Below, piece after piece: positions 1-64,000 of a DNA stretch of 64,000 bases; the first letter of the stretch is position 1, and every line of letters begins with the position of its first letter. The stretch is taken from NCBI RefSeq assembly GCF_009914755.1, contig NC_060939.1; one strand, given 5' to 3'. The DNA is from the human T2T-CHM13v2.0 reference genome, Homo sapiens. The notes below the pieces were generated by a model. That model did no database searches, was not told the origin of the DNA, and saw only the letters and a list, made by a program, of their open reading frames with translations. The position numbers were made by a program, and so were the translations under genes.

Positions 1-514
1 CGGGGAGCTCAGCCTTTAACAACAAAATTGAACTGCTCTGAGGCAATTAAAGAGAACACAAAGACTCCAACAAGTGAAAAGCCTGAGAGGACAGGAAAAG
101 GAAAGAACTGGGAGAGCTGATGGTAGTGTGGGTGGGTTGTGGCTGCGTCTCAGCGTGCACCAGCGCCTGAGTCGGTCGGGGTTGTTGGAGTCAGTTTCCT
201 AATTAAGACTAGCGGAGTGGTCAGATGCCACCCCCACTGTAACGAGCAAGCACTTCAGGAATTGTCTTTGGAAATTCACGGACTTTTTCTGGAGATTTAA
301 GAATCTAGCATCGAAATATCTAGTATCTCAGAATGATTTCTGTCCTGGTACTGTGGTCCTTTCTCAAGTCTATCATTCTTTACTCCAGTTCTAGTCTTAA
401 ACCTCCACCACCTTAGCATAAGACAAAACCAGTCCTGCATCGCTGCTTCCTGTAACCCCGGGGAGAGGCCCTCCTGCCCCATGAGCTTCCTCCTCCACCC
501 TCTCTCTAGATGGA

Positions 515-672
515 ATGTTCTCAAACTCCCAGGGGAGTATTAAACACCACTGATGCCTGAGTCCTACCCCCAGAGGTTCTGATCTAAAAGTGGGGGTGTG
601 GCCTGGGCAGTGGGGCTTTGAAAAGCTCCCTGGGTGACTCTAAGGTACAGCTAGGGTGAGAGGCACGGCACT
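515..672. mobile_element. MER5A1-like hAT-Charlie MITE
   Basis: GTTCTCAAACT ... CCTACCCCCAGAGGTTCTGAT ... AAAAGCTCCCTGGGTGACTCTAA signature. Confidence 0.6.
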
Positions 673-1033
673 GTGCTAGATCCTGGGCAGCAGGTAGATA
701 TCCTTCTAGATAAATATCCTGGGGGTCACTTCACCTGTCTGCTGAGGGAAAGAGGTGATGGGGAAGGCAGACCCTGGGCTGGGGAGAGCTGAAAGGCAGG
801 TGGCTGTGCGGGGAAATGAAAGAGCAGCGGCAAATGTCCCTACCCCCAAACCCAAACACCAGTGCTTCCAGGATATTTGTGAGACCATAGCCAGTTGTAA
901 AAGTGACTCAAGTACTGATTTTTAAAATGAGAACGTATCAAGAACGTATCATAGTCACTTAAATTTGGCTGACTAGAGCCTAATAGACCAGGAGAATTAA
1001 AATAAAAAAGTAATTATGATCTAGTTCTTAGAG

Positions 1034-1219
1034 CAGTGGTTCTCAAACTCAAGTGTGCAGCAGAATCACCTGCAGGCTTTGTTAAAACACGGATCGCGGG
1101 TCCTACCCCAGACTGTCTCATTTAGTAGGTCAGGGTGGGGCCCAAGAACGTGCATTGCTAACAAGTTCCCAGGCTTGTTGATGCTGCTTGTTGAAGGACC
1201 ACACTTTGAAAACTACTGC
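1034..1219. mobile_element. MER5A DNA transposon
   Basis: Terminal inverted repeats CAGTGGTTCTCAAA ... TTTGAAAACTACTG; internal AGAATCACCTG and AACAAGTTCCCAGG. Confidence 0.8.
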
Positions 1220-2633
1220 ATTAGAGTACTTCACAATGAACCCAATGAAATGATGTTTCCACCTGAAGCCATTTCTGTTTAGTTGTGTGAGGTCTGCCTC
1301 AGCTACTCTTAAAAGTGCTACAACACAAAACTGAATGAAACAAACAAACAAAAATCCCAGGTCAAAAAAATTCTTTTTGGATAGTTTGAAATATTTAGAA
1401 GTATTAAAATAATACCAATTTCTCCCCTGCTCCCTTCTTTCAATATCTGCTTCAAATATTTGGGCTTTGAGGATACCGTGGTATTTTATGAGATGATGTA
1501 TGTAATCTTGACCTGAAAAAATTATGTAGTTTAGAAAAGCTTCACTTACTTTTGAGCTATAGTCTTTGTATCTGAATGAATAATTCTAACAAATTGGTAA
1601 AACACCCTGGTCAGCTTTAGTTTGTGGGTAAAGCGCTATCAGGGATTACGAATATAAACATGCGTTAATGAGACAATGTTTGCAGATAGCTTTGCTAAAA
1701 GTCTACTAAAGCTGGCTGAAAGTCTAGGGAAATACGCCATCTTTGAAATTCTCCATTTTCTAAGATCAATAAACAAGAAAACAAGTATTTCACCAAACTA
1801 GTTCCTTATAGTCAATTCCTATTTAGTTAACCATAGAGCTAATTCAATCTGCTAGTTATCCACAAAATATAATAATGCAGAGAGGGAGGACACTATTTTT
1901 TTAAATGGGTAATATTGTTCCTGATTTATGTAAGATCACTCCACCGGGATACTCGCATAAAGTCATAAATGGGAAAGCAGCATGTGAATTACTTCTTTTT
2001 CTACTGTCTTGTTCTTTTATTTTCCTTTTTCTTTACTTTAATCGGATTCAGCCAAGGTCGGCTTACCATCTGCTCTTTTAGAGGTGCTCAGTTGCTTGGC
2101 AGGAGAATAAATTAGCAAATTGCTAATCAGATACCTCTGCCTCAGGTTTGTTTTATTTTTTAAAAGACAGGGTCTTACTCTGTCACCCAGACTATAGTGC
2201 AGTGATGTCTCGGGTTTTATTTTTGTTTTCTGTGGGTTTTTTCTTTGTTTGTTTGGCTTGGTTCTTTTTAATGTTTATTTGTGGTTAAGACCAAAAAACT
2301 TGGGAAAGCAGAAAAGATAACACCTCTCCCTAAAGTATGTTTTGTCAAAATCAAATTATCTGGCTTCTAAGTTTCCACATTCACTGCTCACAGAGATTGT
2401 AAATAATTTCCCAACTTTCCAGAGTTAGTTATTTATGTACTGCTGGCTTCAATTCAAGCAAAACCCAATTATTCTGTTTGCAATGTTAGATTTCTGGGGA
2501 TTGCTCACTTCATTTCAGTGGTAAAAATATAGCGTTAGAAACAAAGACATCAAGATTCAAAATAAAGTTGTCTTAAGTGGAAAAAACTCCAGCCTCGATT
2601 TAAAAAGTATGTCTTCGATTATGAACAGACTCA

Positions 2634-2816
<183 letters not shown>

Positions 2817-4226
2817 TTAGTTACACCAAAAATTGCAACTGTTCTGTGTTACTCCTGTTTTTGTTCTTTTATAGCTAAGTGTTCTTTACATGTGATGTAT
2901 ATCTGTGAATCACGAATAAAGTGATTTGAAACAAAACAAAACAAAAGCCTCACGCTTAACATGAGGCTCTTCACTTCTCCATGAGTAAAAAGGAGTTCAG
3001 TATCCATACCACACTAGTTTTATTTGGTCTCAATCATTTCAGTCTGAATGAACTGGGGTGTGTGTGCTAATTTCTTCCCAGGTTAACTGGTATCAGTGAG
3101 TTTCTAATACAAGTCAATTGGTGCATTTGGTAGCAAACATGGAAACACTGATGAGTGACAATCTGGCAGATCTGTTTGGCGCCTAGTTTTTTCTGGAAAC
3201 TTTTGGTTTGAGTGCCCCGGTTGACACAATGGGTGGGTTAAAACTGGTCTGTAGTTTTGTAGGAAATCTTTCAACTGAAAGAAACAAGATCTACAAGGAG
3301 AATGTCCAATCCAAGAACATCTATTTCTTTTGTTACCCTCAAAAAAGACTCCATTTAAGAAAAGGCTCTTAAGCTAAATCTCATTAGGCAAAATAAAGCT
3401 AAGAGATGAGGAGTCAGGCAATGGGTCTTTGAACCTCTAGATTGGAGTTTGAGTCCCATGATCTGGTTTTAGCCGAGAGTAGTGGCTGCTTACAATCTTG
3501 CTTATGCAGAGGATGGCAGAATTGTAAAGAACATGCGTCCAGGGAACAACTGGGGAATTTGGTGCTGCTTATATCAGAGAACAACCTTGGTAGCTTGATT
3601 TTACTGGTGTTGGTAAAACGTTAGATTAAAAAGTTTTAGAATGTTTTCAGGAGTTGACAAGTAGCAGTTTTTCTAAATCTTTCTCCTTTAATTCCATTCT
3701 GTCAGTGAAATCATTCTGAAGCCAAAACATGCCTAACTACGTGAAACAGCATTCTCACCTTACGGGCAAAAGTTGTGTAATAATATACATAGTGTAAGCT
3801 TTTGCTTGAATCATCTGAATTGGATGTTTAATCCCAAACACAGCAAACAGTGTTTAGTCTTTTACTTTGTAATAGCTGAGTTAATATGAGCAAGACTGTC
3901 AGCTCTTTTTTCCCTTTAAATAAAAGATCTTTGCTAATACCTACAGAACCAAAATATGGTCTAAGGTTATTAATCTTGTGATTATTTTAGTAACACTACA
4001 TTATACAGTAGATGACTGACTTTGTATTAAAGTAATTTCATTAAGCTCTTTAAAAGATTTCCACAGCAGATTTGATTGAATATGTATTTCCTTAAACTGT
4101 CATTAGATATATTAACTTTTAATCAATTAATATATGCATAATATAATATCTCACTGGATATTTATAGCTTGGCACATTGTAGATGCTCAACGAATGTTTC
4201 CTGAATAAATTTTAAAAATTAATTAG

Positions 4227-4511
<285 letters not shown>

Positions 4512-5089
4512 TGAACCTTGTGCTTAGATTAAGAACCTGAGTGTTCTAACCAGAAGAGAACCAGAGTTTTGAGTCCCTAGCGATCAATTGTATATCAGCT
4601 TAATTCATCCAACAAACAATTACTGGTATAGATACTACTGGTATAGACACTAAAATTAGGGACTGGAGATGTTATAAGTATAATGGTCCCCATCAGAGTC
4701 TAGGGGCAAGAGAGGAGAGTATGTGAAAAATAATTACTAAATAAAAGAATGTTAACACAGTGTGACCTTTTCATTTACGTGTATATCTTAGGCCTTCTAC
4801 CCACCCTCCAGCTGGAGAGAAGAATGCTGGAGGAAGGTAGAAACTTTGGCAAAATATTAGGGAAATATTCTGGTTGTAGCCACATTAAGCTGATCGTTGC
4901 TTCTCAGATTTGGGAATGCTTATCTAGGCATGCAATGATGGTGGGAGCCTCTTTCACACCCTAAAAGAAGCAGTGAATACTTTGCTGCATTTTTGTACAG
5001 AGACAGCCTCCTTGGAGCCAACAGCTGGGACCTCTCCCCAGCTGTCCTAATCAACAAGCTGTTGCTTTCCACGCCTTACAGATGTACAC

Positions 5090-5600
5090 CATAGAGAAAC
5101 CTGTGTGCACATATACATTCAGAACAGCCCTGTTCACAATAGCCCCAAACTAAAGACACCTCAAGTGTCCCTCAACAGTGGAACTGGCAATTAAACCATG
5201 AGATATTTATATAACTCAATACCCTATGGCAATGAAAATGAACTACACCTGCATGCCACGATGTGGATGGATCTTAGAAACATACTATTGAGCAAAAGAA
5301 GCAAGATAGAAGAATACATAATGTATGAATTGACTGCTAAAACCTTTAAAACAAGGCAAAATTAACCTGTATTCTCTGGGATGTGAAATTATGTGGTAAA
5401 ATGATAAAAAAAAAAAGCAAGGGAGTGACTGTCACAAAATCAAAGACAGTGTTTTGCTCTGGAGTGAGAGAGAGAGAGTGATTACAAAGGCACACGAGGA
5501 GCTTCTGGAACAAGGGTAACATCCGCTTTGTCAGGCTGCATTGTGATGGCAAATTTGTCACCGCACTGTCCAGTTTTCTGTGAAATATTATCTTAAGAAA
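5090..5600 (+). mobile_element. Old L1M (L1ME-type) 3' fragment
   Basis: Degenerate TGTTCACAATAGCCCCAAACT...ATGGATGGATCTTAGAAACATACTATTGAGCAAAAGAAGC motifs. Confidence 0.65.
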
Positions 5601-7961
5601 AAGAGGAATGTCAGTTGCCATGCTTTTCTCCCCCCTAGTTCCCTGCTCTGGGATGTGGTACCCCGGGCAGAGCATGGCATCTGGAGGGAGAGGACCCTTG
5701 TTTAGAGCTGGGGATGGCTATACGTCCTGGGGGAAGGGAGAGCAGCCAGTGCCAGGTGACTGTGAGTCCTGACCCAGATCAGTGGTCTGGGAGCAATTTT
5801 TCAGAACTGAAGCTTCCAACCCCGCCCCCCTCCCCCGGCCACTCCCCCTCCTCCACAGGAATGACCCTTTCCTCAGGACTTTCATAGCCCCTACCTGGCA
5901 CTAAGTCAACCACCTATGTGTGTTTCCTTGACTGTCTTTACTACTTTTATATAATCCCCTCGGGGCAGAAACCACATCTCTTTAATCTTTTCACACATCC
6001 TCCTGCCCCTAAGCAGGAAAACAGGGCAGCCTGTTTACTTAGCAGTAAATACGGCTAGAAGAAGCTTAGATATGAGCCCCAGTTTCATCATTACTAGTTG
6101 TGTGACTCTTTGAGTCTCAGTTTTGCCAACTACAAAACAGACACAAACACACCAACCTCACCAGAGAAAATGGGCACGAAACTGCTTTGTAAATTATAAC
6201 TCACTTAAGGGCTTTAAATCATTATAAGTCCCTCCAGCTTTCACTGTTCCTGAGCTTTCCTGACTCTGTGCTTCCCCTAAACCTCTAAAACCAAGAACCT
6301 AGAGAGCCACTGATTAAAGGGAGCTGGCAGGAGCTCAGGAGTATTGATCAGCAAAAGCCACCCCAAACAAGGCCAATTTTCTTATCTTCCCTCCCCCAAC
6401 CAGAAACCATAGGATCTCACAGTCTGTGCTACTAGTGGATTCTAACTAGACCTTCTGTTTTCAAAAGGAAAGTGTGAAACTAGAAACTACCTGTCTAGCA
6501 AAATGATCATCAACCTGGGCTTTAGGACTTCCTGGTGGTCCCCCTACATTCCCACTTTCTGTCCAGCTGGGGAGATGACAAGCCATTTCCCTTCACTGGG
6601 CTTTAACCATTCACTTGTAAAACGACAAGTTTGAACTCCATGGCTTCTCATGCTTGTCATAGTGTTTTGTCTGGGCAAGGCAGATCAACTCCCTGGGTCT
6701 CAGTTTCCCCTTCTGTCAAATGAAGGAGTTAGGCTCATATTTGTGGCTCTCAACCTTGGCTGCTCATAAAAAATCAGGAAGGGAGATTTTTTTAAAAATA
6801 GCAACCCCAAACTAGCTGAGCTCCTACCTCAGACAGTGCTGAGAATCACTGTGCTACTTGATCTGACTGTCAGTGGATCAGCATGATGGCCCTGGCCCAG
6901 AAATGGTGGACAGAGTGAGGTGCTGCCTACTCTCCCACTGATCCAGAGCTTCAGGGCTGCTGGTTCTCAGGCTTGTCCTAACAGGCTGACCTCCTTGGTC
7001 AAGGGTCCAAGGAAATTCCACCAGTGCTGATTAACATAAGCATCTGGGGGGAGTTTTTAAAAATGCATGTTTCTAGGCCTGAAGAGTCTGAGTCAAAAAG
7101 TCAGCAGCAGGGTCCAGGAACAGAAATGTTAACAAGCTCCTACCTGCTGGGTGTTCTTACATAGACTTAAAAGCTTGAGAACCTGTGGCTCACTGGATGG
7201 GCAATGCTGCGTGGGCAATGCTGGACTCTCCTGGCCTGATTGTCTGCTAACACAGACAAATTGGAATTTAGCACCTGAGCCTATGAAGGGAAGAAGAGGA
7301 AAAAAAGGCTTTCCACCCCCACCACTTACTCACCCCACCCCGACCATTCACTGACCCTGACCTAGAAGCCCCCTTGGGAGAGGAGAAATCCAGTGAGGAA
7401 GGGCCACACTGGGGAACAGAGTTCAAGTTAAAGACCATGAAACAGTTGTCCCTTAGCTCTGAGCCTCCCTTCTCTAGAGTTGACCCTGTCAGGGAGCAGA
7501 GAACAAAATTAACTAAATGTTCCTTTAAACTGGGCATTAAAGTAATCTAAAATATCAGGCTGAATCAGGCAGAGAGACAGGCAATTATCTGGAATGTTAA
7601 AAAGAATCCAGACACAGAGCATTTTGTGCCAGCCCCATGCTCCCACTTCTGATCCCACTGAGACTAGGCCCACCACACTTACCAGTGTGTAACTATGCTC
7701 TTAAAGTCTCATTGGATATCTTATGGAATTGGGAACAGATGTGTCTGCAATGAAGCATTTTCACTGAAACCTAAAGAAGCAGTCTGAAATTTCAAGTCAT
7801 TCTGAATTAATCTGATATCTGATCATTGCGGCTTTAAGGGTGGAAGGGTGGGGTTTTCTATTGGGATTATCTGAATAATTATATTATTCTCTGCTTTTGA
7901 TTGAACCACAGATCTTGTTGAAGATTCTCCCGGGGTATGATGTTCCAAGAGCACTGGAGTG

Positions 7962-8036
7962 GTCCCCATTTTTCTCCCACTACCAGGCTCCCATAAGGGT
8001 CGAATGGGATCCAGACAGTGGGAGAAAAATGGGGAC
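7962..8036 (+). ncRNA. MIR4713: microRNA precursor mir-4713
   Basis: Hairpin with 5p arm TTCTCCCACTACCAGGCTCCCA (7972-7993) and 3p arm TGGGATCCAGACAGTGGGAGAA (8005-8026); perfect 24-bp inverted repeat at 7958-7981/8017-8040. Confidence 0.88.
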
Positions 8037-8513
8037 CACTATCACCACATTCCCAAGAATAAGAGAAAATGATGAGTGGAATAAAGAGAAGGGATAAATA
8101 CAAGACAAAGAGGGGGCATGGAGGAAACAAAGTGAAAGGGAGAAGAAAAGCAGTGAAGAAGATGTTCCAGAGACATTTTCACCTTCAGAGCAAAATTGCA
8201 ATCTATTTTTTAAAAGTTAACCAGAAAACCCTGGAATTTTACTTTACTCCACCCCATCTTGAGCTTGTTTTAAAGGGTACTTGTGCCAAGTCTACTTTAC
8301 GAAAGCACAGCACAGAGTGGAAGGGTTTATCTAAGATATTTTTTAAGTGCTTTCATTTAAAATGTGCAGATAATTGGTCTGAAAATTTTCTCCCAAGTCC
8401 TCATTTGCTAACACAGACATAGTCTTCAGAGATCTTTCCAGGTTTGCTTTTTGTCCTTTTGCAAAATTTTCTTTACCATCATGGACCAAAATCCCAAGTA
8501 AATAATCTCCTTA

Positions 8514-8722
<209 letters not shown>

Positions 8723-8789
8723 CTGTGGAAATCAAAGGGACAGAAAAATTACAGAATCCCCTAAAAGGTTCATCTATAGCTCCTGTTGC

Positions 8790-9015
8790 TTCAGAGGGTG
8801 CTGTACAGTACAGATTCACTTACTGTTTTATAATGTGATCAGACATTTAGGCAAGACTAATTTATGGTTACAAGTCAAAACAAGGAAGCCCAAGAAAGAT
8901 CTTTTGGCTTGAATTGCAGCATTTCTGACCTTGGTAGAGTCTCAGGTTCCTTTAGACGCTTGGTCTGATAGAACCTTATCATCTTGCCCTTGAGTGGGTA
9001 GAGTGACGTGCATTC
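8790..9015 (-). promoter_or_regulatory. CYP19A1: Promoter II (gonadal, cAMP-responsive proximal promoter)
   Basis: TATAAAA at 8832-8826; SF-1/LRH-1 site CCAAGGTCA at 8934-8926; GATA motifs at 8966-8971 and 8975-8980; CRE-like TGCACGTCA at 9012-9004. Confidence 0.9.
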
Positions 9016-9050
9016 CCAATTGAAAGCCAAATTTCTTGCCAAATTATAAG
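8824..9050 (-). promoter_or_regulatory. CYP19A1: Promoter and untranslated exon I.3
   Basis: TATAA at 9048-9044; donor AAACA|GTAAGT at 8824/8823 gives a 101-nt intron to the exon 2 acceptor. TSS approximate (~9020). Confidence 0.75.
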
Positions 9051-9499
9051 AAAATAAAGCTCATTCCAGAGGTGGAGTCATTTTGTGACTTCATCAGCAG
9101 GTTTTGTTTAGGCAATCTTCTTCCCTTGAAGCCAAATCAATTTCAAAACAAAAAGGCAATCTCCCAACTCCCCTTTTTGACCAAAATGACTTTTTTGATC
9201 AAAATAGTAAGTTTCTACAGTAAGAACACATTTCTTGGGCATCGTTGAGGTCTTCTCAGAGCCTTCCATCAGTTTGTCTATTGAATTCAAAGTGACTCAC
9301 TCAGGCCATCTCTAGTGACTTCAATGAAGATCTAAAATCTCTTGTACCATGGGCCAGATTAAACAGTATCCCTAGGGACCGGCCAACGGTAGTGTGGAAA
9401 AAAAGAATTGCAGAGGAAGAATAAGGGAGAAGAGAATGAAAGGAATGGGGAAGGAGGAAGAAAGAGAGAACAGGCAGAATAGGATGCCACCAGCAATAG

Positions 9500-9740
9500 G
9501 CTCAGGTGCCACTCAGGAACCTCATTCGAAGAGCAGCTAACATCCTGTGCAAGACAATCAATTTACAGTCTGATGTGCTGGTTCTGCTGTGTTTTTTAAC
9601 ATGCCATTGAATCTGTCTTTTCAGCCAGGTTTTGTAATCCCTTTACTCTCAGAACAGAGTTTCAGGGATGGTAGGTAGTCTGTAGCTGAAGAGGTGTAGG
9701 TTGAACAAACTTGTAGAGTGAGGAAAGAGTGAGTCATCAT
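9500..9740 (-). promoter_or_regulatory. CYP19A1: Probable promoter/exon I.6 region
   Basis: About 1 kb upstream of the ATG; consensus AP-1 site TGAGTCA at 9730-9736; possible donor GAGA|GTAAAG at 9647/9646. Assignment rests on recalled position; boundaries uncertain. Confidence 0.4.
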
Positions 9741-10456
9741 TAAATGCATTTTCAGTGGCAGATGACATACTCCAAGGTTTGCCTTTACTTAGACAGGGCC
9801 TAGAGTTTCTGTGACTTGCAATGGCTCTCAATCAGACTTGTGCTGGGTTTCACCTGTAATAAAATTCTAGATTCACAGCCAGGGCTTCTAACTGGATATT
9901 GGGGGCTCTGTGTATTCCTTGAAACACTGCATAAAATATTGTAATCGGCACATTCTAGTGGAGAAAGGCCATAACTTTCATCAGATTCTTAAGGAGTATG
10001 TCATTATATTTCTCCTCTGATCTATATGAGATCTTAAAGTCCAAAGACTGATTTCTGTCAACTACAAAATTTTTACAACATAGTTGAATTTATCCAGTTG
10101 TTTCATCATTTTATGTTATTCTACCATTTAAATAATCATTAATGCTTGGGTGCAGGGCACTGAAAATGCACTGGAAAGGTCCTTTGAGATTCTCTCCTGA
10201 AAGCACATTGTGCTTATGTTGAGCAGTTTTGTGGTTGTTTTTTTTTTAATATATATAAGTCGAAACTAAAAAGTCAGCCTTGTGTCTGTTATCATCTGGT
10301 TCCTTTGTTGATGACAAGCTATTTTTAACAGGGTGAGGTTTTAAATTTCTAGAGTGGAATTTGACATCATTCTGAGTAAGTTCTATGTGACTTTCTGACA
10401 GTTGGGACCCTTGAAGTTTCGATTTATATTGATGAAACCTGAAACCATTGTTCAAA

Positions 10457-10978
10457 GCATAAATGAGGAAAGTGGTTGCAACAAAAAGGATGAAGATGTC
10501 CCACAGGAAGTGATCCCAGCAAAAAACTTCACATTATAGGAACTTCCAGAGGTATTTCACAACACTGAAAGCAAAGAGATAAGATGCTGCAAGCTGATGC
10601 AAATTTATAAAGGACTATGGCAATTCACTGGCATAGAAAAGATGTTCCCTCAGTATCGTAAGTTATGCAAAGAGAAGAAGGCAAGCACTTTTAAAAAACC
10701 TCTTAGTAAGTTTATTTTCACAAAGAAAGAAAACACTTAAAATGTTGCATTGTTTCTAATGTTTCAAATTACTGTGTCCTAAAATATTTTACTATTTTTG
10801 TTTGTTTGTTCCCCTACACACTTATAACCTATGGTAAGAGTTTCTAATGCTTTGACAACAAATTTTAAAGGTCACAGAACAGTTTTAATTTTTCTCTTGA
10901 TTTTTAGGATTGCTTTGCACGGTTTTAGCTTGCATGGTCATTTTTACAGCCCCATACTGCCATGAAAAGTGAGGACTG
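10457..10978 (+). mobile_element. MER82 (TcMar-Tigger) DNA transposon
   Basis: ATAAATGAGGAAAGTGGTTG...GGATGAAGATGTCCCA...AAAAACTTCACATTA core; terminus AAAAGTGAGGACTG. Confidence 0.7.
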
Positions 10979-11096
10979 TTTGTGTGTCTAAAATGTTTAA
11001 CAGAGTTAAGAAGCCTCGTTTCTCATCTTCCTCAAAAGTATGTCATAAAGATCCCCGACAAGAGCATCACTTAAAAATCCAGCAGGGTAAGAATAT

Positions 11097-11486
<390 letters not shown>

Positions 11487-11499
11487 TAGAAAACATGTG

Positions 11500-11715
11500 C
11501 TATGTGTCAGATATTGGTCTAAGCACTTTAGAAATATTAAGCCATTCATCTTCACGACAAGCCTGAGAGCTAAGTCTAATTATCCCCATTTTACAGATGG
11601 AGAAACTGAGGCCTGGGGCAGTTAAGCAGCTTGCCCTAGGGCACCCAGCTCATATGTGACAGAGCTGGAATTGGGGCCTAGGTGGTCTGTCTCCAGAGCC
11701 CATGCTCTTTATCAT
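11500..11715 (-). mobile_element. MIR
   Basis: TTATCCCCATTTTACAGATGGAGAAACTGAGGC core. Confidence 0.8.
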
Positions 11716-13222
11716 GCCATTTTGCTCCCTATTATGGGATTTAGTCCCCACATTCATGGACTTTTCATTCATTTATGTTCACTCCTGGGCTATTTAGAAT
11801 GATTCCTTTTAAAGGATTAAGCTTTATGGACCTCTGAATGCCACAGCTGGAAAGTTCCTTTGAGATTCTCTCCTGAATGCACATTGGTTTTCCTGTTCAG
11901 TGGAACATTCTAATGGGCCACGTGGGTAGGTTAAACAGAAGCCTTCAAATAGTGGTACAGGAATATAGGAAGGTCCTAGAACTTGCACAGAGGTTGTTTA
12001 CATGTCCCCTCGGCCAGTAATACCCTCCCCTCACCCCCAAACACACATGTACATGCACATGGCCCTCAGGTGCTATGCATTTGCCAGGCCGTCTCAAATG
12101 CCTGGGTCTCCACTGCCCTCTCAGGGTCATTTTCTTGGGTCGCACCATTGTTATTTGCAGAGTGGTCTCTGCCTGCTCAGCATCCCACGTTGGCCTGGCA
12201 CCAAGCAGGGACTCTGGCCACTTGATGCACTAGGCCTGTGTGCCTGTGCTACGTGGAGCCTACTAACAACTTCATTCAACGCCCCACCAACCTCTGCATA
12301 AGAAAACGCGAGTCCTACACCCAAAGTCCTCAGCCTGAGTCAGGGCAAAAACCTCTGGGGACACAGCAGAGCCCAGGTGTCCTGGTGACCTGGGGGTCTG
12401 AACACATTCAGGGTCCCACAGTGCCACGAAGGACTCCCAGATCCCCTAGTACAGCTATAGCCCTAACCCTAGCCTGCCACAGGGAGGGGAGGCAGGCCCT
12501 GGCCTTGTGGAACTTCTGCCTAGCATGACCAGACCCTGCTAAATCCTTTTAGCGTGGGGGCTACTGGCCCAGCAGGGAAACAGACCCAGCCACCCTGGAT
12601 GTGAGGGCTGGGTGCCAAGCTTGCACTCCCTCTTATTCTCTCCAGCAAACCTGGCCCATCCCTCTTTCACACCCCAGCTCCTGGAGAAATGCATTTTTTT
12701 CTCTATCCATTTCCTCATCTCCTGACTTCTGCCTGATCGCACCAAAACCTGTCTCTGAGAGCTGACACGTGACCTTACTACTGCCTGATCTGTACCTCTT
12801 CCCTGTCTATGTTTGTTCTTGATCTCATTCTGTGGCGTTGGACCCATTTGGCCATTCCTCCTTCTTGTATCTGTTCTCCAGTGATGGTTGTGGCAGGCTT
12901 CTCTCATTGTTTCTATTCCTCTACAGCTGTTCTTATTCCTCCGTCAGCCCCCATGCCCATGAGAGATCATGAGCATCTCTCCAGCCTAAAGCGTTTGCCC
13001 TCTCTGCTTTATTCTCCTTTTGAGAACTCATTATTTTCCTCTCTTAAGCTCTTACTTCTGTGAAGGCACCTCCCCCTATTCCCTTCTTGCCTCTGTCTTC
13101 TCCATGTCTGAAGCACTGACTGCCTAGTGAACTCCACTATGCAGATATTTCACCATTACTCCATAGTTACGTCTAAAACCCAATCTGTCAACCTCCTCCT
13201 GACCTTCTCCCCCTGTCCTTAC

Positions 13223-13490
13223 TTTTTTATTTTTATTTTTATTTATTTATTTATTTATTGAGACAGAGTCTTGCTCTGTTGCCCAGGCTGGCATGCAGTG
13301 GTGACACAATTTCAGCTCACTGCAACGTCTTCCTCCCAGGTTCCAGCGATTCTCTTGCCTCAGTTCCCAAGTAGCTAGGATTATAGGTATGCACCACCAT
13401 GCCCAGTTAATTTTTGTGTTTTTAGTAGGGAGGATAGGGTTTCACCATGTTGGTCAGGCTAGTCTGGAACTCCTGACCTCAAGTGATCCG
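13223..13490 (-). mobile_element. Alu (S/J type) with (TTTA)n tail, slightly 5'-truncated
   Basis: Two-arm Alu sequence ending AAGTGATCC. Confidence 0.9.
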
Positions 13491-14708
13491 AGTCCTAACC
13501 TTCTTATACATCATTACCCCATCATCCAGCTTCAAAATATTGGTGTTTTGTACTTCCCTTTTCCCTTTACTTTCCTACCATATCCCTTCCCATCCCAGCC
13601 TAACCATATCCAGTCACAAAGTTCTAGGCATAGTCCCTAATAATGTCGTGTCCCTGTATCTCAAGATACGTCCCTGTATTTTTTTAATCTTCTGGCTTAT
13701 ATGTTAATTTTTATAATGGGCCTTAACCCTACCCTCTGCTCTATTCAAGATCAAAGCATATCTCAGTGGTCAGTTGAAGGCAAATTCCTGGCTTCCTTCT
13801 TTGCCAAAAATTACCCTACCTCAAACTCTCTAAGATTAATTGCTCTCAAAAGCCTCTGTTGTGAAAAATCTACTGAGAATTCCTGGTGGACCCTCAATCC
13901 TCTCTTGGCAGTCCCAAGCTCTAGTGTCTTCAAGGGCAACACAGGTGACATGAATGTGGAGAGTGGGGAATGGACTGCAGCACAGCCCTCCTCTCAAAGG
14001 ACCAGGCATGATGCCAAACAAACCATCTCTCCATGAGCCCAGTGGAGACTCCAGCCCATTTGCCGCCATTACTTAGTATCTGAACCAACTGTCACAACCT
14101 TCACGGAGCTACACACTGGGAGCTAGTCACTTGTGTTCTTTTTGCAACTACCTTTGTCTAGCCATGCTTTGGTGCCAGGCCATAAGCTACCTCTGAGTGA
14201 CTTTGTAATGTCAGCCATAGGGAACTCACCATTTTATCTAATGAAAGGATGTTGTCAAAGACAATAGGTAAAATCACTTATTTTTATTATTCTGAGTGGA
14301 TGTATGTTTGTAAATTTCCTCACACCTCTTACAGAGTAAAATGAGGCATTAATTCATGAAAAGTCAAATTCTTCCCTCTGTTTCCTCTCCTTCTAGAAGG
14401 TGAATTCCCAAAGGACAGGGATCTGTGTCTCTCTCTTTCAGAACTGTATTCCGCTTCTAGAACAGTGTCCAGGCCTTCATACGTGCTTGTTACAAACCTG
14501 TTGCCTGAGTTTGCACTGTCTCCAGCTTTGTCCGGCTTTTATTCCCCATTGTAAACTCTCCAAGACCCTCCTTCTCAGACCTTCTCTTTCACTCTGTTCT
14601 GCACATTGCTGCCAGATTTGCTTTTTGACTCAGCTTACATCACGTCAATCCTCTGCTAAAAACCTTTCTTTGCTTCCAGTTGTCTGCAAGACTTTCAAAT
14701 TCATCTTT

Positions 14709-15013
<305 letters not shown>

Positions 15014-18000
15014 CAAATTCATCTTGACCCAGCCTTATTTCTTGGTTCTCTCCACTCAAAGTCTGACTCCTGCTTTACCACAACATCTTACCTGCTGAGT
15101 TCTTCCTCCTCCATGTTTCCCTGCTCATCCAGTTCTGCCCCACTGGTTTCCCAAGACAAGCCTGCTTCTTCTTCTCCTTGCCTGAGCCATCTCTTACCTG
15201 GTATAAATACTCCTCCTCTTTTTCTCTCCGACATAGGTCTTGGACTACTACTGCTTTTGACTGCCAAGGCACTATATAAATCAGAGCCTTGGAGGGTTTC
15301 ATTAAATAAACATTTATTAGGAAGCTTGTCTGAGCAGGGTACTACATTCAGACATTCAGTTTTCTTTCTAGACGCGGGAGGCAGTAAGACAAGCAAACTG
15401 AAGGTGCTGCTAGCTAGGACATCTTATGAGAATCACAGTTCTCTAGGAAGACATGTAGAGCTGCCCATGAACTTCTACATCAAGGAGACACAGAGTATCA
15501 GGACTGGAAAGAAATGCTGTGATCTTCTAATAATACAGTTCTCTTCCTTTAAAAATGAACCACTTACATGAGATCCAGGGAAGGTCACTTGTCAATAGTT
15601 ACTTAAAAGCAGGGAAGGTTCACCCAAGTGCACATTCTGTAATATGATTTCCATCCCCTGGCACTGGGGTCATGACACTTGAGGTTCCAGTTATTCTTCC
15701 TAGCAAGCTTCCAGTGATTCCCTGGGACATTCTTCTGCTGGAGCAGGAGCAAGACAATAGGAACCAATAGGAAAAATGCAGCTAGATACACATGGTGTGG
15801 ACTACCTTCAGGGCAAATGCCTTGTCCACCCTATAGTTCCCATCCCTGCTGTGGTCTCTGACTGACCATTTGTGTGGAATGAGCAAAAAGCCCTGAAGGC
15901 ACCAATGGGAGACCTCAGCCCCTAGGGTTTTACCCACATAGGGAAGACTATTGATGGTGTATGAAAGGTACCTGCTGCTAAAACCCACATTTCACATGTG
16001 TGTGAAGACCCAAGGCTCTTGGGCATCCATCAGGCAGGACCGTGGCTTTCTCACTCACCTCTGAGGTTCCGTGACTTCTAGCACAACACCTCCCCAGGAG
16101 GTGCTCCATGTGGGTTTGTAGAATCACTCCTTTCTTCACAATGACTTATTGGCTGACTACCAGCAAGCCTGGGACTTGGGAACATTGGCAGTCAAAAGCA
16201 ATAGTAGTCCAAGAGTGCCCTTATCTCAGCTAGCCTATTTGCCTGTCTGATGGTGCTTCTGGTTCCTCAGATACCTAATCTATTGTCTTCCCAGTGGGCT
16301 GCATCTGATAGAGTCTCCCAGAGAAGTTTTTTTGAAACACAGTGAGAAATGACTGTTTTAAAAGACTTCTTGATTATCTAAGGCATTTCAGGCCATGAGA
16401 CAAAGTGGGGGCACTATTTGGGGAGCCTATTGAATTGGGGTTGATCCCCCAGATCCTATTGCATTGGGGTTGCCTGACACCCAAACCATAGTTTTTCTCA
16501 CGAGGAGTCTGACCTCGCCTTATGGAGGAGGCAGAAAGGGCCAGTTGGGGATTGTTCCAGGAACAGCAGTCATTTTTCTAAGAGGTTTCCCATGACTTCA
16601 CTTTTCAATTCAATTTTGTAAGACCTAACAGGTTACCTGGCCCCAGAGTAGATAAGGTAGTGGAATTTTCCAGCCAAAACTGGGCTTTTAACCTGAGGAA
16701 GGAAAAGGCAGAAGTGACAACAGCACAGGAGCAGGCTTTAGGGTCAGATGAGCTGAGTACAAGACCCAGAGACCACATCACAAGAACAGGCTTTGGGGCC
16801 AGATGAGCTGAGTACGAGTCTCAGAGACCTGTTCACTTCCCAGGCCTGCCACGCCCGGGCTGAGGGGGAGCACTGAAACTGCCTCGGGACACTGAGGTGA
16901 GGGCGAAAGGGAAGCCTCCGGAGCCAAGTGCCAGTGGTGGTGTTTGTCGTTCCTCCGGCTTTAAGGTCTCTGTGGCACATGGAGTTGTGGGATTCCTTGC
17001 CTCTGGTAGCAAAGACGGAAGGTCCCCAAGTGGATACACAATCCTTAGGGCAGCCCAGGTGCCGCCAGCCAGAGAGGCCCCCTGAACCTCTTTCTGTGGT
17101 GAGATCCAGAGCCATGCCTGAGTCTTGGCATCCAAGATTTGTCACACTGCGGTCCCAAGTGGCCTTGCTTCCTTCTGCGCATCTACCTGGATATGATAAG
17201 TTCTTGTAACGGCAGAAACAGGGAATGTCTGTCAATATTTCCACAACATAAGTTCCTCCAGAGCAAGGACTCACACCTCGCTTTTCTATCTAGCTCCCGG
17301 GGGCTACCACAAGTGCTTCACACCCAGTAAGTGCTCAGTAAATGTTTGTGAAGTGAAGTGAACCAATGGTTAGCCTCTTAAGCCTTTTAGGCCTGGGGTC
17401 ATCAAAGAATGATACATTCACATATCCTCAGAGGGATGTTTGCCTTCTGCACATCTTAGCAGTGATTCCAAATGCCAAGTCCCAGCAACTCAGTGGCCCA
17501 TAGCTACCACCCAAACAGTCAGATAGCAGCAGCACTGCTGGCCTTTCCTTGAGAGCTTATCTGTTGTTTAATGAACAGACTGTGAGGCCATAGAGATGTC
17601 CTAGAGCAGGGACACTCTGGCAAGGAAGCTCCTAGCTGACCCCAGAGTGCTGGGGCCACCTAGCCTCTCTGGACGTCCATTTCCTTATCTATAAAATGAG
17701 GGGGTTGAGCCACAGGGCCCCTCTTATCTCTGTATCTCTGTGTCTGCTGCCCAGCATTCTTACCCTTTGTCTTAGCTGCCCCTCCCCAGCCCTTCCCTGT
17801 GCCTTTGCCCTGCCGCCTTCCTTGGTTCTTTTCTTCCACGTTGTCTTAGGCCAGCCAGTGGTGCCTGTAGGCCCAGGTATGCAGAGATACACTGAGACAT
17901 CAGGGAGGCTGGGGTGCATGTGGCCCACTTTGGCCAACTTCTCTAGCTCTTCTCATTTCTTTTAGAGTCCCAGACCCATTCTAAGGATCCAGTGAACGTG

Positions 18001-21000
18001 GTGGAATCTTGCTCTGGAGAAACACACTCGGGAATCAACATGCAAAGTTTCAGTACAATTCTGGGATCCCAGACCCCCTAAAGCCCAATCCAAAGACCTC
18101 AAATGAACAACTCCTGGGCCCAGTTCCTTTCTCAACCTTCTGCCTCAGGTGTCCAATGTCCCAGAGGCTCTTTCCTGATTAAAACCACCTTCACTGACTG
18201 ATAGAAAGTTGTTTCCAGGTTATAAGAGAATACAATTTCTCTTGAAGATTTTTCATTTTAACTAGACCCCAAATTACAGTTGATAATGGGGTGTTACATT
18301 TTTCGGTCCACAGAATCAGTGAGAAACGTTTAAGGGGAAAGTGAGGGGCAAAATTGGTACCCTGATATCCCATCTGTGGGCCCTCAGACTGACAGACTCA
18401 CACTGTGGCCCTGAAGAGGGCATCAAGGCTCATGGAATCTCCAGGGTTCTGCCAAGGAGGGTTCCAGTGCATGGAGGGCACACGGAGTGTGCGCCTGTGG
18501 AGGCCACTGTCTTCACCTCCAACACTGAGTAAATCTACAATATCCTAGCCACTAGCCACTGTTTTAGGCTCTAGGCTGTAGGAATATGGGGAAATGAGGT
18601 TGTTGCTCTTACGGAGTTAATCTGGGGAAGACAGATTGCACAAGTGTTCAGAGGCATAAACAGCTATGAAAAGAGAGGAGAAAGTGACTACCCTAGGAAG
18701 GTCACCTATGGCTTTATGAGTAGGTCTTGAAAGAAAAGCATTACTCTGCAAGATACCAAGCTGAGGAAGGGCATTGCAGGTAGAGAGAATGAGAAACTAA
18801 TTGGCTGGGGAAACTCAAAGCTGCTTCTGCATTCCTCCCCACACCATTCACATTCCTGTGTCCAGGGGGACCCTCTATCACTATGTCCACTGCTAGATCT
18901 CTACCTTAGTTTCCTCATTAGAAAAAAATGGGGGAAATAGTGGTATTTCTTGATGTGGTTACTAGGAGGAAGAAACGAGATAAAGCCTGTTAGGGCCTTA
19001 TCAGGTGTCTAGCATATAGCAAAACCTCGATAAACTTATTATGATTCAGTCTCCAGCAAGAGCAGAAATAATAATGGACAGTCCCTGGGGTAGCTGGAAG
19101 GAACAGTTTGGACTGGAGTTGTGCCCTCAGGGGTCCCTAAAGAGCTATATGCCTTTGAAAAGGTTACTATATCTGTCTTGAGAACATGGAGCAGGTTGGG
19201 GAGTGGGGTAGTCGTGTAGCTCCCAATACATCCCTCTTGTCACAGCTATATTAGGGGATCATGTGAGAGCCACGAGGTCACTGAACACACTTGTTGGGAT
19301 TCTCAACATTTGCCTCCAGTGCCCCTTCCCACCCACACTTCCTTTTATGTGTCATTTCCCCACATTTTCTATCCACCTACTATCCTCTGCCCAGTCAGAG
19401 GATATTACCTCATCAAAATAATTCATATCCAGGGACTAATCCTTCAACTTGTTCTCCCTCCTGGGATATTTTCATTGTAACATGTACCTGGAGAAGTTCC
19501 TAATTATCATTAAGCAAATGTTTGGCACACTCTCAGCTCTAGGGAAGCCTGCAGTCTACTATTGGGAGAGAAAACTAAGAAGCTTGGTACTGTTGACAAG
19601 TACAAAGAGATATTAGCATACAGACGAAAGGAGGCTTCACGTGAATGATGGGACTTGTTCTGGGCCTTGAAATGTGGTTGAGATTTTGATGGCAAGTAGA
19701 GGAGAGGTATTTGCAATGCTGGAGGTAGGAGTGCATAAAGCAGTTGGGGGATAACAAAAATGAAGAGGCTAGATTTGTGTTAGGAAGCAATAATATCTAT
19801 TGTGGAAATATAAGTAGAAAGGCAGTTGATGAGGGACAATACAGGAGAGGCAGTGCTCTCTTAGTCGACCCCGGTTTCTAATTTGTTCATTACCTCCCAT
19901 TCAGTGATACGAGGAAAGTAAAGGAGGTTTTGAGAAAAACAGAGCAAACTCAACTAGCTAAACTGCCTGTGGGTGCTGATAGCAGAGGCCAGGCATCTTC
20001 AGAAGTCTATTATCAGCCTTGCAAATAATTTTAAAATTTTTCATCTAATTTAACTTACGTCTCATAGTCGACAAGAACTAGGTTTGATTATCCATCTTTT
20101 CTACCACACTTGGTTGCAAATGACCTTTGACTGCTTCCCAAATTAAGTCTATCTTCAGTGATTGATTGAAGGATTGGCCCCAGTGAGATATCTGTATGTG
20201 ACTTTTTACTTCTGAGACTTCAAGCAGTCTTCAGTTCTTCCTTAATATTTGACTGTGGCCCCACCCCCCTCCATTTTTGCCATTTTTGCTTCTTAGAATA
20301 CCAATTAGACAAACATTCAGTCTCATGGATCCATCCTTCATATTTCTTGCCTGGTTTCTCATATTTTTCATCTCTTTTCTCTTTGTGCTACATTCTGGGA
20401 TAATTCCTTGATTGACTCTCTCAATCCAGTTTGTCATCTGTTTGTCCTTTCGGGTCGTCCATTCACATTTTTATTTCAAAAACTAAAATATTAATGTCCA
20501 CTATCTGTTTATGTTTTTATGGATGCAATATCTGTTTGTGTCTCTGATGCTAACAATTCAATATATACTTGAATATATTGAATGTTTTGAATGATCAGTA
20601 AGTCTCCTCAGGTATAAACTCTGTTTACAACTTGCGGTTTCCTTTCAAGGTGTTGGCATTCCTCAAATGCACAGTGATTACTTAATATGTGCTCATTTGT
20701 GGCTGAAATTTCCTGTTAGTTGGCTAACAGGAAAAATGAGATGAGATGGATCGAAGGGAGCTGTGGGGTCCTATGGGAGGATGTAACAGAAAACCCTCCA
20801 GAACCTCAAACAGGGTCATGGGCTCCCTTAAGCTGAGTCTTAAGGGTGAGTGAGTGTTTGCCAGGAGAAGAAATGGCCAAGGAGTGACTTATTCCAGGGA
20901 GAGAGAACAGTGTGTTCAAAGGCCCTGATGGTGAGGGAGGCAATGTTCTTACCCAAAGTAGGAAATCTCCCTCTTTCCAAATTATGTAGGCATTATTCAG

Positions 21001-21289
21001 TAATTGGGGGCAAACGCTATTTGTTCTAAGGGTCTCTGGAACAGCTGATCAGTAAATTCCCACATGGTTTCTACCCAACAGGGTATGGGGAGTTGAAGGG
21101 AGGGTAGCCCCAGTGCAGGTGGGCTTGCCCTAATTGATGTGTTCACCATTTCTCATTAAAGTCATTTATGACATGGGAAACAGAGAACGGTCCCTTGTCT
21201 CTACAAAAACCCAGTTAAAGTAATTAAAAGGAATCTTTACTCAACAGAATATTTGAAAGCAGATTACATTTTCAGTTTGTTATGCTTAC

Positions 21290-22010
21290 AAGTGGCTGAG
21301 GAGGGGAGGCTCTCTGATGTTCCACTCTTCAGAACTGGGATCAGCACCACTGTTGAAAGTCAGGAAGCCCTTAACTGCTGGAATGGAAACTGTCCATGAT
21401 GCCCAAGTTCAGTGGAGACAAAATCCATGGCTTGCTTGATATTAATCCCAAGTTCCACATGAAAGCTGTTATCAGCGGTCCTGAGAAATCAGCAGGTGGG
21501 GCAGGCGGGGAAGTCAGGGAGCTTTTCCACATGCTAGGATATGATTTAAGTAATGAGATTACTTCTGAACAAGCACCCTGGAGGTGACAAGCTTTTTAAG
21601 GATGGATAAATAATGTGTTTGCTAAAGAGCTCTCTTTTCACACTCTTGACAGTACTATAGGAAGCAGTCATTTTCTCACACTGTGGGAACTATCCTGAAA
21701 ATGATGGCCCCAGAAGTGACAAAGTTGCCCAAACAGTTCAGCTGAATTCAGAGTATCATTGCCCAATTTTATGGGAGCCCTAGCTTTGCTCACATAGAAC
21801 CAGACATTTATTTAAAGGTAATGTTTTCCACCAACAAATGCTTAATGGGCAAGGCAGAGTATCTTTATCACCACAGCAGAATCAAAAGTGCACATTCCTG
21901 GAAGAAGCGTGTCTGTACAGCTTATTAATAAACAGCATTGGCTCTAGAGAGCCTGCTCTTCAACACCACCCCCTCTACCTAACCTTGGGAATATCTGAAA
22001 TGGAAAAAAT
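21290..22010 (-). other. CYP19A1: Probable untranslated exon I.2 region
   Basis: About 13 kb upstream of the ATG in non-repetitive sequence; donor CTT|GTAAGC at 21290/21289. Partly from recollection of I.2 primer sequences; 5' boundary uncertain. Confidence 0.35.
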
Positions 22011-25000
22011 AAGGACAAATTCTTCAGCAGGCTTAGCTGTACAATCTTTAGGTCTTATGGAAACTATACAAGATTCCTTTTACAAAGAAACTCAAACCAG
22101 GTTTAACAGCCTATATTTAAGAAGCTTCCATTTCTGCGGAAATCTGAGGGCAGCCAATGGTTATTCAGCCCACTGCTATGACCTGAGAATTGGGGAATTG
22201 GTGGATGTATGACAGGAAGATATACACCCTGACACCTACCCCATGAGTGTAGCAGGGGAGAGGTGGGAGTGGGGGTCCTGCACAAGTCATTCTGGGGTCA
22301 CCGCTAAACATTCTGATCTGCAAAGGCCAATAAAATGCTGTTAAAATGGCAAGTGGTAAATACCAAATATACCATTTAATAGACCTGTAACCTTGGCTGG
22401 GCAAGTGACTTAACCTCCCTAAGCCTCACATTCTATAACCGGGTAATGGAAGTAGCACCTGCCTCCCAAGGTTGCTGCAAGGATTTTAGAGCTCATTTCC
22501 ATAAAACACCTAACACAAAGGCAAACACATGTTTGCTCCTCAGTAAGTGATAGCTAATGTTAATGGCAGAATCATATCCTTCAAAAACAAAGCGATCATA
22601 CCCTTCAAAAAACAAAGCAATCAGGAAGAAGAAAAATATCCCACTGAGATCTATGCTTTGAAGAAAGAGGTGTAGTCAGATGATGGGTGGGCAGTGGGTA
22701 AGGAATCATGGGCAAGTCTGCCTAAGACTGTCCCAATTTATGCCTGTTGTCCTGGCACCATTATTAATTGCACCCCCTCCAATCTTAAGTGTCTCCTTTT
22801 GGATAATAAATTGTATGGTCACCTAATTACATGTGAGTGGCAAGGGTGCTTTAGGCAGCAGCCTCCCCCTTTCTCTCTGCCTGCAGCATCAATACTGCCC
22901 TCGTTGCTGCTGGTAAGAATGAGCACAGCTACCTTTTATTGAGTGCCAAACTTCACCTTATTATATCTAAACCTCACAATCAGACCCATGAAGTAGATTC
23001 TATTCTCATATCCACTTTACAGATGTGGCTTGGCAATATTAGGTAACTTGCCCAAGAGTTCATATTCCACCAAGTAACCAAGTGTAAACCTTGTGGTCAT
23101 GGCCCCAATTCACTACACTTCTGGGTTGGAAGTAATAGCAGGCCTAGGTAGGCCCTCCAGGCTGGGGCAGGACACAGGAAGGTGAAGGGTAGTGATTCGG
23201 TAAGGACAAGAAGAGCCATTCTGGGATTTTCCCTTAGCAATCAAACTGGTCTCCCACAACCTCGAGGGCCCAGACCACAAACAGCCCTAGGAAGGGTGAA
23301 GCTCACAGGACTGTGGGCTCTTGGGTTGGCAGCCAAGAGGAGCTTTGCCTCCATGTCATGGCGTAAGGAATCCAAACAGGCCTTGGCTTCCTGGACATTG
23401 TGCTCCAGCACCTGAGCCCAGGTCTCCAGGATCAATCCCACACAGCGCTGCTTCCATTGCAATGCTTTCCTCCAAATGTTATTTCAAAGTGCTGAGCCAC
23501 TTAAAAACAGCAACAACACATGAAGGTCAAGTTTTTTTTTCCCCTAACTTTTCAAGGTGGCCTGTGGAACATAATAACTTTTAATTTTTGGATCCTAGTG
23601 CTACTTGCAGATCACAATGGGCATTTTGTGTGTGCAAATGTGTACATACTGGTAAATGTACATGCATGCATATACTTCTATGCATGTATTATCACAATAA
23701 TAGCTAACACTTATTAAGTGCTTACTCTGTGCTAGGCACTATTCTAAGCACCTTTTAGCCAATAGTCTTATTTAATCCTCATATTGACTCTGTGAGTTAG
23801 CTGTTACCAATGAAGTCCAGAATAGAAGCAACTTGCTCAAGGTCATCCAGGGATTGAGTGGTAAAACAGGACTCAGAACTAGGCTCTGTCCCTTTGACTG
23901 CCTCTTGCTTTCTTTTCTCCCCTCTCCTTTGTGCTGGGCAGATAACATTATATTTATACCCTACCTACTTGCAAAGGACCGGAGGCAGTAGGTAAGACTC
24001 TGGGATGCTGCCAGTGGCTGTAACCATTTTCTCTCCTTTTAGTTTGGGTTGCACACTTCCAAATCACAGTTCCTAGCCCACAGCACTTGTTGTTCTCTCC
24101 AGCCTGCCGACACCTCTCCTACCATTGCTCTCCTTCATTGTATATGACTACATTTGGCATTTGGTATATATCCTTGGTGACATTTCTAGCATATCTTTAT
24201 TCCAACAAAGCCCAAGTGCTTGTTTAATTTTAATGCATGCGACTTGACTCTCCTATAAACTATCCTGTATGTGCCTCAGCCTCGTTCCAGCAGGACTCCT
24301 ACTAGCCAATGCTGCACATTTATGTGTTCTAGAAGAGCCTCTGCCTTCAGGAGGATCCACTTTGGAAAAGGCCCTCCTTCAGCAGAGCTTGGACTGGAGT
24401 CCAGGCCCCCTGCTCCACATTCCTTCCCCCATCTATTCCCTCCCATCTCCAACCCCTGCGCCAGTCTCTGGAAGAACTAACAGAGGTGTACGATATGTAC
24501 CTATTGCCTGAAATTCTAAGGTAAGGTCTGTTGAAATTATTACAAAGATTTACAAAAATGAAGGAGTCTTTTAGAGAAGACTTTTCTTTTTAACATGTAA
24601 ATCTGATTTATTTAATTTGAAGAGTTTAAATCCAAAAAAATGGGGAGCCAGCAATACCCAAGGAACCAAAGTTGACCAAAGTGAATGCCACTAATGACAC
24701 ATTCGACAAAAGCTTGAGAAAGTGGGAAAGTCTTAGGAAGCTGGAGGTTCAGTGTTGCCCCCATCCCTCCACCATCATTGACAAACTGTGGCAGTTTAGG
24801 CAAATCAGGAAATCTCTCTCCCAGTCCCAGAATGAGCATGTGTAAAATGAGACTAATGATCCTTGCCCTCCCGCCATTCAGGATATGATACGTCATTACA
24901 GGAGACAACAAGTAGGAAAGGACTGAGAGAATTGTGAAGTACTGGGTAGAGTTGGGACTTACTGTGATTATTATCACCAAGGACATCTGTCTAGTAATCA

Positions 25001-26358
25001 TCAAAGCCCAAAATATTTTTTTTCCTTGAAAAATAATGGTGTATCCGTTACACACAGTGATCAGTTCCTGGCATACACTACATTTATAAATAATTGTAAC
25101 AACCACATTATTCTGTCTATATGCAAGAAAACATGGTATAATGAAAGAACCCAGAGAGAAACCAGATTGTTTTCAATTCTCCAGTTTCAAGGGGGATTTG
25201 GGGGAGTGAATCGGACACTGCACCTAGCTTCCTTTGGCTCAAGTCAACCAGCTCTTTTGCCAAGGAAGACTTTGTAAGCTTTTCTTGTTGAGTTGCCATA
25301 GGTTGGATGAGGTGGCTAAGGAAGGGTCAGGGGAAGGGAGGGTGAAGATGGCATAGTCTTATCAGGGCTGAAGAAACCAGGCATGGTAAGACAGTTCTCT
25401 AAATGCAAACGGTAAACCTTGGAGCTAGCCTTCCTCAACATCTTTAACAATGAGTCCAAAGAAGGTGCTAGGGCTGCACCAGACTGATATTCTTCAGAGG
25501 TAGAGAGAAATGCTAGACAGATGGGGAGAAGCCACAGAAAGCCAGTATGAGTGGGCAGAGAAAAGACAAAGATAGGTGACACATTTTGTGAAAAAATTGC
25601 CCCAAATTACATTTATGATTCATCCATTTACCAGCTTTCCTAGAACCCTGAACACCAAAAAAGTGCAATGCATGGTGTTAGGATTCCAGTATTGGGGAGA
25701 GAAGGACAGGTAAGAAGAACACTAAATGAATATTGTTTTTGCCTTTAATGATACATCTAGAGAGAAAGACATGAACACAGATAAAAACAGCAAAGCTTTA
25801 TGTGATAAAATGCCGCAGGAAAGGCATATGCCAATTATCAAAGTAGACCAGTGAAGGGCAACAGGAATCAGCAACTGTCTCCCAGTGAGGCAATCTTTCT
25901 TGTCTGGTGGAATCACTAGGATTTTGCTGAAACTAGATGGTGGCATGCTCTAGGTGATGATATACGACACAGATTCAGATGTATTTTGAGTGTTTTCCCA
26001 GAAATACTGGTCCTAAAGGGCTGCTGAAGCCTTAGTGATGTTGGGAAATTTTTGGAAAAGCATTAAATGTGAAGTCAGGGGAAAGCATTAAATATAAGAA
26101 AGCCTATAGAAGCTAACCCACAGCATATCTGAGGTAAACCATGCTATCATATGCATCCATTGTGACTAAAAACGTCTGGTTCCTTTTAAAAGGCTAAAGC
26201 AGGCCCACACAGATAGCTTGGAAAGAGGTTAATTGGAACCAGCTGAGACGGACTGAGATTACCACGGGTTTTCGGGATATTGAGTCATTTAGAAGTCAGA
26301 GGTGGTGTCTCAGGCTATCCCAAAGTTAAGAGATTGTTTACTTCAAAATCAAAGGAAG

Positions 26359-27145
26359 TGAGAGACAGAACTAGATGGATTTCCTAGGCCGACTAAGAAT
26401 TCCTAAGCCTAGCTGGGGAAGGTGACCGCACCTACCTTTAAACACAGGGCTTGTAACTCAGCTCACACCCGGCCAATCAGGTAGTAAAGAGGGCTCACTA
26501 AAATACAAATTGGGCTAAAAGCAGGAGGTAAAGAAATAGTCAAATCATATATTGCCTGAGAGCACAGAGGGAGGGACAATGATCAGGCTATAAACCCCAG
26601 GCATTCGAGCCAGGTGTGGGCAACCCTGTTTGGGTCCTCTCTCCTTGTATGGGAGCCCTGTTTTCACTCTATTAAATCTTGCAACTGCACACTCTTCTGG
26701 TCCGTGTTTGTTCTGGCTCGAGCTGAGCTTTCATTCACAGTCCACCACTGCTGAATGCCACCATCACAGACCCACCATTGACTCCCACCTCTCCGGATCC
26801 AGCAGGGTGTCCACTGACCTTCTGATCCAGCGAGGTGCCCATCGCCACTCCTGATCGGGCTAGAGGCTCGCCATTGTTCCTGCATGGCTAAGTGCTCAGG
26901 TTCAGCCTAATCGAGCTGAACACTAGTTGCTGGGTTCCACGGTTCTCTTCCATGACCCACGGCTTCTAATAGAGCTATAACACTCACCGCATGGCCCAAG
27001 GTTCCATTCCTTGGAATCTGTGAGGCCAAGAACCCCAGGTCAGAGAACAAAAGGCTTGCCACCATCTTGGGAGTGGCCCACAACCATCTTGGGAGTGGCC
27101 AACCACCATCTTGGGAGCTCTAAGAACAAAGACCCACCCGTAACA
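26359..27145 (+). mobile_element. Solo LTR17 (HERV-W LTR), 787 bp
   Basis: TGAGAGACAG...CCCGTAACA termini; CCAAT, TATAAA and ATTAAA signals; repeated CACCATCTTGGGAG in U5; 4-bp TSD GAAG at 26355-26358 and 27146-27149. Confidence 0.9.
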
Positions 27146-27721
27146 GAAGGAGCAGGCCAATGTCATCCAAGACCTTGCAGTTCTATAATCTTATCAGAGA
27201 AATGAGTAATGGGTATTATTAACACGACCTACCAAAACTTCATAAAAAAGCAAAAAGAGGAAGATAATGCTTTTGGTCAGTTAATACTAACTGCAAGTCA
27301 AGGAAATAAAGAAAGCAAGTGTGTTTCTTCAAATGTATGGGTTTTTTAGCCATTTCATTACAGATGGCACAATGCCTTGATATAGCTAACTGCATAAGCA
27401 CTCGTGTTGCATACAACTGGAAATAAAACTGACCACTTGACAAGTGCTGTGGGGGTAAAGAGAACAGAAAGAGTTACTTTCGCGGGGTAGTCAAGGAGAG
27501 TTTCAGAGAGGTCATGGTGGAGGAATAGAATTCCAAGGAGAGAAGTGTGGGGCAGGTCCTCCCAGGGAGTAAGAATAGCATGCAAGTGAGGGCCCATTGG
27601 AGAGGCTGATGGGTGAAGCAGTAGAGTCTTCAGGTTCTGGGCCACTTCTCACTGCCCACCATCTCTCCCCCAATCAATTGTTATTTCATCTCTGAAAGTC
27701 CCTCCTTTCCCCTTTCCTCTC

Positions 27722-28211
27722 TGTTGGGAACAGGCCCCCAAATCTGGCCATAAACTGGCCCCAAAACTGGCCATAAACAAAATCTCTGCAGCATTGTGAC
27801 ATGTTGGTCATGGCCATAATGCCCATGCTGAAGGTTGTGGGTTTACTGAAATGAGGGCAAGGAACACCTGGCCCACCCAGGGCAGAAAACCACTTAAAGG
27901 CGTTCCTAAGCCACAAACAATAGTATGAGCGATCTGTGCCTTAAGGACATGTTCCTGCTGCAGATAACTAGCCAGAGCCCATCCCTTTGTTTCTGTAAGG
28001 AATACTTTTAGTAAATCTATATTCTATAGAAACAATACTTATCACTGGCTTGCTGTCAATAAATATGTGGGTAAATCTCTGTTCAGGGCTCTCAGCTCTG
28101 AAGGCTGTGAGACCCCTGATTTCCCACTCCACATGCTATATTTCTGTGTGTGTGTCTTTAATTCCTCTAGCGCACTGGGTTAGGGTCTCCCCAGCTGAGG
28201 TGGTCTCAGCA
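27722..28211 (+). mobile_element. Solo MER9 LTR (HERV-K9/HML-3), 490 bp
   Basis: TGTTGGGAACAGGCCCCCAAATCTGGCCATAAACTGG start, AATAAA, ...GGTCTCAGCA end; TSD CTCTC. Confidence 0.88.
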
Positions 28212-28599
28212 CTCTCTATTCTCAAGGCCATCCATGAGCTTTCATCAGCCCTCTCTTGAAACAGAATCACAACAAATAACCCTGACCCTATTCTCTCCTC
28301 CTACCAATTTTTCTTCCTTACTGCTGACAGTTAGTCTTCCAAAATCTATAGAGTTTGCCATGTCATGCCTGGACTCACAGACTTGAGGCCTCCTCACTCC
28401 CCCAGTGCTAGGGTTATTAATATACGATTTCCCCATTTCTGGCAAAAGAAACTACTTGACTTCCTGTTCTGCAATAAAGAAAATATAGTTGCACACTTAA
28501 ATTTGGAGAAAAGGCTGCAGTGACATGTCCTAGCTCTTAGAAAATTTCATGATACTTGCTTTGGCCTTTGGCAGACAGAGCATGAACCCATTGGGTAGG

Positions 28600-30330
28600 A
28601 ATTGACATTGAAGCTGACTCAACAGATTATGGAAGTGGTGAATAAAAAAAAGACAATGCTTGCACTCCTGGAGCCTATAGTCTAGGAGGGGAGACAAGCA
28701 AAATATAGATAATCACCCAAATAAGTACTTAATTTCAGTTCTGTAATGGAAAAGTTAAGATTTCAAGAAAGATTAAACCAGGGACCTAAATTTGGCCACT
28801 GTAGAGATGGTATTTAAGGTCTTGAGAGAAGCTGAAATTGCAAGGCAGAATATGTTGTGATATGAACTCCCAAAGAACTCAAGAATTTAGAATTTGGTAG
28901 GAAAAGGAACAGACAAAAAAAAAATCCTCAGAAAGAACTGTCATAAGGTGTAAATAAAACAAACAAAAAACCCCTATTTTATCACTGAAGCGGAAGAGAG
29001 AGTGTTTCAAGAAGGAAGATATGGTTAACTGTATAAAGGGCTGCTGAGTGGTCAAGTCAGATGCAGGCAGAACATTGACATTGGATAAACTGGTGACCAC
29101 GACAAGAGCAGTTTCTGCAATGTGGTGAAGCAGGAAGCCAGAATGGAAAGGAGAGGAGGAGATAAAGTAGAGGCAGTGCCTATGCATAATGGTCAAAAAG
29201 CGTGGCTGTTAAAGGAGAATAGACAGAATGGGTGATAACTTGACAGAGGTGTGGAGTTAGGGAAGTTTTCACTTGCTTGGCTTTGTTTGTGAGGGTGGAT
29301 TCTTGCATATATTTGAGTGCTGAAGGGAAAAATCCAGTAGTGAGGAAGAGGTCAAAGATTTGGAAAAGAGAGGGTATAGCTGACAGAACAAGAGCCCTGA
29401 CCAGGGAGGAAGGCATGAGATCCAGGCACCTGTGGAGGGACTGTACTTTGCTGGAGGCAGTGATGAAAGGAGAGGACAGGAGCAAATCCAATGGACCCAT
29501 CCAATCCTCCCAGGCTGCTGCTCTGGGAATAAAGGGGTTGCAAGCATTCCAACTCTGAGAGGAAGAAATGAGATTGTGATTGTGAACATGGAGGGAGCTT
29601 CTAGAAAAGCACAGTAAACCTGCTAGGCAGTGTGGAGGTCCCAGCTGAGTTTGGAGAGCATGAAGTTGGAGCCATGCCAAAATGCCCAGTTGTGTCACAT
29701 TCTCCAGTAATTCTGATCTGTTCAGGCAACAGGCATGAGTAAATCTGGGAACAACTGAGAGGTCAACAAAGGATTTAGTGGTATTTTTAGGACACTGTAG
29801 GAAGAACCATGGCCTCTGAGCTAGATACAAAAGAAAATGAAGATAGGAGGAGATTTATGGACATAGGCAAAGTGGAGGGACCATTGGCTTGGAAATCTCA
29901 TTGAGGCTGGAGAACTGCTGTAGAGAAGGGACTTGAGCAAGGGAGCTGGAGGGTGGTGGCAAGAGAATGAGATTTCAGAGGAGGCACAGTTTCTGATGAT
30001 GACAGGTTCACCGCTGTGTCCATGTGAGTGTGCTGAGGTGAAAGGGCAAATAACATCACTGACGGTGCAGTCATCATGGAACTGGGTAGTCAGGGCATTG
30101 GTTGGATCAGCCACAAGGACATTCAGTTACTTAGAATGATGGCAGGAGTCGGGGGGGAGGGTAAGACCCCGAGAAAGATACCAAAGCCTTTGGTTAGTAG
30201 GGGAGACAGGGTGAATTGGTGGATAGTGTGAAGTGAACCTTACAGGAGATTTCAGTCTTTTAGAAGGAAAGAGTAACGACGGTCAAGGGACAGCAGTGAG
30301 TTGCCTGGAAGACACTAACACCAGCTCCCA
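28600..30330 (-). mobile_element. LINE-2 fragment(s)
   Basis: Minus-strand ORF remnants resemble L2 ORF2 (FTSAHSHGHS..VIIRNCASSEIS; HSGFLLHHIAETALVVVT); L2 3' end near 28660-28730. Confidence 0.7.
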
Positions 30331-33059
30331 GCACTGAAATTATAGAATTTATTATTGAAAACGCAGGGCAGAAGGAAAAAATGGAGTCTTCAGGGGCCAG
30401 CCCCAATATAGTGAAGAGAAAGAGTTGGAAGGATCACCGGGGAACAAGAAGAGTTGGATGCAGCTGGGGAAACAGGGAATAGGAACTGGGGTGGGGTGCA
30501 GGCAGAAAGTAGTAGCAGTCCCTTGGTTACAGCCGTGGCACACCTCTCAGTGAAGTCTGATGTTACTTGATATCCTCAAATGAGTCCAATCAGTATCAGT
30601 TTGGATACTTCATAGAGATCAAGACCACCCCCAAATTAGGATAGATGTGCTTTCCAGGTCATGGTTTCTGACACTCTGAAGGTTCTTCAATGTATGTCAC
30701 TTCAAAGTGCACAGATGTTAAATTATACAAAACCAATGTAGGGTTGGGTCACCAGCTTTACAAAAATAACACATAAGTAATCAGACATTTGAGCCAATTA
30801 CACTTTCTTATGTTACATAAATCCTATTTCACCCACTTTTCCAGTCTCATCCCCTGCCACTTGCCCTGCGCTCCATGCAGCTCTATCAAACTGGGCCTAA
30901 CTTCCCAAGCACACTGCCCCGTTTGGGCCTCCAAGGCTATGTGTGTGGCATTCCTCCACCCAGTATAGCCTGCCATTCTGGATCCCACCTCCCCTGGCTG
31001 CGGGCAGGTCAGACAGCGTTCCATGTCCTCCCTTCCCTCTGAGATGTTGACCTGTTTGCCCTTTACTCCCTCCCCACATTAAGTCAGCTGAGCATTTTTC
31101 ATTGCCTAAGGGAAGCAGAAAGCAGATGGAAAAAATAAATATTTTGAGTTTCAAAATCCAGATCCCATAAAAGTTAGGCAAGGATTGGCCACAATATTGG
31201 CTTGAACAAAAGGGATGGGGACAGATAGAAAGTCTCCTCAGCCCGGAGGGAGGAAGACAGGCTGAGGGAGGCGGGGTGCTCCTGTTAGGGCTCTCTGTGG
31301 GAACCCAGGCAAAAGTGCATTGCTCTCAGATTTCCCAGTCCTGACTGCAGTTTCCTATCATTCACCCACTCGACCTGCTCACCTGTCTTCTTTTGGCTTA
31401 TACTGAGTTTTACATTTGCTTTCGTTGTCTTTATTTAAAATTTTGGATATCTTAAAGTCCAGATTACAGGCCTCTTTTAAGAAAAAAATCAGATCTGGCT
31501 CTAGAGGAATCACATTACCTTGTGGCAACAACCAGCTGTCCCCAAGCAAGGACTGCCCTCTTTCCACAGGGCAGGGGCTCTCCGCTCTCCTCAGTGCCAA
31601 CCGTTCCCCCACAGTTTATTATACTCTGGTCGTTATCTGCCTGCCCTTTTTAGCTGTTTGAGCTTCATTCGGATCCCTGGATGCCCACTGAGCCAGTCAG
31701 GCTACAGGCTAGAGGATATGCCTGGTCTGGATAAATCTAGTGATAGCTCCAGAAACATAGCAAATCTAGCTTCCGCCAACCTTGAGGGAAATGGCTGGCT
31801 TCCTTTGCACAAAGGTAAAAGAAGCTTCTGTTCTCTCCCAAAGTCTCCCCAGCTGTGCAGCCCAGAGCCAACTGAGGAAAGATTTTGCTCTCACCTCACA
31901 AAAAGCTTCCAGATCCAATCAACCCTACTCTGCCAGGCTGGGAGAAGAGCAAAGAGAAATGAACACATGAGGATGTGTGCCTACAAATCACATTATATAC
32001 ATGACACATTCCTCTCCTTGCAAGGCACTTGCATCTCCACGGACAGAGCAGGGCAAGCACTGGAGCATCCTAAGAGGTTAAACTATGTACCCAAGGTCCC
32101 ACAGCTAATTAGTGACAGAGTTTGGAGCCCAGGCCACCTGTCTCTCATTCCAACCAGTGCCCCCTAAAGATGCGATTGCTTCGTCCTGCCTATGGAAGGA
32201 GGACTGAGTGGGAAGCCTCCCCTGTGGCAGGAAGAGAAGCACCTCCCTCCTCATCTAGACGAAGGTGGACAAGCTTCTGCCAGTCCTTCTTCAAACCTCG
32301 GAGTCAAGGATTCCTGCACAATTTCTATCAGGCCCTAAGCCTTTTAGTGGAACTTTCCAAGTTTATTTTTATTTTGAAATTCCATGGGTTTACTTCATTT
32401 GTAGCACATGTTTCCTAAAAACAGCTCATCTCTGCTCTTGCCCTTTTAGTATAAGCTCTCGAAAGCAGCCCCGGACCGTGTGAGAAAGCTGGAGGCAAAG
32501 AGCTGACAAATCACGGAGGTCCCCTAATCTGTGGAAGGCCCCAGGGCAGGGCACGGAAAGCCTTCCCTGGTCTGGTCTTCCCTTCCGCTCTTTTGGTGCC
32601 GTTGAGTCGTTGTCTGACTAGAGGAGCTTTCATTCTGGAAGGGAAGGCATTGCCAGTGAGCTTTACACATTTTACTATGCTCTCCACGATGTGACTGTTG
32701 TCATGGTTACTTTTTTCACCAAATTGAGACCCTCAGCCTTATTCCACACTGGAGAGGAAGTCAAAGAACAGGGCAGTCTGCATCCAGAAGAAAATCTGAG
32801 GTGGGCAGGAACTTTCCCTGCTTCTACCCAGACACATTCCCTGCTCTGGAGAGCAAAGCTGCCCTCCCGTTTCCTGCTTTTCATGACAAAGATTGGGTCT
32901 CTGTCACTCCCAAGCAGGGCGAATCGAGCCAGATTTTTGTTGGACGCTTTCAGGAGCAAAACCAGCTCCTCGTATTGTGTCCCATTCACAGCTGGAGCAG
33001 CTCGGGCACTAGGCGAGGCAGGGGGTGCGGCGAGCGGTCTCCAGCCGGCTGCCTGCGGT

Positions 33060-33591
33060 CGGTGCCGCCCACAGAATCTGCGCGGCCCAGTGCAAAATAA
33101 AAACGCGGGGCCCCGCGTTCAAAAAGTAGGAAAAAGCCTTTCCCTTTCTCCCGTGGTCTTTCTGTCCACCTGTCTCGGCAGGGTTTATTTGCTAGTTAAG
33201 TTGCGCTGGCTTGAGCACAGGGACGCTGGCGGGCCAAAGGACGACCCTCACAGGCGACCCAGCGTGGCGGCGAGGTCCCTTGGCTGTACGCCGAGGTCTG
33301 CGCCGCCCCCACGTCCGTGGCCGGCCACTGCCCAGGGCGGAGGGCAGCGGTGTTCGCCGGGTGGGGGCCCAGAACCTGTCCCAGGAAGACGCAGGAGACG
33401 CGACCGGGGTGAGACAAGACTCCAAGCTCTCAAGCATCCACTGTGTTATTGCACTTCACTTACAATACACGAATTTGAAGGAAAAATGATTCAGAATTTC
33501 ATATGGTGACTGCAGAGCATTCATTAGATTCCAAGCGGGACCCCTTCTGAGCGCGGGACCCTATGGCGGATTGCCATTGAAACCAGCCCTG
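33060..33591 (-). mobile_element. MER45-family (hAT-Tip100) DNA transposon at the core of a CpG-rich island (~32980-33720)
   Basis: Minus strand begins CAGGGCTGGTTTCA..GGGTCCCGCGCTCAGAAGGGG..AATGCTCTGCAGTCACC..GAAATTCT and ends GGGGCCCCGCGTTTTTATTTTGCACTGGGCCGCGCAGATTCTGTGGGCGG, matching MER45 termini. CpG density is far above the flanks. Confidence 0.75.
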
Positions 33592-33879
33592 CCGGCTCCC
33601 CATGCCCCGGGGAAGGGTCTTCCCTGTGCCCACCCCAGTTTAGCAGGCGAGAGCACTGGAAGGAGCCTGAACGCCACAACTGGTTGGCACTAGGCATTGC
33701 TCCGCCTTCGCCCCTCCCCACCCTGGGGAAGAAGCAGATACTAAGTAGATAAATATGAAAGCAAAGTACCATATCACTTTCCCCTAGGTTTCCTCCAGAG
33801 CACGTGTCAAATCTTTTTACTGTAGAGGTGGGGTTGCTTTCCTTCCATCAGACCCACCCTCCCCCATCCCATTTAAAGG

Positions 33880-36110
33880 ACTTCGCCAAAGCATAAGTAA
33901 CATGCAATAAACCTCAAATATTTAAAGTGTACTATTTTATGAGCTCTAACATATACACATGCACTTGTGAAACCATTACAAAATCAAGGTGGCATTTAAT
34001 TTCCATCACCCACTTGTCACCCATCCTTCCTCCACACCCATCCCCTGATAACCACTGATTTGCTCCCTGTCATTATTGATCAGTTCGTGCTTTCTGGAAT
34101 TCTATTGTCATAATCAAACAGTCTGTACTCTTTTTCATCTGGCTTCTTTTACTTAGCATATTGATTTTGAGTTTCATTCTTATTGTTCATATCAATAGTT
34201 TGTTCCTTAACATTGCTGAGCAGTACTCAATTGCATAGCTATGCCACAGTTTACCCATTCACTTCTTAAGGAGCATTTCCATCGTTTCCTTCCCCCCCCT
34301 TTTTTTTTGGCTGTTTCAAGCAAGGCTATGATGGATGTCAGTGCACAAGTCTTTGTGTGGACATATATTTCACTTCTCTTGAGTAAAAATCTAACAGTGG
34401 CTGTATAGCAGGTGTATATTTAACTTTTTAAGAAACTGCCAAATTATCTTCCGAGGTTCCACTGCATTCCCATCAGCAGTATATGAGAGTTACAGTTGCT
34501 TCACATTCTCAGTCTTTGAATTTTAGCCATTCTAGAGGTATCTGATTGCGATCTTAATTTGCATTTTCCTGATTATTAATAATTTTGAGCATTTTCAAAT
34601 GAACTTACTGGCCATTCATATATCTTTTATGAAGCATCTGGCCAAATCTTTTTTCCCATTTAAAAAAATGGGGTTGTCTTATTGACTTTTTAAATATATA
34701 TATATTCTGGATTCGAGTTGTCTGATACGTGTTGTTTTGAATACTTTATCTTAGTCTGTGCTCTGCTTTATTTTCTTTGTGTCTATTGAGGATTAAGTTT
34801 TAAATTTTTGATCAAGTTTGTCAAGTGTCTTTATGGCTCCTACTTTTTTTGTGTTCTGAGAGACCTTTGTCTACTCCAAGGTCACCTCCTCTTTTCTTCG
34901 GTAAGTGTAATAGTTTTAGGTTTTATATGTAGGTCTATGATCCATTTTGAGTTAAATTTTGTATATGGTATGAGGTAAGGGTTAATAGGGTTATTATTTT
35001 TTCTTTCTTATGGATATATCCAGCACCGTTTTTTTGAAAAGGCCCTTTTTCCCCCTCAAATTGAATTGTCTTAGTACTTTTATTAAAAATTGGCAATATA
35101 TGCATGGGTCTATTTCTGGATTTTCTGTTCTGTTCCATTAATCTATATGTTTATTTTTTGCCAACACAAAACTATTTTGATTACTATAGCTATAGTAGGT
35201 CTTGAAATATAAAAGCAAGATTAGTAAATTGGAGGATGAGCTCTCCAACTTGGTTCTTTTTTTTTTAAATTACTTTATGGGGTTGCCATGGAGGTGGACT
35301 GCTCAAATCTCCTTAAAACAACAACAACTACCACTACTACTACTATTTGGAGCATAGTTGACAGTTCCACCCTATGGATTCACCACCATGTTCACAGAAA
35401 GGCCATATTTCTCTGGGTAGCTCCTAAACAATGACAAGCATGCTAAGGGTACTAGTGGTAGCCCATTCCAGCCAAGGCAGGACTCTTCCAACAGGCAATC
35501 TTTGCTTGGGGGTTCCCTACTGCTGACTGAAACTGTCTCAGAGCTATACTGTTGTCTGAAGCCCTTTCCACACAACTCACCCTTCCCTCTCTTCTTTCAC
35601 AGATTCCAGACTACACTGGGGACTGAAAGCTTTTTGGCCTACTCCCGTTCCCTCCCTTTTTATCTTTCCCAGTCATTTGCCCCTGTAAACCTCTTGTATG
35701 TTTAATGCAGTCTTGCCAACTGCTTCTTAAAGGTTCCTAACAAACACACACTGAAATTCTACCCCAAAAAGTCTGCTGAAATGAAATTTTAAATGGAAGT
35801 TTACTGGCTCTATAGATCAATACAGCCAATTATCCACGAACGTGATATATCTCACCATATATTTAGGTCCTTTACAATTTCTCTCAGTAATGTTTTGTAA
35901 TTTCTGGTGTAGAGGTCTTAGACATCTTTCTTTAGATTTATTCCTAAGTATTCTTTGGTTTTTTTTTTTTGGTACTACTGTGTTGAAATTGTTTTAAAAT
36001 TTTTATGTTCCAGTTGACTGCTGAGAGTATATAAGAATACAATTGGATTTTGTATGCTAACCTTGTATCCTGAACTGAAACCTTGCTGAATTCATTACTA
36101 GTCCCAGTAG
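33880..36110 (-). mobile_element. Old L1M 3' region, interrupted by LTR16C
   Basis: Antisense L1 3'UTR/ORF2 motifs (TAAGAAACTGCCAAA..TTCC; TCTATTTCTGGATTTTCTGTTCTGTTCCATT), resuming after 35750. Confidence 0.75.
35277..35750 (+). mobile_element. LTR16C-like (ERVL) solo LTR
   Basis: GGAGGTGGACTGCTCAAATCTCC..., CAGGCAATCTTTGCT, ACTGTCTCAGAGCT, ...AAACACA end. Confidence 0.65.
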
Positions 36111-38741
36111 TTTGGTCTCTGCTTCCTCCCCTACCGCCTTAAGCAAAAGCTTTTGGGGGATCCCGGTGCTCTGGTAAAACTGGGATGTGGGTAGCTGGAG
36201 CTCCTCCAATCAGTATCCCTATCCCTACCTGGAACCCCTTCACCCTAAAAACAGCTTCTAGAAGTTGCTGAAGAAATCTCATACTCCAAGTAACACAGTA
36301 TAACCAGCCACTGTTCTAGGGAAATTGGTATTTACTGAACACCTCCCCCATATTTTATAGGCATCTTATCTCATTTGAGTCTTTAAAATTAAAAAAGGAA
36401 ACCACTGTGTGAGATAAGTAGAAGTAGCTCCATTTTAAAGATGAAGAAGTAGAGATTAAATCTCTTTGACAGGGTCTCAACAGTTGGTTTCTTTCTGAGG
36501 AAAGACCAAAATCCATCCGTCTGACTCTAGAGTTCATGCTCTTTCCTCCCACCGCAAGCTGACTATCCCCAGGCTACACAGGCAGACAGATTCCAAAATG
36601 GGTTTCTGCTGAGGCCCAAGTCTTTAGACCGACTGTCTTGTGTTCATTCAGCACGTGGCCCTGTGGGTCTGGAGGCCTGACTAGGCTCTGGGATTCCACC
36701 CCCACAACAACTGCCACCCAGTCTGGTTTCCTAGGTTCCTGTTCCTCCCAAATTGCTTTCTGAGGGTATCAGTGGCCTCCCTCTCACCCTGTCTGATGAA
36801 CTATGTGCAAGTCTAAGCATTTTTTTTTTTACTTCTCTGCTGCCTTTGCAGAGAACGTCTCCTTGGAACCACGTGGCTCAGTTTGTTTCTGGTTCTCTTC
36901 TCACATCTCTGTTCACTTCTTATTCATACTCTGTCCTGATTCTTTTTTATCGCCCTCTTCTTAATCACCCAGGTCATACAGTCTGTGGTCTCCAGATCTT
37001 CTGTTCTGTCCCTCTCTCATTCTTAGAGATGCTCTTTCAAGCACCTGTGGGAGCAATACCCCTCTAACCAGGCCTGCGAGTCACCTAAAGTTCTGACTAC
37101 CCAGTTAACCCTAATGTACCCATAAAAAATTATAACACCTTGAAATTTCTAATAGTTTAGCATCCAAATGATGTTTTCCAGATCGTTCCCCTGTCTTCCT
37201 GTACTCTCAGAAGAGTACATCTTTTCTGAGACCCAACGTGTCTTGATTTATAGTTTGGGTGACATATTTAACATCTCCAAGGAATACTCTCACTTGGGTG
37301 GACAATTTACAAGATCTAAACCTTGTTGACAAACTAGCTCCACCACAGTTCTACCTAACCAGGTAGCTAAGCCTTAGACTTCTCTTTAGTTCTAGGGATC
37401 CCACCATCCTTTTGGTTTTCTTTCCTTCTTCTCTTCTCCCATATCTACTCACTGAGTCAAGCCCATTGTTTTCTCTGAATTAGTCTGAGGTCAGGCTGTA
37501 TCCTCTGTGGCTACTGCCACTCTTTGATTGATTAGTCCAAGGATTTCCAAAGACTGATCTTCTAGTTCATATTATCCCCCCATCAGGGTCAATGTTACTT
37601 TGACAAAAATCTTTTCCTCTGGCACTTTTTACATAATAGGTGTTCACAATCTGGTGATATTAAAAAGCCAGCAGTGTTTGCATCAGCAGATTTTGTACCA
37701 GTTCTTCGTTATCTGTTCACTACATCCAAACTCCTTTGCTTGGTTTTTAGGATTTTCTACTATTGTCCTATATCACCAAGTTCATTGTTTATATTGTGCC
37801 TCAATGTGGAACTCCTTCATCCAAGAGAGAAACACCAGGCTGGCTGACACTTTTGCACAACCCAGCACTCTCTCATCCATGCTTGTGCCCATTGTATTCT
37901 ACACACCGTGAGTGCCAATTTTCTGTCCATCTTCGATTTTTCCCTTCAGTTTTAACCTCAGCCATATCTTTTCCTATCCTCGTATTTCTTCTCCAACCCT
38001 TCCCAACCTTCAAGATACGTGTTCCTGAGTAAATCTCTTGTGTGCTATTAGACTAGCCCCAAAGAGCAGAAGTTCTCAAATGTAACTGGAAATGAGCTTC
38101 ATTAGGCTATGAGCTTCTTCAAGACAAGGATCATGTCTTATTTAACTTTATAGCACCAGCATCTAGACCAGTGCCAGGTACATCGTTTGAGTGCAATAAA
38201 ATATACATTTTATAAACAAACACCACTCTATGGTGTTGGCCTCATTGGCAGAAGAGTTTGAGCTTCCTCATCTGGAAAATGGTGCTCAGAATATCGACAT
38301 CATAGGTAGTGAACACTAAATAAGAAAAGCTACATGAAGGTCTTAGCACAGAACCTGGCACAGAGAACTGTATATTAATGAGTTCGTACCTTCACATTAT
38401 GTTTTTAGAACTGTCATCAGAATTGCAGAGTTCCTATAATTGCTCCTCTACAGCAGGGTAGTTTTGCTAGAGCCTCCTCTAGAGTAGTACCAAACTCATG
38501 TATGAAGTTTGTAATTATTATAGGGGAAAAAACTGGCCCAGCAGGAGAAAAATCCACAAGGACCACTGCTTACAATGCCCCTGGTTATGATTTTTGGTGT
38601 GGAGTTTGGCTGTGACAGTTGAGATAGACAGATATGCAGATATACACTGATTCGTCTTTTTCAGGGATTCCATAAATGCATACTCGGTTAGGACAACAGG
38701 CTTCATAATGGGAGGGACCATTTTTCCATTTCTTTCCTCAC

Positions 38742-39024
38742 TTTTTTTTTTGAGATGGAGTTTCACTCTTTCGCCCAGGCTAGAGTGCAGTGGCATGATC
38801 TCGGCTCACTGCAACCTCCGCCCTTCTGGTTTCAAGCAGTTCTCCTGCCTCAGCCTCCTGAGTAGCTGGGACTACAGGTGCACGTTACCACACCCAGCTA
38901 ATTTTTGTAGAGACAGGGTTTCACCATGTTGGCCAGGCTGGTCTCGAACTCTGGACCTCCTGATCCACCCACCTCGGCCTCCCAAAATGCTGGGATTACA
39001 AGCATGAGCCACCACACCCGACCC
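38742..39024 (-). mobile_element. AluS
   Basis: Alu dimer; TSD TTCCTCACTTTTT on both sides. Confidence 0.92.
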
Positions 39025-39498
39025 CCTTCCTCACTTTTTATACAGGAGAGAAACTATATGATCAATAGGCAGAATAGTGTTTGGACACTCTGATGTGTTC
39101 ATTTTAACACTGAACCTTACATGTTTATATTCAGCAGGCAAAATAAAAATTTTTAATCCAGGGAAGCAGTTAGTTAAATCACTCTCATAGATTTAATAAC
39201 TTTCATAGTTTTGGAGTGGCAGTTATCCCTAATCTAACTATGCCTTTAGTTTTTCTATCTGTAAAATAAGGGTAATAGTCTACTCTCACCCTCTTCTTAG
39301 GAATAGCAACTATTATGGTACAGAGGAAAGAGCACTGGAATGGGAGTCAAGAGAACTGAGCTCTATCCCACCTTTGCCTAGCTGCACAGCCCTTGGGAAA
39401 ATCACTTCAACTCAGGCCCCTCACCTCCGAGAAGTCCAAACTAAGCAACCTCTAAGTCAGTTCCCAGAGTAAGAATGCTATGCTTTTTAAAAAATGAC

Positions 39499-39961
<463 letters not shown>

Positions 39962-42900
39962 TCAAGCAGGGTGAACATGTCTGTTTGGAGACAAGGACCC
40001 TAGGGAAGTAGAGGCATGAAGATTACTTGCACAAGGATTATTACCGATTTTTGTACAAAAATTGAACCTATTACTGGGCATTCTTTTCAGACTTCCTGAG
40101 CTGCCCATCAGCCCTCTGACTCATGACTAGAGGAATTACCCATAGATATCCCTGAGTGGGGAGGGAATGGAAAAAGAAATGGGAGGTTGCCTCTTATGCC
40201 TCTTGGGAGCGTTATTCCCTCCTCTGAGGATGAACTGAAGTGTAACAGGTGAAGAGCTCTCTTCGTATTCACTTGATGGTCATGCCAAATGCAAGGCAGA
40301 CCACCTCAGAATCTGTATCTGCCTACAAATACCATCATATTTCCCAGTTGTATGAAAGAGCCACAGTGTTTCTAGCCAAAAGACTTGAGTTTAAATCCCA
40401 CCTACATGAACTGTCTGGCTTTAGGCACGATGCTCCAGGTGTCTGAGTGATGGAAGGATCACAAGAAATAGAGATGCACAGAGTGTTTATTCTAGGACTG
40501 GCTACAGCCTCCCTGGCCCTCGCTCCTGTATACATCATCTCCTGCCCAAATACTATTTAGAAGAAGATTTTTTTTTAATAAACTCTCTAAGATTGATCCC
40601 TTTGTCAGGGGTATTTGAAGAAGAAAGAAGGGGCAACACCATAAGCCAGAGGGGACAGCATACCGAAATCCTGCAACGCTGGGGAGAAAGCTCTGCTTTC
40701 TCTATTGTCATCTCACCCCCACTCTCAGGCCTGCCCCAGCCACACCTGGGCTCTCCCTCCTTCACCTTAACTTGGTGACATGTCACTTGGCCCATTCTGG
40801 ATTTGGCTTCCGCTCCGCTTGTGGTTTGGCTTCCACTCTGCTTGTGCAGTCCCTAACTGTTGTGGCCCGTGTCAGGGTGGGAGGGGACATCCAGGAAGCC
40901 CTGTTCTCAGAACTGTTCACACAGAAAGGGAACCTCAAAGAGTCCTACCCCACTTCACTTGGGATGTGCATCATGGCAAGAAATGGTGCCATGGCCTGTG
41001 GCCACCACGGCCACAGCCTAAATGAGCACCCACCTCTGGCTCATAGCCAATGGCAGCCTTGAAAACACAGGACCTGAGTCACTCCACCCAACAGAACCAG
41101 TGGTTAAGGAGTCTCTTCTGTGAAAAGATGCCTAAATCTTCACCTCCAGCCCTACTCAGAGCTTTTGCTTTACTAAGACCAGAGGGATTATTTAGTGTCA
41201 GTTTTAAATTGCTACTTGTGCCATTCTGACACAAGGAAAATGCACAGGCTTGGGAGTCAGACTGTCCTGGGTTGAAATCCCAACTTTGCCATTTACTGTT
41301 TAGGTAACATCTGGCAAACTGCTGGATCTGGCTTAGGCATGTGTGAAATGGGGACACGGAGACTTCTGGACAGTTGCTGTAAAGGTTAAGCAAAACTGCA
41401 CGTTGTAAATTGCCCAGTCCTCGTCAAGCACCTAACTCAAGAGTGACTGCTCACATTTTTTTTTCTTGTTTCCTTCTCACCAGAGAAAGACTAAATTATC
41501 CCAAGTATGGTTTATTTATAAGAGTTCAAAAATTCTGCTGAAAGGCCAACCATGTAGTTATTGAACAAGTTCCTGCCTGATTGTTTCCGTTCAGGTAGTA
41601 AAGTGTCCAAAGTAAATGGATTCATTCGTAACATAGATCGCCCCTACAGCAGGACTGCTTGACAGTGTGCCTGCTAGCTGCTGTGTCCCCCCGGCCAGCC
41701 CCACACCAGATTCCAGCCTGAGGTTTGAAGGAAAAGGGCCGTCAAGTTTGTCTAGGACTTTTAGACGCTAAATGAAGATTATGATGGAAACTGTCCTTCA
41801 CAAAATTAAAACTATCCTTTTTCCTAGGAAGCTCTCACTGATAGAGAGGCTTGTTTTGATTTCCAGATTTATATTGAGACCATTTATATGCAGGCATGTG
41901 TGTGAATGTAAGTGCGTGTCTCAGAAATAACTAATCCTAACACAGCAGAATGATTTGGCTTAGTCTATAGCAGCCAGTCTAATCAGAGTATTTCATAGTC
42001 TATCTCACATCTTGCAGGAGTTTGTCCATCTTCGTCAGATGGCTCATTATGCCAGCCAAAATGACAAGCTCTACAGGCCCACTGACCCCCTTGTTTCCTC
42101 ATGTATAGATAAAACTCAGAACACATGAACTCGAAAGACACAGTGACTCGATTTGCAAAGTCCCAAAGAACCACTGCAAAAACTTAGCTGCCACTTGCAA
42201 TATAAATGTTACCATACCTTTGCTTTCATGTTAACTACCCTTCATATTTTAGGAAACTACAGTACAGTTAAAACTGAAAACATATCCAGACATAGCAAAC
42301 ACAAGTTACATCTTGTAATTATTTATGCAAGTTCCTTAACTTTAAAGCCACAAACCATTTCTACAGTAATTACCACACTGCAAGTACATACAATTTTAGT
42401 TCTGAAGGACAAACCTATATGCTTCTCTGTGATTTCATAGTGCATTGCTTTAAAAAATTTCTGCAATTCAATCTAAAACACCCAACTTTCTAACTTCAAG
42501 CAAAGTCTCCACAAAAATGAATTCTTCCTGCCTGAAGTCGGTAGCAGTAACAGAAATACAAGTCATAAGCAGCTTTTAAAATCAAACGTAATCATAATGT
42601 GCTATTGAGGTGCCTTTGCTTAGAGGAGCAACTGTAAGTCCCAAAATTTGTGGGATTGTGTTGGTTTTGAATGCCCTGACCCATTACCAAGCTTTGTATT
42701 CAGACAAAGCATCCCATTTTCTGGTTCCAAGAGAATGTCAGCATACAGTTCAATTTAAAGAGGTATTTGCACCTCTGAAAGGGCACAAAAAAAAAGAGAG
42801 AGAGAGAAAGAGAAAGAAAGAAAAAAGAAATAAAGAAAGAAAAAGAGAGAAAGTGGTACAAGCAGTTCTTATAAAAAATAAAACTATGTGTCACTATTTC

Positions 42901-43778
42901 AACTTGTCTTTATTGAAACTGCAATTTTCTAGTCTGTTTTCTTAGATCTGCAGTATCTCTGTGTAACACTGTTTCCAAGCTCAATTAGGAGGATTTTTAT
43001 TTCATCCCCATAAAATATCTCCTTTTTTATGCCCTTTGAGTGCCCCAAGTGGGTTTATAATTACGCAATCTTTATTGAAGGAGTACAGATGAAGTAACAA
43101 TTCTCATTTCTAATTCCAATTTTCTGGAAAGACATTTAAGTCTTCAATCCCTGGGTACCTGAAAAAAGCAAACAAGGTACAGATGCCTGTAATTTTTCCT
43201 ATTTTTAGTTTTGGAACGAATCTTTTCTTACGGCAATGAAAGCAAATGAAAAAACCAGTCCTTGAACACTTGCAACAAAAGACTATCACTTTCTACTGGA
43301 ATTGACATTGGATTAAAAAGCTAAAGTTTGAAAGTAAAATTATTTTGCTACTCTTTAAATATTTAAGCAGTATGAAAATAAATTAGAAAATAAATACGCG
43401 TATTTCCCTAATAGTGCACACCACTTGGGTGACATTCTGTATACTCCTATTTTTGCCATGATGTGGATTTTTTTCCCATCAAATGAAAACCTACAGAAAT
43501 AAATTCTGAAACAGATAGATTGTTCCCCTCCTTCCATTCTCATGCCAATGAAATATTTCAAGTGAACTGTTTTCTGATCACAAATATCACGTTTTTTTAA
43601 AAAAATCAAAAAGCAGTTATTTAAAAGAATACATACTATTATTAAAAGTTAGTCAAGACCAACTAATAAGACCTCAAAAATGAACATATTTCAAAGAATT
43701 TTGTTCTCTTCAATAGTTGCATGAGTTTTTTTTTTTTTTTTTTTTTTCCCCAGGAAAATGTGCAAATATCAAGGTTAC

Positions 43779-43875
43779 CTGGGTCTGCTGGTCACTTCTA
43801 GTTTTTGGACTCTTGAAGATGGTGAGTTTTGCTAATGATGCGCGGCTGTTTAAGAACCAGGTGGCTTTTCTGGCA
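43779..43875 (-). other. CYP19A1: Untranslated brain-specific exon I.f
   Basis: Recognisable I.f sequence ...CAGCCGCGCATCATTAGCAAAACTCACCATCTTCAAGAGTCC...GACCCAG; donor CAG|GTAACC at 43779/43778; TATA box about 25 nt upstream of the inferred start. Confidence 0.85.
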
Positions 43876-44080
43876 ATCACTCTTCGTGTGCCATCTTTTA
43901 TAAAGGTGCTTCTTGTTGCTAAGAGATCAGTTGCTTAGAGACCAAACCATTAAAAAAATATATATGTCAGGGGCCAACATAAATTATAGCCAAATTTTGT
44001 CATTTCAGCTCGCCCCCTGAATGTTTGGCTTTTGTAATAGATCGTAGCGTACCAAGAGAAGCTAATTACTAATCACAAAT
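43876..44080 (-). promoter_or_regulatory. CYP19A1: Brain promoter I.f
   Basis: TATAAAA at 43902-43896; DR1-like TGGCCCCTGACA (COUP-TF type) at 43976-43965; homeodomain site TAATTA at 44063-44068. Confidence 0.75.
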
Positions 44081-45236
44081 AGAAAACTGACCATGAGGAG
44101 GAGAAAAGATCTGTGCGTACGCTCCTGTGAACAGAGAGTAATATCATGCCTCCCTTCCATGGAGTTACATAGTTGCTGGGCTCTCTGAAACTTTGGCTCC
44201 TCGTAGGGGGTCCTAGACATATGCCGTAAAAATAGATTCATGCACACACATAGATACCTGTCCCAGGAAAACTTGAATGCAGGGTGGAGTATGAAGATGT
44301 GGGAATTGTGGGGCTACTTTACAGTCTTTTTCTAAGGAAAATTAAAGAAAAATGCACTGCTTAGGAAAATGTATGTCGGAAATCCGAAGTGATCTTAGCC
44401 TTTAGCCAGATGTTTTATGTGTGAACGTGATTGTCACTGCATCAGGTTCAGTTGTGTACACCTGGGGTTCAGGGGGTGCTTGGGTAAAAGTCTCTCTACC
44501 TTCTATTTTCTCTCCTGTACTGAGATATGGCATCCTCTGAGGGAGGAAATACAATCGGTTAAGTAAGGTAAGGTTTGACTTGGGGAGAGGAGCCTTTCTC
44601 TCTTTTCCTGGTGACACTGCCCCTTGAGACCCTCCTCTCAAATTTACTGTCGGCTAAATACTGTCCCACATAGGGACATTTACATTTTAGGAACACATTT
44701 TTAAATGAAAGACTCAAGTTCCTTTAAGATTTAATGGAATAGTGGCATTCCAAGCTTCTTAACAGGTAGGATGCAAGATCTTTGGAGGCAAAATAAAGCT
44801 GGATGCGAGCCTCCACTGGATAACTCCATAACACACCTCCTTCCTGCATTTCTCCTTTTTCTACCTCCTCCATTCTTCAAGGTCTCTGTGACTCTGTCCT
44901 GGGTGAGAAGAAAGCAAGCAAGTAAGAGACCAAAGACTTGGATTAAAAGCAAGATGAGAAGTAAAAAGAGTACCTAGTGATTTAAAGATTTGTTCCCTTC
45001 CTAGCCTCCAAAGTGCTTGCCATTCAAGAAGCCTTCATGCCCTCAGCTTTATTGGGAGGGCATCCTGGAATGAACCCCACTGCGCAGGAGAGGCAAGGTG
45101 AGGCCTGGGGGCTGGGATGGGAGCCCAGCAGGAAGATGAGAAGGTTCCCATTCCACTCTGTAGTGCTGGTCACTGTCAGATTGGCATCAACCCCCACATC
45201 TCCATCTACAAAGTAGGTGGAAGACCCACAACCAAC

Positions 45237-47762
45237 TTGAATTTGAAGTAGAGATATATGCCAGAAAAAAAGAAAAGAATGAAGACCTGGGCAAGTGGGA
45301 TGTGGCTAAGGCTCAGAAGAAATTTCCTCAGCAAGAGGAAAAAAACACTGACTTCCCCCAAACCAAGCTATGAGTGAAAACTGACACATGCACCGATGAC
45401 ATATACATTTCCCTTAAAGTCTCTTCCTTCTAATTCCCCAAATTTCTCTTTGTGGCTTATATTTTGGGATAGAAATGGAAGCAGAAAGGGCTAATAGGGA
45501 ATTAAAGGTGGAAAAGGCAAGAGAAATAATAATGTCTGGGTATACAGTTGCTGCCTAGCACCTGCTAGGTGAAGGAATGAGAGAGAAAAGAGGAGGCTGA
45601 AAGAGAAAGAGGCTGTGAACTCACTTTATGTTCCTTGAGGGCAGAAACTGTTGTATTCTCCTCTTTTCCCAATTCCAAGTGTTTGCATGGGGCTTTTGCA
45701 TTTAGAATGCGATTAAATGTTTTTGTTAACTTCGAAGTCAAAGGAGAAACAGAGAGAGAAGGGATGGGTCTAAGGGGGTTGAACTGTTACTCCATCCTAG
45801 ACCCCATGTGACTGGCTCCCTCCATAAGAGCCCGCTCTGCTCACATTTGTACTTTGGACTTAGATCTAAAACTAAAAGCCTGCCCTTCTTTTTTTTTTTT
45901 TTTTTTTTTTGAGACGGAGTCTCGCTCTGTCGCCCAGGCTGGAGTGCAGTGGCACGATCTCGGCTCACTGCAACCTCTGCCTCCGCCTCCAGAGTAGCTG
46001 GGACTACAGGCGCCCGCCACCATGCCCGGCTAATTTTTTTTGTATTTTTTAGTAGAGACGGGGTTTCACAGTCTTAGCCAGGATGGTCTTGATCTCCTGA
46101 CCTCGTGATCCACCCCCCTTGGCCTCCCAAAGGGCTGGGATTACAGGTGTGAGCCACCACGCCCAGCCAAAGCCTGCCCTTCTTCTTATCTATCCATCCT
46201 GGTCTCCCCATTTTAGGGGGGCTCTGGTTTGGCTCTTTCTGCCTTGTGGCCATTTGCCTTGGACTCTTAGCTTTGACCTCTAGGACATGAGGTCCTACAC
46301 CTCATTTTGGCCACTTCCTACCTATCAGGAGGTGACTTGGGCACCATTCTGGACACTAGTCCTTGGCAGGCTCCAGGTTCTCATCTACATGGGTGGAGGT
46401 GGGGAGATACTGTGGTCTGTAATGAGCCACTGCCCTCACTCAGTGTGGTGTGGTGAAGAAAATAGGCTTGGACCCATGAGGGCTTGGCTTACAAATGTTC
46501 CAACTTGAACCTTGGAAAAAAAATTTTGGTACAGCTGTAACTGTGTCAACGAATGTAGTCCAGTGTCATTTTGGGTCTTGCAGTGTGGCAGGTCACTTGT
46601 CCACAGGTACCTGGACCACAGCACTCTCACATCCTGACCAACCACTGCTGGGAAGCTGCCCAGCCCACATGAGCTCCATATTCCAGTCTCAGGAATGGGA
46701 AGACAGCACAGTGAGAGATGCCAAGCTCCGGGGCATCCTCTGTGGAATTGACTGCCACTGCAGGCCCAGGCGCCCGTTACTGGGGAAACCAGTGTTCCCT
46801 GATGCCACCCCCACTGAGCATCCAGAGACCCTGATGCTATCTATTGCCTACTGCCCAGCTGCTGCTAACTCCGCCAGGACTTGCTCTTTCCCAGTGGAAA
46901 ATTCAGCAGACAACATTTCTAGAAATGCTCACACAGCCCCCTTGCTACACAGCCCCTTCTACTTTAGAAAGGACCCACTCCTACCCCAGGAAGACTCCAG
47001 TGTAGTGACCACAACTCTATTCTGTTTCTCCAGGAAACTGTTCTTAGAAGAGGCCTGAAGAGAAACATGACTGACTAGGTAAGATTAGAGGCTATACCAG
47101 ATGTTTGGGTCACTCTCTGGAGGTTCCTGGGGCAGCAAGTAGAAGCTCAGCCAGTACTACGCAAGGGGGCTTTTTCCAAGCCCTTTCAGGGGCCATGTCC
47201 TGGACAGAAACCTACCCTGAGGAGCCAGAGCACTGCGGGCAGGAGAGGAGGACCTGCCTGGAGAAGTCACATCCAGACATACAGCCCGGCAGCTCCTATG
47301 GAAAAGCAGGACTTGAGCAACAGGGGGCAGCAAAGCACAACCGCCTTCTTCAGCTGAGCCCTAGGGCAGCCTTGGGAGGCAGGCAGTGAGGGGCAGGAGA
47401 GTTGGCCCCCCTCTCAGGGGACAGCTGCTTGGCTGGCCAGAGGTAATGGCCAAGTTTGAATCTGAAGTAGAGATATATGCCAGAAAAAAAAAAGAAAAGA
47501 ATGATGCCCTGGGCAAGTGGGATGTGGCTAAGGCTCAGAAGAAATTTCCTCAGCAAGAGTAAAGGGTACACTGACTTCCCCCAACCCAAGTTATGACTGA
47601 AAACTGACACATACACCAATGACATATACATTTTCCCTTAAGTCTCTTCCTTCTAATTCCCCAAATTTCTCTTTGTGGCTCATATTTTGGGATAGAAATG
47701 GAAGCAGAAAGGGAAGGGCTAAGAAGGAATTAGAGGTAGAAAAGGCAAGAAAAATAATAATG
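45237..47762 (+). repeat. ~300-bp direct duplication (45237-45534 and 47456-47762)
   Basis: Both copies read TGAAGTAGAGATATATGCCAG...CCTGGGCAAGTGGGATGTGGCTAAGGCTCAGAAGAAATTTCCTCAGCAAGAG...AATAATAATG; roughly 90% identical by eye. Confidence 0.9.
45891..46168 (-). mobile_element. AluY/Sc-like with ~26-nt internal deletion
   Basis: GGCGCCCGCCACCA and GACCTCGTGATCC diagnostics; 16-bp TSD AAAGCCTGCCCTTCTT at 45875-45890 and 46169-46184. Confidence 0.92.
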
Positions 47763-47932
47763 AGAATAAACCAAATAAAGAGAAATAAACCAAGCTTGCC
47801 CCTTGTTGGTTCCCTCTCTGAATTCTGAAAAATCCTTGTCACAGTCCACAGGGACCTCTGGAATGAGAAGAACTGAGACAGAGAGGCTGGAGTAAAGGAG
47901 CAGCAGACCTCCAGACACATGATGATAGTTAC

Positions 47933-48033
47933 CCTTGCTGATTTCACCCCTTTCTCCGGTCTTACTTCATCCTTGTAGATGGAGCCCCTAAGATACAACA
48001 CTTCATCTTCTTGTTGGGAAAAAGCTGAGTGTT
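47933..48033 (-). other. CYP19A1: Untranslated endothelial exon I.7 (101 nt)
   Basis: Starts AACACTCAGCTTTTTCCCAACA (48033) and ends at donor AAGG|GTAACT (47933/47932), giving 101 nt. No TATA box. Upstream GATA sites at -141/-146 (48174-48179) and -191/-196 (48224-48229) agree with the I.7 architecture as I recall it. An alternative donor lies at 47966/47965. Confidence 0.75.
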
Positions 48034-48609
48034 GGGAAAAAAAGCTGAGGCAGGGCTTGCATGTCTGACATAATGTCCAGGGCTCAGTGCATAAAACCCC
48101 TCGTGGCCTCTGGAATGAGTCTAGACTTGCTGGCTCCTTGCTTCTAGCTTAAACTGGAAGAACATGCTCCCTATTATCTCAAGTAGCAGAATATGTTCCA
48201 TATGCTTCAAAGGAAATGCTAAACTATCACAGCTGTAGATCATGTGCTTGCCCTTTTGACCCACACATTCTCACCACCTGTTTCTTTGTTTGACCACCAA
48301 TAAATAGTCTGGGCTTCCAGAGCTCAGGGCCTTCACAGCCTCCATACTTGCGTTGGCCACCTGGACCCACTTTCTCTCTCAAACTGTCTTTTCTCTTTCC
48401 TTTGACTCTGCCAGACTTCGTTGCCCCAAGGCCTGGTGTTGGATCTGATCACCCCAACATTCCTGGCTGCCCAACGTGGGGCGACAAAGGCCCTGGTGAA
48501 GGAACACTAGAGCATGTGAAAGCAGGGGATGCATTGTCAAAGGACACCCAAGGATGACTAAAGGAAGCTTGGTGGGAAAGCTGAGGGCTCGGAAGAACCA
48601 GGGTAACAA

Positions 48610-49662
48610 CAGGACAAAGTGAAAGCAAATATTCTGCTTATTTAAGTTTCTTAAGGCATTTATTATGAAGAGTGGGGGTGAAAGTTAGTACTCAGAATTT
48701 GTTATCACTCTTTAGTACGGTAAAGGAGTTTTGCCCATGGTTCCTGGAACAAGGGACTATGGAGTTGGATGAATGGGAGATAATTGGCAGAGATTTTAAA
48801 AAGGCGTATAAAGATGGAGCAAAAATTCCAGTTTTTTTTGGTCAATGTGAGTGATAATAAAGGCAGCTTTTGAGCCATTTCAAACAGATGATGAGGTAGA
48901 TTCAGATGAGGAAGAGGAGGACGAGTGTAAAGAACTAATTTCAGATTCTGAATGTGAGGAACAGAAACCGGAGGAAATTAAAGAAAGGGAAACTGAAAGA
49001 AGTATGTTTTACTAGCCCGTTGGCTCCACCTGCTGAATTAAGTGAATGGCCACCTCTTCTCTCTCCCATTAATGGGCGAGAAAATGAATTAGCTGAAAAA
49101 CACCACTCCTGTAGTTGCAACATTAAAACCTGGAGCAATTGGTGGTGCTATACAAAATTCTATTCAAAAAGCTAGAGCCGAGGGAGACCTTGAAGTATGG
49201 CAATTTCCCATTACTATAATCCAGCAAGGAGGGAAGGAATTCAAGCAAGCCATTACTCTGAATACGTTAAGGCTTGCGATGGCATTGGAGGTAACTTACA
49301 TAAGGCTACTCTTTCAGCTCAGGCTATGGCTGGATTAAGAGTAGGAAAGAATATGCCCCATTTCTCAGGCTCTTGTTCCAATTGTCGGCAATTTGGACAC
49401 AAAAAAGGAATGTAGAAAAGGAAATCAAAAGGCAAGAACTACTACCGTCAATCAACAGAAAAGCCCTGGTGTATGCCCCCATTGTAAAAAAGGCAATCAC
49501 TGGGCAAATCAGTGTCGTTCTAAAGATGGACAACCTCTTTCAGGAAATGGGAAGAGTGGCCCACCTCAGGCCCCTCAACAAACCGAGGCATACCCGGCAC
49601 AGCCAGTGCCCTCACAAGCGTACAACAATTGTCCCCTGCCACAGCAGGCAGTGTTGCCATAG
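48610..49662 (+). pseudogene. HERV-K gag remnant (MA and NC; most of CA missing)
   Basis: Start codon lost (ACA GGA CAA AGT GAA); GVKVSTQNLLSLFSTVKEFCPWFLEQGT matrix motif; zinc knuckle CPHCKKGNHWANQC; stops and frameshifts. Confidence 0.85.
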
Positions 49663-50395
49663 ACCTTTGCAGCACAATTACCATCTCCCTGTTTCCTGGG
49701 GAGCTGCCAAAAAAGGTCCCTACGGGAGTTAGAGGACGCTTATCCTCAGGAACAGTTGGTCTATTACTTGGAAGGTCTAGTCTAAATTTGAAAGGTGTTG
49801 CTGTGCATACAGGAATAATTGACTCTGATTATACCAGAGAAATTCAATTAGTTATTAGTTCCTCAACTCTGTGGTCTGCCTCCCCAGGAGAAAGAATTGC
49901 TCAGTTGCTGCTGCTACCCTAAACAAAACTAGGAAGCAGCACAGTGAAAGAACAGGCGACTTTGGTAGTACTAATCCTGCAGGAAAGGCTGTATATTGGG
50001 TTAATCAAGTGTCTGACAAAAGACCTATTTGCATAGTGACTATTTAGGGAAAGGATTTTGAAGGACTAGTAGATACTGGAGCTGATGTCTCTATTATTGC
50101 TCTAAATCAATGACCCCGACACTGGCCCAAACAAAAGGCTTCCATGGGTATCATTGGCGTAGGAACCGCCTCAGAGGTTTTTCACAGTTCCTTGATTTTA
50201 CCATGTCAAGGACTGGATGGCCAGGAAGGGACAATTCAGTCTATTATTACACCTATTCCTGTCAATTTATGGGGAAGAGACTTATTGCAACAATGGGATG
50301 CTGAAATATCTATTCCTATGGATCAATATAGTAATAATAGTAGACAAATGATGAGAAATATGGGATATCGACTTGGAGAAGGACCAGGAATATAA
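49629..50395 (+). pseudogene. HERV-K dUTPase-protease remnant
   Basis: AGSVAIDLC, GRSSLNLKG, GIIDSDY and GERIAQLLL dUTPase motifs; protease GLVDTGADVSII (~50063-50098) and NLWGRDLL; premature stops. Confidence 0.85.
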
Positions 50396-50399
50396 GACA

Positions 50400-50886
50400 C
50401 TGCATATGTAATTGCATTTAGCTTTATTAACATTAAAATTTTTAAATTTACAAAAAGATCAACCCATAACTGCAGTGAAACAACACCTAACAGGACAAAA
50501 GGAAAATAAAAAGGCTGGACAAGATACATGGTGGAGGAATGCACATACAAAGAGCTGGGAAAAAGGAAAGATAATTATATGGGGAAGAAGATTTGCTTGT
50601 GTCTCTCCAGGTGACAATCAGGTGCCTGTGTGGGTGCCCACCAAACATCTGAAGATCTATCATGAGCCACAGCATCTAGCGGACCCACCTGTACAGTGCA
50701 AATTGAAGGTTTGAGAAGCCTCCATTTGCTTTCTCTGTGCCTTCTATTAGAAGGGGCCTGTTTCTCATTATCAGTGGAAAGTTCTACCTCATGGAGATGA
50801 ACGAACCGTGTGGGTGCAATCCCCATAACATGGGGACAGATCAAGAAAACCGCACAGGAAGCTGAGAAACTGCTGGAGCGCCAGGG
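50400..50886 (+). pseudogene. Integrase C-terminus and env leader remnants; RT, RNase H and most of env deleted
   Basis: HLALLTLKFLNL...SWEKGKIIIWGRRFACVSPGDNQVPVWVP (integrase end); PITWGQIKKTAQEAEKLL (env signal-peptide-like). Confidence 0.75.
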
Positions 50887-53800
50887 TTTTACCTACAGAT
50901 GCTTAACGGACCAATGCTTTCTGACTGAGTGCCTCTCTACCCTGAATACAAGAGACCCTAATAGTTAGGCAGGAGTATCATTGCCCCCATTCAGCATGGA
51001 CCTTCATCCTGAAACCCCTAGGATTAAGGGTCCTCTTGTAAAAGGGAAAGGGGAGATACGTGGGAAGCATTCAAACCAGAGCGACTCCATTTTGAATAAG
51101 GGCTAAGAACAATGAAGTTGGATCACCAACTGGCAATCAAAGGCTGCACAGCCTGCAATTGCCTTGCTCAATTAATTTAAAAACAAAAAGAGGCCACCTT
51201 TTATGCTAGTAATAATGATAGCTGTGGCGGTTTTACAAAAAAGAGAAGGGGAAAATGTTGGGAAAAAGCTGAGTGTTGGGAAAAAAGCTGAGGCAGGGTT
51301 TGCATGTCTGACATAATGTCCAGGGCTCGGCGCATAAAACCCCTCGTGGCCTCTGGAATGGGTCTAGACTTGCTGGCTCCTTGCTTCTAGCTTAAACTGG
51401 AAAAACATGCTCCCCATTATCTCAAGTAGGAGAATATATTCCATATGCTTCAAAGGAAATGCTAAACTTTCACAGCTGTAGATCATGCACTTGCCCTTTC
51501 GACCCCCACATTCTCACCACCTGTTTGATCGCCAATAAATAGTCTGGGCTTCCAGAGCTCAGGGCCTTCACAGCCTCCATACTTGCGTTAGCCCACTTGA
51601 TCCGTTTTCTCTCTCAAACTGTGTTTTCTCATTCCTTTGACTCCGCCAGACTTCGTCACCACCAAGGCCTGGTGTTGGATCTGATCACCCCAACATTCTT
51701 TTTTTGGTACCAGTCACCACAGTCTCACTCCTAAACACCTTACTTGCCCCCCATCCAGACGGCACCAGCTTTGTCAGGCATCTGCGTCTCCACATGCATA
51801 CCCACCAGTTCTCCAATAACCACCTAAAGGGAAGGCCAGACCCATTCTACCACTTGGGTTCTTGGGAAAGATTTGCCCTCTCACCCGCAATGGGCCTGAT
51901 CCAACTCTCCAGGAGAAGTCATCTATAACAACTCTACTCCTCTCTCCTGCTGGATCGCCCCTTCTCTCCCTTGCTCTCTCTTTTTACCCCTGCCACAGAA
52001 AACCTGGCTTCCTTCCTCACCCAAATCCCCAGAGTTCTGGTCAACACCTCTTATTTGCATATAAATATTCTCTCTTCTACCTCTCCACACATCATAGCTC
52101 AAATCTGGGACAGATGCACATCTTTAGATGAGGGGGGCTAAAATAAAAGCCAGGAAGCACTCAATTAAATTTCTGTCTTCAGGCACTTGTTTGTCTGTTT
52201 CGTTTGTTTGTTCTTTTCCCCTGGAAGGTTGATTCCTATCTGACCCACAGTATGGTACCATCAGCCAGTATGGTACAAAGTGCTTATTCCACTTAGCTCG
52301 TTGCATTTCAAAGCCAAGTGTGCCCTGACTACCAAGCATGTCCAAAGCCCATGGTGTAAGGAAGTCTCCTTGGACAGCACAAAGGGAATCCTCCCCAAGA
52401 AAAACGAAGACCCTTCCACCATGAGTACCCCCTTAAGAAGATACCACCACCTCCTCCATTCTACTCTCACCCCACTCAGGGTTCCCCAGCTGTTTTCATT
52501 CTGCAGATCTGTTGCTTTGTACCTGTGCAGCAAGGCAATCAGATGAAAATCACCCATAAAGAAATAAAAGGCAGGGACCCAAGCATAGGAGGATACATTG
52601 GCTGAAGTACAGGTGAGAAGTTGACCCCTGACCCAGGAGATCTTGAGAGAAGTGAGCCACAGCAGATTCAGAATATACCTCTAGATGGCCTCTAGAGGGG
52701 ACAGGAGGTCACTCTAGTCTTGCTGAGGCTGATTCTAAAAGAAAGAGCTTTTGGCTGAACCTACCCAGCACATTCATCTGTGAGGTGGGTGGCATCAATA
52801 GAGGGCAGGGTTGGCAAGAGTGGAGCCGCCACCAGGTGTCCCACCTGGACATGACTTATCCAATGACAGCTAGTGCACATAGTGATGAGCTCAAGATCTA
52901 AAAATCTAATCTAAAAATAGGACTTTAGGAATGAGCAAGAAAATTTATTAGTCCTTCCCTTCTTGCCTATCTTGTTCTTCCCAGCACCCCTGGACAAGCC
53001 CAGTCAAAACAGTGGAAAATATATCCTTTAAGAAAAAACAACCGAGGCTCCTCAGTCAAGGGAGAAGAAAGCTAAACATTGCTGCGGGGTTCACCCTATT
53101 GTCTCCCACAGGCATTACTAACGCAATGCGAACCTTGATACCTGTGTTCTCTGGCATATCAGGCAGGTCTGCTTGGAATTGGCCCGGAAACAGAGCCCAC
53201 TTGAATTTGGGGCTTCTTCACACCAGGCTGTCTCACATGCTACAAGTGCCACTTCTGAAGCTGTGTGGGCCTCGTCAGCACTCCTGGGCAGCCACAGCTC
53301 AGACATTGGTATCGCTGCTGTGCAGAAGGCAGCCTCTCCCATGCAGGCTTTGTCTCCTGGGCCCAAACACCTTTCCCCCTCCCTCTGCCCTGGCCAGGTC
53401 TCCATCCTACCCTCAAATGCCCTCACCTTCCCTCATGCCCTCCAACCAGTTGTTCAGTTAAGACCCCCAAAGTAATTATTCAACTGAGTCCTGGTTTTCT
53501 TCAATGGTCTGGGGCTAACACTATAAAATGGAACAGAAGTACCACCTCCTTGGTGTCTGACCTGAAGCAGTCCCAGGTTGCCAGCCAATTTTATTGGCAA
53601 CTAAAGTCTATGTGCATCTTACAGCTGAGTTGAAGGTGGAATGTTCAAAAGCTCAATGCCTCAGTGGAAAAATCAATGGGTAAATAAATCTGATATGCAT
53701 AAGCTAAAGAGTATTACTGGAGTAAAATATGAGAATAGAGAGCTGCTTTTGTCTAATACTTTCAAAGCACCATGAGTTTGACTAAATTTCTTAAGGCACT

Positions 53801-53955
53801 GGAGTCTCTATTTTCCCCAGTCTAGATCTCCTACAGCAATCACAAACCTCTCAAGAGTAAGGACCATGTCTTACTCATCTTCCTATCCCTGGCCTGCTGG
53901 TGTTGGTAGCGCTCAGCAGTTGTGCAGTGATTTTTGAATGAATGAAACCACTTAC

Positions 53956-54110
53956 CCTTTGCCTCCTGTCCCCAGCCCCTACCATCCCTGGCCCTCATCA
54001 GGTCCTGACAGCTGAGTTACCTGTGTGCTCAATCCTGCCATACTCCCAGCCCAATCTGGAGACAGGAATTCTTGTTCAAGCTGCCACCGCTCTGCCCACT
54101 GTCCAAAGCA
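53956..54110 (-). other. CYP19A1: Probable untranslated exon I.5
   Basis: About 45 kb upstream of the ATG, beyond I.7 as expected; donors ACAG|GTAACT (54021/54020) and AGG|GTAAGT (53956/53955). Partly from recollection; TSS uncertain. Confidence 0.4.
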
Positions 54111-57100
54111 ACTCACCGCCCACCCCCCATAGTCCACCCCTGGGTTGGCCACTAGTGTTCCACAGCTGCTACTTGAGTCACAGCTTCTCCACCATCCCAC
54201 ACCCTTTGGGGGTTCCTGAAACCTGGAGTCTTGCACCTCAGGTTTCACCACCGCGTTCCTGCTTTATCTAAGGGAGTTTCCTCATTTCAGATAAGCAGTC
54301 TGGTAAGTGCTCCATCCTCTCACCCTTTGGCATGCTCCTGTGGCCCACTACAGAGAAACTCTCCTCTCAGCCTCCTCCTTTGTTCTTGTCCCCACTCACT
54401 CTCCCATCCTTGCTTTTTCCTAAAAATCAGAGTCCAGATCTGACCTTCTGGCCCCACAAGCCTGCTCCTTGTTAAACGCAGACTGTTCTCAGGCATGACA
54501 GCTGTGATCTGGGCTCTGCCTTGCTCCTCTGGTGAGACACCCTTCCCCCATATCCTACTGTCCATTACAGAATTGCATGGGGGATGGCTGTGCCCTTTGC
54601 CCTCCCAGCCGGCCCCACCCATAGCGACTAAACCAACACCGATGAGACAGCCCTGCCGTCTCCCAGCCTAACTTGCCAAGCTTCATTATGAGCAAAAGAT
54701 CTGCAATGTGGCAGTGACCTCCCCGCAACATAACTGCATTCTGACCTCCTTCTTGCAGTGCCAAGAGAAATGATGGTGAACTAAGTGCGGGGTGTGGGGT
54801 CGTTCTCAAATGCGGTCATTGCTACAGAACTAGGGTTTTTGGTTAGTTACATTCTTTGTGGAAGGACAGGGTGGTGGGTACAGGTCCCTGAGAAGCAGAC
54901 ATGTGGAATTGTTTGAGACAATCCTACTCCCTGTGGTACTCTCTCTATGTATATATTTCAATGAAGGTAATTTACCTCATGCTTTCCTAAATACATAAAT
55001 CTTTACATTTCAAATGCCTTGTTAGACTGTACTCAAGATTCCAGAGACATTTTAAAATAATTCATTTTCAAATCATAAATTTGGGAAAAGGGGGCCTGGG
55101 ATAAGCAAGTTGACTGGGCCACTGCTTATGCCATTCCCTGCACAATTCTGGGCATGGAGCAGCTCTCCTAGAGCCCCTGCCCCTGACTCCTGCTCCAGGC
55201 TTCACATTCCCAGACCCACACTCTCACCCACAGGGACGTGAACTTGGCTCTGCTTGTCATCATTCTGGGTTTCTTCCCATGGGAGGCTTTTAAACCAACC
55301 TGTCTCACATTGGCTGGGTCCTTTGGGGCCTTCTGCAATGCTACAATGGCAGGTGTTTGCCTGCAGCTTCCCACTGTGCCCCCTTTTCTCCCCACTCTCC
55401 AGCCAGCCAGGGTTCCTGGGCATCCTCTCCCCACCCCTTGCCAAATAATTTGAGGCAACCTTGTTAATCTTCTCTACAGCTATTTGCGTTTGAAGCCTGT
55501 TTGGAGTGAATCAAGGACTGAAAGCTCACCCCGTGAAGGGAATTTTTAATATTTAACCTTGAAGGGTGGGGAGATGAGAGGGGAATGGGATAGAGAGGGA
55601 GGGGCTGCGGAAGAGTCTTCTTCCAGCTCCCCAACATCCTACACAGCATTCATGCTACCAGTCCCAGCAGAGGCTGGTGAGGGCCAAGCCTGAACAGCAC
55701 CCCCAACTTCCCACCATGCCTCTGTCCCCCACTAAATGCCAAGCCTACTACTGAGTGAGTGGAAGTGATATAGCAGGCCTGAAACTGAGGTTGAGTTGCA
55801 AAACCATCTTTTGAGTGTGGTCTCCCCTGGGGTCACAGCCCCAGTGAGCCCTCACTTCCCTAACTCCTTAGAGTTTCTATTTAAGATTCTGTTCAGTTTC
55901 CCAGGAACTACCTGGGACTGAGGCATTGTGTTTCCCTTTGCACAGTGCCTGGCATATAGTAAGCACTCAGTAAATGTTAGCTATTAATAATAAAAAGAAG
56001 AAACCCTGGATAGCATCCATGGGGTGCTTGCATAGATGCTGCTAGGAGCAGCCATGGTGGTGAACAGCAAAGTTCGCAGCACATGGTGGACCATTCATTT
56101 ACTGTTTCTGAACTGGAGGAAGTTTTGGTTCTTTAAAGTGGAAAAAGAATGCCTTCTGACCACATGATAACAGTAAGAGCCCTTTTTTATTCCTAAGTCT
56201 TCAGAAGAGTGAAAAAGGTCTTCCATGAACTGGCTACACATCCTGTTCAATGCCTAAGATGGAGATTGACAACCAAACCTCACCTGTTTTCTGCCTTGGC
56301 TGTGAAAATTCCAATTGGCCAGGTGATATAGGGAGCTTTCAGAGGACCTGGCACTTTGTATGGAAAGGGGTAAGTGTAGGGAGGTGTGTCAAATCAATTA
56401 AGCAAGTGCTAGTTGCAAGATACATGCCTAAAGCCAGGGAAGAGAAAGATGAAGAGTTGCGGGGCCACTCTCAGAATTAACGTAGAAGCCCAGGACCACT
56501 GCATTGCCTTCTTCCTTCCCTCCGAGCGTCATGTTGCTCTATACATAGGGGTTGAGATTTTGCCTCCTTTTCCCAAGACTCTGGACTTCCAACTGGTCCT
56601 CTAGTGCTGCCCTGGCTTTTAAGCAGCTTGGCTGGGGCCCAGTCATTGATCCTCTTGCCTAGGATCTTTGCCCTGAGGACCAGAGCCCAATGCCCAAGTA
56701 CAGGTGAAGCCCCATTTCACGTTGAGCATCATTATGGCCCTAAAGCATTGCCCCAACCTCCAGATTGGAGGCTTTGGGATAGACACGGGCTACCCTGGTT
56801 ACCCCATCCCATTGGATTCTGTCACTGAGGTCCCAGCATGCCATGTGATTGAGCCATCCTAAGTTTGGCAGAAAACTAGGTTTGAGGCAGATCATTAAAA
56901 ACCTTGAAAGTAAAGGTATGGAACTGAGAGTGGGGGCACTGGCAGTTTTTGGGTGGGAATATGATCTGAAACATGCTTCAGGCAGTAGTGGCGGGCAGAG
57001 AGGATCGGGTAGGCAGAGACACTGGTTGCATGGGCCCAGATGACATCCCTTAATATTGAAAGGACAGGACCAACGTGAGAGGTGTTTCCAGAGAAATGGG

Positions 57101-58857
57101 CTTGCGGAGGTGTAGAGGAGGAGAACGTACATTATTACAATGAAAAACTAGATGATTCCAAGCCCACTAGAGAGGGGAAATGTTCATGCTAATAAAAAAT
57201 GGGGAAGGAGACCAGCATTTGACAAGTGCTTATTGTATAATGAGCATTGGTAGCATTCACAGAACATGAGAAAAAAGGACTTCATTTCAAAGGCCACACA
57301 GAAAAGTGTACAACTAGGATTCCAACCTAGGTGTATGACTCCAAAGTCTTGATAATTTCTCTAAAGAAGCCGCAGCAAGACCAACGTAGAGAGGGAAGAT
57401 GACAGCCTTGAACATGTTGAAATGTGGGCATTGAGGACTGGACATAGATGAGACTGGCTGAGATGACTCTGGGAGTCTGTTGCAGAGTGGTTATCATGGA
57501 AACCCCACGAGTAGGTCAAATCTCCAACACAGAAGATAATCAGGGAAAAAAGCTCAGGCTAGAACCATGAGCAATACACTCAGCTTAGGCACTAATGAAG
57601 AAGCAGAAAAGCAGCCACGAGGGTAGAGGTAACTTGGAGAGGGTCATTTCACTGGAGTCCAAGGAAGAAAGTAGAAAAAAAGGAAAGAGAAGCCATCAGC
57701 TTAGAACACTTTACACTGACAAATAGGGTGGGAAAACAAGAAAAGGCTGGCTACTTTAGCAGTCCAACACACTGTGACCTCTCGTCAGTCAGTCACTCAG
57801 TCAGTCAGATGCAAGGCAGAGAAGCTATTGAGACAGCAAGTCTGGACTCTTCTTTCAAGAAATTTGGCAGTAAAAGAAAGAGGAGAGACCCAATAAAGGT
57901 GGATGAAGGTGAAGGAACTCTCCTTTGGACCACCCTAGCAATCAAATTGGACAGGCAGAGTCACTCGGCTCTCAACCCTGGTGATAGTCAAAGAGAGAAA
58001 TCATCTCCAACTAGGGTTAATTATTGGCCCTGAACAGACTACACTTTAGTGGCAACCGTTTTATAATGTTTCTCCTTTCAGCCCCAACTCCTTGCTGGTA
58101 GTGAGTTTATAACCACCACCAGCCTGCAGAATAATTTATTTCAACACAGTGCTAGGCTCCTGGACATCATCCAGTCCAGTCCTCCACTCCCCACTGCAAT
58201 GGGATTGACCCAGCATGTGACGACAAGGTGCCTTGTGGATCCCAAATTTATGGAAAGCTTTCAGCATTTTCGCAAACTGGCAATCATCTCTGTCACAGGT
58301 TTAGTCTGTCCCTTGGCATATGCTTTTCAACAGTCTTGAGCCTTTGAATTGGGAAGGCAGCTGTCTGGGGAGAACAATGTCAAATAAACCTCAGGGGAAA
58401 GCTTCCTTCACTTGCACGGGGGCCAAGGGAGCTGAAATCCTGCCCCTGCTTTCCTGCCAAGCTTTGTATCCATCCAGATGGGCCACCTTTTCCTCAACTG
58501 CACAAAGGAGCACAGGGTAGTGGGGGTCCTGCCTATACATTTACACTGGGGGAAGGTCGGGGTCCTTCTTCATGGGCAGAAAGTAGCTTTTTTTTTTTTT
58601 TCCAAGAGATGCCATTTCCTTTGACTGGGGTCCTTTAGTGGACACAGGTCTGGTCCCCAAACACCAGGTGCTCTGATTCTCTGCTTGGCATTGAGGGGCA
58701 TGTCTGGGAGAATATGGATTGAGTGCTCCACTGCCCATGGTGTCTTGGGTAGAAAAGGCCAGCCTCCAGAGGAAGTGACTAAATAAAGCAGGGGGAAGGA
58801 CCAACACAATTGGCCGAGCTGTGGGAACAAGGAACAAGGCTTAAGAGTTCAGTGCCT

Positions 58858-59046
58858 TATAATGGACTTTGGGGATTTGGGGGAAAGGGTGGGAGGGGGT
58901 GAGGGACAAAATAAAACACATTGGGTACGGTGCACACTGCTTGGGTGATAGGTGCGCCAAAATATCAGAAATCACCACTAAAGAACTTGTTCATGTAACC
59001 AAACACCACCTGTTCCCCAAAAACCTATTAAAATATTAATAAGTAA
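58858..59046 (+). mobile_element. L1PB-type 3' end fragment
   Basis: AATGGACTTTGGGGA...CAGAAATCACCACTAAAGAACTT...CCCCAAAAACCTATT; TSD AAGAGTTCA(G/A)TGCCT at 58843-58857 and 59047-59061. Confidence 0.8.
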
Positions 59047-59304
59047 AAGAGTTCAATGCCTGGTAAACAATATTGCCAACTGTAGAATTTGCACAATTGT
59101 AAACAAAATATTAGCAAGTGTGAGCTAAGAACTCCCTGGAATGAGCCAGTTGAGACCAGACTACAAGAGGTTAACTCTTATTTTTAAATGGAACTACATT
59201 TAGTCAAGAACCACTTGTGTAGGGTATGTCTTCAAATCAGACACTGTTGCCATTTGCCAGAGAAAATGTGCTTTAATTCCTTGATGCCAAAGAATGCCTG
59301 ATAC

Positions 59305-60780
59305 GCTCTCGCTCTCCCTCTCCCTCTCCCCACGGTCTCCCTCTCCCTCTCTTTCCATGGTCTCCCTCTGATGCCGATCCAAAGCTGGACTGTACTGCTG
59401 CCATCTCGGCTCACTGCAACCTCCCTGCCTGATTCTCCTGCCTCAGCCTGCCCAGTGCCTGCGATTGCAGGCGCGCGCCGCCACGCCTGACTGTTTTTCG
59501 TACTTTTTTGGTGGAGACGGGGTTCCCCTGTGTTGGCCGGGCTGGTCTCCAGCTCCTAATCGCGAGTGATCCGCCAGCCTTGGCCTCACAAGGTGCCGGG
59601 ATTGCAGACGGAGTCTCGTTCACTCACTGCTCAATGGTGCCCAGGCTGGGGTGCAGTGGCGTAATCTCGGCTGGCTACAACCTCCACCTCCCAGCCGCCT
59701 GCCTTGGCCTCCCAATGTGCCAAGACTGCAGCCTCTGCCCGGCCGCCACCCCGTCTGGGAAGTGAGGAGCGTCTCTGCCTGGCCGCCCATCGTCTGGGAT
59801 GTGAGGAGCCCCTCTGCCTGGCTGCCCCGTCTGGAAAGTGAGGAGCGTCTCTGCCCGGCCGCCATCCTGTCTAGGAAGTGAGGAGCGTCTCTGCCCGGCT
59901 GCCCATCGTCTGGGATGTGAGGAGCCCCTCTGCCTGGCTGCCCAGTCTGGAAAGTGAGGAGCGTCTCTGCCCGGCTGCCATCCCATCTAGGAAGTGACGA
60001 GCGCCTCTTCCCGGCCACCATCCCATCTAGGAAGTGAGGAGCGTCTCTGCCCGGCCGCCCATCGTCTGAGATGTGGGGAGCGCCTCTGCCCCGCCGCCCC
60101 GTCTGGGATGTGAGGAGCGCCTCTGCCCGGCCGCGACCCCATCTGGGAGGTGAGGAGTGTCTCTGCCCGGCCGCCCCGTCTGAGAAGTGAGGAGACCCTC
60201 CGCCTGGCAACCGCCCCGTCTGAGAAGTGAGGAGCCCCTCCGCCCGGCAGCTGCCCCGTCTGAGAAGTGAGGAGCCCCTCCGCCCGGCAGCCGCCCCATC
60301 TGGGAAGTGAGGAGCGTCTCCGCCCGGCAGCCGCCCCGTCCGGGAGGGAGGTGGGGGGATCAGCCCCCCGCCCGGCCAGCTGCCCTGTCCGGGAGGGAGG
60401 TGGGGGGGTCAGCCCCCCGCCCGGCCAGCCGCCCCGTCCGGGAGGGAGGTGGGGGGTCAGCCCCCCGCCCGGCCAGCCGCCCCGTCTGGCCAGCCGCCCC
60501 CCGGGAGGGAGGTGAGGGGCGCCTCTGCCCGGCTGCCCCTACTGGGAAGTGAGGAGCCCCTCTGCCCGGCCACCACCCCGTCTGGGAGGTGTACCCAACA
60601 GCTCATTGAGAACGGGCCATGATGACAATGGCGGTTTTGTGGAATAGAAAAGGGGGAAAGGTGGGGAAAAGATTGAGAAATAGGATGGTTGCTGTGTCTG
60701 TGTAGAAAGAGGTAGACATGGGAGACTTTTCATTTTGTTCTGTACTAAGAAAAATTCTTCTGCCTTGGGGAAAAAAAAAA
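59305..60780 (+). mobile_element. SVA retrotransposon (SVA_D-like), polyadenylated within SINE-R
   Basis: CCCTCT hexamers, Alu-like domain, GC-rich VNTR (~59730-60590), partial SINE-R, A tail; 16-bp TSD AAAGAATGCCTGATAC at 59289-59304 and 60781-60796. Confidence 0.95.
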
Positions 60781-63587
60781 AAAGAATGCCTGATACATTG
60801 TATAATGAAACCAGAATAATTGAGCTACTTGTTCATTACAAAGATCTCTAGCTGAATACTCAAAATTCTTCAGCAGCTGAGTGGGCTTGGAGCGAATTAA
60901 CAACGTGTTTTTTTTTTTTTTTTTTTAATTAATTTGAGGTAGGACACAAAATATACAATAGAATTTTTTGTGAAGCACTGCTGAAGGCTTTTTACTCCAA
61001 GAAGGATCATACATTATTCTTTGTTGACAATGCCAGGGTGATTCAGAAGGACAAGTAAAATGTTAGCCAAGGCAATGCACAGGAGCGCAGACCAGCCGCA
61101 CTCCAGCCCCTCTTCTCTCAGTTTCCTTAGGATCCTCTATTACCCGCTCCCCTCCATTCCTAGGCCCAGCCTGTCATTCCTCTCTATGGAGTTACTGCCA
61201 GATTGCCTTGCCTCACTGTAACTGGAACATCAATTTTCCCCATGAATCTGTGAGCCCTGCAAAGTCAGAGACTGTGCCTTGCTAACACCCTAGTCCTCAA
61301 AAGCACACAACAGAGTACTTGACACCCAGGAGGCTCTCAGGAGGCATTGCTGTTGAGTATAGAAAGCTAGAGTTAGGTAAGACATTGTGGAATATCATGG
61401 AAAAATCAGTTGAATGGAATATAATGGAAAAACCAAGTCTAAACTCAGAAAGACAGATGTGGGACAGCACTGAAGCATGGTCTCAGCATCTTCCCATCTC
61501 CTGGGCAGATAAAAGGACATTCAAGTTGAGCTGGGTCCCTCGGGTCCAGTTCTGGATGGCTTCGGGGAGCCAGCCAAGCCCTTCCGTTAGGAAGTCCTGG
61601 CAGCACGGAGGTCTGTGGAGGGCAGAGAAGAGTGAGAAAAGAGAGAAGTGACACAGTCAAATGTGGCCAGACCAGGAAAGGCAGACAAAAAGAATGTTTC
61701 TGGGAGCACATGAACGTTCTCAAGAACACAGACAGGTTGAAGATGACCATGACCAAGGACAGACTCCTGGATTTCCAGAAGCTGCTTGATGATTCTTCCA
61801 TAGATTCCAGAGAAGGGAGGCTAGAAGCTGGATGGCAGGGAGGCCAGAGAGGCTGGGGCCTGGGAAAAAGATTGCATCTTTCTAGAGCCAGCATGAAGGG
61901 GAATAGGCAGGGACAGCAGCAAGCAGAGGCAGGCAAGTCAGTTGGGGGCCAGGGAAGGGGACAGACACGGGAGTTTCATTTTAGCAGTAACCCTCTGGGC
62001 AGGGGTTTTTGTAGAAGAGGCCTTGAGAGAAAGAGTCCGAGGAGAAGAGGAAAACTCCCTGAGACCTGAGGGAAAGAGAAAGAAATGGATGTCGATTTGA
62101 CATGCTTTTGTGAGTGTCCCTCTCCCAAGTCAAGGTGGCAGGTGGGGGCATGACAGGGTTGGAGACCTTCACAATCACTTCTCTGCAGTGTGGGCCCGTC
62201 TCTAAAAAGAACAGACAGGCAGTCATATGGATCCATGGGCCTTTGTCAGAAGGCACTGGCACCTCTAAACTGGTGATCCCCAGCGCCAATCCATGGGGCC
62301 AGTGTACATCCGCGGGAAACTCGCTAAAATTACAGAAAATGAGGTACATTTTTCATAGTGCTAAATTCAGTTTAAAAAGTTGTTCCTTTATGCTGAGATT
62401 TATTCTCCTCACTTTTTTTGGTATTAAAATGCTTCATGTTTGCCGAACATTAAACAATGATGGTAGATCAGAGTTTGAGTTTTTTCCCTCAATGTCCTTA
62501 CTTAGCAAAATTTAAAAATGGTGTTCTTAGTGGGTCCTTCCTCCTACCACCATTTATTTTTCATATTCCTGTTTGTAAAATAAATTATTGGGGAGCAATT
62601 GTTCTAAAACTAATGTTTACAGACCTTTACAGTTTTAAAAAGACAATTTTAAGAAAAATGAAGTATTTTTGAACACCAAAGGGTAGAAGTTTCTGGTTTG
62701 CTTTCCCAGATAGGATTTACAACCTCATGCCAGTGTACCAGTTGGATTGCGAACTGTTTTCTGTGAGGCCCTGGTTAAAAATGAGCAGGAGGCCAAGACT
62801 TTTTGACTCAACTGTTTCCAAAAGGGCCAAGTGACGACTTTTGTGTCCATCTCTCTCCAGAGACACCAATGAACAGGTTTGAGGTGGGAACAGGTTCGCG
62901 CAGCCCTAGGATCCCAGACCTTTAGACCTGGAAGAACTTGAGAATTTATCTTGCCCACATTATTCTGATGGAGCAGATTTACTCAAAGCCATGCAACCAA
63001 CTAGTGGCAGAGCTGAGACAGGCCCAGACTCCAAACAGCCCGGCCAGCCCTCTCCCTCATCTCCACATGCCCCCATGCTTAGGTTTACACCAGCCTCCTC
63101 TTTAACAGATGAGCCTCAAGCCAAACGATAGCTGCTTTTGCCCAGCATGCTAGGTCCACCGGGGGAGACAGAGTCCCATGGAGTAAAGTGCATTTTCTCC
63201 TTTGTCATAATGGCTGTTTGCCTCAAGCGTTCAATGCCTTCCTGATTGTGTGACTCAGAGCTGCTTGCTGCAGCCTCTCATTCCCCTCCAAGAGGGGCTT
63301 CTCTTTCAATGACCCAGGGGTCAGTTCTAAGACCCAGGCTCCCATAAGCTACCTCAGCTTCCATGATTTCAATAAGGCTTTCCTGCAGACACCCCCAGTG
63401 CTCTGCTCTGCTCCCTCCCCTGTCTCCCTCCCTGCTCAATGCCTACTGCAGTAGGGGTATCTTGTTTCTAGTAAACTCTACCTGGTGTGGGTCCCAAATC
63501 TCCTATATTGGCAATAAAATTCTCATTGTAGTCTCCTTGTAGTCAAACCTGTTCATTGGTGTTTCTGGAGAGATTCACTGTAGGCAT

Positions 63588-63588
<1 letters not shown>

Positions 63589-63640
<52 letters not shown>
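63589..63640. repeat. (AC)26 microsatellite
   Basis: Uninterrupted dinucleotide run. Confidence 0.95.
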
Positions 63641-63643
<3 letters not shown>

Positions 63644-64000
63644 AGGCCTGATGGGGGCCTAACACAGTAACCTTACAGTGTGACTGTAGGGGTATTATAA
63701 AGAGGGGCATTAGGAGAGGATTTAGGCTACTCTGAGGAATGGGGGAAGATGTAGGAAGGCTTCACAGAGAAGACGTTGGAGCTGGGTGTTGAAGCAGGAG
63801 TTAGATGTGGGGAGAGGACCTTCCAAGTCTGGCTCCCTGCCCCTGGATATTGAATTAACCCCAGAGAGCAAAGCATCAGCTGAAGGGGAGTACTGCATCA
63901 AGAGGCCAGGAAGACTCACCAGCTGGAATGCCGCCACTGTTCAGGTGGCATAAAAACCAAATGGTCCTTCCTTACTGATTTGGATATGCCACCAGCTGAT

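What the first reader, a model, noticed from the sequence alone, without database searches (positions are those of the whole stretch)
32590..33720. CpG-retaining ancient MER45 transposon as a candidate germline (piRNA-cluster) promoter inside CYP19A1
Seen: the only non-SVA CpG-island-like stretch in the window coincides with an old hAT transposon that would normally have lost its CpGs. It matches none of the aromatase first exons identified here. MYB-type motifs flank it in opposite orientations (CCGTTG 32599-32604; CAACTG 33677-33682). Recalled knowledge: a piRNA cluster (PIRC66) overlaps this region, a syntenic pachytene cluster lies at mouse Cyp19a1, and such clusters use A-MYB-bound, often bidirectional promoters. 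Inference: long-term germline hypomethylation preserved the CpGs because the element serves as that promoter. The 6-bp motifs alone are weak evidence.
Basis: partly seen in the sequence, partly recalled or inferred. Interest (0 to 1): 0.75.

Follow-up and report, generated by a model that had tools for sequence, protein, structure and literature searches.

The report
Orphan CpG island on old transposon
An old 530-base DNA-transposon copy in an intron of the human aromatase gene carries a real CpG island that was likely left unmethylated in the germ line and likely acts as an ordinary enhancer-type element; the published start of the piRNA gene here lies about 35 kb away, so this island is not that gene's annotated promoter.

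Summary
The CpG island is real (32920-33720, 55 CpG, o/e 0.75) and overlaps a full-length hAT-type element at 33060-33591 (family shows 11-bp inverted ends and 8-bp target duplication). It holds 38 CpGs against 1-7 in each of 18 sister copies. It is not simple retention: 7 of 30 ancestral CpG sites survive, 16 of 38 present CpGs look newly gained, and the island runs 140 bp into unique flank. The AT-to-GC excess is confined to CpG-prone sites, which fits lost deamination (low germline methylation) better than gene conversion.

The promoter claim fails. The published human pachytene gene pi-CYP19A1 is one minus-strand 54-kb exon starting at window-equivalent 68,872, 35-36 kb from the island. 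The mouse strand switch lifts to the same spot. Three abundant piRNA sites right of the island are minus-strand, the opposite of what a bidirectional promoter at 33 kb predicts. The two MYB hexamers are chance-level (1.45 expected, 2 seen) and lie outside the element.

Best reading: an orphan CpG island with stem-cell enhancer marks inside the piRNA precursor body. No germ-cell methylation or ChIP data for the site were found.

The parts
32920..33720 (.). CpG island (core 32920-33410)
   Evidence: 801 bp, GC 0.60, 55 CpG, o/e 0.75; core o/e 0.87
33060..33591 (.). Full-length ~530-bp non-autonomous hAT-type DNA transposon copy (MER45 family by recall; subfamily not determined)
   Evidence: 35 other genomic matches; aligns end to end with sister copies; 38 CpG vs 1-7 in 18 sisters
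33060..33070 (+). Left terminal inverted repeat, degraded
   Evidence: Family majority of both ends agrees over 11 bases; position from alignment
33581..33591 (-). Right terminal inverted repeat
33052..33059 (+). Left copy of putative 8-bp target-site duplication
   Evidence: 4 of 8 match to the right copy here (weak alone); 34 of 64 across 8 sisters, p=1e-5
33592..33599 (+). Right copy of putative 8-bp target-site duplication
32920..33059 (.). CpG-rich non-repeat left flank, part of the island
   Evidence: 11 CpG, o/e 0.84; no family homology left of ~33050; single copy to 33055
32638..33271 (.). RefSeq functional element 'enhancer'
   Evidence: Hub annotation; its right end equals the start of the hESC H3K4me1 interval. 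That it derives from that study is inferred.
33272..33904 (.). H3K4me1 ChIP interval in human embryonic stem cells
   Evidence: PMC6084406 Data S1 row chr15 51559697-51560330, hg19
32599..32604 (-).
33677..33682 (+).
14391..64000 (-). Body of the single-exon pachytene piRNA gene pi-CYP19A1; continues to its start at window-equivalent 68,872 (G000:C15:49,110,872), outside the window
   Evidence: PMC7782496 supplement: hg19 chr15:51,540,817-51,595,298, minus, 1 exon; conversion
55185..55212 (-). Abundant testis piRNA t0000347, minus strand; coordinate anchor
57800..57827 (-). Abundant testis piRNA t0000352, minus strand; coordinate anchor

Best explanation
This is an orphan CpG island formed over an old hAT-type transposon copy and its flanks, likely because the spot has long been kept unmethylated in the germ line, and it likely works as a distal enhancer-type element; it lies inside the pi-CYP19A1 piRNA precursor, 35-36 kb downstream of that gene's published start. 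Steps: (1) shown: a non-autonomous hAT-type element inserted and diverged about as much as its sisters at non-CpG sites (0.21 vs 0.15-0.28). (2) Shown: about half of its ancestral CpGs decayed; inferred: it was methylated for part of its history (rough model: one third, range 0.14-0.63). (3) Shown: CpG loss then fell and new CpGs accumulated, in the element and 140 bp beyond it, with no significant AT-to-GC bias away from CpG contexts; inferred: germline methylation was lost locally, probably through factor binding at its GC boxes and CpG-reading chromatin proteins (established CpG-island biology, not tested here). (4) Published: H3K4me1 in embryonic stem cells and a RefSeq enhancer call; inferred: it acts as a poised or weak enhancer, target gene unknown. 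(5) Published and checked on sequence: the piRNA precursor starts at a CpG-poor site at window-equivalent 68,872 and would read through the island on the minus strand.
For: CpG 38 vs 1-7 in 18 sisters; ancestral retention 7 of 30 vs 16 of 481, p=1.5e-4; W-to-S excess at CpG-prone sites 23 of 87 vs 160 of 1357, p=3e-4, but not at clean sites, 12 of 84 vs 139 of 1276, p=0.37. The effect is local: o/e of the rest of the precursor body is 0.155-0.168 against 0.18 outside it, and a sister copy about 112 kb away has 3 CpG (L024). No RefSeq TSS or exon at the site (hub annotation). hESC H3K4me1 interval and adjoining RefSeq enhancer (hub). Orphan islands as enhancers and their gain by substitution, transposons or gene conversion are described (PMC12582260; PMC11170920). 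piRNA gene start elsewhere.
Against: No sperm or germ-cell methylation value, testis ChIP or CAGE for this site was found: two methylome supplements gave no row, and both list only differential regions, so they neither support nor refute. The reporter-activity table of the stem-cell study was not seen (zip cut); only the H3K4me1 interval was. No extra conservation at non-CpG sites (0.21, inside the sister range), which fits a functionless island equally well. The clean-site test has low power (84 and 49 sites) and its trend (GC* 0.50 vs 0.37) leans towards GC bias. Ancestral calls come from a majority of 18 diverged copies and are noisy. Over +-2 kb the island scores o/e 0.42, the intermediate class that in mouse includes germline-hypomethylated piRNA promoters. 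No other mammal could be compared.
Confidence: 0.55

Rival explanations
1. The island is a self-sustaining hypomethylated patch with no selected function; enhancer marks are a by-product of unmethylated CpG density.
For: Non-CpG divergence equals that of sisters; no long A-MYB-type or CTCF-type motif in it (motifs recalled); GC-rich inserts can score in reporter assays (own knowledge).
Against: Something had to stop methylation of a previously methylated repeat and its flank; a RefSeq enhancer call and an hESC H3K4me1 interval cover it (hub).
Confidence: 0.15
2. The island is a secondary, internal start site or chromatin booster for the 3' third of pi-CYP19A1 in germ cells.
For: [quoted passage not shown]
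Against: Only one isoform, one exon, is annotated at this locus; no YAACNG hexamer in 33000-33600.
Confidence: 0.12
3. An old recombination hotspot raised GC and CpG content by GC-biased gene conversion.
For: Overall W-to-S rate is 1.8 times that of sisters, p=0.001; clean-site GC* is 0.50 vs 0.37; gene conversion is a proposed source of orphan islands.
Against: The excess is significant only at CpG-prone sites; clean sites give p=0.31-0.50 at three thresholds, and three sisters reach the same clean GC* of 0.50 or more.
Confidence: 0.08
4. The island is an unannotated minor promoter or first exon for aromatase (minus strand) or MIR4713HG (plus strand).
For: CYP19A1 uses many alternative first exons (hub annotation); candidate donors at 33463 and 33251 (minus) and 33409 (plus); many orphan islands are unannotated promoters (recalled; title cited).
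Against: None of 11 CYP19A1 transcripts or the MIR4713HG model has an exon here (hub); the best donor lies in a motif shared with sister copies; donor hexamers are common.
Confidence: 0.06
5. One reading: the element is the main A-MYB-bound, bidirectional promoter of the piRNA cluster.
For: The cluster overlaps the site; low germline methylation is likely; 18 of 100 mouse pachytene promoters are high-CG.
Against: Published start and mouse strand switch are 35-36 kb away; 3 of 3 checked piRNA sites right of the island are minus-strand; no plus-strand human piRNA gene is annotated; hexamers at chance level.
Confidence: 0.04

Closest known systems
Orphan CpG islands with enhancer marks (PMC12582260 and PMC11170920, passages read)
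   Same: Meets island criteria, no annotated TSS or exon, carries H3K4me1 and an enhancer call, and appears to have been gained in place.
   Different: Two thirds of it is an old DNA transposon copy, whereas SINE, LINE and LTR elements are reported rare in orphan islands (DNA transposons not covered in the passages read); it lies inside a pachytene piRNA precursor.
MER45-family non-autonomous hAT transposons (listed under hAT in PMC5753468; 21.4% divergence in PMC1914374)
   Same: 8-bp target duplication, short inverted ends, non-coding, dispersed, about 0.2 divergence from the family majority.
   Different: o/e CpG 0.83 against 0.04-0.23 in 18 sisters. Family and subfamily name not tested against a library.
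Pachytene piRNA gene promoters (pi-CYP19A1; mouse 9-qA5.3-24188 and 9-qA5.3-1495; PMC7782496)
   Same: Same locus; likely low germline methylation, as in the intermediate- and high-CG minority.
   Different: 35-36 kb from the annotated start; no strand switch; no MYB hexamer in the core; high CG whereas the real start is low CG (o/e 0.12).

Membership tests
hAT non-autonomous DNA transposon | 8-bp target-site duplication | tested here: met
   34 of 64 in 8 full-length sisters, p=1e-5, only at length 8; window copy 4 of 8
hAT non-autonomous DNA transposon | Short terminal inverted repeats | tested here: met
   Majority of left end and reverse complement of right end agree over 11 bases; degraded on the left in this copy, and a blind search on this copy alone did not find them
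hAT non-autonomous DNA transposon | Dispersed multicopy family | tested here: met
   35 other matches on many chromosomes; 19 of 63 non-redundant loci cover the subfamily middle
MER45 (and subfamily A/B/C/R) | Best match to the Repbase/Dfam MER45 consensus | not testable with these tools
   No repeat library available; name recalled; divergence compatible with 21.4% in PMC1914374
CpG island | >=200 bp (or 500 bp), GC >0.5-0.55, o/e >0.6-0.65 (thresholds recalled) | tested here: met
   801 bp, GC 0.60, o/e 0.75
Orphan CpG island | No annotated TSS or exon | tested here: met
   Hub RefSeq table and piRNA gene table; FANTOM CAGE not available
Orphan CpG island | Unmethylated in the germ line | tested here: inconclusive
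   Indirect support from substitution pattern; no methylation value found
Enhancer | H3K4me1 and reporter activity | tested here: inconclusive
   hESC H3K4me1 interval seen; RefSeq enhancer call (hub); activity table not seen
Pachytene piRNA gene promoter | Coincides with the precursor's transcription start | tested here: not met
   Start at window-equivalent 68,872
Pachytene piRNA gene promoter (bidirectional) | piRNA strand switches at the site | tested here: not met
   3 of 3 piRNA sites to the right are minus-strand; mouse switch lifts to 68,852-68,977
Pachytene piRNA gene promoter | A-MYB motif beyond chance | tested here: not met
   2 seen, 1.45 expected; no 10-mer match with <=1 mismatch in the finding (motif recalled)
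Pachytene piRNA gene promoter | A-MYB/TCFL5 binding, H3K4me3 and CAGE in testis | not testable with these tools
   No tracks available; the primary human study was not held

The most novel reading that the evidence does not exclude
A methylated hAT transposon relic was converted in place into a germline-unmethylated CpG island that now serves as an internal, A-MYB-independent start site or chromatin booster for the 3' part of the conserved pachytene piRNA gene pi-CYP19A1, and possibly as a germ-cell enhancer of aromatase.
Probability: 0.12. Interest if true: 0.6.

Novelty: new member of a known kind. Interest (0 to 1): 0.22.

Why it matters
As it stands it is a tidy example of a CpG island arising on a once-methylated transposon, where sister copies give an internal clock for the methylation switch. 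It also marks an intronic CYP19A1 element, already flagged as an enhancer, whose target is unknown. The headline claim, a transposon-derived piRNA-cluster promoter, would have mattered more but is contradicted by published coordinates. If the island proved to be an internal germline start site, it would show a route by which long pachytene piRNA precursors gain extra promoters from transposons.

Tried and rejected
Blind inverted-repeat and target-duplication search on the window copy alone: inconclusive, too degraded. Other copies inside the window: none significant. CTCF-type site: 0 of 12 window matches fall in the finding, 13.8 expected by chance (motif recalled). Ten-base A-MYB-type motif: 0 of 8 window matches in the finding; one at the annotated start (68,847-68,856), but such matches are common (3 in 10 kb, 15 of 200 shuffles reach 3), so it is weak support. 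Cluster-wide germline hypomethylation: rejected, precursor body is not CpG-enriched. Gene conversion as main cause: not supported, low power. Bacterial promoter/terminator scan: irrelevant to a human locus. Methylome supplements: PMC7204326 lists only promoter-overlapping sperm-blood regions, no row for CYP19A1 or the five coordinate prefixes tried; PMC11179423 gave 0 of 16 prefix hits on chr15; hg38 positions for both rest on a recalled hg19-hg38 shift. PMC11615739 supplements: no CYP19A1 row, main cluster table too large to read. PMC12615883: not about this site. PMC9808571: no mention of CYP19A1 in the main text. PIRC66 coordinates were not checked. Paper searches for the site (listings only, up to 30 rows each) showed no paper describing this island.

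Full report
1. Observation. The CpG-rich stretch is real. From 32920 to 33720 there are 55 CpGs in 801 bp (GC 0.60, o/e 0.75), with a core at 32920-33410 of o/e 0.87; the window average is 0.21. Outside the SVA, the best 800-bp window holds 53 CpGs and the next best elsewhere 18. The first 330 bp of the finding (32590-32919) are ordinary, with 4 CpGs.

2. The repeat. A search of the window's own genome with 33050-33600 gave 35 other matches. Homology covers about 33055-33595 only; 32300-33055 matched only itself in a search that skips common words. Seven genome searches and one fetch gave 85 loci; 22 were removed as self, duplicates, segmental duplicates or non-family flank. A profile built without the window copy found 19 of the remaining 63 covering the subfamily-specific middle; one (L006, internal insertion) was dropped, leaving 18 sisters. 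The window copy aligns end to end at 33060-33591. In the 8 sisters that reach both ends, the flanks match at 34 of 64 bases for an 8-bp duplication (p=1e-5) and at no other length from 2 to 13 with p<0.05; two of the eight show 0 and 1 of 8, and the window copy 4 of 8. The two ends agree over 11 bases. This is hAT anatomy (established knowledge). The name MER45 is recalled and could not be tested; MER45 families are listed under hAT in PMC5753468 (passages) and at 21.4% divergence in PMC1914374 (one passage), close to the 0.15-0.28 measured here.

3. Retention or gain. The window copy has 38 CpGs (o/e 0.83); the 18 sisters have 1-7 (o/e 0.04-0.23). At strictly called ancestral CpG columns it keeps 7 of 30, against 16 of 481 in sisters (p=1.5e-4); 14 have decayed to TG/CA and 9 changed otherwise. 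Of its 38 CpGs, 7 are strict ancestral, 14 sit on one-sided TG/CA columns (ambiguous), 16 were classed as apparently new and 1 has low coverage; several of the 16 are in noisy columns and one has CG as the commonest sister state. The AT-to-GC rate is raised at CpG-prone sites (23 of 87 vs 160 of 1357, p=3e-4) but not significantly at clean sites (12 of 84 vs 139 of 1276, p=0.37; p=0.31-0.50 over three thresholds). That pattern is what loss of methyl-CpG deamination predicts; gene conversion is not excluded because the clean class is small. A rough two-state model, assuming 20% background divergence per site, puts the methylated share of its history at about 0.34 (0.14-0.63). The island extends 140 bp into non-repeat flank (11 CpG, o/e 0.84), so it is a property of the place, not of the family. 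It is also local: the rest of the piRNA precursor has o/e 0.155-0.168 against 0.18 outside. Non-CpG divergence (0.21) shows no extra constraint.

4. Where the piRNA promoter is. The supplement of PMC7782496 gives human pi-CYP19A1.1 as hg19 chr15:51,540,817-51,595,298, minus strand, one exon of 54,481 nt, pachytene class. Mouse 9-qA5.3-24188.1 lifts to 51,547,208-51,595,278 (minus) and its divergent partner 9-qA5.3-1495.1 to 51,595,403-51,625,392 (plus, 'low expression' in human). In the sorted human table no other row lies at 51.5 Mb (part 8 of 22 read). To convert coordinates I used the six piRNA rows (three sites) of PMC3691314 Table S11. Their reverse complements were found by eye at 55,185, 57,800 and 68,479 in the adjoining stretch, each giving hg19 = window + 51,526,426. 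The same offset makes the RefSeq enhancer's end (33271) equal the start of an hESC H3K4me1 interval (51,559,697), which anchors it at the island itself. The start is therefore at window-equivalent 68,872 and the 3' end at 14,391; the island is 35,152-35,952 bp downstream, inside the precursor. All three piRNA sites lie right of the island and are minus-strand (the table prints '+', but the sequences match the reverse strand and the text calls them sense to CYP19A1). A bidirectional promoter at 33 kb would make them plus-strand. This rests on three high-count sites, not full coverage. The primary human study was not held, so how the start was defined was not read.

5. Promoter features. The annotated start is CpG-poor (o/e 0.12 over +-500 bp, 0.15 over +-2 kb), in line with PMC7782496, where 49 of 100 mouse pachytene promoters are low-CG, 33 intermediate and 18 high (passages). 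Against my reading, the island scores 0.42 over +-2 kb, and intermediate-CG promoters are the class reported as hypomethylated in spermatocytes. Three YAACNG hexamers lie within 68,800-69,000 (0.48 expected per 200 bp) and none within 33,000-33,600. Motifs are recalled. [quoted passage not shown]

6. What it most likely does. With no annotated start or exon, an H3K4me1 interval in ES cells (33272-33904; PMC6084406 passages and supplement rows) and an adjoining RefSeq enhancer (32638-33271), it fits an orphan CpG island with enhancer-type chromatin. That class, and its gain by substitution, transposons or gene conversion, is described in PMC12582260 and PMC11170920 (passages). Target gene and germline methylation state are untested: two methylome supplements listing differential regions had no row for it (PMC7204326; PMC11179423). 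Searches (listings only) showed no paper on this island; most subscription papers are outside the library.

7. Verdict. Observation partly confirmed; piRNA-promoter interpretation contradicted on position and strand; germline-hypomethylation inference likely right. New member of a known kind, interest 0.22. The boldest reading left open, an internal germline start site or booster, has about 12% odds.

Noticed in passing
L065:4847-4977 (window-equivalent 68,847-68,977; G000:C15:49,110,847-49,110,977): The published pi-CYP19A1 start region: CpG-poor, with three MYB-type hexamers in 200 bp including a palindromic pair at 68,888-68,897, between the minus-strand start and the lifted start of the mouse plus-strand partner.
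   Followed up: partly
hg19 chr15:51,595,403-51,625,392 (window-equivalent 68,977-98,966): The mouse locus is bidirectional but the human plus-strand arm is listed as 'low expression' (41 vs 22,419 for the minus arm in the table's piRNA column), suggesting one arm was lost or silenced in human.
   Followed up: no
window 59288-60798: SVA insertion with a 16-bp target-site duplication; the constant hg19 offset on both sides shows it is also in hg19. The last MIR4713HG exon (59385-59683) lies inside it, and the element sits within the piRNA precursor (hub annotation).
   Followed up: partly
window 21290-21561, 43779-43931, 47933-48033, 54021-54109: Four alternative CYP19A1 exons lie inside the same-strand single-exon piRNA precursor (14,391-68,872), so aromatase promoters are read through in spermatocytes; interference or shared use was not examined.
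   Followed up: no
window 43754-43931: MIR4713HG exon 43754-43821 (plus) overlaps CYP19A1 alternative exon 43779-43931 (minus) antisense (hub annotation).
   Followed up: no
L024:1492-2055 (G000:C15:49,187,543-49,188,106): A second full-length copy of the same subfamily about 112 kb away, within the GLDN span, has only 3 CpGs; a useful local control.
   Followed up: yes
L047-L051 and L053 (five places on C9, one on C2): Six loci with identical match coordinates and identity, apparently segmental duplicates carrying one copy of the element; counted once.
   Followed up: partly
window 33101-33120: Perfect 18-20-bp palindrome inside the element's left end; most sisters show a decayed version.
   Followed up: no
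window 46562-46775: Weak match (E=0.013) to the element's GC-rich middle on the same strand; probably compositional.
   Followed up: no

What the first reader, a model, noticed from the sequence alone, without database searches (positions are those of the whole stretch)
47933..48459. Aromatase promoter I.7 appears to be the antisense side of a HERV-K14 5' LTR
Seen: the inferred I.7 start (48033) is 22 nt inside the LTR that begins at 48012. The exon runs out of the LTR into unique flank that supplies the splice donor, so all proximal upstream promoter sequence is LTR. Recalled knowledge: I.7 is a TATA-less, GATA-dependent endothelial promoter that is raised in breast cancer, with a 101-nt exon; the LTR origin usually cited for CYP19A1 is placental I.1 (MER21A). 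Inference: I.7 is a second, independent and younger retroviral promoter exaptation in the same gene, which could explain its activation in tumours through LTR de-repression. I do not recall this link being emphasised, but cannot confirm it is new.
Basis: partly seen in the sequence, partly recalled or inferred. Interest (0 to 1): 0.85.

Follow-up and report, generated by a model that had tools for sequence, protein, structure and literature searches.

The report
Aromatase promoter I.7 is retroviral LTR
The start site and the whole proximal promoter of first exon I.7 of the human aromatase gene (used in endothelium and breast cancer) lie in the backwards-read 5' LTR of a broken HERV-K14 (HML-1) provirus, which would be a second retroviral promoter in a gene already known for one.

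Summary
A 3.7-kb deleted betaretrovirus-like provirus lies on the + strand at 48012-51695. It has a 5' LTR (48012-48459), a Lys-type PBS, remnants of gag, dUTPase, protease and integrase, a polypurine tract, and a 3' LTR (51256-51695). CYP19A1 runs on the - strand. The RefSeq exon I.7 (47933-48033) starts at the 22nd base of the LTR. Its other 79 nt and the GT donor lie in single-copy host DNA. All 426 nt upstream of the start are LTR, including the RefSeq promoter fragment (-299/+81).

The HERV-K14 (HML-1, LTR14A/B) label is supported by a published HML1 description and consensus. HML-9 and HML-10 anchor proviruses do not match.

Two GATA motifs lie on the gene strand. AGATAA at -146/-141 is a family trait (24 of 30 copies). 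TGATAG at -196/-191 is rare (3 of 151 copies).

The LTRs differ by K2P 0.067, roughly 17-26 Myr. The LTR has only 3 CpGs, so tumour activation by demethylation is not favoured by the sequence.

Six strict full-text searches found no open paper linking I.7 to an LTR. Verdict: a real feature, a new member of a known kind (LTR-derived alternative promoter, antisense), of moderate interest.

Novelty: no open full-text paper links I.7 to an LTR, retrovirus or transposon. Subscription papers and supplementary tables were not searched.

The parts
47931..47932 (-). GT splice donor of exon I.7 (gene-strand context GCAAGG|GTAACT), in single-copy host DNA
   Evidence: flank single copy
47933..48033 (-). 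CYP19A1 untranslated first exon I.7 (101 nt). 47933-48011 is host DNA and 48012-48033 is LTR. The start at 48033 is an A preceded by C.
   Evidence: hub gene table. A published pI.7 forward primer starts at 48033 and the reverse primer lies at 47934-47953.
48012..48459 (+). 5' LTR (448 nt) of a HERV-K14/HML-1 provirus. Read in antisense it is the I.7 promoter. The RefSeq promoter feature 47953-48332 equals -299/+81.
   Evidence: hub table
48174..48179 (-). GATA motif AGATAA at -146/-141, present at the same place in 24 of 30 family LTR copies
48224..48229 (-). GATA motif TGATAG at -196/-191, a rare variant (1 of 30 aligned copies; 3 of 151 genome-wide frame matches). The T at 48225 is shared with the 3' LTR, which has since lost the motif.
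48299..48304 (+). AATAAA of the LTR in proviral sense (-271/-266 on the gene strand)
48464..48482 (+). Primer-binding site of the Lys type. It equals the PBS of the two HERV-K(C4) copies except for one inserted T.
   Evidence: PMC9178832 passage on the Lys PBS of 15q21.1
48460..51255 (+). Deleted proviral interior: Gag_p10 (48669-48854), zinc knuckle (49345-49662), dUTPase (49524-49922), protease (50114-50395), integrase C-terminus (50412-50714). Compared with the closest copy it lacks about 600 bp of gag (junction 49232/49258), about 2.3 kb from the end of pro to the integrase core (about 50390), and about 138 bp (50793). There is no env.
51237..51255 (+). Polypurine tract
51256..51695 (+). 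3' LTR (440 nt). It shares 5 derived sites with the 5' LTR.

Best explanation
An env-less HERV-K14 (HML-1) provirus inserted about 39 kb upstream of CYP19A1 exon II, opposite in orientation to the gene, roughly 17-26 million years ago. Read backwards, the U3 end of its 5' LTR acts as a TATA-less promoter. Two GATA motifs (-146/-141 and -196/-191) and the rest of the -299/-1 region are LTR sequence. RNA polymerase II starts at a CA 22 nt before the outer LTR edge and runs into host DNA. After 79 nt it meets a pre-existing GT donor and splices to the common acceptor of exon II, so the coding sequence is unchanged.

Shown here: the anatomy, the family, the copy-number contrast and the origin of the motifs.

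Taken from annotation or recalled literature: the start site, the activity of the -299/+81 fragment, and dependence on GATA-2.

Inferred: that the LTR is necessary for I.7.
For: - The LTR pair, PBS, PPT and gag-pro-IN remnants define a + strand provirus whose 5' LTR spans 48012-48459.
- The RefSeq exon I.7 starts at 48033. The RefSeq promoter element 47953-48332 is LTR for all of its upstream 299 nt (hub table).
- The published pI.7 forward primer is an exact match to 48033->48013 (PMC6637960 passage).
- The LTR has at least 30 scored relatives out of 459 candidates. The exon's flank and the neighbouring I.5 and I.f promoter regions are single copy.
- WGATAR occurs twice on the gene strand within -299..-1, and there is no TATAWA.
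- AGATAA is present in 24 of 30 family copies.
- Family: a Vargiu 2016 supplement states that HML1 = HERVK14, with LTR14A,B, PBS K, 2 zinc fingers, G-patch+ and dUTPase+. Its printed HML1 consensus shares, by eye, exact strings of 22-28 nt with this LTR, and its Gag consensus matches the zinc-knuckle ORFs.
Against: - No transcript, CAGE, chromatin or cross-species data could be examined. The start site rests on RefSeq and on a primer that probably derives from the same original cDNA.
- Two 6-nt GATA motifs in 299 nt are not improbable by chance (about 0.6 expected on both strands). Their function is taken from a 2002 paper that I could not read.
- There is no solid sign of selection on the 5' LTR. 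Lineage changes are 7-11 (5' LTR) against 16-19 (3' LTR), with p from 0.019 to 0.34 depending on the outgroup. Inside the promoter the counts are 6 against 8. Six of the 3' LTR changes sit in one 16-nt cluster.
- The target-site duplication is imperfect.
Confidence: 0.8

Rival explanations
1. The promoter and start site existed in host DNA before the insertion. The provirus landed beside them and is a passenger.
For: 79 of the exon's 101 nt and the donor are single-copy host DNA. No sign of constraint on the LTR promoter part.
Against: The annotated start is inside the LTR. Every base from -1 to -426 is LTR, including the whole upstream part of the RefSeq promoter fragment (hub table). An older promoter would have been pushed 3.7 kb away by the insertion.
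Confidence: 0.06
2. The annotated start is a truncated cDNA end. Transcription begins deeper in the LTR or in the proviral interior, in antisense, so the true core promoter is elsewhere in the provirus.
For: The start rests on one RefSeq exon. The published qPCR amplicon lies entirely inside that exon and cannot locate a start.
Against: The RefSeq promoter element with boundaries -299/+81 implies a tested fragment (hub table). The start is a CA dinucleotide. Even on this reading the promoter would still be retroviral.
Confidence: 0.1
3. On the tumour part only: the rise of I.7 in breast cancer reflects more endothelial cells or more GATA-2 activity (angiogenesis), not epigenetic release of the LTR.
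For: The LTR is CpG-poor, with 3 CpGs, observed/expected 0.12, and only one (48102) within -299..-1. This leaves little substrate for switching by DNA methylation. I.7 is described as the endothelial-specific promoter (PMC6637960 passages).
Against: Silencing by histone marks or KRAB zinc-finger proteins needs no CpGs. Nothing here tests either reading.
Confidence: 0.5

Closest known systems
CYP19A1 placental promoter I.1 derived from a MER21A LTR (van de Lagemaat et al. 2003, as cited in PMC7786948; passage seen)
   Same: Same gene. An LTR supplies an alternative untranslated first exon and a tissue-specific promoter that splices to exon II.
   Different: A different, unrelated LTR family at a different site (outside this window), with a different tissue (placenta rather than endothelium and tumour). 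Here the LTR is used in antisense and still belongs to a two-LTR provirus. The orientation and age of MER21A were not examined here.
Bidirectional or antisense ERV LTR promoters, such as DSCR4/DSCR8 from one ERV LTR and the antisense activity of solitary HERV-K LTRs (recalled; no paper read)
   Same: Transcription of a host gene starts in an LTR on the strand opposite to the proviral sense.
   Different: Sense-strand activity of this LTR was not tested. The start lies at the extreme outer edge of U3.
Onco-exaptation of LTR promoters, such as THE1B-CSF1R in Hodgkin lymphoma (recalled; no paper read)
   Same: LTR-driven transcripts of a growth-relevant gene are raised in tumour tissue.
   Different: I.7 is also a normal endothelial promoter. 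De-repression is unshown and the LTR is CpG-poor.

Membership tests
LTR-derived alternative promoter of a host gene | The element is a genuine retroviral LTR | tested here: met
   Paired LTRs, TG..CA ends, PBS, PPT and gag/dUTPase/PR/IN remnants; at least 30 scored genomic relatives
LTR-derived alternative promoter of a host gene | The transcription start of the host transcript lies inside the LTR | tested here: met
   RefSeq exon start 48033 (hub table) against LTR 48012-48459. The primer 5' end falls at the same base. There is no independent CAGE evidence.
LTR-derived alternative promoter of a host gene | Chimeric transcript spliced to canonical coding exons | not testable with these tools
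   The GT donor at 47932-47931 and the exon II acceptor at 8722 are present. Splicing itself is known only from annotation.
LTR-derived alternative promoter of a host gene | Promoter activity depends on the LTR sequence | not testable with these tools
   The upstream part of the RefSeq promoter element -299/+81 is wholly LTR (hub table). The original paper is not held.
HERV-K14 / HML-1 (LTR14A/B) | LTR and gag match the published HML1 reference | tested here: met
   By-eye comparison with the passages of PMC4724089 supplement files 1-2. Exact shared strings of 22-28 nt, including the tandem start, plus a Gag zinc-knuckle region match. No alignment tool was used, because outside sequence may not be typed into a tool.
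HERV-K14 / HML-1 (LTR14A/B) | PBS Lys, two zinc knuckles, dUTPase+, G-patch+ (markers listed in the PMC4724089 supplement) | tested here: met
   PBS. The two Cys-His knuckle motifs are read from the ORFs; Pfam scored only one of them (zf-CCHC_5). dUTPase. G-patch was scored in the closest copy on C4 and only its start remains here.
HERV-K14 / HML-1 (LTR14A/B) | Distinct from the other groups with '14'-type names (HML-9/LTR14C, HML-10/HERV-K(C4)) | tested here: met
   The interior is 67% identical to the HML-9 15q21.1 provirus and 65% (leader only) to the two HERV-K(C4) copies, against 84-90% to its own family. There is no LTR match to either anchor.
HERV-K14 / HML-1 (LTR14A/B) | Dfam/RepeatMasker assignment, and whether it is LTR14A or LTR14B | not testable with these tools
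   No repeat library is on hand. Three length classes of related LTRs were seen (about 448, 415 and 590-640 nt).
Tumour de-repressed LTR (onco-exaptation) | Epigenetic silencing in normal tissue that is released in tumours | not testable with these tools
   Only sequence is available: 3 CpGs in 448 nt.

The most novel reading that the evidence does not exclude
I.7 exists only in the primates that carry this one HERV-K14 provirus (apes, perhaps Old World monkeys). It became GATA-2-responsive because this copy carries a rare variant (3 of 151 copies) that adds a second GATA site to the family-wide one. Endothelial and tumour-vessel oestrogen synthesis in humans would then be a lineage-specific trait that depends on a retrovirus, and its rise in breast cancer would partly reflect release of the LTR from silencing.
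Probability: 0.2. Interest if true: 0.7.

Novelty: new member of a known kind. Interest (0 to 1): 0.5.

Why it matters
CYP19A1 is the textbook case of an LTR-derived tissue-specific promoter (MER21A, placenta). A second, unrelated retroviral promoter in the same gene, for the exon reported to be raised in breast cancer, would have three consequences.

- I.7 would be a primate-lineage-specific regulatory gain that is absent from rodents.
- Endothelial aromatase would be tied to ERV biology, including silencing by KRAB zinc-finger proteins and drugs that release ERVs.
- It gives simple tests: presence or absence across primates, and deletion of the LTR.

There is also a practical point. The usual pI.7 forward primer lies wholly in repeated LTR sequence.

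Tried and rejected
- **Naming by coordinates.** I searched supplements for the locus in hg38 and hg19 numbers and found 0 hits (PMC12884080; PMC4724089). Vargiu's main locus tables are .xls files that cannot be read here.
- **Telescope-style locus names.** 0 papers. '15q21.2' together with 'HML' gave 3 papers, none relevant.
- **Papers not held.** Flockerzi 2005, Pisano 2019, a guessed DOI for Sebastian 2002, PMC5519084 and PMC3286233.
- **TRPC6 fingerprint.** I recalled that some HERV-K14I copies carry pieces of TRPC6 mRNA. I located TRPC6 with PF08344; all 7 matches (22 candidates scored) lie at places fitting TRPC genes or a pseudogene, and none is in a provirus. I dropped the test.
- **LTR14C or LTR14 identity.** Rejected.
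- **Selection on the 5' LTR.** The relative-rate asymmetry is not robust.
- **Clean 6-nt target-site duplication.** Not found for this provirus. Five solo copies of the family show duplications of 5-6 nt.
- **Neighbouring 300-nt repeat pair (45237-45534 and 47456-47762) as a second LTR element.** Rejected. There are only these two copies in the genome, and the interior is single copy apart from an Alu-sized, highly repeated stretch.

Full report
**What is at the site**

Direct-repeat search found two long copies, 48035-48283/51278-51526 (94%) and 48287-48421/51522-51656 (91%). Alignment and reading of the ends give a 448-nt copy at 48012-48459 and a 440-nt copy at 51256-51695. Both begin TG and end CA, and both open with the same 18-nt tandem duplication. 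The two differ at 28 of 439 aligned sites (19 transitions, 9 transversions) plus 10 gap columns, giving K2P 0.067.

Directly after the first copy lies a primer-binding site (48464-48482). It equals the PBS of the two HERV-K(C4) copies except for one inserted T, and it is close to that of the HML-9 provirus at 15q21.1, whose PBS is described as lysine-type (PMC9178832, passage). A purine tract (51237-51255) precedes the second copy.

Of 10 stop-to-stop reading-frame pieces of the interior, 5 match Pfam families in proviral order on the + strand: Gag_p10 (E 3.5e-15), zf-CCHC_5 (3.2e-12), dUTPase (1.1e-17), RVP (5.6e-13) and IN_DBD_C (7.5e-5). This is a betaretrovirus-like provirus on the + strand, and 48012-48459 is its 5' LTR.

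**Relation to exon I.7**

The hub's RefSeq table places a CYP19A1 alternative first exon at 47933-48033 on the - strand. Its start is therefore the 22nd base of the LTR, read in antisense. The other 79 nt and the GT donor (47932-47931, context GCAAGG|GTAACT) lie outside the LTR.

The flank 47763-48011 has one copy in the genome. Upstream of the start, 426 nt are LTR. The RefSeq promoter element 47953-48332 equals -299/+81, so its entire upstream part is LTR.

A published pI.7 RT-PCR forward primer is an exact match to 48033->48013, and also to the 3' LTR at 51277->51257. The reverse primer matches 47934-47953 (PMC6637960, passages). The start lies 39,311 nt from the 5' end of exon II.

As controls, the neighbouring first exons I.5 and I.f, with about 300 nt upstream of each, are single copy. 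The LTR, by contrast, has 64 matches from 40 scored of 459 candidates.

**Family**

The window's own assembly could be searched. LTR relatives fall into three length classes:
- about 448 nt, 90-94% identical, 9 copies including the two here;
- about 415 nt;
- about 590-640 nt, with an insert after LTR position 65.

The interior is 84-90% identical to more than 35 other proviral loci. The closest is a 6.8-kb provirus on chromosome 4. Of its 20 frame pieces, 13 match Pfam families: gag p10, p24 N and C, zinc knuckle, dUTPase, protease, G-patch, RT, RT thumb, RNase H and all three integrase domains. None is an env family, and only about 770 nt separate the integrase from the 3' LTR. Several other loci show the same direct junction of integrase end and pre-LTR region.

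Compared with that relative, the provirus here lacks about 600 bp of gag, about 2.3 kb from the end of pro to the integrase core, and about 138 bp.

Anchors taken from print:
- The HML-9 provirus at 15q21.1 (PMC9178832, Table 1 passage) is only 67% identical to the interior, with no LTR match.
- Two hits about 33 kb apart in the MHC stretch that I tiled for the C4 genes, which I take to be the HERV-K(C4) copies, match only the leader, at 65%.

So this is neither HML-9 nor HML-10.

Positive evidence comes from the supplement of Vargiu et al. 2016 (PMC4724089; passages of files 1 and 2). It states that HML1 equals RepBase HERVK14, that its LTR is LTR14A,B, and that its markers are PBS K, two zinc fingers, G-patch+ and dUTPase+. 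The HML1 consensus printed there shares with this LTR, by eye, the tandem start and exact strings of 22-28 nt, and its Gag consensus matches the zinc-knuckle frames here. I could not align it with a tool, and I cannot say whether the LTR is 14A or 14B.

**Promoter content**

On the gene strand within -299..-1 there are two WGATAR motifs, AGATAA at -146/-141 and TGATAG at -196/-191. There is no TATAWA and no GC box.

In an alignment of 30 LTR copies, the first motif is intact in 24, so it came with the family.

The second motif is present in only 1 of the 30. Genome-wide, 151 places match its 18-nt frame with either pyrimidine and either purine at the two variable positions, and 3 of them carry the GATA-forming variant: this LTR, one on chromosome 2 and one on chromosome 16. 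The T that creates it (48225) is one of 5 derived sites shared by both LTRs of this provirus, so it was present at integration. The 3' LTR later lost the motif through a change at the neighbouring base.

I recall that the 2002 description of I.7 attributes activity to GATA-2 and a -299/-35 fragment. I could not read that paper, so which site matters is open. Two such motifs in 299 nt are not in themselves improbable.

**Age and selection**

With the formula printed in PMC9178832 (T = D/0.2/2; passage), K2P 0.067 gives about 17 Myr. With a slower recalled rate of 0.13% per Myr it gives about 26 Myr. The insertion thus dates to around or after the split of apes and Old World monkeys. No primate genome was available to check this.

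The 5' LTR has fewer lineage-specific changes than the 3' LTR: 7-11 against 16-19, with p from 0.019 to 0.34 over seven outgroups. Inside -299..-1 the counts are 6 against 8. Six of the 3' LTR changes sit in one 16-nt cluster, and six involve CpGs. I take this as no solid evidence of constraint.

The target-site duplication is unclear. The flanks read TCTTCT and TTCTTT, with only TTCT shared, while five solo copies of the family show duplications of 5-6 nt. The five shared derived sites argue that the two LTRs nevertheless belong to one provirus.

**The tumour idea**

The 5' LTR has 3 CpGs (observed/expected 0.12), and only one of them lies within -299..-1. DNA demethylation therefore has little to act on. 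Silencing through histone marks is not excluded. An equally good reading is that I.7 rises with the number of endothelial cells or with GATA-2 activity.

**Is it in print?**

Strict full-text searches gave the following:
- 'aromatase' + 'promoter I.7' + 'LTR': 0 papers;
- 'CYP19A1' + 'LTR14': 0;
- 'I.7' + 'aromatase' + 'retrovir': 1, a general cancer review in which I.7 occurs only in a reference title;
- 'I.7' + 'CYP19' + 'LTR': 0;
- 'I.7' + 'CYP19' + 'transpos': 1, where the word is 'transposase' in ATAC-seq;
- a looser search was uninformative.

A 2021 review of exapted TEs names only MER21A for this gene (PMC7786948, passage).

The library lacks most subscription journals. Supplementary tables are not searched, and bioRxiv supplements are closed. 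The overlap would be visible in any RepeatMasker track, so a listing in a TE-promoter catalogue is quite possible.

**Verdict**

The exaptation reading is well founded anatomically (confidence 0.8). The de-repression idea is untested and not favoured by the sequence. This is a new member of a known kind, of moderate interest.

Noticed in passing
45237-45534 and 47456-47762: A 300-nt segment is repeated 2.2 kb apart at 90% identity. It ends 171 nt from the I.7 donor. These are its only two copies in the genome, and the stretch between them is single copy except for an Alu-sized, highly repeated piece (about 45886-46171). It is a local duplication, not an LTR element.
   Followed up: yes
47934-48033 and 51257-51277: Both primers of the published pI.7 qPCR assay lie inside exon I.7, so the amplicon cannot tell spliced mRNA from genomic DNA or unspliced RNA. 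The forward primer lies wholly in LTR sequence and also matches the 3' LTR exactly. Specificity rests on the reverse primer alone.
   Followed up: partly
59668-60591 (within the NCBI-masked 59306-60794): A GC-rich array of about 40-nt units (repeat families D1-D3 and D7) overlaps the last exon of MIR4713HG (59385-59683). From memory it looks like the VNTR of an SVA element.
   Followed up: no
G000:C12:48469450-48471966: A gag-pro stretch 84-86% identical to this HML-1 provirus lies about 39 kb (in raw numbers, across two different assemblies) from where PMC9178832 lists an 'HML-9' pro-pol fragment at 12q13.11. This may be a mosaic provirus or a mixed assignment.
   Followed up: no
3' LTR, opposite 48355-48370 of the 5' LTR: Six substitutions private to the 3' LTR fall within 16 nt, probably one complex event. 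The 3' LTR also keeps 9 CpGs against 3 in the 5' LTR.
   Followed up: partly
48012-51695: The whole provirus is left unmasked in NCBI's soft-masked file (hub table), so masking alone would not flag this promoter as a repeat.
   Followed up: no
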